DNA of 64,000 nucleotides from Deltaproteobacteria bacterium (lineage in GTDB: Bacteria > Desulfobacterota > JADFVX01): assembly GCA_029860075.1 (NCBI GenBank), contig JAOUBX010000007.1:35355-99354 (forward strand), written 5' to 3'. Below the pieces are notes generated by a model. The model saw nothing but the letters and a program-made list of their open reading frames with translations. It did not search any database and was not told where the DNA came from. The translations under genes were made by a program, and so were the position numbers. Shown in pieces: positions 1 to 64,000 of the stretch. Numbering within the stretch: position 1 is the first letter of the stretch; each line of letters begins with the position of its first letter.

Positions 1-1206
1 GAAGTCCTCGGGCCAGAGGCAAGCGTTGATGAGATCAAGGATCTTATCAAGAGGAAGGGGCAGGTTTTCATCAAGCCTATCTTCAAAGGAGGTGTCGGTA
101 AAAAAGGTAAGTCCGGCCTTATCGGAAGGGCTTCCGATATTACAACGGCCATTTCAGAAAAGGAAAGACTTTATTTTGCGGAACATGTTCACGGCACGAC
201 AAGCGCCAAGGCTGACGGCGTTACTTTCGAAGGGGGAGTAGCGGCAGACCATGAAGTTTACTTTTCACTCAGTGATTCTACAGAATTCCGCGCACCTGTT
301 ATGACTATTACCCACCACGGTGGTGTCGATATCGAAGAGCTTCCGGCGGACAAGATCAAGGTTGTTCCCTTCGATCCGCTTACAGGACTGAAATCATTCC
401 ACGTATCCAATGCACTGGAAGAGCTGGGCGCTCCCAAGGAGATCATCAGCCCCCTCGTTCAGAACCTTCCCAAACTCTGGGACCTTTACAACAACTACGG
501 CATGAATATGCTTGAACTGAACCCCATCAGGATGAGCCCGAACAAAAAAGGCAGACTCGTTCCTGTTGCCTGTGACTTTAAGGGTTCTTTCGATCAGGAC
601 GATCCGGCATGGAAGAGGCTTGAGCTTCCTTCTCACCTCTTTGCTTCCGACTACTCCGAGTTCGAGCAGGAAATTAACCAGCTTAGAACTTATCAGGGAC
701 AGTCCGATGTTTTCGTCATGAATGACAAGGGAACCATTACGGCGCCTACCTTCGGTGGTGGAGCCAATGCGCTTGTAACGGAGCTTCTCGGTGACAGGGC
801 GACTATCTCTTCCGACTTCGGTGGTAACCCTCCCTATGAGAAGATGTTCCAGATTTCACAGATCTGCTTCAAGTACTGGCTCAAGCAGTCCAACGTGCTT
901 TTTGTTATCGGTGGCAAGGCGAATAATACTGATATTTATGAAACATTCAGGGCCATGGCTGACGCGCTGAGATGGTATTTCCAGACCTACGGACCGACAC
1001 CGCTTTATGTTGTTGTCGGAAGGGGCGGACCAAATCTCATCAGGGGTATGGCTTACATGAAGGACACCCTTGAGTCACTGGGTCTTCCATACAGGGTTTT
1101 CGGTTTCGACAGTGCCATGAGCGAAGTTGTAAACTATGCCCTTGCAGCGGACAAGTGGATGGAAAAAGAGGGTAGAAAACAAGTTTCAGCCCTCATAGGC
1201 GCTTGA
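1..1206 (+). CDS. aclB: ATP-citrate lyase small (beta) subunit, ATP-grasp SucC-like; 5' end cut by window edge
   Basis: Frame 1 is open from nt 1 (EVLGPEASVDEIKDL...GGVGKKGKSGLIG) and runs into the listed 301..1206 ORF. The sequence is succinyl-CoA-synthetase-beta-like and lies directly upstream of a CoA-ligase/citrate-synthase-like fusion gene. Confidence 0.7.
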   Translation, partial: EVLGPEASVDEIKDLIKRKGQVFIKPIFKGGVGKKGKSGLIGRASDITTAISEKERLYFAEHVHGTTSAKADGVTFEGGVAADHEVYFSLSDSTEFRAPVMTITHHGGVDIEELPADKIKVVPFDPLTGLKSFHVSNALEELGAPKEIISPLVQNLPKLWDLYNNYGMNMLELNPIRMSPNKKGRLVPVACDFKGSFDQDDPAWKRLELPSHLFASDYSEFEQEINQLRTYQGQSDVFVMNDKGTITAPTFGGGANALVTELLGDRATISSDFGGNPPYEKMFQISQICFKYWLKQSNVLFVIGGKANNTDIYETFRAMADALRWYFQTYGPTPLYVVVGRGGPNLIRGMAYMKDTLESLGLPYRVFGFDSAMSEVVNYALAADKWMEKEGRKQVSALIGA

Positions 1207-1226
1207 TAATAAGGAGGAAATGAGCG

Positions 1227-3926
1227 ATGCATAAAGAAGGTGTAAAAGGATTCCCTTACTACGTAGGGGTTGACTCGCTTAGCGAGATAGCGACAAAAGA
1301 TGACCGCGTTTGCGTATTAAATATTGTTGGTGGCGAGAGCAGGACCGTAACGCCTGTCAGCCATATTTATTCGGGCGGCAATATCGTTTTCGGTACCAGC
1401 CCCGGACGCTCGGGGCAGAAGCTGAAAACTTCCATTGGTGATATTCCTGTTTACAACTCGGTTAAAGAAGGACTGGCGGCAGGCCACAAGTTCAATACGG
1501 CTGTTATCTATCTTCCACCTTCCGGTGTAAGAGACGGCGTTGCCGAGGTTGTCAGGAAAAATCCCGATCTTAAGAAGGTAATCATTCTTACTGAAAAGGT
1601 ATCTGTCAGGGATTCAAGAATTGTAAGAGCTATTTGCCAGACTAACGGCGTTGACGTTTTCGGTGGTAACTGCCTCGGTGTGGCCGATTCCTGGAATCAT
1701 GTAAGGATCGGTGGCGCTCTCGGCGGTAACGCCCCTGAAGAATCTCTCCTCAAGGGTTCCGTGGCCCTCTTCTCCAACTCGGGTAACTTTACGACGACTA
1801 TCGCCGTTTATCTCGGTACGGAAGGATGGGGAACGACGACTTCCATCTCATCCGGTAAGGATGTTTATATCCAGTACGGCCCGAAAGAATTTACACATGC
1901 ATTCCATAATGATGACCGTTCAAAGGCGGCCGTTATGTACGCCGAGCCCGGTGGATATTACGAGCATGGCCTCAAGTTCGACAAGCCCGTTGTCGCCTGT
2001 GTTGTTGGACGCTGGAAGGCGAAGCTGACCAAGGCCTGCGGACATGCCGGTTCTCTTGCCGGGTCCGGTGATAACGCCATGGCTAAAGAGCAGTGGTTCA
2101 TGGACTACTTCGATTGCGATGATATTTACACACCGGAAAAGCCTGTATTCACAAAGAAGGGCGCTGTTGTTACAAACATTGCTCACATTCCTGAAGCTCT
2201 TTCAAAGGTTATGGAAGCCAACGGCATCAAGCCTGACTTCGAGCCGACAGGTGACCTTTCTCTCAAATGCTGGATGGGTAACAACCAGGGCCTCAACCTT
2301 CCTGAAGAACTCGATGTGCCTGTTGTTACGGCAATGGAGCCCTACGATGAGCAGATTGAAGCCATTGACAAGCAGGTTGGTGCTCAGTTCCCGAGACAGG
2401 CCATGAAGGACACTTCAGGCGCATCCATGATGGATCCCAAGACGCAGGTTACCAAGGTCCACAAGGTTTCCATCCTCGATTGTTCCAAGAAAAATCTTGA
2501 GGAAAACCTCGTATTCTCTCTCATGAAGGAATACCCTGAAGAGAGAGCAACAAAGCTTGCTAACCTCGCTTTTAATACCTACGTTAATATGAATGGTGAT
2601 GTTGCACTTGCTGCAGCTGATGCATCAAGAGAAGCGGAGAACTCGCCAAATACGGTTCTTGCTTCTGCTATTTCTATTATCGGTAAAGGCCGTGCCAAAA
2701 AGGCCACTGCCGCTATCGATCTTATGACGGAGCTTTTCCAGCATGATAAAGTAGAAGATCCTTTTGCCGGTGACGGCGCTGCCAGGGCGGGCGCTCTTTC
2801 TGCCGATCAGAAGGCGGTATTAACTGACGGTGAAGATGGTTCCAAATTCCTGGAAAGCGCAAAATCACTTGGTGGTGATTCCATGTTCATCCAACTCCTC
2901 GATGCAGCGACAGGCGGCAAGCCTTCACAAGACGCCGTACTTGGCGCTATCTGGGCGACTGTTGGCTGGAGCGGTCTCATGAGGAAGAAAATTTCCAAAC
3001 TTACCATGGGCGAACTCCCCTGGTATTCGCTTGTATTCAGCGCATTTGTCGGTGCTTCCGTTCCTGCTGCCAAGCATACGGCTGACAGCTTCTGCGGTGT
3101 GAAGAGTGATGAGATCATTGATGGCTGGAGCTTTACGGAAACGGCCTTCCTTGCTCTTATCGGTAAAAAGCCGAATAAAGCGGAGCTCTTCGAGTTCAGC
3201 GTTCTTCTCGGTCTTATCATCTCCAACGGTCCGGGAACAATCTCTGCCCAGGGCGCTAAAGGCGCCGTCAGTGCAGACGGCCCGCAGGACCCACTGAGAG
3301 TCCAGATCAACAAAGCCTTCGTTGGAATGCTCACGCACACCGGTTTTGCCCATGGCGGTAACGGTTACGAGGCGGTTGCCTTCCTTATCGACCTCTTCAA
3401 GAGCAGTGGTCTCAAGGACCCTGCCGATAAGGGACACGGTATCGACCTCAAGGCGATTGCAACTAAATACTCCAGGGACTACGCCGACTACAAGAAGCGT
3501 GAGAAAGCGGCAGGAAACATCGATTACGCCAAGGTGCCCTGTATTAACCACCCTGTCTTCAAAGGCAAGGATGTTAACTACGACCCAAGAGAGCAATTCG
3601 TCTCAGGGCTCTTTAACGACAAGGGGATTTACAACGTATTCCTCGATTTCTACCACAATATAGTTCAGTCCATGTTTGAGACAAAGGTAACGAAGAACGT
3701 TTACTGTGTTAATGTAGACGCTGTTATTGCTGTCATCCTTCTCAAGATGGTCTGGGGCCTCTACAACGACGGCAAGATAAGTGACGCTGAAGTTGAAAGC
3801 GCTGGTTTCACGACCTTCCTCTTCGGCAGGATGATCGGTACGGCCATCGAAGCGGACGATCACCAGAACAGGGGCAGGAATATGGATACAAGAACTGCGG
3901 CAAGCAAGTGCAGCTATGTAGGGTAA
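1227..3926 (+). CDS. aclA: ATP-citrate lyase large (alpha) subunit-like; SucD-like CoA-ligase N-terminus, long middle region, citrate-synthase-like C-terminus
   Basis: SD AAGGAGG lies upstream. The N-terminus is SCS-alpha-like and has the phosphohistidine motif CGHAGSLAG. The C-terminus has citrate-synthase-like motifs (FAHGGNGYEA, NHPVFKGKD, DDHQNRG). At 899 aa it is longer than the roughly 600 aa recalled for classical AclA. Confidence 0.7.
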   Translation: MHKEGVKGFPYYVGVDSLSEIATKDDRVCVLNIVGGESRTVTPVSHIYSGGNIVFGTSPGRSGQKLKTSIGDIPVYNSVKEGLAAGHKFNTAVIYLPPSGVRDGVAEVVRKNPDLKKVIILTEKVSVRDSRIVRAICQTNGVDVFGGNCLGVADSWNHVRIGGALGGNAPEESLLKGSVALFSNSGNFTTTIAVYLGTEGWGTTTSISSGKDVYIQYGPKEFTHAFHNDDRSKAAVMYAEPGGYYEHGLKFDKPVVACVVGRWKAKLTKACGHAGSLAGSGDNAMAKEQWFMDYFDCDDIYTPEKPVFTKKGAVVTNIAHIPEALSKVMEANGIKPDFEPTGDLSLKCWMGNNQGLNLPEELDVPVVTAMEPYDEQIEAIDKQVGAQFPRQAMKDTSGASMMDPKTQVTKVHKVSILDCSKKNLEENLVFSLMKEYPEERATKLANLAFNTYVNMNGDVALAAADASREAENSPNTVLASAISIIGKGRAKKATAAIDLMTELFQHDKVEDPFAGDGAARAGALSADQKAVLTDGEDGSKFLESAKSLGGDSMFIQLLDAATGGKPSQDAVLGAIWATVGWSGLMRKKISKLTMGELPWYSLVFSAFVGASVPAAKHTADSFCGVKSDEIIDGWSFTETAFLALIGKKPNKAELFEFSVLLGLIISNGPGTISAQGAKGAVSADGPQDPLRVQINKAFVGMLTHTGFAHGGNGYEAVAFLIDLFKSSGLKDPADKGHGIDLKAIATKYSRDYADYKKREKAAGNIDYAKVPCINHPVFKGKDVNYDPREQFVSGLFNDKGIYNVFLDFYHNIVQSMFETKVTKNVYCVNVDAVIAVILLKMVWGLYNDGKISDAEVESAGFTTFLFGRMIGTAIEADDHQNRGRNMDTRTAASKCSYVG

Positions 3927-3953
3927 GTATCTGAATTATAGATTGACTGAAAA

Positions 3954-3985
3954 GGCCCTCCCCGATTCGGGAGGGCCTTTTTTTT
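3954..3985 (+). terminator. Rho-independent terminator after the ACL genes
   Basis: Perfect 10-bp stem ggccctcccg/cgggagggcc with a 3-nt loop, followed by T8. Confidence 0.8.
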
Positions 3986-4140
3986 GATTCTTCCCTCCTG
4001 CAACAAACAAAATTATCCTTCTCTAAATGATAGTAGCTTTTAACCGGAAAGTTGCAATTTCTTATTAAATATGATTTAGTTTAAATCAAAATCTTTGCAT
4101 GGCTGGCTGACGATGCGAAAAAAATACTTAAAGGGGAACA

Positions 4141-4749
4141 ATGATTAAAGCAATGCGAATATTGGTTCTAATGCTCCTGGCTTCATTAGTTGCGACAGGA
4201 TGTTCGACGATGGATGTTGCTCCCGAGCGCGGCATGGACCAAAATGGTAATCCCGTTTTCAATTCAATTCAGATATATGAGCAATCGAATGAAGAATACG
4301 ATCTAGTCGCCGGTTACTATACAATTGGTGGCAATATCGCCAATCCCGAATCATCCGTTTTTGTATCGATCGATCCTACAATTGCCGAAATAATGGACTT
4401 CGCAACGGGGAGACCTTCCTATTTTTTCGTTGTACACAAGCGTCGGATCACGAAAGCACTTCTTTCATTGAACCCGATCAATGGTGGACGCGGCTATAAT
4501 TACACACTGGTGGACGCCGAAACCGGCACTGCAGAAAGGGCACCTTCAAAATTGCGTGGCAGCTTGACAGAGCACAGGTACAAAGAATTGACTGGTGCGT
4601 TGACTGGTCCTGAGAAAGACACGATTGAATTCAAGGCAGACGAGGCTGTCGGCGTCCCCGTGAATGGCGTATATTACCTGGTGCTTCCTTTTGAAGATGT
4701 ATTGAATGAAGTGACAGGTATTATTGAAGAGCGGATGTTAATCCAATAA
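4141..4749 (+). CDS. Hypothetical lipoprotein
   Basis: The signal peptide has a lipobox (LLASLVATGC|S). SD GGGGA lies upstream. No recognisable domain. Confidence 0.6.
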   Translation: MIKAMRILVLMLLASLVATGCSTMDVAPERGMDQNGNPVFNSIQIYEQSNEEYDLVAGYYTIGGNIANPESSVFVSIDPTIAEIMDFATGRPSYFFVVHKRRITKALLSLNPINGGRGYNYTLVDAETGTAERAPSKLRGSLTEHRYKELTGALTGPEKDTIEFKADEAVGVPVNGVYYLVLPFEDVLNEVTGIIEERMLIQ

Positions 4750-5934
4750 CTCTCTCTTCGATTTTTTCAAAACCTTCACTCTTTCCGTATAGATGAAATA
4801 TTCACTCCAGACCATGACCTGTTCCCAGAAATATTCGATGATTCGTTGAGACCAGGGGCGTTTGACCCATGATGTTAGATCAATTTGGGTGCAATTCTGA
4901 AAATCATCGTTAAACATTTCCATAACCTGATGGGCAAAGTCATTATCCCTTACTTCCTGGTTTGCTTCCATGTTCCAGCGAAGACTCCACCGGTCGAGAT
5001 TGGTAGACCCTATGGAGACCCAGTTGTCACAAAGCATGACTTTCGAGTGGAGAAAAGAGGGTTCATATTCATAGATTTTTACACCGCTTTTCAGCAGTTT
5101 GAAATAATAGGTTTGGCTTATTCTTCTTACCGACGGGTGATCCGTGCGGCTGCCCGGTAAAATGATCCTCACATCGATGCCTTTTCTGGCAGCCTTTGCC
5201 AGTGTGCGCCTGATCTTCCAGGTAGGAATGAAATAGGCCGTCATGATCCAGACCCTTTTTTTTGAAGTTCTTACGCGGCTTATTAGAGACCTGATGGTGG
5301 CATGTCTTTTTCTGCGATCAAAAAAGGCCACCTTCCCCTGCATTATTCCTGCCGTGCCGTGGTTCTTTGCCGGGGAGAGGGATGCTTCCCTTTTGCTCCA
5401 CCTTTTCCAGAGGTTCAGAAAGGACCTTGCCCAGTCTTTTGTTACGGGTCCTCTGATCTGGACCATTGTTTCCCGCCAATATGTGCTTTTGCCGTCGTTG
5501 GCGCTGAATTCGTCGGTCAGGCCGGCGCCTCCCGTAAAGGCTGTTTTACCATCGATGACGAGAAGTTTCCTGTGATTCCTGTGAAGATTAAAGCGCCACT
5601 TCCAGTAGCGAAGGGGATTAAAAAAAGCCATTTCTATTTTGCTTTTATTAATCCTTTGCCGGTCCGCATGTCCAAGTTTCCAGGAGCCGAAATCATCGAT
5701 GAGGAGGTAGACTTTAACGCCCCTTTCAGCGGCCTTAACAAGTTCATTGATAAAGCGCGTGGTTATATCCCCCGATTCCATAAGATACATTTCAAGGAGA
5801 ATGTATTCCCTTGCCTCCCTGACGGCATCGAGCATTGCCGTAAAAAAAACAGGGCCGTTAACTAAAAGGCTGAAGTGGTTGCCTTCTTTCCAGGGGCTTC
5901 CTCTTCTGATTAGGCTTGCTTTTTTTTTCTTCAT
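4738..5934 (-). CDS. Phospholipase D family protein / cardiolipin synthase (ClsB-like)
   Basis: Two HKD motifs are present (HRKLLVIDGKTAFTGGAGLTDE and HSKVMLCDNWVSIGSTNLD). The ATG at 5934 is preferred over the upstream TTG at 5970. Confidence 0.75.
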   Translation of the reverse strand: MKKKKASLIRRGSPWKEGNHFSLLVNGPVFFTAMLDAVREAREYILLEMYLMESGDITTRFINELVKAAERGVKVYLLIDDFGSWKLGHADRQRINKSKIEMAFFNPLRYWKWRFNLHRNHRKLLVIDGKTAFTGGAGLTDEFSANDGKSTYWRETMVQIRGPVTKDWARSFLNLWKRWSKREASLSPAKNHGTAGIMQGKVAFFDRRKRHATIRSLISRVRTSKKRVWIMTAYFIPTWKIRRTLAKAARKGIDVRIILPGSRTDHPSVRRISQTYYFKLLKSGVKIYEYEPSFLHSKVMLCDNWVSIGSTNLDRWSLRWNMEANQEVRDNDFAHQVMEMFNDDFQNCTQIDLTSWVKRPWSQRIIEYFWEQVMVWSEYFIYTERVKVLKKSKRELLD

Positions 5935-6045
5935 TTTTATCTTTCGGGAAAAAAGGTGAAATGTGTTCAATTTAGTTCAAGTTATGTGACAAGTCTATTA
6001 AATTTTAGCATAGTTTAAAAAAAGGGTTTTGTGGCTATTCATGTC

Positions 6046-6131
6046 TCCCCCTTTATCAAAGGGGGAATAAGGGGGATTTTCTAATTGCGGTAATTACAAA
6101 TCCCCCCTCACCCCCCTTTACGAAAGGGGGG
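6046..6131. repeat. Cluster of three C5-6/G5-6 hairpins (cccccttt..aaaggggg type)
   Basis: Three hairpins were read directly: ccccctttatcaaaggggg, gggggatttt...aaatccccc and cccccctttacgaaagggggg. Related hairpins occur at 6686-6703 and 58770-58865. Confidence 0.7.
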
Positions 6132-6268
6132 AATGGAATATGCTTATGTTTTGTACGCTTTTTCATAGAGTTTCAAGCAGTTCCGACGCTTTACAATTGC
6201 ATTTGAGGGCGTTTCAGATTATGATATGTCACTGTCTTGAACAGTCAAAGCGTTTAATGGAGGGGATT

Positions 6269-6619
6269 ATGCTGGACCTAATCAAGAAAAGTCTGGAGGC
6301 TGCCATCGGAGGTATCTCCAGCACGCAGGAAAAGATGAAAGAGCTTGCCGATGAGCTTGTTGTCAAAGGGCACCTTACAAAGAAGGAGGGTGTTGATCTT
6401 CTTGAGGAGCTAAAAGAGACGGTAAAGGAGAGTCATAAGAAACTTTCAGCCATTATTGAAGATCAGGTAAGAAAAATCATGAAAGAGATGGGTGTTGCCA
6501 CCCGGGCTGATGTAAAGGCTTTGACGGGCAGGATTGATAAGCTCGAAAAAGAGCTTGCAAAAAGTAAGAAAAAAAGCGCCCCTGAAAAGCCTGCAAAGGC
6601 GAAAACGAAAAAAAACTGA
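6269..6619 (+). CDS. Phasin-family / PHA-regulator-like coiled-coil protein (COG3937-like)
   Basis: The ATG at 6269 is preceded by GGAGGGG. The sequence (MLDLIKKSLEAAIGG...KELADELVVKGHLTKKEG...ATRADVKALTGRIDKLEKEL) has the typical phasin layout and a Lys-rich tail. Confidence 0.55.
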   Translation: MLDLIKKSLEAAIGGISSTQEKMKELADELVVKGHLTKKEGVDLLEELKETVKESHKKLSAIIEDQVRKIMKEMGVATRADVKALTGRIDKLEKELAKSKKKSAPEKPAKAKTKKN

Positions 6620-6641
6620 AAAAGTCGGAAACCTGACAGGG

Positions 6642-6672
6642 GACAGGTCATCTTAAAACCTGTCTCTTTTAT
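6642..6672 (+). terminator. Rho-independent terminator
   Basis: Stem gacaggt/acctgtc with a 9-nt loop, followed by a T-rich run. Confidence 0.55.
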
Positions 6673-6766
6673 TACGCAGCATTCTTCCCCCTCTTGCAAG
6701 GGGGATTCTTTTTCCTGTCACTTTTACCGGAAAAAAGAGTATTAAAGATATTAAGGAGAGTAAAAA

Positions 6767-7639
6767 ATGTTTGAAGGTGCATTTTCGGCGCTGGTTACAC
6801 CCTTTAAGGATAATCAGGTCGATGAAGAAGCCTTAAGGGGAATTATCGGTTTTCAGATATCGAAAGGGATAAACGGGCTGGTCCCTTGCGGGACGACAGG
6901 TGAGTCGGCAACGCTTACCTATGAAGAGCATAAAAAAGTGATCGAGATTACCGTCGATGCGGCAGATGGCCGTGTTCCCGTCATTGCCGGCGCCGGGTCT
7001 AATTCGACGGCTGAAACGATAGACCTGGCAGCCCATGCAAAAAAAGCGGGCGCCCATGGGGCCTTGCTTATTACACCTTATTATAATAAACCGACACAGG
7101 AGGGGCTTTATCTTCATTATAAAAGCGTTGCTCAAGCCGTTGATTTGCCGCTTGTTCTTTATAACGTGCCGGGCAGGACCTGTGTCAACATGCTTCCCGA
7201 AACGTCAGCAAAGCTTTCAGCCATAGAAAACATCGTCGGTATCAAGGAGGCAACGGCTGATATGGAGCAGATCAGCTGGCTGAAAAAACTTTGCCGTGAT
7301 CAGTTTTCCATTCTCTCCGGTGATGACGCCACAGTGCTCCCCATGATGACTCTTGGCGGCCGTGGTGTAATTTCCGTCGTTTCCAACGTGGTTCCCGGAG
7401 AGATGGCCGCCCTTTGCCGGGCCTGCCTCGATGGTGACAGGGATAAGGCGCTGGACATTCATTACCGGTTGCTGCCGCTTACCAGGGCGCTTTTTAGTGA
7501 AACCAATCCTATTCCCGTTAAAGAAGCGATTCATATGATGGGGCTCATGAGTGATGAGGTGAGGCTTCCCCTGACGAGGTTGCCCGAAGATAAGAGGCCT
7601 GCCTTGTCAGCAGTACTAAAAGAACTTGATGTTATTTAA
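6767..7639 (+). CDS. dapA: 4-hydroxy-tetrahydrodipicolinate synthase
   Basis: Full-length DapA-like sequence (ALVTPF...GLVPCGTTGESATLT...YNVPGRT...GIKEA). SD AAGGAGAG lies upstream. Confidence 0.9.
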   Translation: MFEGAFSALVTPFKDNQVDEEALRGIIGFQISKGINGLVPCGTTGESATLTYEEHKKVIEITVDAADGRVPVIAGAGSNSTAETIDLAAHAKKAGAHGALLITPYYNKPTQEGLYLHYKSVAQAVDLPLVLYNVPGRTCVNMLPETSAKLSAIENIVGIKEATADMEQISWLKKLCRDQFSILSGDDATVLPMMTLGGRGVISVVSNVVPGEMAALCRACLDGDRDKALDIHYRLLPLTRALFSETNPIPVKEAIHMMGLMSDEVRLPLTRLPEDKRPALSAVLKELDVI

Positions 7640-7653
7640 GAGGGTTTATTAAA

Positions 7654-8172
7654 GTGGAAAAAATGTTTGAATCTATGCTCTGGAACAGCCGTTATCTGGT
7701 ATTGCTTGCTGTTATTGCCAGTCTGCTTACGTCGGTTCTTCTCTTTTTTATGGCCTTTTTTAATGTAGGCTATCTGTTGATGAATTCCGTCGCATACATT
7801 GGAGATTTCCTTTCCGGAGAGATAACAAAGGAGATGAAGTATGCCTTTCATGCCGATATGGTGGGGCAGATTATCAGTTCCATTGATGATTTTTTGCTCG
7901 GTACGGTGCTGCTCATCTTTTCGCTGGGGCTTTATGAACTTTTCATCAGCAAGATAGACCAGGCGGAAGAGGGGAACCAGATCCTGCTCATTAGGAACCT
8001 CGATGATCTGAAAAACAGGCTTGCCAAGGTCATACTTATGATCCTCATTGTGACCTTTTTCAAGAATGTTATCCAGATTAATTACCATGAGCCGCTCAAT
8101 ATTCTTTATCTTGCCGCGGGAATCCTCATGGTTGCCCTGGCGCTTTACTTTTCTCACAAACAGGAGCATTAA
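7654..8172 (+). CDS. YqhA/UPF0114 family membrane protein
   Basis: Family-typical N-terminus (FESMLWNSRYLVLLAVIASLL) and several TM helices. The start could instead be the ATG at 7663. Confidence 0.6.
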   Translation: MEKMFESMLWNSRYLVLLAVIASLLTSVLLFFMAFFNVGYLLMNSVAYIGDFLSGEITKEMKYAFHADMVGQIISSIDDFLLGTVLLIFSLGLYELFISKIDQAEEGNQILLIRNLDDLKNRLAKVILMILIVTFFKNVIQINYHEPLNILYLAAGILMVALALYFSHKQEH

Positions 8173-9134
8173 TGCCCATATCGCTTGCGCTCCTTGTCGT
8201 CGGATTCGCTCTGCTGGCCAAAGGTGGAGATTTTCTTGTCGATGGCGCTTCCTCCATTGCCAAGCATTTTAAGGTCTCCGAGCTGGTCATCGGCCTTACT
8301 ATTGTCTCGCTGGGTACTTCCGCGCCGGAACTGCTCGTCAACATTATTGCTTCTGTGGGCGGCAGTTCAGGCATTGCTCTTGGGAACGTTTTCGGCAGTA
8401 ACATTTGTAATACATTACTCATCCTCGGTGTGGCTGCCGTCATTGCACCCATTTCGGTACAGCGGGGTACCGTTTGGAAAGAGATCCCCTTTTCACTCTT
8501 TATTACCTTCGTGCTGGGTCTGCTTTTAAACGATACTTTTTTCGGCAATTCAGGCGCAGACCGTCTGTCCAGGGGGGATGGCTTCGTGCTTCTCGTTCTT
8601 TTCGGGCTTTTTATGTACTACGTTTTTACAATCAGCAGCAGTGATGAAGCGGGCGGAGAGGATGGCGAGATTGCCGATATGGGGCTTGGCAAGTCTTCTG
8701 TTTTTATTGTTCTGGGACTGGTTGGTCTTGTGGCGGGAGGTAAGCTGGTTGTCACAGGCGCCGTTGATATTGCAAGGACTTTCGGAGTCAGTGAGGCCCT
8801 TATCGGACTGACTATTGTTGCTATCGGAACGTCACTGCCGGAACTCTTCGCTTCGGCCATGGCTGCCTATCGCGGCAAGTCCGATATTGCCATAGGCAAC
8901 GTAGTCGGATCGAATATTTTTAACGTTCTTTTCGTTCTCGGCATCAGTTCCGTTATCAAGACCATTCCCTATCCCTCCTTATTAAATGCAGACCTCGCTC
9001 TTGTTGTCCTGTCCATTTTTTTTGTTTTTGCTTTCATGTTTTCAGGCAGGAAGCACCGCCTGGAAAGATGGGAGGGCGCGTTGCTTGTATTTACCTATTT
9101 CGCCTACATGGTTTATCTTGGCATAAGGGAATAG
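8172..9134 (+). CDS. Ca2+/Na+ antiporter, CaCA (YrbG) family
   Basis: Two alpha-repeat motifs are present (GLTIVSLGTSAPELLVN and GLTIVAIGTSLPELFAS; GNVFGSNI/GNVVGSNI). It is coupled to the upstream gene through a TAATG overlap. Confidence 0.85.
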   Translation: MPISLALLVVGFALLAKGGDFLVDGASSIAKHFKVSELVIGLTIVSLGTSAPELLVNIIASVGGSSGIALGNVFGSNICNTLLILGVAAVIAPISVQRGTVWKEIPFSLFITFVLGLLLNDTFFGNSGADRLSRGDGFVLLVLFGLFMYYVFTISSSDEAGGEDGEIADMGLGKSSVFIVLGLVGLVAGGKLVVTGAVDIARTFGVSEALIGLTIVAIGTSLPELFASAMAAYRGKSDIAIGNVVGSNIFNVLFVLGISSVIKTIPYPSLLNADLALVVLSIFFVFAFMFSGRKHRLERWEGALLVFTYFAYMVYLGIRE

Positions 9135-9160
9135 TAGAAGCTCTCCCGGCATTTGCTTGT

Positions 9161-9235
9161 CATTCCCGATTTAGTCGGGAACCCATAAAACCTAAAAGAT
9201 TATTTTAGACGGGATTAGCATGATTTACGGGATAA
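9161..9235. repeat. Intergenic repeat fragment (ttcccga..tcgggaa hairpin plus gacgggatt units)
   Basis: Shares the motifs ttagacgggatt and acgggata with the repeats at 10.7, 11.9 and 17.1-17.4 kb. Confidence 0.6.
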
Positions 9236-9252
9236 AGATGAAAAATGAAATG

Positions 9253-10416
9253 TCAGGGTAATATTTTGCCAATTGCCTGCCAGGGGATGACTTCAACGCC
9301 TGTACGAAGCTGGGTTTCTTTTCCTCCGTAAACAATTCTTGCCGGACCAGCTGTTTCACCCGCGAAAACAAGCCACTTGTCAATACCTTTAAAGTAGTCA
9401 CGAGTAATGGTTTGCCCGGATTTTATTTCAAGGGGCTCCAGCTTTTCACCTTTCTCCATAATCAGATCGATCTCGTTGCCCGTACTGTCCCGCCAGAAGC
9501 ACAAATTTGATGCAAGCCCCCGGTTGTATCTGCTTTTCAGCAATTGGGAAATAACAAACCCTTCGAAAAGTGCACCCCTCATGGAATGGATGGAAAACTG
9601 TTCTGCATTCTGAATGCCCAGCAAATAAGCTGCCAGGCCTGTGTCATGAAAGTAGAGTTTTGGCGATTTTACAAGCCGTTTACCGAAGTTTTTGTGGTGG
9701 GGCGTTAGAAGAAAGACGATATAGCTGGCTTCCAGGATTGATATCCAGGCCTTTGCCGTATTGTGTGTAATACCGCAATCATTGGCAAGTGACGAGAGAT
9801 TGAGAAGCTGTCCGTTTCTGGCGGCACACATTTTCAAAAAGCGCTGAAAAGTTGTCAGGTCTCTTACGTTAACCATTTGACGCACGTCACGTTCCAGGTA
9901 GGTAAGTATGTAATTTGCATGCCATGTTGGTGGTTTTACATCCCTGTCATAGAGCGGGGGATAAAGGCCGGAAAATAGAAGACTGTCGAGAGAGGTTGTC
10001 TTCCTGCCTGCTTCCTGGAGTTCACTCAAGGCAAAAGGGAGCAGGTGTACAAAGCCTGCGCGTCCGGCAAGGCTCTGAGTAATGCGGGAAAGAAGGCCGA
10101 ATTGTTGTGATCCTGTAAGTATGAAGAGTCCGCATCGCTTGTCTTTGTCGACAGTTCCCTGAATGTAGGAAAAAAGTTCCGGACAATTCTGTACCTCGTC
10201 GAGAACGGCGCCATCAGGATAGCTTGCAAGAAATCCCCGGGGATCAGTAGTGGCATATTCTCTTTGATCGAGTTCCTCCAGCGAAACATAGGGTTTGTCG
10301 CTGAAGAAATCCCGGACGAGCGTTGTTTTCCCCGATTGTCTGGGCCCTGTCACGGTCACAACGGGAAATCCCCGGGAAAGTGAGGCTAATGTATGGGCAG
10401 CCTGGCGCTTAATCAT
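9253..10416 (-). CDS. AAA-family ATPase with DUF4143-like C-terminal domain
   Basis: Walker A motif GPRQSGKTTL. The overall layout is typical of AAA_14 + DUF4143 proteins. The ATG at 10416 (MIKRQ) is preferred over 10494. Confidence 0.7.
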   Translation of the reverse strand: MIKRQAAHTLASLSRGFPVVTVTGPRQSGKTTLVRDFFSDKPYVSLEELDQREYATTDPRGFLASYPDGAVLDEVQNCPELFSYIQGTVDKDKRCGLFILTGSQQFGLLSRITQSLAGRAGFVHLLPFALSELQEAGRKTTSLDSLLFSGLYPPLYDRDVKPPTWHANYILTYLERDVRQMVNVRDLTTFQRFLKMCAARNGQLLNLSSLANDCGITHNTAKAWISILEASYIVFLLTPHHKNFGKRLVKSPKLYFHDTGLAAYLLGIQNAEQFSIHSMRGALFEGFVISQLLKSRYNRGLASNLCFWRDSTGNEIDLIMEKGEKLEPLEIKSGQTITRDYFKGIDKWLVFAGETAGPARIVYGGKETQLRTGVEVIPWQAIGKILP

Positions 10417-10505
10417 AATTTTGATTTTAGCACTTTTTTGCAAATTGTCAATGCAATTTACAATTTGCAAGAGCTTCTGATTGCAAATGTACACTGTCTG
10501 ATATT

Positions 10506-10616
10506 ATGGCTGAGCTTTACTTTAAGCAAAAAGTAGAACAGGGTTTAAAAGACATTGAAGAAGGCAAGGTTTTAAGCCATGAAGATAGTAAAAGCTTAAA
10601 TATTTTAAAATCATAA
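10506..10616 (+). CDS. 36-aa ORF resembling the C-terminal end of an antitoxin-type protein (possible remnant)
   Basis: MAELYFKQKVEQGLKDIEEGKVLSHEDSKSLNILKS. The DIEEGKVxSHE-type ending is common in small antitoxin/DNA-binding proteins. It is too short to be sure it is expressed. Confidence 0.2.
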   Translation: MAELYFKQKVEQGLKDIEEGKVLSHEDSKSLNILKS

Positions 10617-10620
10617 TAGT

Positions 10621-10822
10621 TCTGTGAAGATCAGTGTCGGAGAAACATCTTCAATGTTTTCAAACCTGTTGATCCTGTCAAAAGAAAAAAGATTTAAGGC
10701 TTGTTTTTAGACGGGATTAACGGGATTGACGGGATTGACGGGATTGACGGGATAAGGTCAAAGTCGTAGTGAGAATATTAGACACAGATTATTTATGACT
10801 GGCTTATGATTTTTACTGAAGG
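10621..10822. repeat. About 200-bp nested-palindromic (MITE-like) repeat, copy A, with 5 tandem 9-bp units (acgggattr)
   Basis: The left arm (cctgttgatcctgtcaaaag) is the reverse complement of the right-arm units (gacgggattgacggg). The outer arms are gatcagtgtc / gacacagatt. Long stretches are near-identical to copy B. Confidence 0.8.
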
Positions 10823-10903
10823 TATTACCTTGGTGTACTATAAGCTCTATCCCTTTTAATCATTCCTGTTGGCATCTCTCCCCATCTCTGGTATAAAAAG
10901 TGT

Positions 10904-11485
10904 ATGAAAAAGAAGGAAATCCTTGAACTGATAAAAAAGACTGCCTCTCCTTTGAAGAGGCAGCTGCTTATGGTTTCTCTAATTAGTGCTCTCCTTGAAA
11001 AGAGAGGAAAAGTTCCACCCATTCTTATCGGTGGTTGCGCACTTTCTTATTATTCAAGAGAGGTCTATTTTACTGCTGACATTGATCTCGCCTGTAGCGA
11101 CAGAGAAAGTCTCAATCAGGTCCTCATGGATTTGGGATTTCAAAAAGAAGGGCGCTACTGGTTTAATGATGATCTGGCTATTGCTGTTGAAGCGCCTGCC
11201 GGTATACTTGTCGATGAAGACGCTCCTCTGGAAGTAGTCGAGTTTGAAGAAGGTTTAAGTTGTCAAATACTGGGTATGGAAGATCTTCTTATTGACAGGA
11301 TGAATGCTTGCAAACACTGGAAATCGGAATCTGATTGTGAAATGGTTGAATTGCTTGTAACCCGCTATAAAGAGATTCTTGACTGGGATTACCTGAAAAA
11401 GAAGGCATCCAGACCGGAAAATGATATCTATGAAGAATTGTTGGAAATGAAAAGGAAAGTAAACGATGAAAATCAGGAAAACTAA
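10904..11485 (+). CDS. Putative minimal nucleotidyltransferase-fold protein
   Basis: The motif IGGCALSYYSREVYFTADIDLA resembles the GG..A....(x)n..D.D signature of MNT/AbiEii-like NTases. No other domain is recognisable. Confidence 0.4.
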   Translation: MKKKEILELIKKTASPLKRQLLMVSLISALLEKRGKVPPILIGGCALSYYSREVYFTADIDLACSDRESLNQVLMDLGFQKEGRYWFNDDLAIAVEAPAGILVDEDAPLEVVEFEEGLSCQILGMEDLLIDRMNACKHWKSESDCEMVELLVTRYKEILDWDYLKKKASRPENDIYEELLEMKRKVNDENQEN

Positions 11486-11681
11486 ATATGAAGAGGTTTC
11501 TCCACTTGAGTTTCTTGCATTACGGGAAAAACTCAATATAGGCAGATACAAAAAAGAACGAAGCCGTGATGACGCAAAAAAGAAGCTTCTTCGTGAACTT
11601 GCCTTAAAAAAAATGGATGAAATAGAAAAAGATGATTATATTCTTGTAGGCGAGAGGAAGAGGCGACTCAAGATAGATTGA
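11466..11681 (+). CDS. Small basic hypothetical protein overlapping the NTase-like gene by 20 nt
   Basis: 71 aa, Lys/Arg/Glu-rich. The overlapping start suggests translational coupling. No recognisable family. Confidence 0.35.
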   Translation: MKIRKTKYEEVSPLEFLALREKLNIGRYKKERSRDDAKKKLLRELALKKMDEIEKDDYILVGERKRRLKID

Positions 11682-11790
11682 GGATCTTTTTAGTAAGAAT
11701 CAGGGTAAATATTAATTGAAATCAGACACAGATTAACACTGATTTCTTTATGATTTGTACTGAAGATAAGAAGGTTTTAATCATATATTA

Positions 11791-11980
11791 TCTGTAAAAA
11801 TCAGTGTCCGGAAAATATTTTAGAATTTGAAATCCGGTAAATCCTGTTGATCCCGTCAAAAGAAAAAGATTTAAAAGCTTGTTTTTAGACGGGATTGACG
11901 GGATTGACGGGATAATGTCAAAGTCGTAGTGAGAATATTAAACACAGATTATTTATGATTGGTTTATGATTTTTACTGAA
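11791..11980. repeat. MITE-like repeat, copy B (3 tandem 9-bp units)
   Basis: Aligns by eye with copy A over most of its length (caaaagaaaaagatttaa..gcttgtttttagacgggattgacggg...gtcaaagtcgtagtgagaatatta.acacagattatttatga). A partial right end also occurs at 11724-11765. Confidence 0.8.
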
Positions 11981-12013
11981 AAATGGTAGGTTTTTATCTT
12001 TAAAATCAGACTT

Positions 12014-12140
12014 TATCAGTGAAGATCAGTGTCCAGAAAAATGTTTTAGGTCTTGAAATCCAGTGAATCCTGTAAATCCCGTCAAAAGAAAAAAAGGTTT
12101 AAAGCTTGTTTTACACGGGACAGGCGGGATAGCCGGGGTA
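12014..12140. repeat. MITE-like repeat, copy C (degenerate right arm)
   Basis: atcagtgaagatcagtgtcc...gaatcctgtaaatcccgtcaaaagaaaaaaaggtttaaagcttgtttt, followed by diverged gggacaggcggga units. Confidence 0.65.
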
Positions 12141-12788
12141 AAATCAGTATCAAAAAAAGATTTCCCTCCAGACTCTCCTCGGAGTCCTCTGCGCTAAATA
12201 AACTCCCACAGCTTCTATCCCTTCTTCCGTTCCCAAACTCTTGCAAAACAAATCCCCTTTGTTTTGAACAATATTGCTCTGTCTGACTATGAAAAAACTG
12301 AGCGTTCAAAAAAAGATATAGTTTGTATTTTATAATAATATCAGTGTGTTGCGGCTTGTAGCGTTACAATAGTGCTGTATGTGGCGCATTTATTTTATTG
12401 ACAGATAATGAGAAAATATGTACTTCTATCATCGTTTATTTTTTCCTGTATTTTTTATATTCTTGGAAGTTTAAGGCCATTTTAATGGAAAATATAGGAA
12501 TACGACGAAATACAGAACTTTCCGGCCAGATATACCTCACTTGATCAAAAAAGATTGATAGCGTTTTGCGGGATCAACGGCATGGAACAACAAATAGGGG
12601 AATATCGATAATGGTTAAGTTATTAAAAAATGGGAAAGTTGTCGGGACGGCAGTTGGTCGGAAAGTATTGCCGCAGTAAGCAATGCGCTTAAAAAACAGT
12701 GCAGGCCCAGTTGGGTGTTTTGGCATGATGTGTGCCGGGCAAGTATGAATTTTTCATAATGAATATTAAAAAATGGGAGGGAAAACGT

Positions 12789-15700
12789 ATGAATCGTATC
12801 TGGAGCAAAGTTATTGTATATAGCTCCTTTCTTATGCTATTTAGCTCACAAGCGCAGGCATTTAAGGTTGATACCCATGTTTGGGTAGGGCAACAGGTCA
12901 TCAATGACCTGGAAGATGACGGGAAGCTAACATTTAAATTTTTAAATCAATCATCAGTTGAAATAGCCGTAAACAGCGATATTACCAATGCTATTTTAAG
13001 TAACAAGTCTGACTTTTTGATGGGGAATATCGGTCCTGACGCTGTTCCTGATGTGGTAGCCGGTCAGATAGCCGTTCATCCCGGCGATACGGATTGGAAA
13101 ACTAACGGTTGGCTAAATTATTTATTAGGCCGTACTTCCTATAGTGATGATGCCAAGGCCTTTGTTTACGGCTATCTCGGGCATGCCGCAGCCGATGTTT
13201 TTTCTCATACTTACGTCAACCAGTATGCAGGGGGCACTTTCCTTCTGACTGATGGAGAAATCCTGGTTGAAGAAAGGCATTTTATCCTGGAGGGCTTTAT
13301 CAGCAAGCATCTTCCCCCTCTGAAAGACCACACAGGGGCAGATTTAGGTTCGCCATGGAGCCAGATAACACTTGATGACAACTTCGCCACCTTTGCCAGA
13401 GATGCCCTGATCTTTAATGACGAGGTTCAAGGTCAATACTGGCAGAATTCCACCGCCCCTCATCTAGCCGCTTACTACGATTACAGAAAGGCTATCCATG
13501 ATCTCGCTGAAGATCCTATCTGGCATGAAATCGATATGCTGGCCGTGATGATTGTAGGTTATTTCTTCGATATCTCTATTTCTCCTGATGAAGCTGACAA
13601 GATTGTTAATGAGGCCCAGCCGATTATCGACACCTTTAATGGGACCATTCCTGATAATCTTCAGCAACTGGATCAGGCTTTATTTGATTTGTCCATGAAG
13701 TATGAGGGTAAGGGATTTGCGGCACTTGAACATGCCAATGCCGAGTTGGCCAGATTGGAAAATGATCTTCTGGCAAAAAAACAGGAATTGGATAATAAAT
13801 TAGTAGAGCTTGCTCTTTTAACTATACCTGAATGTTGCGCTGAGGTTTGTGGTCCGTTTGGCATAGCGTGCGTAGATGTTTGTGAGCCAACTTGCATGGT
13901 TTTGCGAGGCCAAATAATTAATCAAATAAATGCACTAAATGATTTTATACACACTCTTGAAAATCAATTATTAGGTATAGAAGACGATTATCATGATGCT
14001 GTCAGAGCTGTCAGAGATAATGCTATTATTGCCGCCACTGCTGGTCTGAACATAAAAAATGCCATTATAGATCTCTTGCAGATCCCCTATGCCGATGCAT
14101 CACCCATTCAAGCAACTTTAAGGTACTGGCGGGATGATGTTGACAAGGCCATGCTTGAATACGTTAAAGCGACGGGACAGACCATGCTTAATACAATGGA
14201 TCCCAATGCAAGCGCCCTTGAACCGATCACCAATTGGTTCGATTGTTATCACAAGGGGATTATCGGTATACCCACCGCCATCTCCGGCTGTGAGTTCAAG
14301 GATTCAGTAGCAGAACTTAAAAATGCACTTGTCAATATAATTTCCATCATTGAAGAGTACTCAACTATGAAAAACGTACTTGGCACTCCCGGTTATACGG
14401 AACTAAAGAATCTCGAGCAACAAGTTGTAGATCTGTTTGTGGATGAGCTAAAAGAAGAAGCCGGTGAGCAGCTTTTAAGTATGCTACCCGAAGAGGTAGA
14501 GGACATTATTGAACTGATTGATGCAGACCCAAATGATGCGACCTTAAACCTGTATTTCACCAAGCCGGAATCTGGGTCTTACAAAGGACTTGTCATGATT
14601 CCTGATATGGCTGAGAGGGTAAAAGCTGAAATGTACTTGAAAGATGGAAAGTTTGATCCTGAAAGGTATGCCGTTGCCTATAATGCCATTGTGCTTGCCA
14701 AGCTTGCTCTGCTAGACAAGACTCAGTTAAACGAGTTGGCCACTCAGGCAGGGGTCGATTTGGATGAGTTCGGTGGAAACCTGTTTGATGAGGTAGACAA
14801 CGCCGTTGCTGTTGCGTTTGAAAACATCGATGCTGATCATCAATGGATGGAAGATCCACCGCCAGTACCGAATACACTGGGACTGCCCTTTGAAACAGCA
14901 ACTTCATTTGTCTCAGAAACCGGATTTTTGCTCTGGAAAGACAAGGAGAGAGCAAGAGACAAAATGTTCCGTTCTCTTTTCATCGGCCCTCTGTCTCCAG
15001 GTATTGATGCACCCAATGAAATAGGAAAGGCCCCTGTTATCAGCAGCGATTATCCCTATAAGCCTTGTTTTGCCCATCCTTATCCCGATGATATTTATGA
15101 TACGACTTGTACTGACATGATGAGTTTTCCTGTTGTCGTCGTTACGGATGGTGTGGGCCAGGTAACAAGTGCTGATGGCATGATAAGCTGCGGGAGCGAT
15201 TGTGAGGAATCTTATACTGTTAACACAGTTGTTACCCTGACGGCTACACCTGGAGTTCACTACGATTTTACTGGGTGGGAAGGTGGTGGTTGCGCTGGTG
15301 TTACACCATGTACTGTAACCATTGATAAATATCAGCTTGTAAGAGCGAACTTTACCAAAAAGATTTATAATTTAATGATCTCGAAAACAGGATCCGGTAC
15401 CGGTACTATTTCAAGTGCATCTATCGGGATAAATTGTGGGGAGAATTGTTCCTATGGCTATGAAGCGGAAAACTCGGTAACTCTTACGGCTAAACCAGAC
15501 ATTTGTTGTGAGTTTAGAGGTTGGAATGTTGCTGGCTGCGGCGGACTTGATTGCAGCATCTCAATGAATTCTCCTTTGACAGTATCGGCTGAATTTCAAC
15601 CTGCAACAGATCTGGTTCGCATCAAAGAGACTCTAATGCCTTTCAACTCGATTCAGGCAGCCTATGAATACGCTCATAATGCTGGAATGACTACTGTTAC

Positions 15701-15878
15701 GATTCAGAGTAAAGCTGTTGAGTTTGCTGAGACTGTTGATCTGCGCTGGCCCATTTCAGTGACATTGGAGGGTGGATATAACTGGAATTATACGGTTGCA
15801 GATAATGTAACTATATTGAACGGTGATATAAACGTTAGTAATGGCAGCGCAAATATCGCGAGCTTTGTTCTGCAATAA
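12789..15878 (+). CDS. Large secreted protein: Zn-dependent phospholipase C-like N-terminal domain plus C-terminal divergent InlB B-repeat-like domains
   Basis: The ATG at 12789 follows GGGAGGG. Signal peptide MNRIWSKVIVYSSFLMLFSSQAQA|F. PLC/P1-nuclease-like His/Asp motifs are present (DTHVWVG, GNIGPDAVPD, GYLGHAAADVFSHTYVN). There are two C-terminal repeats of the form G.ISCG..C...Y....VTLTA.P....F.GW.G..C.G...C.V. Confidence 0.6.
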   Translation: MNRIWSKVIVYSSFLMLFSSQAQAFKVDTHVWVGQQVINDLEDDGKLTFKFLNQSSVEIAVNSDITNAILSNKSDFLMGNIGPDAVPDVVAGQIAVHPGDTDWKTNGWLNYLLGRTSYSDDAKAFVYGYLGHAAADVFSHTYVNQYAGGTFLLTDGEILVEERHFILEGFISKHLPPLKDHTGADLGSPWSQITLDDNFATFARDALIFNDEVQGQYWQNSTAPHLAAYYDYRKAIHDLAEDPIWHEIDMLAVMIVGYFFDISISPDEADKIVNEAQPIIDTFNGTIPDNLQQLDQALFDLSMKYEGKGFAALEHANAELARLENDLLAKKQELDNKLVELALLTIPECCAEVCGPFGIACVDVCEPTCMVLRGQIINQINALNDFIHTLENQLLGIEDDYHDAVRAVRDNAIIAATAGLNIKNAIIDLLQIPYADASPIQATLRYWRDDVDKAMLEYVKATGQTMLNTMDPNASALEPITNWFDCYHKGIIGIPTAISGCEFKDSVAELKNALVNIISIIEEYSTMKNVLGTPGYTELKNLEQQVVDLFVDELKEEAGEQLLSMLPEEVEDIIELIDADPNDATLNLYFTKPESGSYKGLVMIPDMAERVKAEMYLKDGKFDPERYAVAYNAIVLAKLALLDKTQLNELATQAGVDLDEFGGNLFDEVDNAVAVAFENIDADHQWMEDPPPVPNTLGLPFETATSFVSETGFLLWKDKERARDKMFRSLFIGPLSPGIDAPNEIGKAPVISSDYPYKPCFAHPYPDDIYDTTCTDMMSFPVVVVTDGVGQVTSADGMISCGSDCEESYTVNTVVTLTATPGVHYDFTGWEGGGCAGVTPCTVTIDKYQLVRANFTKKIYNLMISKTGSGTGTISSASIGINCGENCSYGYEAENSVTLTAKPDICCEFRGWNVAGCGGLDCSISMNSPLTVSAEFQPATDLVRIKETLMPFNSIQAAYEYAHNAGMTTVTIQSKAVEFAETVDLRWPISVTLEGGYNWNYTVADNVTILNGDINVSNGSANIASFVLQ

Positions 15879-15909
15879 AAAAAATATCTAAAGGAAAAGA
15901 GAGGTAAAA

Positions 15910-16542
15910 ATGAAAAAAACAATATTGGGTTTATTCGGTTGTATATTGTTAATTGGTGTCTCGGTTTATGCCGCTGGTGATCTTTTTTTAACGGGGAACC
16001 TGATTGTTGAAAATGGTAATATTGGTGTAGGAACAACCACTCCACAAGCCAGGTTGGATGTTAAAGGCACTATTTCCGGTTTTGGTGTTGTACCTATAGG
16101 ATCAGTCACCGCCTGGCATAAATCCTTTGAAAATACACCGGTGCTGCCCGATGGCTGGGTGGAATGTAATGGACAGGTACTTGATGATGCAGCTTCGCCT
16201 TATAACGGTCAAACAATTCCCAATCTGAATCTAACCAACCAGAGTGACTCGCTCAATGGATATACCAATGGTGCTTTTTTAAGGGGGGGGGAAACTTCCG
16301 GTACAGTTCAGACTGCTACTTCCCATGTAAATGTTTTCGGGCATCCATCAGGTTCATACAGAATGACTTATACTCCCAAAGTTGAGACACCTTTCGGCCC
16401 TCCAGGAAATGACAAAACGCTAACAACAGGTTGGATTGATGCCAATTGGCAGGGTACAAGTTGGGGAACTGGTGATTTGGTTACTACTTATGCATCCCGA
16501 CCGGTTAATATGTCGGTTGTATGGATAATGCGAGTGAAATGA
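15910..16542 (+). CDS. Secreted phage-tail-collar-domain-like protein
   Basis: A signal peptide is followed by the tail-fibre-type motif GNIGVGTTTPQARLDVKG. A collar-like core is present (PDGWVECNGQVL...Y.GQTIPNLN...FLRGG). The gene contains a G9 tract at 16283-16291. Confidence 0.55.
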   Translation: MKKTILGLFGCILLIGVSVYAAGDLFLTGNLIVENGNIGVGTTTPQARLDVKGTISGFGVVPIGSVTAWHKSFENTPVLPDGWVECNGQVLDDAASPYNGQTIPNLNLTNQSDSLNGYTNGAFLRGGETSGTVQTATSHVNVFGHPSGSYRMTYTPKVETPFGPPGNDKTLTTGWIDANWQGTSWGTGDLVTTYASRPVNMSVVWIMRVK

Positions 16543-16590
16543 TTAACTGTTTTCATGAAAATCTTTGGTTTTAGCAGAAAGAGGTAAAAA

Positions 16591-17049
16591 GTGAAAAAAT
16601 ATATAAAAATAAAAACTGGTATTTTAGGTATTGTATTGTTGCTCATTGGTACCGGATTGTATGCAGCTGATCTGACAGTAACCGGTGCTGTAAAAACGCC
16701 TACAATTTGTGATGAAAATGGGAATAACTGTAAAGCAGTATCGAGTATTACCTCACAATTGTTTGGTAATAGAATAGAGAAAACACTTGGAACATACTTG
16801 GCTGAGACTGACGGTTTTTTGCATGGATACGTTATAAGTATGGGAACGATAGCTAATAATCTTCTTATATACACCGATTCAAATCCTGATCCGACTAGTT
16901 TAATAATTAGAGCAGGTAAGGAAACCACATCAATTCCTATTTGGAACTATGTGCCCTTTATGGTGCCGATTAAAAAAGGAGATTATTATAAAATAGTCTC
17001 TGAAAACTCAGTTGTTGCAAGTATTTATTGGATGCCTATAGGAAATTAA
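16591..17049 (+). CDS. Small secreted hypothetical protein
   Basis: It has a signal peptide. The N-terminal DLTVTGAVKTPTICDENGNNCKAV resembles the leader region of the neighbouring protein family. A good terminator follows. Confidence 0.5.
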   Translation: MKKYIKIKTGILGIVLLLIGTGLYAADLTVTGAVKTPTICDENGNNCKAVSSITSQLFGNRIEKTLGTYLAETDGFLHGYVISMGTIANNLLIYTDSNPDPTSLIIRAGKETTSIPIWNYVPFMVPIKKGDYYKIVSENSVVASIYWMPIGN

Positions 17050-17073
17050 TTGGGTTTGTCAAGTAATCGTTAA

Positions 17074-17099
17074 AAGGGTGAGCAGTGCTCATCCTTTTT
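17074..17099 (+). terminator. Rho-independent terminator
   Basis: 10-bp stem aagggtgagc/gctcatcctt (one G-U pair), 3-nt loop, then a T run. Confidence 0.7.
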
Positions 17100-17100
17100 A

Positions 17101-17220
17101 TTTGAATTAAAATCCGGTTGATCCAGTCAAAAGAAAAAGATTTATTCTTAGACGGGATTAACAGGATTGACAGGATAAGAGCAAAAGAAATAATCGGACA
17201 CAGATTTATTATGATTATTT
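17101..17220. repeat. MITE-like repeat, copy D
   Basis: aatccggttgatccagtcaaaagaaaaagattt...ttagacgggattaacaggattgacaggataag...ggacacagatttattatga. Confidence 0.7.
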
Positions 17221-17259
17221 AAAAAAGACAAGTTCTTACATATTTACAATCATATTTTG

Positions 17260-17386
17260 ATCAGTGAATATCAGTGTCGGAAAAAAGTTTTAAGGGTTTT
17301 AAAAATCCGGTAGATCCTGTAAATCCTGTCAAAAGAAAAAAATTAAAAGACTGTTTTTAGATGGGATCAACGGGATTTACAGGATA
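17260..17386. repeat. MITE-like repeat, copy E
   Basis: gatcagtgaatatcagtgtcgg...ccggtagatcctgtaaatcctgtcaaaagaaaaaaatt...ttagatgggatcaacgggatttacaggata. Confidence 0.7.
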
Positions 17387-17527
17387 AAAAAGCTAAATTT
17401 CTTTCTTCGTGAAACCTTCGTGCCCTTGGTGGATAAAGATTGATGCAGAACTTGACTTAATTCCTTCTGGATTCCCGATCTGGCCGGGAATGACAGATTA
17501 TAAACAATCAGTGTCTAATTATTTTTT

Positions 17528-18481
17528 TTACTCTTTCCCCAACTCCTCCATCACTGCCGAAAAGAGCAGCGGCAACATAATCTCATGATGCCCCGTGAGA
17601 GCATAACCCTTTCCACCGTCCTGTGTGGGGCGCTTTACCACATTGGTGAGGGGCCGGTAGTGCTGCATAAAGTCCATGTTAACGGTAGAGAAGTTTTTCA
17701 CCTCGTGCCCCAGGTTTCTGACCAGTGTAAGGGCCTTTAAAAAGACTTCCGGCAGGAGGACGGCTGAGCCTACGTTAAGATAAATGCCGCCGTCGAGCCT
17801 GGAAATGACTGACGAAAAAAGCCTGAAATCGGTGTAGCTCCCTTGGCCTATCGCTGCGCCGTCGGCATGGGGGTGCATGTGGATGATATCTGTTCCTACG
17901 GCCACGTGGATGGTGACAGGCACGTTCAGTCGTGCTCCGGCGGCAAGGATACTCTTGCCGGCATGAGGGAGCTTTTCCCTGTTGATCATCTCGCCCACGC
18001 TTTGGCCGATGCCGATGCCCTTCTTTACACCTTCCTTGATGGCAACATTCAGCATTCTGCCTGTCTCCTCGGCCATGCCGAAAGTGCCGCCGTCTATTTC
18101 AGCGGCTACGTCTTCAGAAGTTTGTCCCGTATAGGCCAGTTCGAAGTCGTGGACAATGCCGGCGCCGTTCATGGCAATGGAATTGATAATGCCTTTCTCC
18201 ATGAAATCAATAATCATTGGACCGAGGCCAACCTTGATGACATGGGCGCCCATAGCGAGGGCAATCACTTTTTCTTCCCTGTGGGCCCAGGCCGTTTTTG
18301 CGGCAATTTCCTTCAGGTCTCCTGCTGCAAGAATTTGAGGTAATCCTTCCAGGAAAGCGGCAAAGGAATTTCCACTTTTTACAGGATGGCCCAGGTCGTC
18401 AACGGATACCTTGCTTTTTCTCCCTTTTATGGAATAGGTTTTTACCTTATCCAGTTCAATTGGCTTAAAATCTTTCATCAT
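17528..18481 (-). CDS. Deoxyhypusine-synthase-like family protein (bacterial homologue, function unknown)
   Basis: The core GAHVIKVGLGPMIIDFMEKGIINSIAMNGAGIVHDFE and the C-terminal HHEIMLPLLFSAV resemble the DHS-family layout. This is based on recalled motifs only. Confidence 0.4.
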   Translation of the reverse strand: MMKDFKPIELDKVKTYSIKGRKSKVSVDDLGHPVKSGNSFAAFLEGLPQILAAGDLKEIAAKTAWAHREEKVIALAMGAHVIKVGLGPMIIDFMEKGIINSIAMNGAGIVHDFELAYTGQTSEDVAAEIDGGTFGMAEETGRMLNVAIKEGVKKGIGIGQSVGEMINREKLPHAGKSILAAGARLNVPVTIHVAVGTDIIHMHPHADGAAIGQGSYTDFRLFSSVISRLDGGIYLNVGSAVLLPEVFLKALTLVRNLGHEVKNFSTVNMDFMQHYRPLTNVVKRPTQDGGKGYALTGHHEIMLPLLFSAVMEELGKE

Positions 18482-19056
18482 TATTTTACCCCGAAAATAA
18501 TCTGGTCTACCAGATCGCAGATGGCGTGGCCTATGGTAATGTGGACCTCCTGTATTCTTGCCGTTGCTTCCGATTCCACATTAAGGAGAACGTCGACAGC
18601 TTCGGCTATCTTGCCGCCATTCTTGCCTGTAAAAGCGACGGTTTTCACTCCTGTGGCGCGGGCTGCTTCCAGGCCCTTGAGCACGTTTGGTGAATTGCCG
18701 CTCGTGCTTATTCCAATGGCTATGTCTCCCTTTCCTGCCAGAGCCTTTACCTGCTTGGAAAAGATTTCTGAAAAATCGTAATCATTACCGATGCTTGTAA
18801 TAATAGAACTGTCTGTCGTCAGGGCAATGGCCGGCAGTGGTGGCCTTTCTATGCGGAACCGGTTGACGAATTCGGCAGCCAGGTGCTGGGCGTCTGCCGC
18901 ACTTCCTCCATTGCCGAAAAGGAGCAGCTTGTTGCCGTTTTTGAATGCATGCGCAATGGAGACGGCCATATCAACAATTGCATTGACATTCTTTTCTGCA
19001 AAACTTTTCTTCAGTTCGGCGCTCTCTTCAAATATTGCTAAAACCTTGCCTTCCAT
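18481..19056 (-). CDS. gmhA: SIS-domain D-sedoheptulose-7-phosphate isomerase-like
   Basis: LLLFGNGGSAADAQHLAAEFVNRF...ALTTDSSIITSIGNDYDF...GISTSGNSPNV. It shares one nucleotide (18481) with the downstream DHS-like gene, whose start codon begins at this gene's last stop-codon base. Confidence 0.8.
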   Translation of the reverse strand: MEGKVLAIFEESAELKKSFAEKNVNAIVDMAVSIAHAFKNGNKLLLFGNGGSAADAQHLAAEFVNRFRIERPPLPAIALTTDSSIITSIGNDYDFSEIFSKQVKALAGKGDIAIGISTSGNSPNVLKGLEAARATGVKTVAFTGKNGGKIAEAVDVLLNVESEATARIQEVHITIGHAICDLVDQIIFGVK

Positions 19057-19196
19057 TATTATCTCCCTTTTTCAGGTTTTGCTGTTTTCTTGGTTGCGAA
19101 ACATTCAATAGTAAATCAGGTTTTCCGCAGTAAAATAACTTGCATTTTATAAGTCCCTAAACTATGATTAGTATCAAAAAAGACAAGGAGGAAATT

Positions 19197-19523
19197 ATGG
19201 GCGAAAATACCCTTACCCTTTCTGATGACGGTTTTGAGGCGGAGGTTCTCTCCTCCGATGTTCCTGTTCTTGTAGACTTCTGGGCTACCTGGTGCGGGCC
19301 ATGCAAGGCGATTGCACCGATTATTGAAGAGATAGCTACAGAGTACAGCGGCCAGGTAAAGGTAGGAAAGCTGAATGTGGATGAAAATCCAAAGACGCCG
19401 GGTAAATATGGTGTTAGAGGCATTCCGACCCTCATACTCTTCAAGGGTGGAGAAGTTGTCGACCAGGTTGTCGGCGCTGTTCCCAAGTCACAGCTTGATG
19501 AGCTTGTGAAAAAAGCCATTTAA
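19197..19523 (+). CDS. trxA: Thioredoxin
   Basis: WCGPC active site. The ATG at 19197 follows AAGGAGG. Confidence 0.9.
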   Translation: MGENTLTLSDDGFEAEVLSSDVPVLVDFWATWCGPCKAIAPIIEEIATEYSGQVKVGKLNVDENPKTPGKYGVRGIPTLILFKGGEVVDQVVGAVPKSQLDELVKKAI

Positions 19524-19539
19524 AGCGTTGCCATTTCCA

Positions 19540-19569
19540 AAAAGCCGGGCCATATGGCCCGGCTTTTTT
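19540..19569. terminator. Bidirectional terminator between convergent trxA and mreB
   Basis: 20-nt perfect palindrome gccgggccatatggcccggc, flanked by an A run on one side and a T run on the other. Confidence 0.8.
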
Positions 19570-19594
19570 ATTGGTCTATTTAAAAGTCAGGGGC

Positions 19595-20644
<1,050 letters not shown>

Positions 20645-20874
20645 TCAAACAGAGCGGATTTAAATCGGAAATGCTATCAGATAAAATATCCAAGATCAAG
20701 AGAAAACAGTTCCACCGTAGAAATAATACTTGTTTTTTAACCCCTCCCTGTTTTACTATGGGCGGTAATTTTTTCTGAAAAAATATAATCCCGGAAAGGG
20801 CGGTTGGATCATGGTTTCCGGCGCAATCGCTTCATTCCGGGATAATAACGATAAGTATAAAGGAGTGGTATTTC

Positions 20875-22770
20875 ATGTTAGGTTTAATGCGCAGACATTC
20901 ACGTTCAATTTTTATCAAACTAATCTATGTGGGGCTCATATTAAGCTTTGTTGTCTGGGGGATTGGTACTTACCAGAGCAGGGACAGCTTCATTGCAGCC
21001 AGGGTGGATGGTGAAGAAATCAGCATGTCGGAATACCAGCGGACCTTTGATAACATGCTCAACTCTTTAAAGGAGAATATGAAGGAAAACTTTAAGGAGG
21101 AGATGATCGAGGCCTTTAATCTCAAAAAGCAGGCAATGGACTCGCTTATTAACAACATCCTCCTCCGGAAGGAGGCAAAAAGGCTGAGCCTTCGCGCTGA
21201 GGATAACGAAATTCAGGGCAGGATAGACTCATACCCCGCTTTTCAGAAGGATGGCCGCTTTGATAAGGCAACTTACCGCCTGGTGCTCAAGAATAACCGG
21301 CTCAAACCTGCTGATTTTGAGGAAGAGCAGAGACGACTGATCCTCATGTGGAAAGCGGAAAGCGCCATAAAGAACAGCGCTGCAGTTACCGATGATGAGG
21401 TGCTAGCTTCGTTTGTGGAGCAAAAAGAGACGGTCAGCCTGGATTACATCAAGGTTTCTCCGGATAAATTCAAGGGCCGGGTTAAGCCTTCATCTGCCGA
21501 GGTGCAGGAATACTTTGCCGCCAATATGGGCGAATTTACTATCCCTGAAAGGGTAAAAATGGGCTATGCCCTTTTCAAGCCCGAAGATTTTGTCAAGAAG
21601 ATCAAGCTTACTCCCGAAGAATATGAGGACTATTATAACAGCTATATCGATGATTTTACTATTCCGGGAGAAGTTCGGGCGAGCCATATTCTGCTTAAGT
21701 TCAATGACAACCGTGAAGAGGCGAAAGCGAAAGCCGGGGAGTTGCTTGAAGGGATTAAAGGCGGGGAAGATTTTGCGGCGCTGGCTGCGGAGCATTCGGA
21801 AGATCCCTTATCTGCCGGCAAAGGCGGCGATCTGGGTTTCTTTGGTCCCGGGGATATGGTTAAGGACTTTGAAGAGGCCGCTTATGCCCTGGAGAAGGGC
21901 GCTGTTAGTGAGGTTGTGGAAAGTGTCTATGGTTATCATATTATAAAGGTAACCGATATTAAGGAGGAGAAGGTTACTCCTCTTGCCGAGGTTAAGGGGA
22001 AGATCAGGAAGGTGCTTGAATCAGAAATATCGAGGGAGCTTGCCGAGAGCATGGCCGAAGATATTTATTATGAAGCCCTGAGAGGGAAAAACCTGGAAGA
22101 ACTGGTCAAGGAAGAAAAGATTCCTTTCAAGACAACCGGTTTCTTTAATCTGGATAATATTCCCGCACAATTTGATCCTCTTAGAGAGGTTGTCTTGTCG
22201 GCCAATGCGGAAGCGCCGGGATGGGTGAGCAGACCCAGAGAGGCTGAGGGGAAGTTTTACATTCTTACCCTTATAAATAAAGAAGCGCCGAGAGAGCCCA
22301 GGCTCGAGGAAGTAAAAGCCGCCGTCACGGCGGCGGTAAAAGAGAAAAAGGCAAGAGAGGTGGCCGCTGCCCTGGGAGAAAAGCTCCTGGAAGGGATCAA
22401 AAAAGGGTTAGACCTTAAAAAGACCGCTTCAAATAACGGTCTGAAACTGGAATCGACAGATCATTTCAGCAGGGTAGCCCATTCCATCCCGGGAATTGGC
22501 GTGTCGCAGGAAATAGTAGTGGATGTGTTTCAGTTGAGCAGTGAAAAGTCCATTTCTGAAAAAACCTACAACGTTGGAAACAATATTTTTGTTGTGGGCC
22601 TTAAAGAGAAGAAGGATGCTGATCCCGCGGAATATGAAAAAGAGAGAGAGAGCTTTCGTTCCAGACTTCTTGAGCAGAGAAGAGACGAGGTATTCAGGCG
22701 CTGGCTCGATGAGGCGAGGAAAAATGCCGACATCATTTATAACGAAGATTTGGCAGACCTGAAAGGGTAA
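20875..22770 (+). CDS. ppiD: Periplasmic chaperone/peptidyl-prolyl isomerase PpiD-like
   Basis: N-terminal TM anchor, SurA_N-like region and a parvulin domain (VRASHILL...GGDLGFFGPGDMVKDFEEA...YGYHIIKV). Confidence 0.75.
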   Translation: MLGLMRRHSRSIFIKLIYVGLILSFVVWGIGTYQSRDSFIAARVDGEEISMSEYQRTFDNMLNSLKENMKENFKEEMIEAFNLKKQAMDSLINNILLRKEAKRLSLRAEDNEIQGRIDSYPAFQKDGRFDKATYRLVLKNNRLKPADFEEEQRRLILMWKAESAIKNSAAVTDDEVLASFVEQKETVSLDYIKVSPDKFKGRVKPSSAEVQEYFAANMGEFTIPERVKMGYALFKPEDFVKKIKLTPEEYEDYYNSYIDDFTIPGEVRASHILLKFNDNREEAKAKAGELLEGIKGGEDFAALAAEHSEDPLSAGKGGDLGFFGPGDMVKDFEEAAYALEKGAVSEVVESVYGYHIIKVTDIKEEKVTPLAEVKGKIRKVLESEISRELAESMAEDIYYEALRGKNLEELVKEEKIPFKTTGFFNLDNIPAQFDPLREVVLSANAEAPGWVSRPREAEGKFYILTLINKEAPREPRLEEVKAAVTAAVKEKKAREVAAALGEKLLEGIKKGLDLKKTASNNGLKLESTDHFSRVAHSIPGIGVSQEIVVDVFQLSSEKSISEKTYNVGNNIFVVGLKEKKDADPAEYEKERESFRSRLLEQRRDEVFRRWLDEARKNADIIYNEDLADLKG

Positions 22771-22876
22771 GGTGAATCGGGAAGCTTAATCTCTGTTAAA
22801 GAGGGATTTTAATCGGGAAAGGCCGTGAAACCGATGAATTACACTATAAATATATGCCCCCTTGCTGTTTCCGGGC

Positions 22877-23791
22877 TTAAAAACCTCTCTTTTTGTTTAT
22901 GGCCCTGACCATGCTGTAGAGGGTGTCGTTTACCGGTGTTTCTCTTTTGAGTTCTTTTCCCCTTTTTGATACTGCGCCATTTAACGCTTCTATCTCCATT
23001 CGCCGGCCCTTTTCCATGTCCATGAGCATGGAAGTCTTTATCTCACCCTGTTTTTCCGTGTGGGCAATTGTTTTTTGGGGAAGGTCACGGGAAACGGCAA
23101 TGCCGAGGCCCTGTGCCAGGTCAACAACTTCTTCCATCGCTTTTTGGACAACCTCTCTTGTCGACTTGTCTGACAGTATATTACTGACGGCGCATCCCGT
23201 CAGGGCGGTAATGGCATTAAAACCGCAGTTCCATACCATTTTCTGCCACATTACCTTTTTGATGTCCTCTGAAAGTCTTGCCTCTATGCCGCAGGACTGG
23301 AATGTCCGGCAGACCTTTTCTCCTCTTTCAGAGAGGCCGCCCTCGATTTCGCCGAAGGTTATGCTCCCGGCAGCGCTGTGAACGATGAGTCCAGGCTCTT
23401 CCATGCGGGAGCCTATGAAGGCAACGCCTGCCATCACCTTTTCCATGCCCAGAATTTGTCCCAGCTGCTCTTCATTATCTACACCGTTTTGGAGGGAAAT
23501 AATTATTGTTTCAGTTCCAACCATGGGTGCAATGAACTGAGCCACCTCCTTTGTGTCGAAGGACTTGACACAGAAAAGGATAAGGTCACAAATTCCTGTT
23601 TCGGAAGGATTGTCGCCCGCCTTGACGTTAATATGAAAATCACCCTTATAGCTTTTTACCCTGAGACCCTCTGTTTTTAAAGCTTCCAGGTGTTTTCCCC
23701 TGCCGAGAAAGGTAACATCCATACCTCCACGGGCAAGCAGACCTCCATAGTAAGCGCCTACACCGCCGGGGCCTGCCACTGCAATTTTCAT
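22877..23791 (-). CDS. panE: 2-dehydropantoate 2-reductase (ApbA/PanE family)
   Basis: MKIAVAGPGGVGAYYGG Rossmann N-terminus and a family-typical C-terminus (MLMDMEKGRRMEIEALNG). The ATG at 23791 follows an AAGGAAGGGAG-type SD. Confidence 0.8.
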   Translation of the reverse strand: MKIAVAGPGGVGAYYGGLLARGGMDVTFLGRGKHLEALKTEGLRVKSYKGDFHINVKAGDNPSETGICDLILFCVKSFDTKEVAQFIAPMVGTETIIISLQNGVDNEEQLGQILGMEKVMAGVAFIGSRMEEPGLIVHSAAGSITFGEIEGGLSERGEKVCRTFQSCGIEARLSEDIKKVMWQKMVWNCGFNAITALTGCAVSNILSDKSTREVVQKAMEEVVDLAQGLGIAVSRDLPQKTIAHTEKQGEIKTSMLMDMEKGRRMEIEALNGAVSKRGKELKRETPVNDTLYSMVRAINKKRGF

Positions 23792-23919
23792 TGTTTGACT
23801 CCCTTCCTTATTACCCATTTTTATGGAGGGTAAATTATAACCTTGTTCTCCCTTTTGTCAATACCGTAAGAGACCGGCTTTTTTGCCTGATGCGAGGGTG
23901 TTCGGGGGCTAGAATCTTC

Positions 23920-23948
23920 TTGACAGTAAGGGGATTTATTACTACTAT
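23920..23948 (+). promoter_or_regulatory. Near-consensus sigma70-type promoter
   Basis: TTGACA (23920-23925), a 17-nt spacer, then TACTAT (23943-23948). It sits immediately upstream of the long stem-loop element. Confidence 0.55.
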
Positions 23949-23955
23949 TTCGGTG

Positions 23956-24113
23956 GAGGTTAGTACTCCTTCAAGGTGATAAATTGGGGCTCAGAGCTTC
24001 ACAAGTCAGTCAAGGCAAGGCGCGGTCCGATGAGAATGGTTTGCCCTTTTCAAGGACTGCAACGCAGCATTGGCCAACTGAACTCTAATTTATCACCTTG
24101 AATGAGTACTAGG
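23956..24113 (+). ncRNA. Candidate structured RNA (6S-like rod or structured pgpA leader)
   Basis: 23961-23985 pairs with 24087-24111, giving 24 of 25 bp. Further imperfect helices lie inside (23992-24000/24079-24086, cagtc/gactg, aaggcaa/ttgccctt). The 3' arm covers the pgpA ATG at 24102. Confidence 0.3.
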
Positions 24114-24593
24114 CAAATCAAAGAGAAAACATTCTCCGATCATGTTGTTCTTTTTATTGCAACGGGAGGGTATAGCGGTTACTTTCCCTTTGCCCCCGGG
24201 ACGGCAGGGACGGTTGCCGCCATTCCTGTTTACCTCCTCTTTGCCATGCCCGGTCACATCCTTTACCTGCTCCTTTTCGCAATACTTCTTCCTCTGTCAT
24301 TCTGGGCCTCGGGCCGTGCCGAGAAGATTTTCGGAGCAAAAGACAGCGGCATGATCGTTATTGATGAAATTGCCGGTTATCTTGTGACCATGTTTATGGT
24401 CCCTGCGGGGTGGCAGTATGTGGTTGCCGGTTTTTTTCTTTTCCGGTTCTTTGATATCAGTAAAATTTACCCCGCCGGGTCCATGGAAAAGATCGGCGGT
24501 GGTGTGGGTGTTGTTATGGATGATATCGTTGCCGGTGTTTACGCCAACCTCTCCCTTTGGTTGCTTATCTATGTGGGTGCTCTCCCGTGGTAG
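24102..24593 (+). CDS. pgpA: Phosphatidylglycerophosphatase A
   Basis: ATGGYSGYFPFAPGTAGTVAAIP...IDEIAG...FR.FDI.K motifs are typical of PgpA. No clear SD precedes the ATG. Confidence 0.8.
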   Translation: MSTRQIKEKTFSDHVVLFIATGGYSGYFPFAPGTAGTVAAIPVYLLFAMPGHILYLLLFAILLPLSFWASGRAEKIFGAKDSGMIVIDEIAGYLVTMFMVPAGWQYVVAGFFLFRFFDISKIYPAGSMEKIGGGVGVVMDDIVAGVYANLSLWLLIYVGALPW

Positions 24594-25849
24594 ACAAGCG
24601 AAAGGTGGCGCCTTCAGCTGAGGTTATCGTTGTGGGAAATAACCTTGTTTTAAACCATCTCGGTGATGCGGCCAGGAAATATGTTGCATCGGGGCTGGTC
24701 AAGGCAGGGTTCAGGGTAGAAAGGTTCTCTCTCATCGGGGATGATGAAAAGGCCCTGGAAGAATTGCTGTCAAAGGGCCTTGAAACTCCTGATGCCGATG
24801 TTCTTATTGTTGTGGGAGGTATTGGGAAGGAGTCTGGCGACATTGCCTCCAGGGCTGCCGCCAGGGTGACGGGAAGGAGGCTGGTCGTTTCCAACGATAT
24901 TCTGGGGCATATGAGGTCGGCACTTGAATCAAGAGGGAGAGAGATGTCTCCTTCCGATGAAAGGCTTGCCCTTATTCCGCAAAAAGCGCAGGTACTGAAA
25001 AATCCGGTAGGCCCTGTTTGTGGATTTATGCTGAAAGAGGGCAGGAAAAAACTTTTTTTTATTCCCGGCAGGTCCGGTTATATTCAGGCTATTTCATCGG
25101 AAAGTCTCTTTCCTCTTTTAGCTGAAGAGGCTCCCGGTAAGGGGCTTGCCTTTAACCGCCTCTTTCATACTTTCGGCCTTAAAGAAGAGAGAATGAAGGC
25201 GCTCCTTGCCCAGGCAATACCGCCTGTTGAGGGTGTGGAGATCACTTATAGCCATGCTCTTGAAGAGACGGCCGTCAGCCTTTCTGCCACAGGGGCAAAG
25301 GGAGAGAAGAGGCTGGAGAAGCTGACGTCCATCGTGAGAGAATCGCTCGGTGACTGGATCTTTGCAGAAGAAGGCGGAACGATGGAAGAGACGGTGGGAA
25401 ACCTGCTCAGGCTTAAAAGGGCGAGCCTCGCGACGGCAGAGTCCTGTACCGGTGGAGGAATCGGGAACCGCATTACCAACGTATCGGGCAGTTCCGACTA
25501 TTTCGAGATGGGTGTTATTGCTTATTCAAATGAGGCAAAAACCAAACTTCTCGGTCTTCAGCCTTCCCTTATTGAAAAGAAGGGCGCCGTCAGTTCGGAA
25601 GTTGCCCTTCTCATGGCGCAGGGAGTGCGCCGGCTCGGCAGGGCGACCTTCGGGCTTGCCGTCACAGGTCTTGCCGGGCCACGGGGCGGAAACAGGAAAA
25701 AACCGGTAGGGACCGTTTTTATTGCTTTTGCATGGGAAGAGGGGAGTTGTTTCGAAAAGTATAATTTTGAGGGAAGCAGGGAAGAAATTAAAAAACTGAC
25801 TTCCCAGGCGGCCCTCGATTTTTTGAGAAGAGAACTTGTAAAGCGATAG
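24587..25849 (+). CDS. cinA: CinA-family protein (MoCF-binding domain plus nicotinamide-nucleotide amidohydrolase PncC domain)
   Basis: The N-terminus is MoaB/CinA-like and the C-terminus is PncC-like (ATAESCTGGGIGNRITNVSGSSDYF...GLAGP). The start is uncertain: GTG at 24587 or 24605, or ATG at 24557. Confidence 0.75.
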   Translation: MVDKRKVAPSAEVIVVGNNLVLNHLGDAARKYVASGLVKAGFRVERFSLIGDDEKALEELLSKGLETPDADVLIVVGGIGKESGDIASRAAARVTGRRLVVSNDILGHMRSALESRGREMSPSDERLALIPQKAQVLKNPVGPVCGFMLKEGRKKLFFIPGRSGYIQAISSESLFPLLAEEAPGKGLAFNRLFHTFGLKEERMKALLAQAIPPVEGVEITYSHALEETAVSLSATGAKGEKRLEKLTSIVRESLGDWIFAEEGGTMEETVGNLLRLKRASLATAESCTGGGIGNRITNVSGSSDYFEMGVIAYSNEAKTKLLGLQPSLIEKKGAVSSEVALLMAQGVRRLGRATFGLAVTGLAGPRGGNRKKPVGTVFIAFAWEEGSCFEKYNFEGSREEIKKLTSQAALDFLRRELVKR

Positions 25850-25861
25850 CAGGTCTTGCCT

Positions 25862-26452
25862 ATGAAAAGGAAGGAAGAAGATGAGATCAGGAGTTTTATT
25901 GCCCTCGATCTTTCACCCTCGAACCTTCTGGGCATAAAAAGACTTCAGGAAGGGTTGAAGCAAAGATCAGCAGGTGTAAGATGGTTAAAGACCGAGTCTA
26001 TTCATCTTACGCTCAAGTTTTTGGGGAATATAAATGAGGAAAAAGTGGAGGCCCTCTGTGCTGCGCTAGGCGCTTTACGTGAAAGCCATAGCTTTTTTCA
26101 TCTTTCACCTTCCCGGGTAGGCGCATTTCCCCGGCTTGACCGACCAAGGGTAATCTGGCTCGGTGTGGAAGGGGACCTTGACGCGCTCCATAGTCTCTGG
26201 CGGGACGTGGAAGCCGGCTGTTTTATGGCCGGTTTTGAGAAAGAGAAGCGGCCCTTTTCGCCCCACCTGACGCTGGGGCGGGTGAAGGATTTTAAGAAGG
26301 CGGCGGGCCTTGACAAGGCTTTGGAAGGAATGGGCTCCTTTGCTTTTGAACCTTTCAGAATTGATGCAGTTCATCTTTACAGGAGTGAATTAAGGCCTGA
26401 GGGCGCTCACTATACAAAAATAAAATCTTTTCCCCTCAAGGGGGGAGAGTAA
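25862..26452 (+). CDS. thpR: RNA 2',3'-cyclic phosphodiesterase (2H family, ThpR/LigT)
   Basis: Two H-x-T-x motifs are present: HLTLKFLG and HLTLGRV. Confidence 0.8.
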
Positions 26453-26465
26453 GAGGAGGATAAAA

Positions 26466-27485
26466 ATGTGTGCTGATGCAAACAGGGAAAAAGCGATAGA
26501 ACTGGCCCTCGGTCAGATAGAGAGACAGTTTGGTAAAGGTTCCATTATGAGAATGGGTGGGGAATCTTTATATAACGATATCCAGACCATTTCTACGGGT
26601 TCCATCGGGCTTGACGTAGCCCTTGGCGTGGGCGGGGTGCCGACAGGAAGGGTCATAGAAATTTACGGACCTGAATCTTCAGGGAAAACGACACTGGCCC
26701 TGCATATTGCGGCAGAGGCCCAGAAAAAAGGTGGCATTGTGGCCTTTGTCGATGCCGAACATGCTCTCGATATTTCTTATGCAAAAAGGCTTGGTGTTAA
26801 GGCGGAAGACCTGCTCATTTCCCAGCCTGATACGGGGGAGCAGGCCCTTGAAATCGCTGAAATGCTCGTACGGAGCGGCGCTGTCGATGTGCTCGTTGTC
26901 GATTCGGTGGCGGCCCTTGTGCCACGGGCGGAGATTGAGGGTGAAATGGGAGATTCACACATGGGACTTCAGGCCAGGCTCATGTCGCAGGCGCTCAGAA
27001 AACTGACGGCCACCATCAGCAAGTCAGGAACGGTCCTTATCTTTATTAACCAGATCAGGATGAAGATCGGCGTTATGTTCGGCAATCCCGAAACGACGAC
27101 AGGCGGTAATGCCCTCAAATTCTATTCCTCCATCAGGCTTGATATCAGGAAGGCGGGCGCCATCAAGCAGGGGCAGGATAATATCGGCAGCCAGACCAAG
27201 GTGAAGGTTGTCAAAAACAAGGTAGCTCCTCCCTTTAAGGAAGTTATCTTTGATATAATGTATGGTGAAGGCATATCGAAAGAGGGTGAACTTGTCGATA
27301 TCGGCGCTGAAATCGGGGCTGTTGAAAAGAGCGGTGCCTGGTACTCTTTCGGCAGTGAACGTATTGGACAGGGGAGAGAAAATGCCAAGTCCTACTTCAG
27401 AGACAATCCTGAGGCGGCATTGAAGCTGGAAGAGCAGATTCTCAATCATTATGGCCTGAGCAGGGAAGAGACGGCAGAGGCATAG
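26466..27485 (+). CDS. recA: Recombinase RecA
   Basis: Canonical RecA sequence ([60 protein letters not shown]). Confidence 0.95.
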
Positions 27486-27540
27486 CCTCATTGTTTATTG
27501 ACGCATAGCCTGGTTGCCTGTTAACTGACGAGGTGAAACA

Positions 27541-28698
27541 ATGGAACTTGATGAAATATTAAAAGTGGGCGCCCAAAAAGGGGCTTCCGATGTTCATCTG
27601 AAAGTGGGACTTCCTCCTATCTTCAGGATTGATTCCGTCCTTTATCCTGTTAAAAACCTTCCCCGTTTCACAGCTGAATCACTTTCAGACATGATCTTTT
27701 CCATTATGACGGAATCCCAGAAGAAGAACTTCAGGAATGCCCATGAAATAGACCTCTCCTATGGTGTTAAGGGGCTGGGCAGATTCAGGGTTAATGTGTT
27801 CCAGCAACGAGGCACCCTTGGCGCTGTTTTGAGAATCATTCCCATGAATGTTAAATCCCCTGAAGAGCTTCATCTTCCCAAGGTTATTGAAAGGTTGGCT
27901 GAACAGCGGCGAGGCCTGATCCTTGTTACAGGGACGACGGGGAGTGGAAAATCGACGACCCTTGCATCCATGATCGATTACATCAATTCATCCCGTACGG
28001 CCCATATCATTACCATAGAGGACCCTGTCGAATTCCTTCACCGCGATAAGAAGAGCGTTATTACCCAGCGTGAAGTCGGTTTTGATACGCTCGATTTTTC
28101 AGGGGCCCTGAGAAGTTCACTGAGGCAGGACCCCGATGTCATCCTTGTGGGAGAGATGCGTGACGTGGAGACCATAGAGATAGCCATTACGGCAGCCGAG
28201 ACGGGTCATCTTGTTCTCTCAACCCTTCATACCCTTGATGCCAAGGAGACCATTAACAGGATTGTTTCCGTATTTCCACCCCATACCCAGCACCAGGTAA
28301 GGCTCGCCCTGTCAGGGGTGCTCAAGGGGGTTATTTCCCAGCGTCTCGTCGTCAGAGCCGACGGCAAAGGACGTGTGCCTGCCGTGGAGGTGCTGGTAAG
28401 CACATCGAGAATCAGGGAGTGCATTGCCGAAGAAGAAAAACTCAAGGAGATTCCCGATGCTATTGCGGCAGGGCATACCATGTATGGAATGCAGACTTTT
28501 GACCAGTCGCTTATGGGACTTCTAAAAAAGAATTTCATTACCTATGATGATGCCATGAAAAATGCCACTAACCCTGATGACTTTGCCCTCAAAATGCAGG
28601 GTGTCTCTTCTTCGAGCGACAGCCAGTGGAGTGATTTTGAGAAAGAAAAGGAAAAAAAACCGGAAAAGGGAGATGACATCGATATCGAACGCTTCTGA
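27541..28698 (+). CDS. pilT: Type IV pilus retraction ATPase PilT
   Basis: GASDVHL, Walker A GTTGSGKSTT, Asp box, Walker B ILVGEMRD, and the TGHLVLSTLHT His box. Confidence 0.85.
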   Translation: MELDEILKVGAQKGASDVHLKVGLPPIFRIDSVLYPVKNLPRFTAESLSDMIFSIMTESQKKNFRNAHEIDLSYGVKGLGRFRVNVFQQRGTLGAVLRIIPMNVKSPEELHLPKVIERLAEQRRGLILVTGTTGSGKSTTLASMIDYINSSRTAHIITIEDPVEFLHRDKKSVITQREVGFDTLDFSGALRSSLRQDPDVILVGEMRDVETIEIAITAAETGHLVLSTLHTLDAKETINRIVSVFPPHTQHQVRLALSGVLKGVISQRLVVRADGKGRVPAVEVLVSTSRIRECIAEEEKLKEIPDAIAAGHTMYGMQTFDQSLMGLLKKNFITYDDAMKNATNPDDFALKMQGVSSSSDSQWSDFEKEKEKKPEKGDDIDIERF

Positions 28699-29164
28699 GG
28701 GTGAAAGGGCAAGGAATACTGCCTGCAGATTTCTTTCCTATTGTGCAAGAAGTACCTTTCAAGTAGAAAAAAAGCTGAAAGAGAGAGGTTTTGCTGAAGA
28801 GGTTGTCAGTGAAACCATTGACAGGTTAAAGGAACTCGGCTTTCTTGATGATGCCTCCTTTGCAGAGAGCTTTGCCAGGGATCTGGCCCTGGTTAAGGGT
28901 TTTGGACGGTTCCAGATAGAGAAAAGGCTTAAAGATAAAGGTATTGAAGGGGAAGCGCTGACCCGGGCCATTGAGAGGGTTTTTTCTGAAATAGATGAAT
29001 TTGAAGCTGCCCGAAGGCTTGCTTTGAAAAAAACAAAAGGACACTTAAATTCTGTCCGGGATAAGGCGAAAATAGGAAGGTACCTTTATGGCAGGGGCTA
29101 TTCGTGGGATATTATAACTGAAATATTGAAGGGATTAGATGACCGGAAAAGAGATCAGGAATAG
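28673..29164 (+). CDS. recX: RecA regulator RecX
   Basis: RecX-like helical repeats (CRFLSYCARSTFQVEKKLKERGF..EEVVSETIDRLKELGFLDDASFAESFAR). The ATG at 28673 follows GGGAG. It overlaps both pilT and alaS by 26 nt. Confidence 0.75.
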   Translation: MTSISNASEGERARNTACRFLSYCARSTFQVEKKLKERGFAEEVVSETIDRLKELGFLDDASFAESFARDLALVKGFGRFQIEKRLKDKGIEGEALTRAIERVFSEIDEFEAARRLALKKTKGHLNSVRDKAKIGRYLYGRGYSWDIITEILKGLDDRKRDQE

Positions 29165-31784
29165 TTTTTTAAGTTTTTTTGAAAAAAAGGGCCACAAGGC
29201 GCTGGAGAGTTCTCCCCTTGTACCCCACGGCGACCCTACGCTTCTTTTTACAAATGCGGGAATGGTGCAGTTTAAGGGCGTTTTTCTCGGTGATGAAGAG
29301 AGGCCTTGCGGCAGAGCAGTAACCGTCCAGAAGTGTCTCCGTGCCGGTGGAAAGCATAATGACCTGGAAAATGTAGGGAAAACAGCCAGACATCATACTT
29401 TTTTTGAAATGCTGGGCAATTTTTCCTTTGGCGATTATTTCAAGGAAGAAGCTATCGAGCTGGCATGGGAGTATCTGACGGGGGTGCTTGGGCTTCCCGG
29501 GGAGAGGCTTATCATTACCATTTTCAATGATGACGATGAAGCGGGCAAAATCTGGGAAGAAAAGGCAGGCCTTTCGCCGGAGAAGATCGTCAGGTGCGGC
29601 GAAAAGGATAACTTCTGGTCCATGGGTGATACGGGGCCCTGCGGACCCTGTTCGGAGATCCATTACGACCAGGGAGAAGCTGTGGGTTGCGGCAGGCCCG
29701 AATGTAATGTTGAATGTGATTGTGACAGGTACCTGGAAGTATGGAACCTTGTTTTTATGCAGTATAACAGGGATGAAAAAGGGCAGCTGACACCTCTGCC
29801 TCATCCAAGCATCGATACGGGCATGGGCCTTGAGCGCCTCGCCGCCGTTGTGCAGGGCAAAAGCAGTAATTTTGATTCCGACCTCTTTGCCGGTATATTC
29901 AGGCACATTGAAGAACTGTCTGAAAGAAAGTACGGTGATAATGAAAAAGATGATATCTCCATGCGGGTTATTGCCGACCATATGAGGGCCATTACCTTTC
30001 TCATAACGGACGGCGTGCTTCCTTCCAATGAAGGGAGAGGTTATGTTTTAAGAAGGATTATGAGGAGAGCTGCCCGTCATGGAAGAAAGCTGGGTCTTAA
30101 GGAACCCTTCCTCCATCTGACGGCAGGCGCTGTTGCCGATGAAATGGGAGAGACTTATCCTGCCCTCAAAGAGACGCGGGATTATTGCGCCAGGGTCATT
30201 GTTCATGAGGAAGAGCGGTTCTTGAATACTCTCGATCACGGGATGCGCCTTCTTGAAGAAGAGGTTGAAAAACTGAAAGATGAGGGCGCTCACATGCTTA
30301 ATGGTGAGGTCGCTTTCAAGCTTTACGATACTTATGGTTTTCCTCTCGATCTTACGGAAGACGTGCTGAAAGAATCAGAAATGACTGTTGACAGGGACGG
30401 TTTTGAACGTTCCATGGATAAACAGAAGGATGCTGCCAGGCAGGCATGGGCCGGTTCCGGCGAGGATAAGGTATCGGCTGTTTATGCAGAGCTTGTAAAA
30501 AAAGGGATTAATGAGACGGACTTTGCCGGTTATGATGCGGCTGAATGCGAGGGCAAGGTCCTTGCCATTATAAAAGAGGGCAAAATTGCTGATTCGGCCG
30601 GTGAAGGGGATTCCCTTGAAATCGTTACGGACAGGACCGTTTTTTATGGTGAATCGGGTGGTCAGAAGGGGGATGCAGGGGAAGTCTTCACTTCATCAGG
30701 CTCGGTCATGACCGTCAGTGATACCTGGAAGCCCCTTGCTTCACTTGTTGTTCATAAGGGGACGGTAAAAAGGGGACGCTTCCATAAAGAGGACAGGGTT
30801 CAGTTGAAGATTGACGCCGAAAAAAGAAGCGCCACAGAAAAGAACCACAGCGCTACTCACCTCCTCCATTCAGCCCTTAAAGAAGTGCTTGGCGACCATG
30901 TCAACCAGGCAGGTTCACTTGTTGCCGGCGACAGGCTCCGCTTTGATTTCAGTCACTTTACATCGCTTAGCCGGAGAGAGTTGGCAAAGATAGAAGAGAT
31001 TGTCAATGAGCAGATCTGGTTCAATTCTCCTCTTTCCACTGAACTTCTCTCCATTGCTGAGGCCAAAGCGAAGGGAGCAACGGCGCTCTTTGGTGAAAAG
31101 TACGGTGATACGGTACGTGTCGTTACTGTACCGGGATTCTCCATGGAGCTTTGCGGCGGCACCCATGTTAATATGTCGGGGGAGATCGGCCCCTTCAGGA
31201 TTATTTCTGAAGGGGGAATTGCTGCCGGTGTCAGGCGGATTGAGGCGGCAACAGGACAAAGAGCCTATGAAATTTCCCTCAGGGAAAGGGAGGAGCTTGA
31301 TCATGTGGGAGCGCTTGTCCGGGGTAAGGGGGGAGAGATTGGTAAAAAAGTAGAAGCCCTCATTGCAAAGCAGAAGGGGCTTGAAAATGAAATTAACAAG
31401 CTTAAGGAAAAGCTTGCCTCTTCCGGTGGTAAGGACATGATGGCCGATGTGATCGAGGTGAATGGCACAAAAGTCCTTTCCATCCGCATTGAAGGCGCCG
31501 ATGCAAAGAGCCTGAGAAGCCTTATGGATAACCTGAAAAACAAAATCGGCTCGGGGGTAGTCGTTATTGGGGCGCCTGATGCTGACAAGGTGCTTTTAAT
31601 TGCCGGTGTTACCAGTGATCTGACGTCCAGGTTCCATGCAGGAAAGATTGCAGGCCAGATAGCTCCCCTCGTAGGTGGAAAGGGCGGTGGCCGGCCTGAT
31701 ATGGCTCAGGCTGGCGGTAAGGATGTTTCAAAACTTGATGATGCCCTTGCAAAAGTCAAAGAAATCGTAGCAAATACCGTCTAA
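29139..31784 (+). CDS. alaS: Alanine--tRNA ligase
   Basis: 881-aa canonical AlaRS (FTNAGMVQFK, RAGGKHNDLENVG, FFEMLGNFSFGDYFK, HSATHLLH, and a DHHA1-like GGKGGGRPDMAQAGG). Confidence 0.95.
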   Translation: MTGKEIRNSFLSFFEKKGHKALESSPLVPHGDPTLLFTNAGMVQFKGVFLGDEERPCGRAVTVQKCLRAGGKHNDLENVGKTARHHTFFEMLGNFSFGDYFKEEAIELAWEYLTGVLGLPGERLIITIFNDDDEAGKIWEEKAGLSPEKIVRCGEKDNFWSMGDTGPCGPCSEIHYDQGEAVGCGRPECNVECDCDRYLEVWNLVFMQYNRDEKGQLTPLPHPSIDTGMGLERLAAVVQGKSSNFDSDLFAGIFRHIEELSERKYGDNEKDDISMRVIADHMRAITFLITDGVLPSNEGRGYVLRRIMRRAARHGRKLGLKEPFLHLTAGAVADEMGETYPALKETRDYCARVIVHEEERFLNTLDHGMRLLEEEVEKLKDEGAHMLNGEVAFKLYDTYGFPLDLTEDVLKESEMTVDRDGFERSMDKQKDAARQAWAGSGEDKVSAVYAELVKKGINETDFAGYDAAECEGKVLAIIKEGKIADSAGEGDSLEIVTDRTVFYGESGGQKGDAGEVFTSSGSVMTVSDTWKPLASLVVHKGTVKRGRFHKEDRVQLKIDAEKRSATEKNHSATHLLHSALKEVLGDHVNQAGSLVAGDRLRFDFSHFTSLSRRELAKIEEIVNEQIWFNSPLSTELLSIAEAKAKGATALFGEKYGDTVRVVTVPGFSMELCGGTHVNMSGEIGPFRIISEGGIAAGVRRIEAATGQRAYEISLREREELDHVGALVRGKGGEIGKKVEALIAKQKGLENEINKLKEKLASSGGKDMMADVIEVNGTKVLSIRIEGADAKSLRSLMDNLKNKIGSGVVVIGAPDADKVLLIAGVTSDLTSRFHAGKIAGQIAPLVGGKGGGRPDMAQAGGKDVSKLDDALAKVKEIVANTV

Positions 31785-31918
31785 TAACACCTTTTTCTTG
31801 ATTCATTGCCTCTTCTCCTGTAAATTATAAGGTCTTCTACATAGGGCGGCGTTTCCATGCCAAAGGCATAGGACCTGGCCCTATTTTAATTTTTTTGCAA
31901 AAGTGAAGGAGGTTAGAC

Positions 31919-32104
31919 ATGTTTGGAATAGGAATGCCGGAACTGATAATAATTCTTGTTATAATCCTCGTCATATTTGGAGCCGGAAAACTTCCCGAGA
32001 TAGGGTCAGGTCTCGGCAAGGCAATAAAAGGTTTCAAGGGCGGCCTCAAGGAGGTTGAGGCTGATATCAAGTCTGATGATAAGGATGGTCAGGAAAAGGC
32101 CTGA
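31919..32104 (+). CDS. tatA: Twin-arginine translocase TatA/E
   Basis: [50 protein letters not shown] lies upstream. Confidence 0.9.
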
Positions 32105-32128
32105 ACAGGGTTTTAAGGATTTTTCATC

Positions 32129-32611
32129 ATGAGCGCTAAAAGAAAATTAATAGCCGGTGTGCTGACTTTGTCCGATAGCAGGAGTGAGGCTGAAGATGAA
32201 AGTGGAAAGGCCATCAAGGAGATCCTGGCGAGAGAAGGCTTTGAGACGGTAGAGTACGCCGTCATTCCCGATAACAAGGTGATGATAAAAGAGACGCTTG
32301 TTGTCTGGGCCAATGAAAGGCTTGATCTTATTGTAACAACGGGAGGGACGGGGCCCGGCCCGAGAGACGTAACGCCTGAAGCGACTGAATCGGTTTTAGA
32401 AAGGAATATGCCCGGCCTTTCCGAGCTTATTCGAATGGAGGGGCTCAAAAAGACGAAAAGGGCCTGCCTTTCGAGAGGCGTTAGCGGTATCAGGGGGAAG
32501 ACGATTATTATCAACCTGCCGGGGAGTAAAAAAGGCGCCGTTGAGTCTCTCGAAGCGGTTATTGATCAAATCCCCCATGCCCTATTAATGATGGAAGGAG
32601 GGGGCCACTGA
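32129..32611 (+). CDS. mog: Molybdopterin adenylyltransferase-like MogA/MoaB family protein
   Basis: MoCF-biosynthesis domain (LSDSRS...DLIVTTGGTGPGPRDVTPEAT...PGLSEL...INLPGS.K). Confidence 0.8.
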   Translation: MSAKRKLIAGVLTLSDSRSEAEDESGKAIKEILAREGFETVEYAVIPDNKVMIKETLVVWANERLDLIVTTGGTGPGPRDVTPEATESVLERNMPGLSELIRMEGLKKTKRACLSRGVSGIRGKTIIINLPGSKKGAVESLEAVIDQIPHALLMMEGGGH

Positions 32612-32612
32612 T

Positions 32613-33392
32613 TTGAGTGACTCTGCCGTCGATAGAGAAGAGGAACAGGACGAGAGTGCGGCTCCCTTAACGGAGCACTTAAAAGAGCTTAGGACGAGGC
32701 TGATTCGCAGCTGCTGGGCTGTGGGGATCGGTTTTGCCGCTTCTTACAGTTTTTCCAGTGAGATTTTTAATCTGCTCATGCATCCCCTGGTAAAGGTCAT
32801 GCCCGACAAGAGTTCCATGATTTTCACGGGACTTACGGAAGGTTTCTTTACTTATCTCAAGGTTGCATTTCTGACAGGACTTATGCTGGCCACGCCTGTT
32901 ATTTTCTACCAGATATGGGCATTTATTGCGCCGGGTCTTTACAGCCATGAAAGAAAATATGTCATTCCCTTTACCGTTCTTTCCGTATTTTTCTTTACCG
33001 GTGGGGCAATTTTCGGCTACTTCCTGGTATTTCCCTTTGCTTTTGAGTTCTTTATGAGCTTCAATACGGAAGATATTGTTGCCCTTCCGTCGATGAAGGA
33101 ATATCTCGCTTTTTCGACGAAACTGCTTATTGCCTTTGGCACGGCATTTGAGCTGCCCATCTTTATCGTTTTTCTGGCCAAGTTTGGTCTTGTTACTGTT
33201 GAGATGCTGACGAAAAACAGGAAGTATGTTCTCGTCGGTTCATTCATCGTGGCGGCTCTTCTTACGCCTCCCGACGTGGTCACCCAGACGCTGATGGCTT
33301 TCCCTCTTATGCTGCTTTATGAACTCGGCATTATCGGGACCCGATTATTTGTAAGAAAAAAGACAGAAACCAGTGAAGAACTATCAACATAA
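32613..33392 (+). CDS. tatC: Twin-arginine translocase subunit TatC
   Basis: The LTEHLKELRTRLI motif and six TM segments are typical of TatC. TTG start. Confidence 0.88.
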   Translation: MSDSAVDREEEQDESAAPLTEHLKELRTRLIRSCWAVGIGFAASYSFSSEIFNLLMHPLVKVMPDKSSMIFTGLTEGFFTYLKVAFLTGLMLATPVIFYQIWAFIAPGLYSHERKYVIPFTVLSVFFFTGGAIFGYFLVFPFAFEFFMSFNTEDIVALPSMKEYLAFSTKLLIAFGTAFELPIFIVFLAKFGLVTVEMLTKNRKYVLVGSFIVAALLTPPDVVTQTLMAFPLMLLYELGIIGTRLFVRKKTETSEELST

Positions 33393-33408
33393 AGGAGTAA
33401 AGAAGTAA

Positions 33409-34374
33409 ATGGACAAGTATCCACGCATGTTTATCATTTCCAGTGTAGTCTACCTCTTGATCGGCACCATGATGGGAGCCTTGATGGCGAGTCACGCCCT
33501 TGATCCCTTTTATCGTTTTATCCATATCCATGTCAATCTTTTCGGATTTATGGCTATGGTCGTATTCGGTGTTGCCTACCATATTCTTCCCCGTTTTATG
33601 GGGAAATCCTTAAAATTTCCGGCCCTTGTGCCCTTGCATTTCTATTCGGCACATATCGGTCTTATCGGGTTAATGATTGCCTATGCCGCCAATGGTTATG
33701 TTGACCCTGACCAAAAATCGGCCTACCTGCTTTTCCAGATGTCGTCAGGTTTTGCATCGCTGGCTGTTGTTTTCTTCGCCCTTAATATTATTCCCGTCCT
33801 TATTATGACGCCCAGAAAACCGATTAATGTGCCTGCACCGGCACCTTCGTCACAGCCGAAAGCTGAAAATGAGACGGGAGTGACCTTTACGGCAGATATG
33901 AAGATAGGGGAAATACTGGAAAAGCGCCCCGAGACGCTCTCCATTTTTGTCAGCGCCGGTTTTAAGGCGCTTGCAGACCCTGAAAAGAGAAAGTCCATGG
34001 GAGAGAAGCTTGTTTTGAAAACAGCCTGCCAGATAAGAGGTATCGATCTTAAGGACTTGCTCTCCAAACTTAACGGCCCTATCTCCGCGGAGGAAGCGAA
34101 GGTTGAAGCGCCTGCGGCTCCCCAGGTTCCCCCCCAACAGGCGCTTTCCCTCAAAAGGGGTGATCTTGTTGAACTGAAGACGCCCGTGGGGCATATGATC
34201 CAGGTTTATCCCGAAACGAGAAAAGTATTGGAAGATAACTACGGTGGCGAGTGTTTTACCTGTCCCGGTATGGCTATTGAAACGGTGGAGCAGACGGCCC
34301 ACATGCATAACAAGGCGCCTGAGGATATTTTGAACCAGGTCAACAGCATTGTTAAGGATGCCTTGAGCGAGTAA
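33409..34374 (+). CDS. Membrane protein with His-bearing TM domain and two C-terminal DUF1858-like domains
   Basis: The N-terminal about 130 aa form 4 TM helices with FIHIHVNLFGF...GVAYHILPRF. The C-terminus has two copies of the DUF1858-type pattern (FTADMKIGEILEKRPETLSIF..., and ...YPETRKVLEDNYGGECFTCPGMAIETVEQ). Confidence 0.5.
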   Translation: MDKYPRMFIISSVVYLLIGTMMGALMASHALDPFYRFIHIHVNLFGFMAMVVFGVAYHILPRFMGKSLKFPALVPLHFYSAHIGLIGLMIAYAANGYVDPDQKSAYLLFQMSSGFASLAVVFFALNIIPVLIMTPRKPINVPAPAPSSQPKAENETGVTFTADMKIGEILEKRPETLSIFVSAGFKALADPEKRKSMGEKLVLKTACQIRGIDLKDLLSKLNGPISAEEAKVEAPAAPQVPPQQALSLKRGDLVELKTPVGHMIQVYPETRKVLEDNYGGECFTCPGMAIETVEQTAHMHNKAPEDILNQVNSIVKDALSE

Positions 34375-34398
34375 AGTTAGTGGCGTGAAAATAATTTG

Positions 34399-34434
34399 AA
34401 ACCCCTTTTGCCTTGAGGTATGAGGGGTTTTTTG
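34399..34434 (+). terminator. Rho-independent terminator
   Basis: Stem aaacccct/aggggttt followed by a T run. Confidence 0.6.
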
Positions 34435-34517
34435 TCCTTTATTCTTGAAAAAAAGGCCTCTTTTCTTTACTATAGTAAGGCTAAGCGCTTAAAAATAAAT
34501 CAATCCAGGGACAACTT

Positions 34518-35615
34518 ATGGCTGTTAGAGAAGAAGACATATTAGAAGCATTAAAAGTTGTGATCGATCCTGATCTCAAGAAAGATATCGTCTCTTTGGG
34601 ATTTATAAAAGAGATGAAAATAGCCGGTTCAAGTGTAAGTTTTGATCTTGAACTGACGACCCCTGCCTGCCCGCTCAAGGCAGAGCTTGAAAAAGGGGCG
34701 AGAGAGGCCGCTTTATCCGTAGCGGGTGTTGAAGACGTTAAGGTAAATGTCACCTCCAGTGTGAGAAAAGCGGGTCCCGGTGGGATGACGGCGCCTAAAA
34801 TTGAGAATCTAATTCCTTCCGTTAAAAATGTTATTGCTATTGCCAGCGGTAAGGGAGGGGTGGGGAAATCGACAGTCAGTGTTAACCTTTCCCTTGCTAT
34901 GGCTGCGGAAGGCGCTAAAGTCGGACTCCTTGATCTCGATATTTACGGACCCAGTATTCCCATGATGATGGGCGCGAAGGGTCAGCCTAAAAATGATGGC
35001 GGCAAGATGGTTCCCATTGAAAATCATGGTGTGAGAATGATGTCGCTCGGGTTTCTCGTTCCTGACGGCGCGCCCCTTATCTGGCGTGGCCCCATGGTGA
35101 TGAGCGCCGTCGAGCAGCTACTTAAGGATGTGGCCTGGGGAGATCTCGACTACCTCTTTATCGATCTGCCGCCGGGCACGGGAGATGCCCAGCTTTCACT
35201 TACCCAGAAGGCGCATATGAGCGGCGCTGTTATTGTTACGACGCCGCAGGACGTGGCCCTTCTCGATGCAACCAAGGGTCTTGCCATGTTTAAAAAAGTG
35301 AATGTCGATGTGCTGGGAATCATCGAAAATATGAGTTTTTATCTCTGCCCCAACTGCGGAGAAAGATCTGAAATATTCAGTCATGGCGGGGCGAGAAAGG
35401 CCAGTGAGAAGGAAGGCGTTCCCTTTCTCGGGGAGATTCCCATCAATGTAAATATCAGAGAAGGCGGTGACAGCGGCAAGCCGATTGTTATTGCAGACCC
35501 GGAGGGGCCGCTTGCAGAGCGGTTCAGGGAAATGGCAAAGGCTTTGGCTGCCAGAATTAGTATACAGAGTTTCCAGGAAAACCAGGAGAACAATGCAGCA
35601 ACTGCAAACCAATAA
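34518..35615 (+). CDS. apbC: Mrp/NBP35/ApbC-family Fe-S cluster carrier ATPase
   Basis: N-terminal DUF59-like region, deviant Walker A ASGKGGVGKST, and the CPNCG CxxC motif. Confidence 0.88.
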   Translation: MAVREEDILEALKVVIDPDLKKDIVSLGFIKEMKIAGSSVSFDLELTTPACPLKAELEKGAREAALSVAGVEDVKVNVTSSVRKAGPGGMTAPKIENLIPSVKNVIAIASGKGGVGKSTVSVNLSLAMAAEGAKVGLLDLDIYGPSIPMMMGAKGQPKNDGGKMVPIENHGVRMMSLGFLVPDGAPLIWRGPMVMSAVEQLLKDVAWGDLDYLFIDLPPGTGDAQLSLTQKAHMSGAVIVTTPQDVALLDATKGLAMFKKVNVDVLGIIENMSFYLCPNCGERSEIFSHGGARKASEKEGVPFLGEIPINVNIREGGDSGKPIVIADPEGPLAERFREMAKALAARISIQSFQENQENNAATANQ

Positions 35616-35634
35616 AGAGAGCAAGGAGAAAAAA

Positions 35635-35871
35635 ATGAGTATAAGTGAAGAGAAAAAGAATGCCATTATCGAGGCTTTAAACAGCATCAGACCCTACCTT
35701 CAGGCTGATGGTGGTGATGTAGAGTACGTGGATTATGTTGATGATGTGGTACAGGTAAGGCTTAAGGGCGCCTGCGGCACGTGCCCCAGCGCCATGATGA
35801 CCCTTCAGATGGGTGTAGAAAGAGCTATTAGAGAAAAACTTCCCGAGATCAAGGGCGTTGTTGCCGTATAA
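35635..35871 (+). CDS. NifU C-terminal-domain (Nfu-type) Fe-S scaffold protein
   Basis: The ATG at 35635 follows AAGGAGA. The sequence has IRPYLQADGGDVEYV...LKGACGTCPSA. Confidence 0.85.
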   Translation: MSISEEKKNAIIEALNSIRPYLQADGGDVEYVDYVDDVVQVRLKGACGTCPSAMMTLQMGVERAIREKLPEIKGVVAV

Positions 35872-35906
35872 GGGCTAAATTCTCGATTATTTGGAATGTT
35901 AACTAT

Positions 35907-35950
35907 AATCCCCTCTTCCGGCAGAGCAGTCTTTGCCGGAAGAGGGGATT
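35907..35950 (+). terminator. Strong 15-bp hairpin without T tract (terminator/attenuator-like); 3' arm contains the SD of the next gene
   Basis: Stem atcccctcttccggc / gccggaagaggggat with a 12-nt loop. The next gene's ATG is at 35956. Confidence 0.45.
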
Positions 35951-35955
35951 AAGTA

Positions 35956-36270
35956 ATGAAAAGGAGTAAGTCCTTGGAAGATAAAAAAAAGGAAGTCAAA
36001 CTGCAGATCGATATCGACGATGTAACGGCGCAGGGGGCCTACTGTAATTTTGCCATCGTCAATCACTCCGATACGGAATTTGTCATTGATTTTATCTACC
36101 TTCAGCCTATGCAGCCCAAAGCAAAGGTGAGGTCGAGAATCATTACGGCCCCCAAACATGCAAAGAAACTGGTTAATGCGCTTCTGGAAAACATCAAGAG
36201 ATATGAAGAGAAGTTCGGGCCTGTTCCCGAAGATAACAGCGATATAACACCTCAGGATATTGTCCATTAA
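35956..36270 (+). CDS. DUF3467-domain protein
   Basis: YCNFAIVNHSDTEFVIDFIYLQP...ITAPKHAKKLVNALLENIKRYEEKFG is the typical DUF3467 pattern. Confidence 0.7.
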   Translation: MKRSKSLEDKKKEVKLQIDIDDVTAQGAYCNFAIVNHSDTEFVIDFIYLQPMQPKAKVRSRIITAPKHAKKLVNALLENIKRYEEKFGPVPEDNSDITPQDIVH

Positions 36271-36302
36271 TATTGCAACCGTCCCCTTCATCCCCTGATT
36301 TA

Positions 36303-39300
36303 ATGTCAAACACACTTTCCGGTAACATCCCCCTGGGGCTGGCCGGTGATGAAAGGAAGGCCATTGCCGGTCTTAAAGGATCGTCCCTTGCCTGGCTTCT
36401 TTCCCGAAATATCGAGGCCGGTGAAGGGCCGTTTTTCATCATTGCGCCCTCTTCGACGGAAGCGGAAAAGCTCTTTGGAGATCTCAAATTCTTTCTGGGA
36501 GAAAAGAGCAGGGTCTGCTATTTTCCTCAATGGGAGGTTCTTCCCTATGAAAACCTTTCACCCCACCGGGCAATCGTATCGGAAAGGCTTAAAACCCTCT
36601 ATGCTCTTGCTGTTGATGACGTGCATGCCCTTATAACGACGGTTCCATCGGCCATGCAAAGGGTTATGCCTAAATCGGTTATTACGGGCATGGTCGATTA
36701 TCTTGTTACAGGTGAAGAGATCCCTTTTGACGGTTTCCTGGAGAGCCTGGCAGAACGGGGGTATGTAAGGACGCTCCATGTGGAAGAGATGGGAGAGTTC
36801 AGTGTCAGGGGGGGGATCGTTGATATCTTTGGGCCTGCAATGGATTTTCCGGTGCGAATTGAGTTTTTTGGTGATGAGGTGGAGTCGATGAGGGAGTTTG
36901 AACTTGAAAGCCAGAAGTCTACCGGTGTGGAACTTGAAGAGCTGACCCTTCTTCCTGCGGGAGAAATATTCCTCAATCCCCAAAAAGGGAAGGCCATTAC
37001 CCGAATTATCAAGGTGAGGGGCGTTGACGGGGGAGCGTCGAGAGACCATCTTAATGAAATCCGGAACAGCTTTAACGAAGGAATTCCTTTTCAGGGGATA
37101 GAGTTTTTTCTTCCCGATTTTTATCCTGAATGGGCCACTCTCTTTGATTATCTTCCCCCCAAAACGATCACTGTGAGGCTTGATAACGAGGAGCTTCTAT
37201 ACCGGGCCGGTGAATTTGAAAAAAGCTTTATCGAAGGCTATGAAAAAGGGTGGGCCAATGGCTGGCCCTTTCCTGAGCCGGAAAGGTTTTATCTCCATGG
37301 GGAATCTCTCATGACAAGCCTCGATAAATGGCCCTCTCTCCTGGTGGGTGGCGTTAATGTGGGAGAGAAGGAAGCTGTCAGGATCGATGTAGAAAATAAC
37401 CGTGATATTCGCACCTTCATTAGCGGCGCAAAAAAAGAAAAAAGTCCTCTTGAACTGCTTGTTGAGAAAATCAGTGAATGGCGAAATGATGGTATCTCTC
37501 TTTTCTTTTCTGCCCATACCCGGGGGCAGGGAGAGCGCCTGGGAGAGCTTCTCAAATTTCACGGCCTTAATATTTCCATTAAGGAAAGTCCGCCTGACTT
37601 TAAAGAAACAGGTGATGGAATTCCCCTTTACATAGGTGAGCTTTCTACAGGCTTTAAAGACCTGGAAGGCCGTTTCGTGCTTATCACGGAAGAGGATGTT
37701 TTCGGCGAAAGGCACAAAAGGCGCGGACGGCTTAAAAAGGCAGGTGATCTCAGGATTGCCTCCTTCGGCCAGCTTAAAAGCGGCGACTGCATTGTCCATG
37801 TTGATCACGGTATCGGGATATACAAGGGGCTGGGCAAGCTGGAAGCGGGCGGGACCATTGGCGACTACCTGGAACTTGAATACTTTGGTGGCGACAAGGT
37901 TTTTCTCCCCGTCGACAGGCTGAATCTGGTTCAGCGTTACGGAGGGGGTGAAAATGAAGTCCCCAAACTGGATAAACTTGGCGGCACATCCTGGGAAAAG
38001 GTCAAGAAAAGGGTCAAAAAGGCCGTTACTGAAATGGCGGCTGAACTTCTGGAAATTCATGCCGCCAGGGAGGTTATGAAGGGCCATGCCTATGCCGTCG
38101 ACAGTGAGGAGTTCAGTGAATTTGAGGCCTCCTTCGAATATGAGGAGACACCCGATCAGAAAAATGCCATCGATGACGTTATTAACGATATGAAAAGCAG
38201 GCGGCCTATGGACAGGCTGGTTTGCGGGGATGTGGGCTACGGCAAGACGGAAGTTGCTGTCAGGGCGGCCTTTGTGACAGCCATGGAAGGGCGGCAGGTG
38301 GCCCTTCTCGTTCCTACGACCATCCTCGCCCAGCAGCATTACCAGACTTTTTGCGACAGGTTCAAAGGCTACCCCATTGTTGTCGAGAGATTGACCCGTT
38401 TTTGCAGCGGAGCCAGACAGAAAGAGGTGGTAAAAAAGCTTGAAGAGGGGAAAGTCGATCTTATTATCGGGACACACAGGCTTTTACAGAAAGATGTCAA
38501 ATTCAGGAACCTTGGGCTTGTCGTCGTTGATGAGGAACAGCGTTTCGGTGTTACCCACAAGGAAAAACTGAAGAAGATAAGAAAAACGGTGGATGTGCTC
38601 ACTCTGACAGCCACGCCTATTCCCAGAACACTTCACATGTCCATGATGGGAATCAGGGACTTAAGTATTATCAGCAGCCCTCCCGAAGGGCGTCTCGCCA
38701 TACGGACCTTTGTTACCAATTATGACGAGGAAGTTATCAGGGAAGCCGTTATGAGAGAACTCAGGCGCGGCGGACAGGTCTTTTTTGTGCACAACCGGGT
38801 GCAGGATATTGAAAATGTTGCAGCCAATATGCGGGAGATCGTTCCCGAGGCGAAGATTGCCATTGCCCACGGTCAGATGCATGAGCATGAATTGGAAAAG
38901 GTGATGCTTGAATTTGATAAAGGTGAAAAGAACCTTATTGTTTGCACCACAATTATTGAATCGGGCCTCGATATCCCCAATGCCAATACGATAATCATGC
39001 ATAATGCCCAGAGTATGGGCCTTGCCCAGCTCTATCAGTTAAGGGGAAGAGTGGGCAGGTCTAAACACAGGGCTTATGCCTACCTCCTTGTCCCAACGGG
39101 ACTCATTCTCACGAAAGAGGCAAGAAAAAGACTTCAGGCTATACAGGAAATGAAGGAACTCAGTTCCGGGTTTCAGCTTGCTTCCTATGACCTCGAAATC
39201 AGGGGGGCCGGGAATATTGTGGGAGCGGAACAGTCGGGAAATATTGAGGCTGTCGGTTTTGAACTCTTCTCCTCCATGCTGGAAAAGGCAGTAGCCGAAG

Positions 39301-39761
39301 TGAAGGGTGAACTGCTTCGGGAGGAAATAGAACCTGAAATCAGGTTCCCTTATCCGGCCTTTATAGGGGAAGATTACGTGGCTGATACAAACCAGAGGCT
39401 AAACCTTTACAAACGTTTCTCCTCTTTGTGCGATGAAGATGAGCTGAATGAAATGAAACCTGAACTCCTCGATCGTTTCGGACCCATACCGAGAGAGACC
39501 CTGAATTTTATAGAACTCATTTCACTCAAAATGGTCCTTAAAAAACTGATGATAAAGGAAGCCCTTATTTCAGAAAAGGCGCTTTCTTTTGCCTTTCATG
39601 AAAAAGCGCCTGTCAATGTGGACAAGCTCCTTGCTCTTGTCAATAAATCACCGGCCAAATATTCAATTACTCCCGATTTGCGCCTTAAGGTTAAACCGTC
39701 CTCCGGTGACTGGTTAAAGGCCCTTAATGAAGGTAAAAAGATATTGAAAGGACTAGGTTAA
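36303..39761 (+). CDS. mfd: Transcription-repair coupling factor Mfd
   Basis: UvrB-homology N-terminus, CarD-like region (GDCIVHVDHGIGIY), SF2 helicase motifs (GDVGYGKTEVA, DEEQRFGV, LTATPIPRT, QLRGRVGRS) and a TRG motif region. Confidence 0.93.
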   Translation: MSNTLSGNIPLGLAGDERKAIAGLKGSSLAWLLSRNIEAGEGPFFIIAPSSTEAEKLFGDLKFFLGEKSRVCYFPQWEVLPYENLSPHRAIVSERLKTLYALAVDDVHALITTVPSAMQRVMPKSVITGMVDYLVTGEEIPFDGFLESLAERGYVRTLHVEEMGEFSVRGGIVDIFGPAMDFPVRIEFFGDEVESMREFELESQKSTGVELEELTLLPAGEIFLNPQKGKAITRIIKVRGVDGGASRDHLNEIRNSFNEGIPFQGIEFFLPDFYPEWATLFDYLPPKTITVRLDNEELLYRAGEFEKSFIEGYEKGWANGWPFPEPERFYLHGESLMTSLDKWPSLLVGGVNVGEKEAVRIDVENNRDIRTFISGAKKEKSPLELLVEKISEWRNDGISLFFSAHTRGQGERLGELLKFHGLNISIKESPPDFKETGDGIPLYIGELSTGFKDLEGRFVLITEEDVFGERHKRRGRLKKAGDLRIASFGQLKSGDCIVHVDHGIGIYKGLGKLEAGGTIGDYLELEYFGGDKVFLPVDRLNLVQRYGGGENEVPKLDKLGGTSWEKVKKRVKKAVTEMAAELLEIHAAREVMKGHAYAVDSEEFSEFEASFEYEETPDQKNAIDDVINDMKSRRPMDRLVCGDVGYGKTEVAVRAAFVTAMEGRQVALLVPTTILAQQHYQTFCDRFKGYPIVVERLTRFCSGARQKEVVKKLEEGKVDLIIGTHRLLQKDVKFRNLGLVVVDEEQRFGVTHKEKLKKIRKTVDVLTLTATPIPRTLHMSMMGIRDLSIISSPPEGRLAIRTFVTNYDEEVIREAVMRELRRGGQVFFVHNRVQDIENVAANMREIVPEAKIAIAHGQMHEHELEKVMLEFDKGEKNLIVCTTIIESGLDIPNANTIIMHNAQSMGLAQLYQLRGRVGRSKHRAYAYLLVPTGLILTKEARKRLQAIQEMKELSSGFQLASYDLEIRGAGNIVGAEQSGNIEAVGFELFSSMLEKAVAEVKGELLREEIEPEIRFPYPAFIGEDYVADTNQRLNLYKRFSSLCDEDELNEMKPELLDRFGPIPRETLNFIELISLKMVLKKLMIKEALISEKALSFAFHEKAPVNVDKLLALVNKSPAKYSITPDLRLKVKPSSGDWLKALNEGKKILKGLG

Positions 39762-39978
39762 TGTGGTAGTTTTTAAACGGACTTTCAGTGGGGGAATCCC
39801 TTGTAAATCATGCCGCTTGAACCTCCGGCAGGCGCAGCCCCCAAGGAGGGCGATTAGTGGGGGCGATGAGTCGGGAAGCCGGGTTCCTCATTTGCGCCTT
39901 GCTGATTGTGCGGGGTGGTTTTTGCAATTTCAAATTTAGAGACTTAATATGATGAGAAATAACGGTAGCCTTTTATAT

Positions 39979-40923
39979 ATGAAAAGCCTTCTTTTTATCG
40001 GCATTCTCCTGCTTGGCGGTTGCAAAGGCAAGGCTCCCCGGGAGGAAGAAAAAGCGCTGGCCAAAGTCGGCATGAATGTTATTACGCTTACCGAATTTGA
40101 AGAGTCCTTTTCTTCTACGGGCAAGCGCTATGCTTCCAACTATCCCATGGACAGGAAGAACAGTCTCAAGCTCAAAGCGGCTTATCTCAACCAGCTTATT
40201 GAAGAGAAGCTGATTATGGCTGAGGCGGAAAAAATGAAAATTAATGTGGGGATGGAAGAGATTGATGCCACCATTGCAGAACTTAAAAAAAATTACGGTG
40301 ATGATAACAGTTTCAAAAAGGTTTTTATCGATGAGCACCTGGATCTTGCCGTCTGGCGGGAAAAGGTGAAGAAAAAGCTTCTGGTGGAAAAAGTAATCTA
40401 CCGGACGGTTTCATCAAAAGTCGATATTTCCGATGAAGAGATAAAAGATTATTACGAGAACAACCTTGATGAGTTCCATAGTGATGAAAAGGTCAAGGCA
40501 AAGCAGATCTTCCACATGGATGAAAGAGAAGCCAGCAAGGCGCGAGAAAGGGTAAGGGCGGGTGAGGATTTTGCCGCTGTTGCCATGGATGTTTCCCAGA
40601 GTCCCGATGCAAGTGAAGGAGGAGATCTGGGTTATTTCGGCAGGGGAATTATGCCCCCTGAATTTGATGAAACGGTATTTACCATGGAGGTAGGGTCCCT
40701 TAGTGAAGTGGTAAGGAGCAGTTACGGGTATCACATTTTTCTCCTTGAAGACAGGCGGGAAGAAAGAGATCTGAGCTTTGAAGACGTGAAAGAAAAGATT
40801 GCCGAAGTTATCCGCAGGAATAAGGAAGAGCATATATACGGAAAGTGGATAGATGGGTTAAGGGAGAAGACGAATATAGAAATCAATCACGAATTGCTTC
40901 AAAGGAGTATACTGTTAAGATGA
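39979..40923 (+). CDS. SurA/PrsA-like parvulin PPIase, lipoprotein
   Basis: Lipobox LLLGGC, SurA_N-like region and a parvulin domain (AKQIFH...GGDLGYFGRGIMPPEFDE...YGYHIFLL). The start is ATG 39979, or upstream at 39949. Confidence 0.75.
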   Translation: MKSLLFIGILLLGGCKGKAPREEEKALAKVGMNVITLTEFEESFSSTGKRYASNYPMDRKNSLKLKAAYLNQLIEEKLIMAEAEKMKINVGMEEIDATIAELKKNYGDDNSFKKVFIDEHLDLAVWREKVKKKLLVEKVIYRTVSSKVDISDEEIKDYYENNLDEFHSDEKVKAKQIFHMDEREASKARERVRAGEDFAAVAMDVSQSPDASEGGDLGYFGRGIMPPEFDETVFTMEVGSLSEVVRSSYGYHIFLLEDRREERDLSFEDVKEKIAEVIRRNKEEHIYGKWIDGLREKTNIEINHELLQRSILLR

Positions 40924-41864
40924 AAAGTATTTTTTTATTCATATTGAGCGCCCTTCTGCTCTGTTCATTTCCGCTTCATGCGGAAGTTTTCGACAGGGTT
41001 GTTGCCTCTATCGGTGATGATGCCATTACCCTTTTCGATATCGATCGGGAAGCCGGCCCTCTTCTCAAACAGTATAAAAAGGATGAAAAGAGACTTTACG
41101 AAACACGGAAGGCAATACTCGAAAAGCTGATTGAAAAGGTGCTTCTCATGAGAGAGGCCAGGCTTATGGGACTGGAAGTGAGCAAAGGGGAAGTAACTTC
41201 CGCCGTCGATAATATTAAGCGAGAGAATAAGATCGGTCATGATGAGTTGGTACGGGCTCTGGCACAGGAAGGGATGACCTACGAAAAGTATGTAGATGAG
41301 TTGAAAGGACAGATCCTGAGATCGAAGGTGCTTGATAGAAAGGTTAGAGGCAGCATTAATATCAGTGATGATGACATCAGCTTTTATTATGAGAAAAATC
41401 GCGATATTTTTAAATCAGATGAAGAGATCAGGGTAAGGCATATCCTTTTTCTTGTTCCCAAGGAGGCGGGCGAGGAAAAGCTGAAGGAGGTAAAGACAAG
41501 AGCGGAAGCTGTTTTAAAACTTGCCAGAGGGGGAGAAAATTTTGAGGCGCTGGCAAAAAAACATTCCCAGGGGCCTTCCGCATCGTCAGGAGGAGACCTG
41601 GGGTATTTCAGAAAAGAAGATATGGTGAAGGAGTTTTCACGCGCCGCCTTTGCCTTGAACGTTAATGAGGTGAGTGACCTTGTCCTTTCTCCCTTCGGGT
41701 TTCACATTATAAAAATGATGGACAGGCGGGGAGGAAAGGCTGTTTCCTTCGATGATGTAAAGGGCAAGATCAAGGCCATCCTTTTTAGCGAGGAAATGGA
41801 AAAGGGCGCTAAAAGTTATATTGAAGAATTAAAAGACACTAACGATCTGAAAATTCTCCTCTAA
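40920..41864 (+). CDS. surA: Periplasmic chaperone SurA-like parvulin PPIase
   Basis: ATGA overlap with the preceding gene. It has a signal peptide, a SurA_N region and a parvulin domain (VRHILF...GGDLGYFRKEDMVKEFS...FGFHIIKM), and is followed by pdxA as in the classical surA-pdxA arrangement. Confidence 0.8.
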   Translation: MKSIFLFILSALLLCSFPLHAEVFDRVVASIGDDAITLFDIDREAGPLLKQYKKDEKRLYETRKAILEKLIEKVLLMREARLMGLEVSKGEVTSAVDNIKRENKIGHDELVRALAQEGMTYEKYVDELKGQILRSKVLDRKVRGSINISDDDISFYYEKNRDIFKSDEEIRVRHILFLVPKEAGEEKLKEVKTRAEAVLKLARGGENFEALAKKHSQGPSASSGGDLGYFRKEDMVKEFSRAAFALNVNEVSDLVLSPFGFHIIKMMDRRGGKAVSFDDVKGKIKAILFSEEMEKGAKSYIEELKDTNDLKILL

Positions 41865-42889
41865 TGCAGGCAAGCTTACCTAAAATCGGCATCTCCATGG
41901 GAGACCCTGCGGGAATCGGGCCGGAAATAATCCTTAAGGCCCTGACAGATGAAAAGGTTCTGAATACTTGCCTCCCTCTTGTCATCGGTGATAGCGGTGT
42001 CCTTCATGAGATGGCCAAAAAGCTGGATATTCCTTTTCCGCTGACCTCACTGGATACCCTTTCAGATTGGCAAGATAATTCTTCTCCTGCCATCCTGTCT
42101 CTTACATCGCTTCAGCATGCAGTCTGCGGAGAAGTATCCAAATCATCAGGACATGCCTCGGGCTTGTACATTCAAAAGGCCGCAGAACTTGCCCTTGGCG
42201 GTGAAATTGACGGCATTGTTACGGCGCCCATTAACAAGGAATCATTCAATCTGGGAGGTTTTGACTATCCGGGGCATACGGAATTTCTGGCCCACCTTAC
42301 TAAAACGGAAAATTACGCCATGATGCTCATGGGGGAGACGCTGAGAGTGGTGCTTCTCACCATTCACTGCCCACTCATGGAGGTTGCCGGGAGACTTACC
42401 AGGGAAGACACGATAAGGATTATCAGGCTCTCCCATGAAACGCTGAAAACATATTTTGCCATAGAAAATCCCAGGATTGCCCTGGCTTCGTTAAATCCAC
42501 ATGCCGGAGAAGGGGGCCTATTTGGTGAGGAGGAGGAACAAATCCTTATCCCTGCATCCCGTATGGCCAGGGAGGAAGGCATCGATGTGACTGAGCCTCT
42601 GCCGGCAGATACGCTCTTTTTCAGCGCCGTCAGGGGAAAGTATGATATCGTTGTATGCCCTTACCATGATCAGGGCCTTATTCCACTGAAACTGCTTCAT
42701 TTTGAAGACGGTGTCAACGTAACGCTTGGTCTTCCCATTGTAAGGACCTCTCCCGATCACGGGACGGCTTTTGATATAGCCGGAAAAGGTCTTGCAAAGC
42801 CGGAGAGTATTAAGGCTGCTATCTTTACAGCCCTTACTATGATCCGGGCGAAGAAGACATCTCAAGGAGGCATTGCTTATGAAAAGTGA
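41864..42889 (+). CDS. pdxA: 4-hydroxythreonine-4-phosphate dehydrogenase
   Basis: GDPAGIGPEI, TAPINK, GHTEFLA, LNPHAGE.G and YHDQGLIP motifs are present. Confidence 0.9.
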   Translation: MQASLPKIGISMGDPAGIGPEIILKALTDEKVLNTCLPLVIGDSGVLHEMAKKLDIPFPLTSLDTLSDWQDNSSPAILSLTSLQHAVCGEVSKSSGHASGLYIQKAAELALGGEIDGIVTAPINKESFNLGGFDYPGHTEFLAHLTKTENYAMMLMGETLRVVLLTIHCPLMEVAGRLTREDTIRIIRLSHETLKTYFAIENPRIALASLNPHAGEGGLFGEEEEQILIPASRMAREEGIDVTEPLPADTLFFSAVRGKYDIVVCPYHDQGLIPLKLLHFEDGVNVTLGLPIVRTSPDHGTAFDIAGKGLAKPESIKAAIFTALTMIRAKKTSQGGIAYEK

Positions 42890-44312
42890 AATAAAATTCG
42901 GTACTGACGGCTGGAGAGGTGTTATCAGCCGCGATTTTACCTTTGAAAACGTGAGGTGGGTGAGTCAGACCGTGATTGATTACCTGAAAAAAGAGCATCT
43001 CCATGGGAAAGGGCTTGTCATCGGTTATGACAGACGCTTTCTTTCAAAAGAATATGCCCAGGAGGTTGCTTCTGTTGCCGCTGCCAACGGCGTAAAGGTT
43101 TTTATGGGGAAGAACTTTGTTCCCACTCCTGCCGTGTCCTGGGCCGTCAAGGAAAAGAACGCCGCAGGCGGGATAATGGTAACGGCCAGCCACAATCCGC
43201 CAAAATACAATGGTATCAAGTTTAAGGAGGCTTTTGGTGGTTCGGCCTTGCCGGAGACGACGGCCCTTATCGAAAATATGCTTGAGAAAAGACAGCAGGA
43301 GGGAAAGGAACCCCTTTCCGGCAGTTTTGGTGATGAAGTGGCAAAGGGAAATATTATCGACTATGACCCTCTCGAAAGTTACTTGAGGGCAGTGCGAAAC
43401 TTTGTTGATCTCGATAAGATCAAAGGGAGTGGTATCCGGGTTGCCTATGATCCCATGCATGGCGCAGGTAGTGGCAGTATTGGCGCCATACTTGATGAAA
43501 TAGGCATAGAGGTAAGGGAAATAAGGGGGGATGATAACCCCGGTTTTGGCGGCATCAGTCCTGAGCCGATAGACAGGAACCTGGAAAAGCTCATGAAGAT
43601 GGTGGCCCGGGAGAACTATGATATCGGCCTTGCCACTGACGGAGATGCAGACAGGATTGGCGCCGTTGATGGTGAAGGAAAGTTTTTTAACTCTCACAGA
43701 ATACTTACGGTGCTTGCCAGGCATCTCATTGAAGAGCGGGGAATGCAGGGCAGTATCATCAAGACGGTTTCGGGAACAGCCATGATCGATCATATGTCCC
43801 GTAAGTTTGGATTAAAGGTGGAAGAAACGCCTATCGGTTTCAAGCATATTTGCAAGAAAATGCTAAAGGGAGGCGTCTTGCTGGGAGGAGAAGAAAGCGG
43901 CGGCATCGGTATTACCTCACACCTTCCCGAAAGAGACGGTATTCTCGTCGGACTTTTGCTCGTAGAAATTATGGCTGTTAAGGGGAAGGGCATCTACGAT
44001 GTGCTGGAAGAAGTTTTTCATGAATTCGGTCCTTTCCATTACGACAGGATCGATGTGGAGATAAAAAAGGAAGAGATGGCAACGGTGAGATCGCTCCTTG
44101 AAAGCTATCACCCGCAAAGCATTGCCGGTATGAAAGTAAAGGGTGAAAACAGGATGGACGGTGTCAAATTCCTTCTGGGAGAGAGAAGCTGGCTTCTCAT
44201 CAGGGCTTCGGGAACGGAACCGGTACTCAGAATCTATGCAGAGTCCGACTCCCCTGAAAATGTAAAGAAATTGCTTGATGAAGGAAAAGAGGCTGCCGGG
44301 CTTAGGGATTGA
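42879..44312 (+). CDS. Phosphoglucomutase/phosphomannomutase family protein
   Basis: FGTDGWRG, active-site TASHNPPKYNGIKF, metal loop ATDGDADR, GGEESGG, and RASGTEP near the C-terminus. The ATG at 42879 follows AAGGAGG. Confidence 0.88.
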   Translation: MKSEIKFGTDGWRGVISRDFTFENVRWVSQTVIDYLKKEHLHGKGLVIGYDRRFLSKEYAQEVASVAAANGVKVFMGKNFVPTPAVSWAVKEKNAAGGIMVTASHNPPKYNGIKFKEAFGGSALPETTALIENMLEKRQQEGKEPLSGSFGDEVAKGNIIDYDPLESYLRAVRNFVDLDKIKGSGIRVAYDPMHGAGSGSIGAILDEIGIEVREIRGDDNPGFGGISPEPIDRNLEKLMKMVARENYDIGLATDGDADRIGAVDGEGKFFNSHRILTVLARHLIEERGMQGSIIKTVSGTAMIDHMSRKFGLKVEETPIGFKHICKKMLKGGVLLGGEESGGIGITSHLPERDGILVGLLLVEIMAVKGKGIYDVLEEVFHEFGPFHYDRIDVEIKKEEMATVRSLLESYHPQSIAGMKVKGENRMDGVKFLLGERSWLLIRASGTEPVLRIYAESDSPENVKKLLDEGKEAAGLRD

Positions 44313-44617
44313 TTAAGAATAGTTCCCCCGGAATCAGCAGCGATTCCCGGCCTGTCCCTATGGAAATCTGCAACAATTATTTCTGCCTGGAATGACGCAC
44401 AGTCATGGTTGTTTCGACTCGGAGGTTTCCGGCCGGAGATCTCTGTCCGGGAGTTTCTGAGAGGTACCGGGTTAAGACCTCTCACTATATTCGAGACAAG
44501 AATTTCTCCTCGCACCCCAAGGGCGCTTGTCACTTTGTTCAGGCGCATTTCAAATGACAGGTCAGCGCAAGTTCCCAAGGGGACATGACTGAGAGATCTC
44601 CCGAATTTATTCAGGGC

Positions 44618-45259
44618 TTAACAGCAGCCCCGAACTTGCGGATGGCAGCAGCAGTCATGATGGTGATAGTCATGGCTGTCATTACAATGGCAGGAACAGC
44701 CGCCATGCGGCCCGCAGTCATCATGATAATTAGGGTGGCAGGTACCATGATGGGAACCATGATGAGGATCACAATGGGAGCCATGATGAGGGTCATCATG
44801 ATGCCGGCTGCATGCATGCTGTCCTGATAAACCACCCATGAGAGAAAGTCCGCCTGCGAGGCCTGTATTGATAAAGTCGATTCCAAGGCGTACCATTCCA
44901 CCGACTTTATTGAGCAATTCCTGGTTTCCTTCATGCGCTTTGGGCGAAAGCGGCATTCCTGTGGGCGCTGAAGCATGATGGTGATGGTAACTTCCGTAGG
45001 GTTGTCCATGAATATGATATTGAGGCGGGAATGCCTGGATCTTCCCGGCATTAGCTGTCCACTGCTTACTTCTGTATGCCTCTGCCTGTCGCTGAAATTC
45101 TTCGTAGGCTTCTTTTGCGCTTGTCCCCTTCTCACCCAATGTTTCCCTTGAGACCACGTTTTCAGTGGCTGCGCTCAAATTTTCTCTGAGAGAATTAATG
45201 TTATCTGCCTTTACTTCTTTTATTGTTTTTGCTGATTTCTTTCGTGGTCTTGTAGCCAT
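44618..45259 (-). CDS. Orphan protein with Gly/Leu-rich segment and extreme His/Cys-rich C-terminal tail (operon gene 11)
   Basis: SD AAGGAG. 213 aa. The last 66 aa contain about 19 His and 12 Cys by hand count (..HHDDPHHGSHCDPHHGSHHGTCHP...HDCCCHPQVRGCC). No signal peptide. Confidence 0.65.
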   Translation of the reverse strand: MATRPRKKSAKTIKEVKADNINSLRENLSAATENVVSRETLGEKGTSAKEAYEEFQRQAEAYRSKQWTANAGKIQAFPPQYHIHGQPYGSYHHHHASAPTGMPLSPKAHEGNQELLNKVGGMVRLGIDFINTGLAGGLSLMGGLSGQHACSRHHDDPHHGSHCDPHHGSHHGTCHPNYHDDCGPHGGCSCHCNDSHDYHHHDCCCHPQVRGCC

Positions 45260-45293
45260 AAATGGTCTCCTTTATAAGAATGTGTGATTATCC

Positions 45294-45917
45294 TTAACAG
45301 CTGAATACCTCACACCACCTGACGCGGGCAATAGTGTTAATGGTGAGGGCAATTAACCTGGCGCCCGGATTTACCGTAATAATATCTTCTTTAATGTGAT
45401 AGCCGGGCTGGATAGGGTCTTTCACCCAGACTAATGTGTGGTCTTCACTATCTTCCACTGCAACTGCAACGAGGGACTTTGCCGTATTGTCATTTTTCTC
45501 CAGCATATACTCAACTGACAGGTGAACGCAGCAACCACCGCCGATTATGCTCTTTTCAGCGCCTATGCCGGCGCTGGATAATAAAAGTGGTTTAAAAAGT
45601 AAGCCCGCTGTTTCAAAACCGTTTAATTTCTCGGAAATAAGTTTCACTCCCTCTTTAGGGTCCCGTATAATCAGGGGTTCTACCAAAAGTTCCTTTGATT
45701 CCTTGCGGCAATGTTTGTGTCCGCAGCAGCATTTGCTCACAGGGTGGCAACAGGAATGACAAAAATGATGATTATGGCCATGATGATCATGCCCATGATA
45801 ATGAGGGCGGTGATAGCTGTATGCAGGGGAATTTGCCCGACGACGTACATTCCGGGTTGCCACATCAGCCGGGTTTCCCCCGGCATCAGCAGAGTTTGTA
45901 TTAATAGTTAAAGCCAT
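45294..45917 (-). CDS. Orphan protein: His/Cys-rich N-terminal region plus about 100-aa beta-rich domain ending RWCEVFSC (operon gene 10)
   Basis: SD GGAGG. The N-terminal region reads HRPHYHGHDHHGHNHHFCHSCCHPVSKCCCGHKHC. The C-terminal domain is paralogous to gene 9. Confidence 0.65.
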   Translation of the reverse strand: MALTINTNSADAGGNPADVATRNVRRRANSPAYSYHRPHYHGHDHHGHNHHFCHSCCHPVSKCCCGHKHCRKESKELLVEPLIIRDPKEGVKLISEKLNGFETAGLLFKPLLLSSAGIGAEKSIIGGGCCVHLSVEYMLEKNDNTAKSLVAVAVEDSEDHTLVWVKDPIQPGYHIKEDIITVNPGARLIALTINTIARVRWCEVFSC

Positions 45918-45956
45918 GTTTTGTCCTCCAAATAAAAAAATAATAAAAAGTTTAAA

Positions 45957-46412
45957 TTAACAAATCAGGTCTTCACACCACCTTAGCCTGGCCCTGCATT
46001 TTTTTACCGTTAAACTGATTACCGAACCCGGCGGGAGTTGAAGGGGTAATTTTTTCACATAATATCCGGCAGGCGCCGATGTAATAGATAGAACCACTAC
46101 AGAGTCAACTTTTACTTCTACTAATAAGGGGTCCGAACCGTCAGAGAGGTATTCCAGATTGACGGTAACGTCATTTTCTCCACCAATGTATGTTTCGGCC
46201 TCTCCTATCCCGGCAAAGCTGTCGGCAAATATTTCTTGAGGGTACTTTATAAGTATTGCTGATGGACAGCAACACTCATGGGGCGGATGATGGCAGCCGG
46301 GACAAAATTCCGCTGAAGGTACAGCATAATAATGGGGCGCCGGAGTCTGATAGTTATACCCGCAGCACGGGCAGCAAGACGCATGATGCGCAGGGTAAGT
46401 ACAGTTATGCAT
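45957..46412 (-). CDS. Paralogue of gene 10: Cys/His-rich N-terminus plus beta-rich domain ending RWCEDLIC (operon gene 9)
   Basis: AGGAGG lies 9 nt upstream of the ATG at 46412. The N-terminus reads HHASCCPCCG...CPGCHHPPHECCCP. The shared positions AGIG..IGG..V.LEY...PG...LT...AR.RWCE...C align by eye with gene 10. Confidence 0.65.
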   Translation of the reverse strand: MHNCTYPAHHASCCPCCGYNYQTPAPHYYAVPSAEFCPGCHHPPHECCCPSAILIKYPQEIFADSFAGIGEAETYIGGENDVTVNLEYLSDGSDPLLVEVKVDSVVVLSITSAPAGYYVKKLPLQLPPGSVISLTVKKCRARLRWCEDLIC

Positions 46413-46430
46413 TTTCACCACCTCCTGAAA

Positions 46431-46613
46431 TTAGGGTTGTTGTTCCTTGGTTGCTTCCTTGATGCTTTCCAGGGTATCATCGACTATACTGAAACTGCTT
46501 TTTACTACCGTATTTAAAACTTCTGTAACACCCTCGGTAAGCTTGCTCGATATAATTTGATTTGCCGTTTCATTGATTACCTTGTTTAATGGTCCCAGCA
46601 GACTTATTGCCAT
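46431..46613 (-). CDS. 60-aa hypothetical helical protein (operon gene 8)
   Basis: SD GGGAGGTGA. Amphipathic sequence with no Cys or His. No recognisable family. Confidence 0.5.
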   Translation of the reverse strand: MAISLLGPLNKVINETANQIISSKLTEGVTEVLNTVVKSSFSIVDDTLESIKEATKEQQP

Positions 46614-46665
46614 AACATCACCTCCCTGTTGGATTAAATTTTTTTCTATTCCTGTTGTTGTGCTT

Positions 46666-48126
46666 TTATTGGATAAAAAGATGGCGGGCTGATATACCCT
46701 TTTTCATTGAATGAATTCCAAGATCTGAAGCTTTTGAGATTACATCCATTCCCCAATTGAGATTTTTTGTGGGGTTTTCCATCATTCTGCTAATAATCCT
46801 CGTTAAGTCTATTAATGTCCTTAATCCACTTTTAAGAACCCCGCCGGACCCATTATTTTGGGACTGATTCAACAGTTTAATCCAGAATGCCGGATTGACA
46901 GGAATGGCGTTCACTATGGTTAAGGGTGAGAAGCATGCGCTTGCCGGTGTCACGCCTGTAAATATTCCGCCACACATGTCTCTGAATTCCTTACTGTTTC
47001 TTGTCATCTCACAAATCATTTTCAGTGCAAGAAGGTAGGCTTCTCTTAAATTTGGATTTCTTGCGATACTTAATATGAGACTCCCTGTGAGCCTGTCCAG
47101 TCCTGATATGTCATCCTGGATTTCATTAAAGCTATTTAGGTTTTCAGCGGAAAAGTCATTTCTTTCAAGAGCATTCATGGCGATAAAAGCCGCCAGGTGA
47201 CCACCTTCAAGGGCAATATGAATACCGCCGCCATTTATGGGGTCCGTCATATTTGCCGCATCGCCTATCAAAAGGACCCTTTCTGCGACGGTTTTTTCCA
47301 ATTTAGGAAAACAGGCCCTGCCGCCGCCCAGTTTTTCCGGTTTGGCGTCTTTTTTTAAGCGATGAGACAGATTTTTTGCGACAAAATCGTCAAAAACCTC
47401 TTTAAGATGAGGTTTCATGGGGAAATTGGCGTCATAAACATAGCCGACACCCACATTTGCACGTCCACTGTCGTCGGCAAAAACCCAGCCATAACCGGGG
47501 AAAAAATCTTTATCGAAGTATATCTGGACTTTCGATTTATCTATGATCATGTCGGGGTAATATGCCCTTATGGAAGCGGCAACGGACTCCCCCTTAATAC
47601 TGTTGCCGATCTCCCTGGAAACGACCGAGTTTACACCGTCAGAACCAATAACCATTTTGGCTTCATAGGTGACAGGTGCATTATCTTCAATGGCTTCTAT
47701 GCATATGCGATCCTTTTTGGCAGCAATTTTCTTTACATGGCAGCCTTCTTTAAACGTTACTCCTGATGAAACGGCATTTTTTACCAATATATGGTCAAGC
47801 GTTCTCCGTTCAAGTTGTACGCCGAAACCGGGGAACTTTTCCCCTTCCGGAAAACCGCTGGAAATAACATATTCGCCGTTGACATAAAGGTCACCTGAAT
47901 CGGTATAGCCTTTACATTCATCGAGTACCTCATTAATGCATCCCAGCATATCGATCCAGTAAACGGCTTTAGGGGCCAGAAAGTCACCACAAACCTTATC
48001 TCTGGGGAACCTGGACTTATCGAGTAATAAGACATTTACCCCTTCCCTTGCAAGAAAGGTAGAGGTGCTGCTTCCACCGGGACCGGCACCGACGACTATG
48101 ACGTCATAAAAATTGTTGTTTGCCAT
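46666..48126 (-). CDS. FAD-dependent oxidoreductase, geranylgeranyl-reductase family (operon gene 7)
   Basis: The N-terminal YDVIVVGAGPGGSSTSTFLAREGVNVLLLDKSRFPRDKVCGDFL and the later LIGDAANMTDPINGGGI are typical of the GGR/FixC-type family. At 486 aa it has a C-terminal extension. Confidence 0.7.
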   Translation of the reverse strand: MANNNFYDVIVVGAGPGGSSTSTFLAREGVNVLLLDKSRFPRDKVCGDFLAPKAVYWIDMLGCINEVLDECKGYTDSGDLYVNGEYVISSGFPEGEKFPGFGVQLERRTLDHILVKNAVSSGVTFKEGCHVKKIAAKKDRICIEAIEDNAPVTYEAKMVIGSDGVNSVVSREIGNSIKGESVAASIRAYYPDMIIDKSKVQIYFDKDFFPGYGWVFADDSGRANVGVGYVYDANFPMKPHLKEVFDDFVAKNLSHRLKKDAKPEKLGGGRACFPKLEKTVAERVLLIGDAANMTDPINGGGIHIALEGGHLAAFIAMNALERNDFSAENLNSFNEIQDDISGLDRLTGSLILSIARNPNLREAYLLALKMICEMTRNSKEFRDMCGGIFTGVTPASACFSPLTIVNAIPVNPAFWIKLLNQSQNNGSGGVLKSGLRTLIDLTRIISRMMENPTKNLNWGMDVISKASDLGIHSMKKGISARHLFIQ

Positions 48127-48161
48127 TAGCTGCTTCCTGTTTGATCAGGATATATTTTACT

Positions 48162-48863
48162 CTAAACAGGGGAACTCACAATGATTACCAGGGGTATTTG
48201 ATACTCATCTTCCCCTGAAACGGTGACGAGGCCCCTGTATGCATCAGGCGGTGCATTTTCAGGTATCTTCCCTGAAAATACGAGTTTCTCAAAATCCATC
48301 GGTGCAATGGATATTTTTGATGGATTAATTTTGAAGGACTTTGCATTTATCTGGAAATTAGTTTTATCTCCCACAAAATCAGCGGCAGCCGCAAATTGCA
48401 GTTGTTTTGATCCCTGATGCGTTTCATTATCTATTGAGAAGGAAATCGTTACTTCACCACCGGCAAAGGCAGGCATCCTGTTGCTGACAAGGGGCTGGCT
48501 GTTTTCCGGTTCCTGCCGATGGTTTGGCGGTGCTTCAGGAGGCGCTGTTTGTTCCTGGCTCTGGCCTGTAAATTTTCTGATTAAATCTTCATAGTTTACT
48601 TTTGGGCCTGATGAATCTTCCTGCGTCTGGGTTTTCAATATGTCTGACGCCTTGTCGGAGGCAACGCCTCCAAGTTTGCTAACCAGGTTAACGCCCAGTT
48701 CAAGCCCTGTTTCTACAAGGTCGATCCCTCTGTCAAAAATTACGCCTATTTTGTCAATATTGTCCTTCGATGAATGGTTGCTGGATTGAGACGCTCCTTC
48801 GTCGCCGCCTTTAGAAGAATTTCCGTTCTTTTTTTGAGACTTTTCCGATTCGGTTTTAACCAC
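48162..48863 (-). CDS. Orphan protein: low-complexity N-terminus, Gly/Leu motif, Ig-like C-terminal domain (operon gene 6)
   Basis: GTG start after AGAGGA. GIDLVETGLELGVNLVSKLGG resembles segments in genes 5 and 11. The C-terminal roughly 100 aa look like a CARDB/NEW3-type beta-sandwich (..PDAYRGLVTVSGEDEYQIPLVIIV). Confidence 0.6.
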   Translation of the reverse strand: MVKTESEKSQKKNGNSSKGGDEGASQSSNHSSKDNIDKIGVIFDRGIDLVETGLELGVNLVSKLGGVASDKASDILKTQTQEDSSGPKVNYEDLIRKFTGQSQEQTAPPEAPPNHRQEPENSQPLVSNRMPAFAGGEVTISFSIDNETHQGSKQLQFAAAADFVGDKTNFQINAKSFKINPSKISIAPMDFEKLVFSGKIPENAPPDAYRGLVTVSGEDEYQIPLVIIVSSPV

Positions 48864-48964
48864 TTTATCCTCTTTATGCTTTATTTTTACGGGTACTTTG
48901 GGGTATGTACTATGGCATTTCTTCCCCTCTATCCCGAAAATCTATCTTTTTATACTGCCGCTAT

Positions 48965-49279
48965 CTAACAGCAGCAGGAACAGCCGCATCGTTCATGATG
49001 AGGAGGATAGCAGTCGACTGTATAGCAGTGCTGATCACAGCAATGACTGCTGCACCCATGATGACCGTGATGACCGGAGTGATGGTAAGAATGAGACCCG
49101 CCACACCTCGGATCACCCCAGATAGCGCTGTCCACTATATTTTTTACCAAAGAAGACCCACCGTAAATAAAAGACGATGCCAGGCTTGTCAAACCGCCTG
49201 CAATTCCTGCCAGCCCACCTGTTTGTACCGGATAAGGCGAATGGCATGGATGATGACCATGGTAACCATGATAACTCAT
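48965..49279 (-). CDS. 104-aa His/Cys-rich protein with central Gly/Leu segment (operon gene 5)
   Basis: SD GGGGAGGG. There is a 4-nt overlap with gene 4. The sequence runs MSYHGYHGHHPCH...GGLAGIAGGLTSL...HSYHHSGHHGHHGCSSHCCDQHC...CGCSCCC, with about 16 His and 12 Cys by hand count. Confidence 0.65.
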   Translation of the reverse strand: MSYHGYHGHHPCHSPYPVQTGGLAGIAGGLTSLASSFIYGGSSLVKNIVDSAIWGDPRCGGSHSYHHSGHHGHHGCSSHCCDQHCYTVDCYPPHHERCGCSCCC

Positions 49280-49884
49280 TTTGTTCCCTCCCCATGAATT
49301 GTTAAAGCGACCCTGCTTGCATTTCTTGCAAAAGATGAGACTTCACCTGAAGCCATTGATGCCTCTCTGCATTTTGAAGGAATAGCAGGATTTCCTCCTG
49401 TTGCTTCTATGGCATAACTGCGGTTATGCCTTATTTCCTGTTCTTTCCTGTATTTGTCCCGTGGAATCATATGGGTGCTGCCTTTTAACAGTATTCTGAA
49501 TAGTTCCAGACCCAGAAATTTTCCGCTTACCGTATAATTAGAGGGTACGTGAAAGTCCTGGTACGTTCCAACGGAGATTGGCGGCATTCTTCGTACATTC
49601 ATATCAAGCGGCGGAAGTTGCCTTAAAGCCACATTCATGGGGGGAAGGTTGGTCACCTGAAATTTATCGACTTTGATTGGGTCGATATTTCGGACCTGGT
49701 TGACATGAAAGGAATCGATATTGATAGGATCTATGTGATTGATTTCCTTTACGTGATGGGCAACAGGGTCAATATTGCGGACTTCTTTAACATGGAGGTC
49801 TACAGGGTCAATGCCTTTAACCTCCCTTATTTTCAGGTGTACACTTTCGCTATCACTGTCATTTTGTAAATAAACATTACCCAT
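49276..49884 (-). CDS. Orphan repeat protein with about 7 tandem 10-16-aa IDP(V/I)/LPP units (operon gene 4)
   Basis: SD AGAGGGA. Repeats run LKIREVKGIDPVD / LHVKEVRNIDPVA / HHVKEINHIDPIN / IDSFHVNQVRNIDPIK / VDKFQVTNLPPMN / VALRQLPPLD / MNVRRMPPIS. Confidence 0.6.
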   Translation of the reverse strand: MGNVYLQNDSDSESVHLKIREVKGIDPVDLHVKEVRNIDPVAHHVKEINHIDPINIDSFHVNQVRNIDPIKVDKFQVTNLPPMNVALRQLPPLDMNVRRMPPISVGTYQDFHVPSNYTVSGKFLGLELFRILLKGSTHMIPRDKYRKEQEIRHNRSYAIEATGGNPAIPSKCREASMASGEVSSFARNASRVALTIHGEGTK

Positions 49885-49962
49885 CTTTTATCCCTCTTTG
49901 CGTCTAAGATTTATAAAAGCTTCTTGTAAATGGTAAAGAGAACCGATCAACTATATATCGTT

Positions 49963-50682
49963 TTATGCCGGCCACTTATAATTTGCTAAAATTATCTTCG
50001 CTTCATCGCCGGCAGAGGTCCCGTTTAAAGAAACTTCAACAGTAACTACTGTTGTTGCTTCGCTTATGCTGTTTGGTGCGCGGTAAAAACCGCCGTTATC
50101 AATACTTCCCACTACAGGGCTTCTTGTCCAGGTGATATTCGATGATGTGGAATTACTGATAATAGTCCGGAATTGCTGGACCTTATTGCTATTATCTATA
50201 TAGTTATTCTTATGTCCTGTACGGCAATATAAGTGCACGACCTTCGGGAAAATTTCGATAACCGGTTCGGCTTCAGGTTCAGGACCCACACCTACAATGT
50301 TGACGATGGCCGTTGCTTTCCTGGTGGGATCATCAATTGATGTGGCAACAACGATATCCGTCGTATAATTGCCATAATCAGTATCCGCATCATAATCAGG
50401 CGCTATATAAAGACCTGATGAATTGATACTGCCTTCCCCCGGTTCTCCTTTTTCATTAAATACTTCCCACCTGACTCTGTTTGTGGGGGCATTGAATATT
50501 GCCGAATCAAACTGTATCCGCGTATTTACAGGATCAACGTAGCGTTCATTTTTGAAGTAAACTTCTGCATTTTCAGGCCATATCTCGATTTCTATCTGAT
50601 GCTCGCAAATGATGTGATGATGCCTTACATGGGGTAAGCATCTAACCTGATGGTTTCTATGTCTATGCTTATTTAAATACAT
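49963..50682 (-). CDS. Orphan protein: His-rich N-terminus plus two tandem Ig-like repeats (operon gene 3)
   Basis: The N-terminus reads MYLNKHRHRNHQVRCLPHVRHHHIICEH. It is followed by two roughly 95-aa repeats, each starting IEI(W/F)P and containing (W)...G.I...G.Y.AP. No obvious SD. Confidence 0.55.
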   Translation of the reverse strand: MYLNKHRHRNHQVRCLPHVRHHHIICEHQIEIEIWPENAEVYFKNERYVDPVNTRIQFDSAIFNAPTNRVRWEVFNEKGEPGEGSINSSGLYIAPDYDADTDYGNYTTDIVVATSIDDPTRKATAIVNIVGVGPEPEAEPVIEIFPKVVHLYCRTGHKNNYIDNSNKVQQFRTIISNSTSSNITWTRSPVVGSIDNGGFYRAPNSISEATTVVTVEVSLNGTSAGDEAKIILANYKWPA

Positions 50683-50712
50683 AAGTGATTGGTTTTTACC
50701 GGAAATATATTT

Positions 50713-51132
50713 TTACTCGTCACAGTCGATGAGGCCGAGTTCTATTGACGGCTTTGCTGAAACCTTGCCATTTAATTTGCCTTCCGCCTCTATTTCGGAA
50801 GAGCACTTCATTTGCCCATCCATTTCCCCGCTTATCTCATCTGTTTTGACTGTTCCGCTTAATCTGAAGGAAGCTCTCTTTACTTTCAGATCAAAGGGGC
50901 TGATTCTTGCCTTAAAAGCCCCTACCGATGCAATCAATACGGGCGCGCGTTTTTTTCTGAAAGGGACAGTCATCTTAATGGGGATTTCATCTATAGCAAT
51001 GTTTATTTCACCGACAGTCATGTCGCCGCGGCCGGAAGCAGTGAGGGAGGCTTTGCACTTGAGCGGATCAAGGCGGGTTTTCATTTTGAAAGAGGGGTTG
51101 CTTTTTAGTATTCCTTTAGCTTTAAAATTCAT
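50713..51132 (-). CDS. Basic beta-rich orphan protein (operon gene 2)
   Basis: SD GAGGAG. The start lies 2 nt after the gene 1 stop. 139 aa, ends LIDCDE. No recognisable family. Confidence 0.55.
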   Translation of the reverse strand: MNFKAKGILKSNPSFKMKTRLDPLKCKASLTASGRGDMTVGEINIAIDEIPIKMTVPFRKKRAPVLIASVGAFKARISPFDLKVKRASFRLSGTVKTDEISGEMDGQMKCSSEIEAEGKLNGKVSAKPSIELGLIDCDE

Positions 51133-51134
51133 AT

Positions 51135-51338
51135 CTACTTCTCCTCACAATCAGAAATTTCACCTTCTTCCCCTTCGGGATAAACACGATCTGCAAGATC
51201 GCCGCACATATCATCGAGGGTGACATTTAAATTTTCGTAGCCTGCCAGGGCTTCATTGAGTTCATTGCAGTTGTCACCTGAAACCTCGAATGAAACGAGC
51301 GGCCCCAGTCTGACTTTAAGTACGATTCTGGACGACAT
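51135..51338 (-). CDS. 67-aa acidic orphan protein (operon gene 1)
   Basis: SD AGAGGGGA. Ends EGEEGEISDCEEK. It is the first gene after the divergent intergenic region. Confidence 0.5.
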   Translation of the reverse strand: MSSRIVLKVRLGPLVSFEVSGDNCNELNEALAGYENLNVTLDDMCGDLADRVYPEGEEGEISDCEEK

Positions 51339-51401
51339 ATAAAGTTCCCCTCTAGTCGATGAAATAATAAAAAAACAAAGTTCTTTCGTAAAATAAGATC
51401 A

Positions 51402-51429
51402 ACTTATATAATTAAAGCAAAATATAAGT
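51402..51429. promoter_or_regulatory. Inverted repeat ACTTATAT-N12-ATATAAGT in the divergent intergenic region (candidate operator)
   Basis: Read directly from the AT-rich 222-bp spacer between the two divergent operons. Confidence 0.3.
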
Positions 51430-51560
51430 CAAGTTATTTTTGAACCAAATGTCAAGGGGCGCAGACTCCTAATGGAATCTGTATAGAAAGTTTACTCCAT
51501 GAAATGGGGGTTGGCAAAAAAAGTTTTTGACCTGAGGAACGAAAAAAATAAAAGCAAGCT

Positions 51561-53309
51561 ATGGTCCAAATTAACGATGTGGATTCCAATAAGATGACCT
51601 TACATTGTCCGGAAAATTGTGCAACTTTAGATAGAGACAGTTATTCTTATTACAACAGTAAGAGAGATCCTCACCCTCCTTCACAGGAAATAGAGATAGT
51701 CAAAACCATATTTCTTAGAGAATACGGGAAAAAGGATCCTCCTTCGGGCAGAATCAGAAGTGGTACCTTTGATGATTTTATGTCTTCTCTGGCAAGTCTG
51801 AAAGCAAAGCATGTAGACACAATCATTCTGCTTCCCCTTCATCCCCTTGGCAAGGCCCTGTGGGGCGCTGTGGCCAGTCCCTATGAACCGATGGATTATT
51901 TTTCAATAGAGCCCTCTCTTGTAAAACATAACTGGGGAGCAGGCACGGCGCGGCTTAAGAGTGAATACAAGCGCTTTAAAAAGAATCATCTCCCCGGAGA
52001 AATGGAGGAATTCAGGCTCTTTAAAAAAAATGTAAGAGTTCTGGAATATGCAAAGTACAATGCAGCAAAACTTATTAGCCGGGAAAAAAACAGGGCATTG
52101 AATGATTTTACTGATTATAAAGATGAGCCTCATTACAAACTGCTTATGGAGGAAACGCTCTTTGAGCAGTTTGTGGCAAGGAAGAAATTCCTTGGTTTTA
52201 TTGAACATGCCCACTGGCTGGGATTGAAGATTATCATGGATATTCCGGGATATTTTGGTACAGACAGTATTGCCGATCTCTTTTATGAAAATTATATCCG
52301 TAAAAATAAAGACGGCACTTATTACCAGCCCGGTTTCGATCAATGGGGGCATGGATGGTATACGCTCAGGCAAATGGAGGTAAATAACTCCAAAGCGCTT
52401 CATTATTTATGTTCCATCTACAGGTATTGGGTTGATGAATTCAAGGTGGACGGCTTCAGGATCGACGCCATACTGACTCAGCCCGATCTTTATGTAAAAG
52501 CTATTCGGCAAGCTGTACCCCATACCTTTCTCCTGGGAGAAACGATAGGAACGTTTAAAGGTGATATTGAAAGGAAGTATATTGATGAGCTTAAGCTCGA
52601 TTCAATCTATAATCCTGAATGGATATGGACAGGTGATATAAAGAAATATCTTGTAAAAGCGCACAAAAGACCTTCCGGCAGGCGATTGTTTCATATGAGG
52701 GATACTCATGACGAAGGGAGGCTCAAAAAGGGAGACCCTTTTTCCATACCTAGAAAGAAGTACCTCTCCCTCCTGGCAATGGCACTCCTGGGACTGCCGG
52801 GGAAAGATATTATCGGTTTTCTCGATGGAAACTTTGATTTGCTGGAAGGGACTCCAGAGCTTCACGAGCTTTATCTGAAAGAGTTTTATGTTGCTGATCA
52901 AAGCAGTATCTGCTTTTCCGATGGGACGGAACTTGGCTCATCAGAGTATATTAAGCGGCTCATATATCTTAGAAAAAAACTTGATCCCCTGAGAAAGAGT
53001 GGTAATATTGTCTTTCTTGAACAATGGAGCAAGCAGATCTCTTCCTATGTGAGAGAAGGGGAAAAGCTTGACGTCATTGTTATAAGCAATGTGGGAGATG
53101 TGAATTTCAGCGGTTCCGTTAAGATCCCGGTAAGGGCCGGTTTTTTTATCGATGAAAATAGGGACATTTGCAAAGATCTCATATCTGGTAAAAGAATAGG
53201 AATTCCTTGCTCCACAGGCAAAGGTATTATATTAACGCTCGATATCGGCCAGTCAGTGGCTTTCTCATTGAAGAAAGGCGATTGCTCTCTTTTGAGAAAG
53301 CAGATTTGA
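51561..53309 (+). CDS. Divergent GH13 (alpha-amylase superfamily)-like protein, cytoplasmic
   Basis: Matches to GH13 conserved regions: region II VDGFRIDAI, region III FLLGETIG, region IV-like MRDTHDE. The region I-like IIMDIPG lacks the usual His. No signal peptide and no clear SD. Confidence 0.55.
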   Translation: MVQINDVDSNKMTLHCPENCATLDRDSYSYYNSKRDPHPPSQEIEIVKTIFLREYGKKDPPSGRIRSGTFDDFMSSLASLKAKHVDTIILLPLHPLGKALWGAVASPYEPMDYFSIEPSLVKHNWGAGTARLKSEYKRFKKNHLPGEMEEFRLFKKNVRVLEYAKYNAAKLISREKNRALNDFTDYKDEPHYKLLMEETLFEQFVARKKFLGFIEHAHWLGLKIIMDIPGYFGTDSIADLFYENYIRKNKDGTYYQPGFDQWGHGWYTLRQMEVNNSKALHYLCSIYRYWVDEFKVDGFRIDAILTQPDLYVKAIRQAVPHTFLLGETIGTFKGDIERKYIDELKLDSIYNPEWIWTGDIKKYLVKAHKRPSGRRLFHMRDTHDEGRLKKGDPFSIPRKKYLSLLAMALLGLPGKDIIGFLDGNFDLLEGTPELHELYLKEFYVADQSSICFSDGTELGSSEYIKRLIYLRKKLDPLRKSGNIVFLEQWSKQISSYVREGEKLDVIVISNVGDVNFSGSVKIPVRAGFFIDENRDICKDLISGKRIGIPCSTGKGIILTLDIGQSVAFSLKKGDCSLLRKQI

Positions 53310-53355
53310 CCGGTATTGTGTCAGAAATCTGAAAAAATGGTGTGCTAATCCTGAA

Positions 53356-54288
53356 ATGATTGATATTGATGATTTTATAAAGAATGACAAAGGGCAGCAG
53401 GAAATCGATCATTGCCTGAAGAGGCTTCGTGATAAAGCTGATGAAGTTTTACGGCCTCTTGCCACAAGCTATTATCCGGCCATGATAGCCCATGATCATG
53501 CCAGTGAATTCAACAAAATGCGTGAGCTCAGCACCAAAATGATGCTTGTGGGGCAGGCATGTGCAGAGATTGCCGGATATGAATTTAATGATAAGCTCAT
53601 TATGTTAAGTGCGCTTTTCGGCGGTTGCTGCTTTCTGGGTGATAGCTTTATCGATGATTATGACGATGAAGAAACACTGGATTATATAAACAGGCTGGAG
53701 CGGCTCCTTACAAAAGGGTGGTTTGAAATAAGTGATGACCGGGAAAAACTCTTTTATGTTATCGTGACAAGGCTTTTTTCTGAATGTGATGTTTTTGAAG
53801 AGAAAACACGGCAGGCCATTTTCGGACAGTTTCTGGCCCAGAAAAGGGATGCTTTATGGAGGCTGGACCATACAGAACTTATGTCCTTATCTCATGATGA
53901 GAAAATCGACGCCCTTCTCCAGTGCGCCAATGACCGGGGTGGATATGTGACTCTCGTACTTTCACTTGTCCTTACTGAGGAGCTTTCTCTGCATTATCAG
54001 CATATTCTCTATCTGGCCGGTAAGCTTTTTATGCATATCGATGACCACGGCGATCACCATCAGGATAAATACAACAAAAGATTTACCTATATGAACAGTA
54101 TCGATAATCCGGCTGATAAACTGGAAAAACTTTTCAATAATATTGTTTCAAAGATCAAGTCGGACTTGCCAGAAAATGGCGGACGTGATATTTTAACAAA
54201 CTTTTTGACACGCTATTATCACACACGCTTAAAAAAACATATTTTGGAGCAAAACAGGGGAAGCAGCAGGTGGGTAATTTATGAATGA
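53356..54288 (+). CDS. All-alpha protein with two DDxxD motifs (isoprenoid synthase / ComQ-like fold candidate)
   Basis: FLGDSFIDDYDDEE at about residue 95 and MHIDDHGDHHQD at about residue 228. The spacing of about 130 aa resembles the FARM/SARM spacing of trans-isoprenyl diphosphate synthases. Confidence 0.4.
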   Translation: MIDIDDFIKNDKGQQEIDHCLKRLRDKADEVLRPLATSYYPAMIAHDHASEFNKMRELSTKMMLVGQACAEIAGYEFNDKLIMLSALFGGCCFLGDSFIDDYDDEETLDYINRLERLLTKGWFEISDDREKLFYVIVTRLFSECDVFEEKTRQAIFGQFLAQKRDALWRLDHTELMSLSHDEKIDALLQCANDRGGYVTLVLSLVLTEELSLHYQHILYLAGKLFMHIDDHGDHHQDKYNKRFTYMNSIDNPADKLEKLFNNIVSKIKSDLPENGGRDILTNFLTRYYHTRLKKHILEQNRGSSRWVIYE

Positions 54289-54874
54289 CTATTCCCATAA
54301 TTACAGGAAGTTATTCGATCGTTTTTCTATAGAACTTCAGTCAATTTATAAAAGGCCATCTGAAAAAGAAAAGGCTCCCCTATTTAATATCAGTTGTGAA
54401 AATGAAGCGGCAAAGGCCCCATTTCAATATGACTCGGCAAATGCCGTTCTTCACAGGACAGGCTGTAAATATATTGATGGAAAATACAACCTTTCTATTT
54501 TTGCCCTGTGGGAAATCAACGAGGAAGACCTCGCTTTTGCCTGTAAAAAATGTAAGCCTCATTTAACCGGAGGAGAGGGTTTGGAAAAAGATCCAGTTTC
54601 AGATATGATGTACGGTATTTTTTCTCTCATCGACCAGTTTGGCTCGGTCCTTATAGAAAGAGGGAAAGAGTATAAAAAAACAGGCAGCGGTAAAAAGCTT
54701 GCCCATTCATTAGGCGCTAATCTCAGTGAACAGCAGGAAAAGCTCCTCGATAAATCCATATCCAGCCTTGACTTGCTCATTAATTCTCTTCATCAGCTCA
54801 ATATGCAGCTGGAAAGCGGGGAGAAGAGAGACAAAAAAGAAGAAAACCATGGTAATTCGGAAAGCGCCAGGTGA
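54281..54874 (+). CDS. Hypothetical protein with H..C...C..C Zn-ribbon-like motif and coiled-coil C-terminus
   Basis: HRTGCKYI...ACKKCKP. It has an 8-nt overlap with the upstream gene and a 4-nt overlap with the downstream gene. Confidence 0.45.
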   Translation: MNDYSHNYRKLFDRFSIELQSIYKRPSEKEKAPLFNISCENEAAKAPFQYDSANAVLHRTGCKYIDGKYNLSIFALWEINEEDLAFACKKCKPHLTGGEGLEKDPVSDMMYGIFSLIDQFGSVLIERGKEYKKTGSGKKLAHSLGANLSEQQEKLLDKSISSLDLLINSLHQLNMQLESGEKRDKKEENHGNSESAR

Positions 54875-55776
54875 GTTCCCATCACTTTACAAGCCGGTAC
54901 AGAAAGAATCTCGACTGGCTGCAAAGCAAGGCAGTTAGTGACCTAAACTATGATATACAGGGGACTTTTTTAACGCTGGAGGTCGATGATAAGGAGCTTC
55001 TGAGCTTGCTGGCAGAGCGTTATGGTTGTTTTTTTTACGGGGAAAAAGTTTCTTCCTCGCGCAGAATCAAAATTAAGAAAAACAAGAGACACTTCATTTT
55101 TACAGATTCCCAGGGGAAATCGTTTCCTTGCCGTCATATGGGTGAAGTACTTTATCCATACCTGGCCCACACTTTCGATGAAATATATGAAGCTCTGGCA
55201 GGCCATTTAGTCTTTCATGGTTCAGCTTTTTCAACAGATGCCGGTGGTATATTGATATTGGGGAGAGCGGGAGCAGGGAAGACCAGCCTCCTCCTGGAAA
55301 TGATTAAAAGGGGTTTTTCTTATATCTCCGATGATGTTTCAATCGTGGATATTTCAGGGAGAAAGGAGTTAATCCCAAATCCACAGGGCTTTAAATTGAG
55401 AGAGCCGCTGTTAAGCTGTCAGGGTGTTGAAAGGTCAGGTTTTAAGGGTAAATATATTAATCCATGTAATATTGATAATTTGGATATTTCATCGACATGC
55501 CCCTTGTTGGCAGTCATATTGCTGGCTGATGAAAAGGGTAATGGTTACGCCGGTCGTCCTGCTTATTTTGGTGATTATGCAGAACCTTTAAGTAAATTGA
55601 TTATTCCCCCTTCAGCAAGAAAGTCTTCTTTAGGGACAATTAGCGCCCTTTTTGATAAAATACCACTTATAGTCATGAATTCCTCAAAAGAAATAGCTGT
55701 TGAGAAAAAAGCTCAAAATATTCTGGACCGGCTTGATCTCAATCACAAAGGTAATTCCACATTAAAAGCAGGGTGA
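54871..55776 (+). CDS. HPr-kinase-C-terminal-like P-loop protein (HprK-related kinase)
   Basis: FHGSAFSTDAGGILILGRAGAGKTSLLLEMIKRGFSYISDDVSIVD matches the HG..V...G.GVLI.G.SG.GKS......L...G..L..DD pattern. Confidence 0.55.
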   Translation: MSSHHFTSRYRKNLDWLQSKAVSDLNYDIQGTFLTLEVDDKELLSLLAERYGCFFYGEKVSSSRRIKIKKNKRHFIFTDSQGKSFPCRHMGEVLYPYLAHTFDEIYEALAGHLVFHGSAFSTDAGGILILGRAGAGKTSLLLEMIKRGFSYISDDVSIVDISGRKELIPNPQGFKLREPLLSCQGVERSGFKGKYINPCNIDNLDISSTCPLLAVILLADEKGNGYAGRPAYFGDYAEPLSKLIIPPSARKSSLGTISALFDKIPLIVMNSSKEIAVEKKAQNILDRLDLNHKGNSTLKAG

Positions 55777-55783
55777 TAGTGCA

Positions 55784-57577
55784 ATGGTGAAAAGCAGAGG
55801 CAAGCTGTCCATCAAGTATGTAGGCGGTCTTCTTTTAAAGCGAAATTTTATTACAGAAGAGCAGCACAGGGAGCTTCAGCTTCACGGGGAGGCACAACGG
55901 GCAAGGCTCAAAAAAGCGAGAGATTCAGCTTCAAAAAGCAAGATATCTCATCTCGATGACAGCATATCAGCGCCTGAGGTGATCGCTTCTTATGAAATCG
56001 AGATTCCCGGTAAAAAGGGGAAAACCCTTACGGAAGATACTATTACGGAAGTAATCGCCGATGAAGTGGGACTGAGCTACCTGAAAATCGATCCGCTCGA
56101 ACTCGATATGGATACGGTCACTTCTCATATTTCCCAGCCTTTTGCAAGAAGGCACCTTGTTGTGCCTGTTACTGAAAAAAGAGGGGTCGTTACGGTAGCC
56201 GTGGCAGACCCCTTCGAGCTTGAGTCTGTGGAAGAACTGCAAAGGGCCAAAAAGCTGAAGCTCAATATCGTCATGAGTTCAAAAAGCGATATTGTCAAAA
56301 TACTGAAAGAATTTTATGGATTCAGTTCCTCCGTTATTGCCGCACAGAAGGAGAGAACGGAGGGTTTCGATATAGGAAACCTCGAACAGTTTGTACAGTT
56401 AAAATCCCACTCTGAAATCGATGCCTCGGACCAGCATATCGTCAATGCTGTTGAATATCTTATGCAGTACGCTTTTGACCAGAGGGCAAGTGATATCCAT
56501 ATCGAGCCAAAAAGGGAAAAAACGAACGTCAGGCTGAGAATAGACGGTGTTCTTCACGAAATCTATTCCATACCAAAAGCAATTCACCCCCCCATTATTT
56601 CAAGAATAAAAATGCTTTCCCGTATGGATATTGCTGAAAAAAGGCGGCCCCAGGACGGGAGGATCAAAACCAATTATAAAGATAAGGATATTGAACTTCG
56701 TGTTTCCACCATGCCTGTCGCTTTCGGCGAAAAGGTAGTTATCAGGATTTTTGATCCCGACGTGCTTTTGCAGGACCTTGAAGAACTCGGTTTTTATCCC
56801 CGTGAATTCGAGTTTTTTAAATCATTCATTAATAAGCCCAACGGTATTATCCTCGTGACGGGGCCCACGGGAAGCGGTAAAACGACAACCCTCTATTCGG
56901 CCCTTAATGCCCTGGCCTCTCCCGATATTAACATTATAACCGTTGAAGACCCTATCGAAATGGTGATGGACCAGTTCAACCAGGTGGGACTTCAAACGGC
57001 CATCGGCGTTACTTTCGGAAATGCGCTGAGAACCATACTGAGGCAGGACCCGGACATTATAATGGTCGGTGAGATAAGGGACAAGGAAGCGGCGGAAAAT
57101 GCCGTTCAGGCAGCGCTTACAGGTCACCTTGTTCTTTCCACGCTCCATACCAATGACGCCCCTTCATCCATTACAAGACTTATCGATCTCGGAATACCTT
57201 CCTTTCTTATTTCTTCAACAGTAATAGGCGTCATTGCCCAGAGGCTGGTTCGAAGGATCTGTCATGAATGTAAAAGGGAAAGAGAACTTACTCACGAGGA
57301 AAGGGCTCATCTCGAACTATCAGGAAAAGATATCACTGTTTATTTCGGAGAGGGTTGCAAGGACTGCAGGGGAACGGGCTACAGGGGGAGAGACGGTGTC
57401 TTTGAAGTGATGGAGATATCTGAATCTGTAAAAGAAGTTATGACTGACAAGGTAAGCCTGGCTGCTCTTAAGGAGGTAGTGAAAAGTGACGGTATCCTTA
57501 CGGTCAGGGAGTGTGCCGTAAGAAAAATGCTTGAAGGGGTGACTACCTACGAAGAGGTGGTAAGGATTACGGGGTAG
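55784..57577 (+). CDS. GspE/PilB-family secretion ATPase with MshEN-like N-terminal domain
   Basis: Walker A GPTGSGKTTT, Asp boxes, Walker B IMVGEIRD, His box TGHLVLSTLHTN and a tetracysteine motif (CHEC...CKDC). The N-terminal GGLLLKRNFITEEQHRELQ is MshEN-like. Confidence 0.8.
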   Translation: MVKSRGKLSIKYVGGLLLKRNFITEEQHRELQLHGEAQRARLKKARDSASKSKISHLDDSISAPEVIASYEIEIPGKKGKTLTEDTITEVIADEVGLSYLKIDPLELDMDTVTSHISQPFARRHLVVPVTEKRGVVTVAVADPFELESVEELQRAKKLKLNIVMSSKSDIVKILKEFYGFSSSVIAAQKERTEGFDIGNLEQFVQLKSHSEIDASDQHIVNAVEYLMQYAFDQRASDIHIEPKREKTNVRLRIDGVLHEIYSIPKAIHPPIISRIKMLSRMDIAEKRRPQDGRIKTNYKDKDIELRVSTMPVAFGEKVVIRIFDPDVLLQDLEELGFYPREFEFFKSFINKPNGIILVTGPTGSGKTTTLYSALNALASPDINIITVEDPIEMVMDQFNQVGLQTAIGVTFGNALRTILRQDPDIIMVGEIRDKEAAENAVQAALTGHLVLSTLHTNDAPSSITRLIDLGIPSFLISSTVIGVIAQRLVRRICHECKRERELTHEERAHLELSGKDITVYFGEGCKDCRGTGYRGRDGVFEVMEISESVKEVMTDKVSLAALKEVVKSDGILTVRECAVRKMLEGVTTYEEVVRITG

Positions 57578-57660
57578 TTTTTGCCGTACTTTTTCATCTC
57601 GCGCAGAGGCGCAGAGAAAATTAATCACAGAAGGGTGGGGAAATCACGGAAATGTTTTTT

Positions 57661-57746
57661 GACAGGATTAACAGGATTAACAGGATTTAAGGGATGAAAA
57701 GGATTCAACGATTTTAAACTTGCAACCCGCAACCTGTAACCCGTAA
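57661..57746. repeat. Short periodic repeats: 9-bp (gacaggatta)x3 then 7-bp (caaccyg/taacccg)x3
   Basis: gacaggattaacaggattaacaggattt, then gcaacccgcaacctgtaacccgtaac. The 9-bp units belong to the same family as those at 10.7, 11.9, 17.1-17.4 and 62.8 kb. Confidence 0.75.
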
Positions 57747-57756
57747 CAATCTTTCA

Positions 57757-58239
57757 CTACCCTCTTTTATAGGCCAGGTCGATCTCATTTTTAATTTCAT
57801 GAAGAAACTCATCAACAGTAAGGTTCCCGGCGCTTAAAAAAGGCGATATCAAAACAGGGGGGCTTTTCAATTTGGGAATAAAGACTAAAAAGGAAGGGGT
57901 GCCTCTAAGGCGATATTTATTAAAGAGGATTCTTTCAGCCTCTCCTTTGTCGGTGTTTATTTCCACTTTTAGAATATTTCTTAAAAATTCCTCCCCTTTT
58001 TCAGTGGCGAGATAATTATTTTCCAGCTTTTTACACCATGAGCAGGAGCTTGCGTGGAAGTAGACAATCAAAGGGCTTTCCTTCGCCTCAGCCTTTTTAA
58101 GGGCCAGCTCATAGCCCGGGGCGCCATGCTCCCAATGAGGGAAAGTATAGGCGGGTACAGAATGGTCGAAAAGGGATTTGAGAATTAATGAACACAAAGC
58201 AAGGGCAAAGAATGCGGGAATAATTTTTTTTGATTTCAT
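57757..58239 (-). CDS. Secreted thioredoxin-fold protein (CxxC = CSWC)
   Basis: It has a signal peptide. PLIVYFHASSCSWCKKLE, and later GTPSFLVF (cis-Pro region), are typical of the thioredoxin/DUF255-like fold. Confidence 0.65.
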   Translation of the reverse strand: MKSKKIIPAFFALALCSLILKSLFDHSVPAYTFPHWEHGAPGYELALKKAEAKESPLIVYFHASSCSWCKKLENNYLATEKGEEFLRNILKVEINTDKGEAERILFNKYRLRGTPSFLVFIPKLKSPPVLISPFLSAGNLTVDEFLHEIKNEIDLAYKRG

Positions 58240-58374
58240 GGTTGGCTGCTTCCTTTTTTTAACCTGGCATTATCAGGATTGATTAAGGGTAACCTTACCA
58301 TACAGGAAAGTTTTTGTTAGATGGTGATTAATCTTAAAGGGTTCAAATGATGTCTTGATTAAAAGAGAATTTTT

Positions 58375-58600
58375 CGCGCAGAGCCGCCAGGAGCGCAGAG
58401 AAAATCTATTAAGTATTTCAAACAAATGCCACTTCAGCGATCAGGAGAAATCTTGAATTTTCATTTCCTGACAGGAACCACAGGGTTAAAGATTTTTGTT
58501 TTGGACTTTAGAGTCATTAACCCTTGAATAAGCCCCTATCCTTGAAATCAGTGGAAATCCGCTAAATCCGTGTCATCCGTGTTCTATAGCTCCTCTCTGT
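58375..58600. repeat. Patchwork of short intergenic repeat motifs
   Basis: Three motifs recur elsewhere. gcgcagagccgcc..gcgcagagaaaat also occurs at 57598-57625. cagcgatcaggagaaatcttgaa also occurs at 62766-62790. gaaatcagtggaaatccgctaaatccgtgtcatccgtgtt is of the same type. Confidence 0.6.
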
Positions 58601-58722
58601 GCGAAACCAATCTCTCAATCCGCATTCCGCTTCAAGAAGGCTTCTTCCCTTTTTTAAAAGGACAAGATCGAGGTTGTTGAATTTTCCACCGACCGACTTT
58701 TGATATTTAAACCTGGAAAGAG

Positions 58723-58909
58723 CAGTTGGATCCAGTAGTGTCCGGTTAGAAAATTGCAGAAATTTAAAACCCCCTCCCTTTCAAGGGGAGGGGATGGGTT
58801 AACATGGAAATGGTATCAAAAAAAATAACCCATCCCCCTCCTGACCTCCCCCTTGAAGGGGGAGGAACAGCGGTGCAAATTCCTAACCGGACAATACTGA
58901 GTTGGATCA
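58723..58909. repeat. About 187-bp nested palindromic element (MITE-like or structured RNA)
   Basis: The outer arms are cagttggatcc.gta.tgtccggttagaaaattgca and tgcaaattcctaaccggaca.tac.gagttggatca. Inner pairing joins gggatgggttaa to ttaacccatccc. Two C/G hairpins are present (cccctccc..ggggagggg and cctccccc..gggggagg). Confidence 0.7.
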
Positions 58910-59371
58910 TGGTTTCTACAAATTCTAAGGTTAAGCGTTATAAAACAAGCGAGACAATATCAATAACCTGATATCTCTCCTGGCCGGCATTAAAATACTT
59001 GGGATAGAGTCAACAAAAGAGCTTTTTACCTTCTAAAAATATAAAAATTCCACCCCAAAACCAAAGTTACCATCTATTTTAAGGAGCGCAAATTTTTTAT
59101 TAATAATCAGGATCGGCAGGTATCGAAAAAATATTTATAAAAACTTGCATGTGGAAAAACAGATGCTAGAGTTAATCTAGGGGTGGGGATCCCTTTCTTC
59201 TTTGTTTTGTCATAAAAACACCACACTTCTTTAATAAGAGAGAACGTACAGTCACTATCCGGACAATTTTAATATCCGCAAGAGAATCATCATTATTGAA
59301 TATTATCATAATAATTTAAACCAAACTGTCAGTCTTTGAGAAAAGTAACTTTATCAAGAAAGGACGTAGAA

Positions 59372-62300
59372 ATGGCTGCTATCAATAATAGGATAAATTT
59401 TTTAAAAGTATCAGCGCTTATCTTGTTTACGGGTCTCTTTGCTTTACTTGCCACAGGGGCAGCAGACGCTGCTGAAGTTTTCAGAACCAAGTTTAAGGCA
59501 GGTTCAGCCTATCTGATCGTTGAGATTCTTGATGATGACCTGGCTCATTTTGAACTCTCAGCTATAGGCGATGGCCCATCAACGAATGACTCACTTTATA
59601 CGTCGCCAATGGTCCTAAAGACTGATTACAAAGGAGCTGCAACTGTATCTCAAAACAATAACATTATAGAAACCAGTGAGATACGCCTTGAAATTGACAA
59701 AAGCAATCTTTGCATCAAGCTGATTGATAAAAGTAAGGGTAATTCTCGTCTAACGACGGTTTGTCCCGTTGATCTATCGATGGGATTGAAAGGGATAAAT
59801 ATTGAACCGGGACAAATACAGAATATCTATGGCCTGGGTCAGGAATTTAAGCGCTTAGGCTCATCAGATGGCGACTGGATTAAATTGGGAGTACGTCAGG
59901 GAATGAGTCGAAAGAGCAATCAACAGGTGGGTTTTGAACAAGCTCCCCCGGGGCAACAATTTTTTGTAGATGCAGGAAACGGTTTCCAGGGCTTCCAACA
60001 AGCGGCTGTGGGTAACGTGCAAATTCCAGTGTATTATGCTGTCGGTGCGAATAATCTCAACTATGCTCTATTTATGGATAATATCTACTGGCAGAGGTGG
60101 GATTTTAAAAAAAATTGGTGGCAGGCCCGGATGTATGGAGATCAACTGCGTTTTTACTTTATGACCGGTCAGGATTTACCTGATCTGAGGTCGGACTTTA
60201 TGGAATTGACGGGCACGCCGCCAATTCCTTCACGGAAATCATTCGGTATGTGGGTATCCGAATTTGGCTATGACAATTGGGATCAGGTCGATATTCTTAA
60301 AAAAACTTTGAGAGATGATAAATTCCCATTAGATGGTTTTGTCCTTGATTTGAATTGGTTTGGCGGCATAAGTCCGAAAACCAACATGGGGCGCCTTAAT
60401 TGGGATCAGGATCAGGATGCCTTAGTGAAGAATAACGGGTACTTTTTTCCAAAACCAAGTGAAAAAATTAAAAAATACGCTGAAGATAATATTCGTATCG
60501 CCGCAATTGAAGAATCCTATTTAGCCAGGACAGAGCCTCTTCTTGATACCTTTAAAAATATACCAAAGAACTTTATGGCCTACCAGCGAAACGGCAACAG
60601 CTGTAACTCAACCATTGAGGAACCCGTATTTATTAATGCAGCGGACTTCTGGGGCGAAGGCTGGATGTTTGACTGGTCTGAGCCGGCACTCGGCCAATGG
60701 ATTCACAATAACCGTCGCTTCCCGGAACTGGTAAAAAGAGGAATCCATACTCATTGGACTGATCTGGGAGAACCCGAGCGTTTTGAGCCATCTGCCTGCT
60801 ACGAGGGGGTAGAGACTACTGTTTCCGGCAAAAAGAACGAACATACGGATATCCATAACATATACAATCTGCTCTGGAATAAATCTATTTGGGACGGCTA
60901 CGTTGAAAAGCAGGGGCAGGCGGATGAACTGGGCATAATCAATCCGCGCCCTTTGATTCTGACCCGTTCAGGGGCCGCTGGAACTCAGCGATACGGCGCA
61001 GCAATGTGGTCCGGGGATATTGCCTCTAGCCTGGAGTCTCTTGCCACGCATTCAAACGTACAGATGCATATGTCCTTTTCCGGCATTGACTATTACGGTG
61101 CAGATATTGGAGGTTTTCGCCGCGAAGTACTTCCAGGCAACAAAAAAGAGGGCCCCTTTAACACAAGTTATCAAGATGAGATGTATACTCAGTGGTTTGC
61201 CAACGGAAGCTGGTTCGACATCCCCGTCCGTCCTCACACCGATAACGAATTCGGGGAGAACCGAAACAGCTGTAAGAATAATTTCGCCAACAGAAAGCCA
61301 CCCTGCTACGAAACAGCGCCAAATCTTGTAGGCAAGCCTGATAGTAATTTAGCCAATATCCGTCAACGGTACGAATTGATTCCCTACTATTACTCCCTTG
61401 CTTATCGAGCCTATCTTCAGGGAGAACCTGTAATACCACCCCCTGTATTTTACTATCAGAACGACTCTAACTTGAGAGAGATGGGGCATGAAAAGATGAT
61501 TGGCAGAGATATTCTGGTCGGAATTGTCGCTAAACATGGTGAGTATGAGCGCAATGTTTATCTGCCGAAGGGTAGATGGGTAAATTATCATTCTAATGAG
61601 TGGGTTGACAGTTCGGGAGAGGAGATAAAGAATGCACCTCTTTATCGGGAAGGAATTTTGCGGTTGCCGGCCTTTGTACGTGCCGGAGCTATCCTTCCCC
61701 AGATGTTTGTTGATGAAAACACTAAGGATGCCTTTGGCCATCGGCTTGACGGAACTGCAGCTCATAATGAATTGATTGTTCGCGTCTATACTGATGAAAG
61801 GCCATCGACTTTCACATTGTACGAGGATGATGGATTAACCCTGAATTATAAGGAAAGCGGGCGGCCAGGCTATCACTACAGAACAACTGTCCTCAAGCAG
61901 CAAAAGAATAATGACACTGTAACCGTTACTATCGACCCGGCTGTTAACAAGAACGGTGACGACGAGGTGGCAAAGTCCTTTAATGGAGCTGTCAGCAGCC
62001 GGGCAAATATTGTTAAATTGATTGTCAACAATGCCGAGGCAAAAGCAGTCAAAATTAACAATACGCCACTGACTAAATATACATCTCAAGAAAATTTCGA
62101 TACCGCTGAAAGTGGTTGGTACAATGCTGCCAACAACCTGATTGTGGCAAAATCGGGCAAAATGGATGTCAACAGTACCATTAAAGTTTTTTCTTTTCAG
62201 CTAAGATCTGTTCCGGCAAAAACATCGGTCAACTTTGTCTGTGACAATGGTTTTACAACTCCCGGCGAGAGTATCTATGTTACAGGCAGTATTGAAGCCT

Positions 62301-62569
62301 TAGGTAATTGGAACCCGGATAAAGCGGTTAAGCTTGATCCAAATATCTACTACGAATACATCCTACGAGCGGATAAAAAGCTTCCTGGTCCTACGAAACC
62401 AGTCTGGACAAGTGTAATTAATAACCTGCCGCCTAATACTACCTTCGAGTGGAAATGTATACGGCGACATGAAAACGATGCGAACCAGGTTCAGTGGCAG
62501 CCGGGGGACAACAATAAGAAAACTACTGTTACTCATGGCTACGCGGGAAAGAGTTACGGTACCTTTTAA
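59372..62569 (+). CDS. Secreted GH31-family glycosidase/transglycosylase with C-terminal CBM20 starch-binding domain
   Basis: Signal peptide ...ALLATGAADA. GH31-like regions are present (DGFVLDLNWFGG, HWTDLGEPE, AAMWSGDIAS). The C-terminal VNFVCDNGFTTPGESIYVTGSIEALGNWNP...W...F.WKCIRR is CBM20-like. Confidence 0.7.
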   Translation: MAAINNRINFLKVSALILFTGLFALLATGAADAAEVFRTKFKAGSAYLIVEILDDDLAHFELSAIGDGPSTNDSLYTSPMVLKTDYKGAATVSQNNNIIETSEIRLEIDKSNLCIKLIDKSKGNSRLTTVCPVDLSMGLKGINIEPGQIQNIYGLGQEFKRLGSSDGDWIKLGVRQGMSRKSNQQVGFEQAPPGQQFFVDAGNGFQGFQQAAVGNVQIPVYYAVGANNLNYALFMDNIYWQRWDFKKNWWQARMYGDQLRFYFMTGQDLPDLRSDFMELTGTPPIPSRKSFGMWVSEFGYDNWDQVDILKKTLRDDKFPLDGFVLDLNWFGGISPKTNMGRLNWDQDQDALVKNNGYFFPKPSEKIKKYAEDNIRIAAIEESYLARTEPLLDTFKNIPKNFMAYQRNGNSCNSTIEEPVFINAADFWGEGWMFDWSEPALGQWIHNNRRFPELVKRGIHTHWTDLGEPERFEPSACYEGVETTVSGKKNEHTDIHNIYNLLWNKSIWDGYVEKQGQADELGIINPRPLILTRSGAAGTQRYGAAMWSGDIASSLESLATHSNVQMHMSFSGIDYYGADIGGFRREVLPGNKKEGPFNTSYQDEMYTQWFANGSWFDIPVRPHTDNEFGENRNSCKNNFANRKPPCYETAPNLVGKPDSNLANIRQRYELIPYYYSLAYRAYLQGEPVIPPPVFYYQNDSNLREMGHEKMIGRDILVGIVAKHGEYERNVYLPKGRWVNYHSNEWVDSSGEEIKNAPLYREGILRLPAFVRAGAILPQMFVDENTKDAFGHRLDGTAAHNELIVRVYTDERPSTFTLYEDDGLTLNYKESGRPGYHYRTTVLKQQKNNDTVTVTIDPAVNKNGDDEVAKSFNGAVSSRANIVKLIVNNAEAKAVKINNTPLTKYTSQENFDTAESGWYNAANNLIVAKSGKMDVNSTIKVFSFQLRSVPAKTSVNFVCDNGFTTPGESIYVTGSIEALGNWNPDKAVKLDPNIYYEYILRADKKLPGPTKPVWTSVINNLPPNTTFEWKCIRRHENDANQVQWQPGDNNKKTTVTHGYAGKSYGTF

Positions 62570-62749
62570 ATTTATTCATGTACGTATTTGACAATGTTTT
62601 TTCCGGGCACACCGGGGTGCATTTCATGCACCAAAAAAAGCGTTGGCAATGCCTCAAAAAAATAATGGACGAGAAAAGGGAAAACGTAACGGTTCTCTTT
62701 TTCGAGGAAAGACTGTTTTAAAAAGAGAATCGTCCCGTTTTCTGCCCCC

Positions 62750-62815
62750 AAACAAATGTCATTTCGACGATCAGGAGAAATCTTGAAAATCTTTTTTTGA
62801 CAGGATTAACAGGAT
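62750..62815. repeat. Repeat motifs (cgatcaggagaaatcttgaa plus gacaggattaacagga units)
   Basis: Matches 58437-58465 and 57661-57690 by eye. Confidence 0.65.
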
Positions 62816-62819
62816 GGGC

Positions 62820-63158
62820 TCAGATATTGGATGGTAAAAATGTAGTAACGATTAATATTATCATCAAAATAAAGCCCACAATTGTAAGACGTTTTCCTGA
62901 TGACAGACCACCGAGCGCCCATCCGGCATAACCGAGTAAAATGACAGGAGCGGAAAGTACTGCTGCACCCAAAATATAGGCAAAGGCCAGCTCTCCATTT
63001 CTAAAAGACGGATTGTTAAGAAAATTTTCAATGACTTCACTCCTTATATGGACCCCGTCAGAAGGGCCTACCGTCAATGCAAGAAAAGGAGCGAGGCTCC
63101 ATCCCGTTATGACAAATAAATATGAAAAAATCTTTTTCCAGTTTATGTTTGATAGCAT
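62820..63158 (-). CDS. Small integral membrane protein, unknown function
   Basis: 112 aa with three predicted hydrophobic helices. No recognisable family. Confidence 0.4.
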   Translation of the reverse strand: MLSNINWKKIFSYLFVITGWSLAPFLALTVGPSDGVHIRSEVIENFLNNPSFRNGELAFAYILGAAVLSAPVILLGYAGWALGGLSSGKRLTIVGFILMIILIVTTFLPSNI

Positions 63159-63559
63159 GATTTAAAGTGAGTTGCCTTTGTTTATTCTCATTCCCTATCT
63201 TAATTACTGCTTCCTTTAATTAGTTTTCATCGGTCAAGGGTGCTTTTTCGCAATCTCTGCGTCAATCTTCAGATTTGCTTGTGCGACGTACAGCAGTACG
63301 ACTCGGCGAAACCCTTGATTTCCTTGACCTTGCAAAAAATCCCTCCTTTCCGAATTGAAAACATAGTTTGATTTATTATAGTTTCTGGATGGGAACTAAT
63401 TAGCAATTATCAATATGTTCATTGGTTTTTAATTGTTTAAACAGTGCATTTCATCCCCCAAAAGAGGCTTTTAAGGTCAAAAAGTGGGCTGATATTGAAG
63501 GTTTATTCTTTAATATCAATTGCTTGACCTGGTCCGACCCCCCACACCACCTCCGTGTT

Positions 63560-64000
63560 CTATTCTTCGTTCCATGCAACAGGATCCACTTTATAAAAGC
63601 TCTCCAATTCATGATAAAGCTCGGCATGCTTCTTCTTCAGTTGTTCCGGTTTTTCAAAAAAGGTTTCAGTAGCAACAGCGAAAAATTCTGCTGGATTAGT
63701 GGCGCCGTATTTATGCATCACACTTTTTTTCCTTTTAGATGCTTTTTTCCTGAGCAATTCATATTCTTTTGAAAAAGTCCGTGACCAGGTCGAGTAAGCA
63801 GAGCGCACTTTAAGGACAGGTGCCCCGTCGGCGCTGCCATCCTCCTGATCAAGTTGATGGGCAAATTCATGCATTGCCACATTATGGCCGTCCTGAAAAT
63901 TCAGTACACCGTTTTTTACACTATCCCAGGCCAGAACAACGGTGCCGTGCGTCCATGATTCACCAAGACGAACAGACGAGTCAGTTGAATTTGAACCGAA
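63560..64000 (-). CDS. Zinc metallopeptidase, MtfA/M90-like; N-terminus beyond window edge
   Basis: It has the HEFAHQLD zinc motif and a downstream NPAEFFAVATETFFE. The reading frame stays open upstream of the listed Met to nt 64000. Confidence 0.6.
   Translation of the reverse strand, partial: FGSNSTDSSVRLGESWTHGTVVLAWDSVKNGVLNFQDGHNVAMHEFAHQLDQEDGSADGAPVLKVRSAYSTWSRTFSKEYELLRKKASKRKKSVMHKYGATNPAEFFAVATETFFEKPEQLKKKHAELYHELESFYKVDPVAWNEE

Follow-up and report, generated by a model that had tools for sequence, protein, structure and literature searches.

We found that two genes of a five-gene string, G2 and G3, form one colinear operon of ~13 genes elsewhere together with the homologues of 11 minus-strand genes of the window, the whole 64,000-nucleotide stretch of DNA analysed. 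In the lineage of the window this operon is split: G2-G3 and the remaining 11 genes now point in opposite directions from a 222-bp control region that they share. The string G1-G5 is lineage-specific, tightly packed and built around the operon head genes G2 and G3. The operon core is widespread yet undescribed, and we infer a function in the isoprenoid-linked handling of metal-binding proteins. Taken as a whole, a split operon with G1 and G4 as accessories, a G5 found only here and an isoprenoid-linked mechanism is the reading that we favour, with moderate confidence.

The ORF list places five plus-strand ORFs, G1-G5, at 51561-57577 with spacings of +46, -8, -4 and +7 nt, and an independent gene caller run on the source contig returned the identical five genes. 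The spacer that separates them from the His/Cys operon has a GC content of 31.5%, compared to 45.6% for the window. This confirmed the linkage, the spacings and the AT-rich divergent spacer described in the initial annotation. A consensus scan found sigma-70-like hexamers in the spacer on the minus strand only, which is not decisive. In a close relative, the G1-G5 string is also divergent from the His/Cys operon; its proteins are 67-89% identical to those of the window (84% for G2) and the flanking genes differ. Since the relative keeps this layout despite different flanks, the split arrangement is conserved and not accidental. A further fragment (L066) carries G1-G4.

We compared 59 loci from about ten phyla, including Nitrospirota, Nitrospinota, Alpha-, Beta-, Gamma- and 'Delta'-proteobacteria, Acidobacteriota, Actinomycetota, Methylomirabilis and Calditrichota. 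In these loci G2 and G3 immediately precede the His/Cys genes in the same orientation, and the latter follow in the gene order of the window. The usual order is G2-G3-V-W-Z-Y-(HC4)-X-GGR-(sm)-HC3-HC2-HC1, and G3 follows G2 in 57/59 loci. No conserved gene was present upstream of G2 across the cluster loci compared, and none of G1, G4 and G5 was found in the 10-kb flanks of any of the 59 loci. The earlier proposal that the two divergent units are one locus is thus borne out by the single co-directional operon of 59 genomes. The suggestion that the five activities make up one pathway is not: G2-G3 are strongly syntenic with the His/Cys operon, but the five genes fail the synteny test as a set because G1, G4 and G5 are missing from all 59 loci. 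What is conserved as a unit is G2-G3 and the 11 minus-strand genes together; G1 and G4 are recurrent accessories and G5 is a lineage-specific gene. The operon core is described in none of Pfam, NCBIfam, the PDB and the literature.

Table 1 Features of the locus and its neighbours (positions in the window; locus counts refer to the 59 compared loci)
Feature	Position	Strand	Description
Phosphoglucomutase	42873-44312		neighbour of the locus
HC1	44618..45259	-	His/Cys-rich protein ending CC
HC2	45294..45917	-	His/Cys-rich protein ending ARVRWCEVFSC
HC3	45957..46421	-	His/Cys-rich protein; C-terminal domain ends RLRWCE..C
sm	46431..46613	-	60-aa protein; 20 loci
GGR	46666..48126	-	geranylgeranyl-reductase-family FAD flavoenzyme; TIGR02032 200.6 bits (cut-off 158.8); Pfam GGR_cat
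X	48162..48863	-	233-aa protein; 47/59 loci
HC4	48965..49279	-	104-aa His/Cys-rich protein, C-terminal CCC; 7 loci by tblastn, with sensitivity limited by low complexity
Y	49276..49884	-	202-aa protein, short V/I..IDP repeats; 50/59 loci
Z	49963..50682	-	239-aa conserved protein; 53/59 loci
W	50713..51132	-	139-aa protein; 52/59 loci; weak bactofilin-like signal (Pfam Bactofilin E 0.014, below threshold)
V	51135..51338	-	67-aa acidic protein, third cluster gene elsewhere; immediately downstream of G3 and co-directional with it in 56/59 loci
Spacer	51339..51560	none	AT-rich divergent spacer between the two locus halves; 222 bp, 31.5% GC
G1	51561..53309	+	582 aa; divergent alpha-amylase-clan (GH-H) TIM-barrel enzyme, lineage-specific accessory
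G2	53356..54288	+	310 aa; enzyme with a predicted class I terpenoid-synthase/prenyltransferase fold; heads the conserved cluster in other genomes
G3	54281..54874	+	197 aa; conserved G2 partner with putative His-Cys3 zinc site
G4	54871..55776	+	301 aa, GTG start; HprK-like P-loop kinase, very small subfamily, cluster accessory
G5	55784..57577	+	597 aa; PilB/GspE/TfpB-like hexameric secretion ATPase, specific to this lineage
Hairpin	57557..57587	+	terminator-like, across the G5 stop codon (consensus scan only)
Thioredoxin-like gene	57757-58239	-	within the 57.6-59.3 kb interval
GH31-CBM20 enzyme	59336-62569		neighbour of the locus

Within the cluster, G2 shows the strongest conservation. Its all-helical AF2 model (pLDDT 92.2, pTM 0.91) matched only terpene synthases, polyprenyl synthases and the dehydrosqualene synthase CrtM in Foldseek (TM 0.5-0.6, probability 1.00), which predicts a fold shared with class I terpenoid synthases and trans-prenyltransferases such as the bacterial diterpene synthase Sat1646 (7e4n) and GGPP synthases. 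The homologue alignment revealed a pair of invariant Asp-rich motifs (D96, S97, F98, D100 and D101; D229, D230, D233, D237 and N247), separated by about 130 residues and linked by a weak internal DNA repeat. Unlike known class I terpenoid synthases, G2 has an additional invariant CC pair ahead of motif 1 and lies outside all terpene and prenyl families of Pfam and NCBIfam, with no sequence-level match to any of them. A Pfam domain was found in 0/135 of its homologues, and hhalign against a polyprenyl synthase returned nothing. The layout is also not that of a typical terpenoid biosynthetic cluster, as G2 always has a Zn-site protein and non-enzymatic His/Cys-rich proteins as partners. Among known systems, the peptide prenyltransferase ComQ may also be a near one. 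In G3, conservation is at least 97% for the putative zinc ligands H58, C62, C88 and C91 and also for a motif D..G..S...QF..VL.ERG. The Asp-rich motifs of G2 and the His/Cys3 site of G3 noted initially are therefore real and conserved. Searches of Pfam, NCBIfam and the PDB with G3 gave no match, and its AF2 model was poor (pLDDT 41).

The flavoenzyme of the minus-strand half passes the TIGR02032 cut-off and has the catalytic domain of the geranylgeranyl reductase family, which includes archaeal DGGGPL reductase, ChlP/BchP and MenJ. Unlike these enzymes, it scores below every equivalog cut-off, has about 150 extra C-terminal residues and is dispensable in some clusters. Its gene is present in 46/59 loci and duplicated in some; L006 and L060, the close relative of the window, have no copy in the cluster, and L005 retains a short remnant, so reduction is either dispensable or provided by another part of the genome. 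The His/Cys-rich proteins contain 6-24% His+Cys and conserved CxxC...CxC motifs, and no signal peptides were found in them. A C-terminal Cys is present in 86/99 His/Cys-rich ORFs and the R.RWCE motif is invariant; in HC2 this comprises R197, R199, W200, C201 and E202, followed by a nearly invariant terminal Cys. From these sequences, the His/Cys-rich proteins with a terminal Cys are candidate targets of the cluster enzymes. A variant locus, L067, has HC2 and HC1 homologues that lack the terminal Cys. Profiles of Z and Y found nothing among PDB sequences.

G4 is a rare accessory, seen only with this cluster type. It matches Pfam Hpr_kinase_C with 34.8 bits (cut-off 33.3) and has a Walker A motif, GRAGAGKT, at residue 131 with SDD downstream. 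This HprK C-terminal P-loop domain is shared with HPr kinase/phosphorylase, the HprK-related kinases of peptide-modification cassettes (TIGR04352, TIGR04355, ScmC) and the phosphonate monophosphate kinase FomB, but G4 reaches only 38.8 against 240 with HprK/P proper and stays far below the cut-offs of all related families. Among 1.84 billion representatives, only two more relatives were found at E<=1e-30, both in variants of this cluster, so that all three known contexts of the subfamily (3/3) are of this type. The nearest relative, in L067, directly follows a canonical polyprenyl synthase with IspH and a GGR-like gene close by, on a contig that starts with HC2-, HC1- and X-like genes. Unlike the cassette kinases, the only close relatives of G4 adjoin G3 or a polyprenyl synthase. 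The initial annotation had linked G4 to peptide-maturation clusters. As a lead this is fair, with G4 and its relatives matching HprK_rel_A, HprK_rel_B and ScmC below threshold, but the locus contains no lasso-type maturation genes and no radical-SAM partner genes.

HMM searches upheld the HprK-like and GspE/PilB-like assignments of G4 and G5, while the 'GH13-like' label of G1 was right at clan level only. G1 barely exceeds the Pfam cut-off for GH77 (27 bits; cut-off 25) and falls short of that for Alpha-amylase (20.3 bits; cut-off 22). Its top PDB sequence match is the GH13 alpha-amylase AmyB (4gkl, E 1.1e-10), in an alignment that runs through region II. In G1, the nucleophile motif of region II (GFRID) is retained along with GETIG and THD, and region I reads DIPGYF, as in GH77, and not DxxxNH. 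A GH13 gene adjoins the cluster in at least 10 other loci, and the alpha-amylase-family genes there span five phyla. The gene comes immediately after the last His/Cys gene in L007, L008, L014, L016, L022, L044, L047, L049 and L056, abuts G2 divergently in L027 and in L008 also precedes G2 by 15 nt in the same orientation. G1 is this lineage's version of this recurring accessory glycosidase. It is not an orthologue of these MalZ/cyclomaltodextrinase-like genes as far as can be demonstrated, its sole link to them being a weak match to the GH13 of L027 (E 3e-5).

G5 is a lineage-specific neighbour and, of the five genes, has the least secure link to the cluster. It resembles the extension ATPases TfpB, PilB and GspE in being a full-length T2SSE ATPase (Pfam T2SSE E 5.5e-127) with an N1E-type domain (MshEN E 4e-16), a Walker A motif and a tetra-Cys motif. 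Its top NCBIfam model is TfpB at 683 bits, but G5 remains below all equivalog cut-offs (683 of 850, 554 of 676 and 539 of 630), and the c-di-GMP motif of MshEN was not found in it. TfpB, a stand-alone motor, is an example of the orphan PilB paralogues described before, and like it G5 is encoded away from pilC and pilD. As noted initially, platform, pilin and secretin genes are lacking, in our case within about 20 kb. In contrast to those ATPases, G5 sits in a non-pilus locus, 7 nt past the kinase gene, which it overlaps by 7 nt in the relative. Its GC content of 46% is like that of host housekeeping genes, compared to 40-42% for G1-G4, and another stray PilT-like ATPase gene is located between recA and alaS.

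An isoprenoid theme is suggested by three independent lines: the fold and Asp motifs of G2, the flavoenzyme above the GGR cut-off and the neighbourhood of the G4 relative. G2 would use its two Asp-rich Mg2+ motifs to bind a prenyl diphosphate and would transfer or convert the chain, with G3 as its obligate partner through the zinc site, and the flavoenzyme would saturate this chain. The isoprenoid might then be attached to, or assembled with, cytoplasmic, presumably metal-binding His/Cys-rich proteins with invariant C-terminal cysteines. G4 could supply or regulate a phosphorylated substrate, possibly a prenyl phosphate or a cluster protein, and the substrate of G1 may be an alpha-glucan or a glucoside that is associated with the product. 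G5 might power assembly or merely be co-transcribed.

We weighed this mechanism against four other explanations. It is unlikely that G1 and G5 are chance neighbours that happen to be on the strand of G2-G4 and have no functional tie to the cluster, G1 serving ordinary alpha-glucan metabolism and G5 being a dispersed type IV pilus motor paralogue. The nearby phosphoglucomutase and GH31-CBM20 genes, the similarity of G5 to a stand-alone motor, the PilT-like gene stranded among housekeeping genes and the deviating GC content of G5 are consistent with chance. The close G4/G5 junction in both genomes, the persistence of G1-G5 while flanks differ and the recurrence of alpha-amylase-family genes beside the cluster argue for a tie. 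We consider it rather improbable that the locus matures a protein cofactor or cross-link, in which a LodB/GoxB/QhpG-like flavoenzyme would act on the Trp-Cys of R.RWCE, either hydroxylating the Trp or cross-linking it to the Cys, while the proteins would be phosphorylated by G4 and G2 would have a non-prenyl role. This Trp-Cys pair is adjacent and invariant in HC2 and HC3, GGR-family flavoenzymes include protein-modifying enzymes, and HprK-like kinases of related cassettes act on peptides. The flavoenzyme does match QhpG (76 bits, E 2.3e-21) and LodB (E 6.2e-15), both below cut-off, but the GGR model gives the highest score by a wide margin, and no other model reaches its cut-off. Moreover, the invariant Asp motifs of G2 suit diphosphate and Mg2+ chemistry, and the L067 variant is accompanied by a polyprenyl synthase and IspH.

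A metallothionein-like cytoplasmic assembly for metal storage or detoxification, with the His/Cys proteins central and the enzymes peripheral, would fit the composition, CxxC...CxC motifs and lack of signal peptides of these proteins, and cupredoxin genes adjoin the cluster in L060 and Nitrospira loci. It leaves unexplained why the strongest conservation in the cluster is that of an enzyme with a predicted terpene-synthase fold and invariant catalytic-type motifs, and as a sole account we find it quite improbable; it is compatible with the isoprenoid-linked reading and does not exclude it. Very improbable is a self-contained five-gene operon for one novel pathway, perhaps of peptide maturation and export. 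The tight, overlapping spacing, the retention of the string in close relatives and the resemblance of G4 to peptide-cassette kinases speak for it, but synteny already largely refutes it, G2-G3 travelling with the His/Cys genes, and no precursor peptide, lasso B or C enzyme, transporter, platform, pilin or secretin was found at the locus.

To the right of G5, the repeat-rich boundary proposed for 57.6-59.3 kb turned out to be overstated and is weak. This interval contains three short tandem arrays only, at 57601-57747, followed by the thioredoxin-like gene, as well as 1.1 kb of intergenic DNA in which there is a single inverted repeat of 26 nt.

We mapped the five plus-strand ORFs that the initial annotation had described as one operon (G1-G5) exactly to 51561-57577 of the window, and an independent gene caller returned the same genes on the source contig. 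Successive genes are spaced by +46, -8, -4 and +7 nt. A 222-bp spacer with 31.5% GC, against 45.6% for the window, separates G1 from the first gene of the minus-strand His/Cys operon, and a terminator-like hairpin overlaps the stop codon of G5. The flank to the right had been called repeat-rich. This applies to three short tandem arrays at 57601-57747, whereas the remainder is mostly a thioredoxin-like gene and a 1.1-kb intergenic region.

Features of the locus and other genes of the window discussed in the text, with occurrence of the His/Cys operon genes in 59 loci from other genomes
Feature	Coordinates	Strand	Size or start	Place in conserved order	Occurrence
G1	51561-53309	+	582 aa		
G2	53356-54288	+	310 aa		
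G3	54281-54874	+	197 aa		
G4	54871-55776	+	301 aa, GTG start		
G5	55784-57577	+	597 aa		
V	51135-51338	-		after G3	56/59 loci
W	50713-51132	-		after V	52/59 loci
Z	49963-50682	-		after W	53/59 loci
Y	49276-49884	-		after Z	50/59 loci
HC4	48965-49279	-		after Y	in some loci
X	48162-48863	-		after Y/HC4	47/59 loci
FAD enzyme	46666-48126	-		after X	46/59 loci
60-aa protein	46431-46613	-	60 aa	after FAD enzyme	in some loci
HC3, HC2, HC1		-		last genes	
Thioredoxin-like gene	57757-58239	-			
Phosphoglucomutase	42873-44312	+			
GH31 enzyme	59336-62569	+	1077 aa		
PilT-like ATPase	27541-28698	+	385 aa		
recA	26466-27485				
alaS	29139-31784				
Phospholipase C-domain protein	12732-15878	+	1048 aa		
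DUF1858 protein	33409-34374	+	321 aa		

The G2 alignment was scanned against one genome per species and identified 59 loci, spread over Nitrospirota, Nitrospinota, 'Deltaproteobacteria', Alpha-, Beta- and Gammaproteobacteria, Acidobacteriota, Verrucomicrobia, Actinomycetota, Methylomirabilis, Calditrichota, Chloroflexota and others; a tblastn search of plasmids with G2 gave no match. Every window protein from 42.9 to 62.6 kb was searched against these loci by tblastn. We observed that the genes of the His/Cys operon come after G2-G3 in these loci, co-directional with them and in the gene order of the window, and that G3 is present in 57 of the 59. Absences of cluster genes are mostly contig-end cut-offs, and the tblastn counts for HC1 and HC4 are underestimates because of low complexity. 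Since no conserved gene was found upstream of G2 across the loci, G2 is normally the first gene of a single operon of ~13 genes. Neither G4 nor G5 was detected by tblastn in any of the 59 loci, an HMM of the G4 subfamily was likewise without a match, and G1 gave a single weak match. The five genes are thus not a conserved unit. The expected co-occurrence with the 11-gene operon holds for G2-G3, which travel with its genes in the 59 loci, but not for G1, G4 and G5. By these gene orders, the operon was ancestrally continuous; in the window lineage it has been divided into divergent halves, and the half with G2-G3 has gained three genes. The five-gene operon as first framed is a composite: G2 and G3 are core genes, G1 and G4 recurrent accessories, and G5 a recruit specific to this lineage.

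A close relative (L060/L061) carries the same G1-G5 string opposite the same His/Cys operon, with identities to the window of 67% (G1), 84% (G2), 77% (G3), 67% (G4) and 89% (G5). Its flanks differ from those of the window, with a peptidase M50 gene and a cupredoxin gene on one side and other genes past G5. That the string is kept despite different flanks indicates that the block was inherited as a unit within this lineage. We also considered a mobile-element origin of the operon split and rejected it, as inverted repeats flanking G1-G5, the mark of a recent inversion, gave chance-level matches only. The gene for the FAD enzyme, a member of the geranylgeranyl reductase (GGR) family, is missing from the cluster in this relative and in L006; it is reduced to a short remnant in L005 and duplicated in tandem in L003, L038 and L048. 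In a groundwater 'Deltaproteobacteria' MAG, G2-G3 stand alone, with no other cluster gene within 9 kb downstream. Neither the partial gene upstream of them nor the two genes downstream, which read as RNase III-like and radical-SAM-like, has a counterpart in the cluster. G2-G3 can therefore be regarded as a separable module.

G2 has 135 homologues at 41-84% identity, for none of which any source names a function. The motifs GxCCFLxDSFxDD and IDDxGDxxxD...N are invariant in 30 aligned homologues, including the acidic residues D96, D100 and D101 in the first and D229, D230, D233 and D237 in the second. An AlphaFold (AF2) model built from this 30-sequence alignment (pLDDT 92.2, pTM 0.91) was compared with the PDB by Foldseek, and all 50 matches listed were terpene synthases, polyprenyl synthases or dehydrosqualene synthase (CrtM), at TM 0.5-0.6 and probability 1.00. 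G2 combines the all-alpha isoprenoid-synthase fold with the two acidic motifs of class I terpenoid synthases. It matched no curated terpenoid or prenyl family in Pfam or NCBIfam (PF00348, PF00494, PF03936 and similar), and hhalign of its profile with a bona fide polyprenyl synthase of PF00348 gave a probability of 0.4, that is, no signal. By fold and motifs G2 is probably a class I isoprenoid enzyme, and catalysis with prenyl diphosphate is predicted. At the DNA level, weak direct repeats 381-387 nt apart (53649-53667/54036-54054 and 53733-53770/54114-54151) link the two Asp-rich motifs, consistent with a possible ancient internal duplication of the helical fold.

G3 had been described as a Zn-ribbon protein. 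Four putative metal ligands, H58, C62, C88 and C91, are indeed conserved at 97% or more in 58 sequences, as is a downstream motif, D..G..S...QF..VL.ERG, but the ligands are spaced H-x3-C...C-x2-C instead of in the classic CxxC...CxxC pattern. G3 fell into no Pfam or NCBIfam family, its profile had no significant match among PDB sequences, and an AF2 model from a 3-sequence alignment (pLDDT 40.8) was unusable for assigning a fold.

Four further core proteins, encoded within 44618-49279 on the minus strand, are rich in His and Cys and, read from sequence, are without obvious signal peptides. Across the loci, 86 of 99 such ORFs carry a C-terminal Cys. The tails read ARVRWCEVFSC in the HC2 family, ARLRWCE..CC in the HC3 family and ..NCC in the HC1 family, with R, R, W, C and E of the tail motif invariant. 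HC2 also has an N-terminal motif, FCxxCxHP...CxCG.R.CRKE.KEL. The FAD enzyme exceeds the cut-off of the geranylgeranyl reductase family model TIGR02032 (200.6 against 158.8 bits) and has QhpG and LodB among its secondary matches. Apart from G2 and the FAD enzyme, the core proteins, these four included, have no relatives in Pfam, NCBIfam or PDB sequences, and profiles of Y, Z and HC2/HC3 found nothing significant among the latter. A small cupredoxin (blue-copper) gene adjoins the cluster in L060 (2137-2499, -) and seven Nitrospirota loci have one ~2 kb upstream of G2, for example at 7845-8279 (+) in L014; these neighbours may hint at a link to copper.

G4 is HprK-like to the extent that it contains a Walker A motif and narrowly passes the Pfam model Hpr_kinase_C (34.8 against 33.3). 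It is not an HPr kinase/phosphorylase: TIGR00679 scores 38.8 bits against 240, with only ~60 residues around the P-loop matching. The HprK_rel_A/B and ScmC models give 22 to 26.6 bits against 200, and G4 also falls far under the FomB cut-off. A HMMER search of 1.84 billion representatives returned two more relatives only at E<=1e-30 (36% and 34% identity), followed by ~1,100 distant HprK-like proteins, and a search of metagenome contigs added one fragment. In L068, the relative lies directly after a G2-G3 pair whose G2 is 57% identical. The other, in L067 (a 12.6-kb contig of Logan SRR31131357), directly follows a canonical polyprenyl synthase (PF00348), and the contig begins with HC2-like, HC1-like and X-like genes ahead of this pair. 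The other strand encodes IspH/LytB, an ArsA/Get3-like ATPase that also contains an HSP20-like domain, and a GGR-like flavoenzyme; genes for an S8 peptidase, a glycosyltransferase and a B12-radical SAM protein come next, and the visible part of the contig holds no G2 or G3. Taken with the window lineage, these neighbourhoods make every known context of the G4 subfamily a version of this cluster.

For G1, the proposed GH13-like identity stands at the level of the alpha-amylase clan. The Pfam Alpha-amylase model PF00128 scores 20.3 bits, under its cut-off of 22. GH77 (PF02446) reaches 27 bits against 25 over profile positions 11-117 of 465 only, and NCBIfam subfamily models give 21 against 555 bits. 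Among solved structures, the closest by sequence is 4gkl, a GH13 amylase (E 1.1e-10), whose alignment with G1 runs through conserved region II. G1 has GFRID in region II, GETIG and THD, the Glu and second Asp of the catalytic triad being assigned by motif only; region I reads DIPGYF without Asn-His, which we take to be closer to GH77 than to GH13. G1 is probably a very divergent member of the clan.

Elsewhere, a cyclomaltodextrinase/MalZ-like GH13 gene, itself below curated cut-offs, sits at the cluster edge in 8 of the 34 loci with sufficient downstream sequence. It directly follows the last His/Cys gene, HC1, in L007, L008, L014, L016, L022, L044, L047, L049 and L056. A GH13 gene adjoins G2 divergently in L027 (5957-7561, -), and in L008 one precedes a relocated G2 by 15 nt on the same strand. 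G1 is not orthologous to these genes; even so, an alpha-amylase-clan gene adjoining the cluster recurs in five phyla. The locus is flanked on either side by a phosphoglucomutase gene and a gene for a GH31 enzyme with a C-terminal CBM20 starch-binding domain, which give an alpha-glucan theme around G1. Phosphoglucomutase likewise adjoins the locus in L060, and in L047 a GH31 gene lies upstream of G2.

G5 is a full-length T2SSE ATPase (PF00437, E 5.5e-127). Its best curated model is TfpB (683.5 against 850), ahead of PilB (553.7 against 675.65) and GspE (538.7 against 630.25), and all of these equivalog cut-offs are missed. The view of G5 as an orphan was borne out: among the ORFs scanned in the 64-kb window, at ~12.7-33.4 and 33.4-63 kb, there was no PilC/GspF platform, pilin or secretin gene, and on this ground the locus was judged not to belong to a type II secretion or type IV pilus system. 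The only related gene encodes a further T2SSE-family ATPase that stands alone; it is PilT-like and lies between recA and alaS, with no other pilus genes nearby. Secretion or pilus ATPase genes are dispersed among housekeeping genes in this genome. The MshEN c-di-GMP receptor has two tandem 24-residue RLGxx..Q motifs (PMC5013675). In G5 the Pfam MshEN match is limited to residues 96-181 and neither the strict nor the relaxed published pattern matches, so control by c-di-GMP was ruled out because the binding motif is missing.

Three independent observations point to isoprenoid chemistry at this locus: the fold and invariant acidic motifs of G2, the FAD enzyme passing the geranylgeranyl-reductase-family cut-off, and the polyprenyl synthase, IspH and GGR that accompany the G4-like kinase in L067. 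Going further than fold, motif and synteny show, we infer a sequence of steps in which G2 and G3 would use a prenyl diphosphate, the GGR-family reductase would saturate the isoprenoid chain, and the saturated product would be attached to, or assembled with, the presumably metal-binding His/Cys proteins. G4 might provide or regulate a phosphorylated substrate, and G1 might process an associated glucan or glucoside. A more specific version, which we rate as improbable, is a bacterial protein-lipidation system that places an isoprenoid on the cytoplasmic His/Cys proteins and yields a lipid-anchored, metal-binding protein assembly. Here G2 would be a prenyltransferase of terpene-synthase fold acting with the zinc protein G3 on the invariant C-terminal cysteines (-CC, -SC, RWCE), the flavoenzyme would saturate the chain, and regeneration of the prenyl diphosphate donor would fall to the G4 kinase. 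Such a system, if true, would parallel eukaryotic Rab or CaaX prenylation with a set of unrelated parts.

The isoprenoid reading competes with three main alternatives. The flavoenzyme may instead make a LodB/QhpG-type modification of the Trp-Cys tail, as its secondary matches would allow, or the locus may encode a plain metal-storage assembly. G1 and G5 may also be unrelated neighbours. For G5, the GC content of 46%, near the 48% of the housekeeping region and unlike the 40-42% of G1-G4, argues for this, as does the equally stranded PilT-like ATPase; PilB paralogues encoded on their own are known, among them TfpB of Acinetobacter baylyi (PMC8213720). The spacing speaks against pure chance: 7 nt separate G4 from G5 here, and the two genes share a 7-nt overlap in the relative. 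G5 is without the recurrent-context support that G1 and G4 have.

The locus is not a conventional terpenoid gene cluster. Nor is it a lasso-type or other recognised cluster for peptide maturation, as 44.6-62.6 kb contains no precursor peptide, B protease or C lactam synthetase and the window has no radical SAM/SPASM-type or similar peptide-modification neighbours. An anti-phage defence system was rejected since PADLOC gave generic P-loop or GlgB similarity only. Pfam detected no shell or marker family of an encapsulin, microcompartment, gas vesicle or magnetosome, and these readings were rejected for that reason.

A literature search that included the invariant motifs and the gene combination found no description of the cluster. 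Because, in addition, G2 belongs to no curated family and G4 and G5 miss the curated cut-offs of the specific families that they resemble, the underlying system appears to be outside known kinds, with a functional role that is proposed only. This unnamed cluster occurs in nitrifiers (Nitrospira, Nitrospinota), Methylomirabilis and a sulfate-reducing seep bacterium (SeepSRB2), and in many soil Alpha-, Beta- and Gammaproteobacteria, Acidobacteriota and Actinomycetota. For nine of the ~13 core proteins there is no domain family, and for none a related solved structure. The best-conserved gene of the cluster, G2, encodes a terpene-synthase-fold enzyme that present sequence-based terpene genome mining would overlook; coupled to it are a flavoenzyme resembling prenyl reductases and proteins whose Trp-Cys...Cys tail is invariant. 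The chemistry could reveal a novel class of terpenoid enzymes, a novel protein modification or a novel type of intracellular metal-binding assembly. In the window lineage, a kinase, an ATPase and a glycosidase beside G2-G3, read as the same transcription unit, offer extra experimental handles, and culturable carriers include Caulobacter sp. BK020, Paraburkholderia panacisoli DCY113 and Nitrospira sp. T9.

Some further features of the window were recorded. Between the thioredoxin-like and GH31 genes, 58240-59335 is a 1.1-kb gene-poor divergent intergenic region of 38% GC, with a 26-nt imperfect inverted repeat whose arms lie at 58733-58758 and 58874-58899, and a strong terminator-like hairpin at 58769-58795; Rfam gave zero matches over the whole window, this region included. 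Within a low-GC stretch (36-45% GC at 10-18 kb), one gene encodes a protein with a zinc-dependent phospholipase C domain and an InlB B-repeat. The DUF1858 protein has two DUF1858 domains and, at its N terminus, a short COX1-like segment, and its gene adjoins tatC and an Mrp/NUBPL-type Fe-S ATPase gene.
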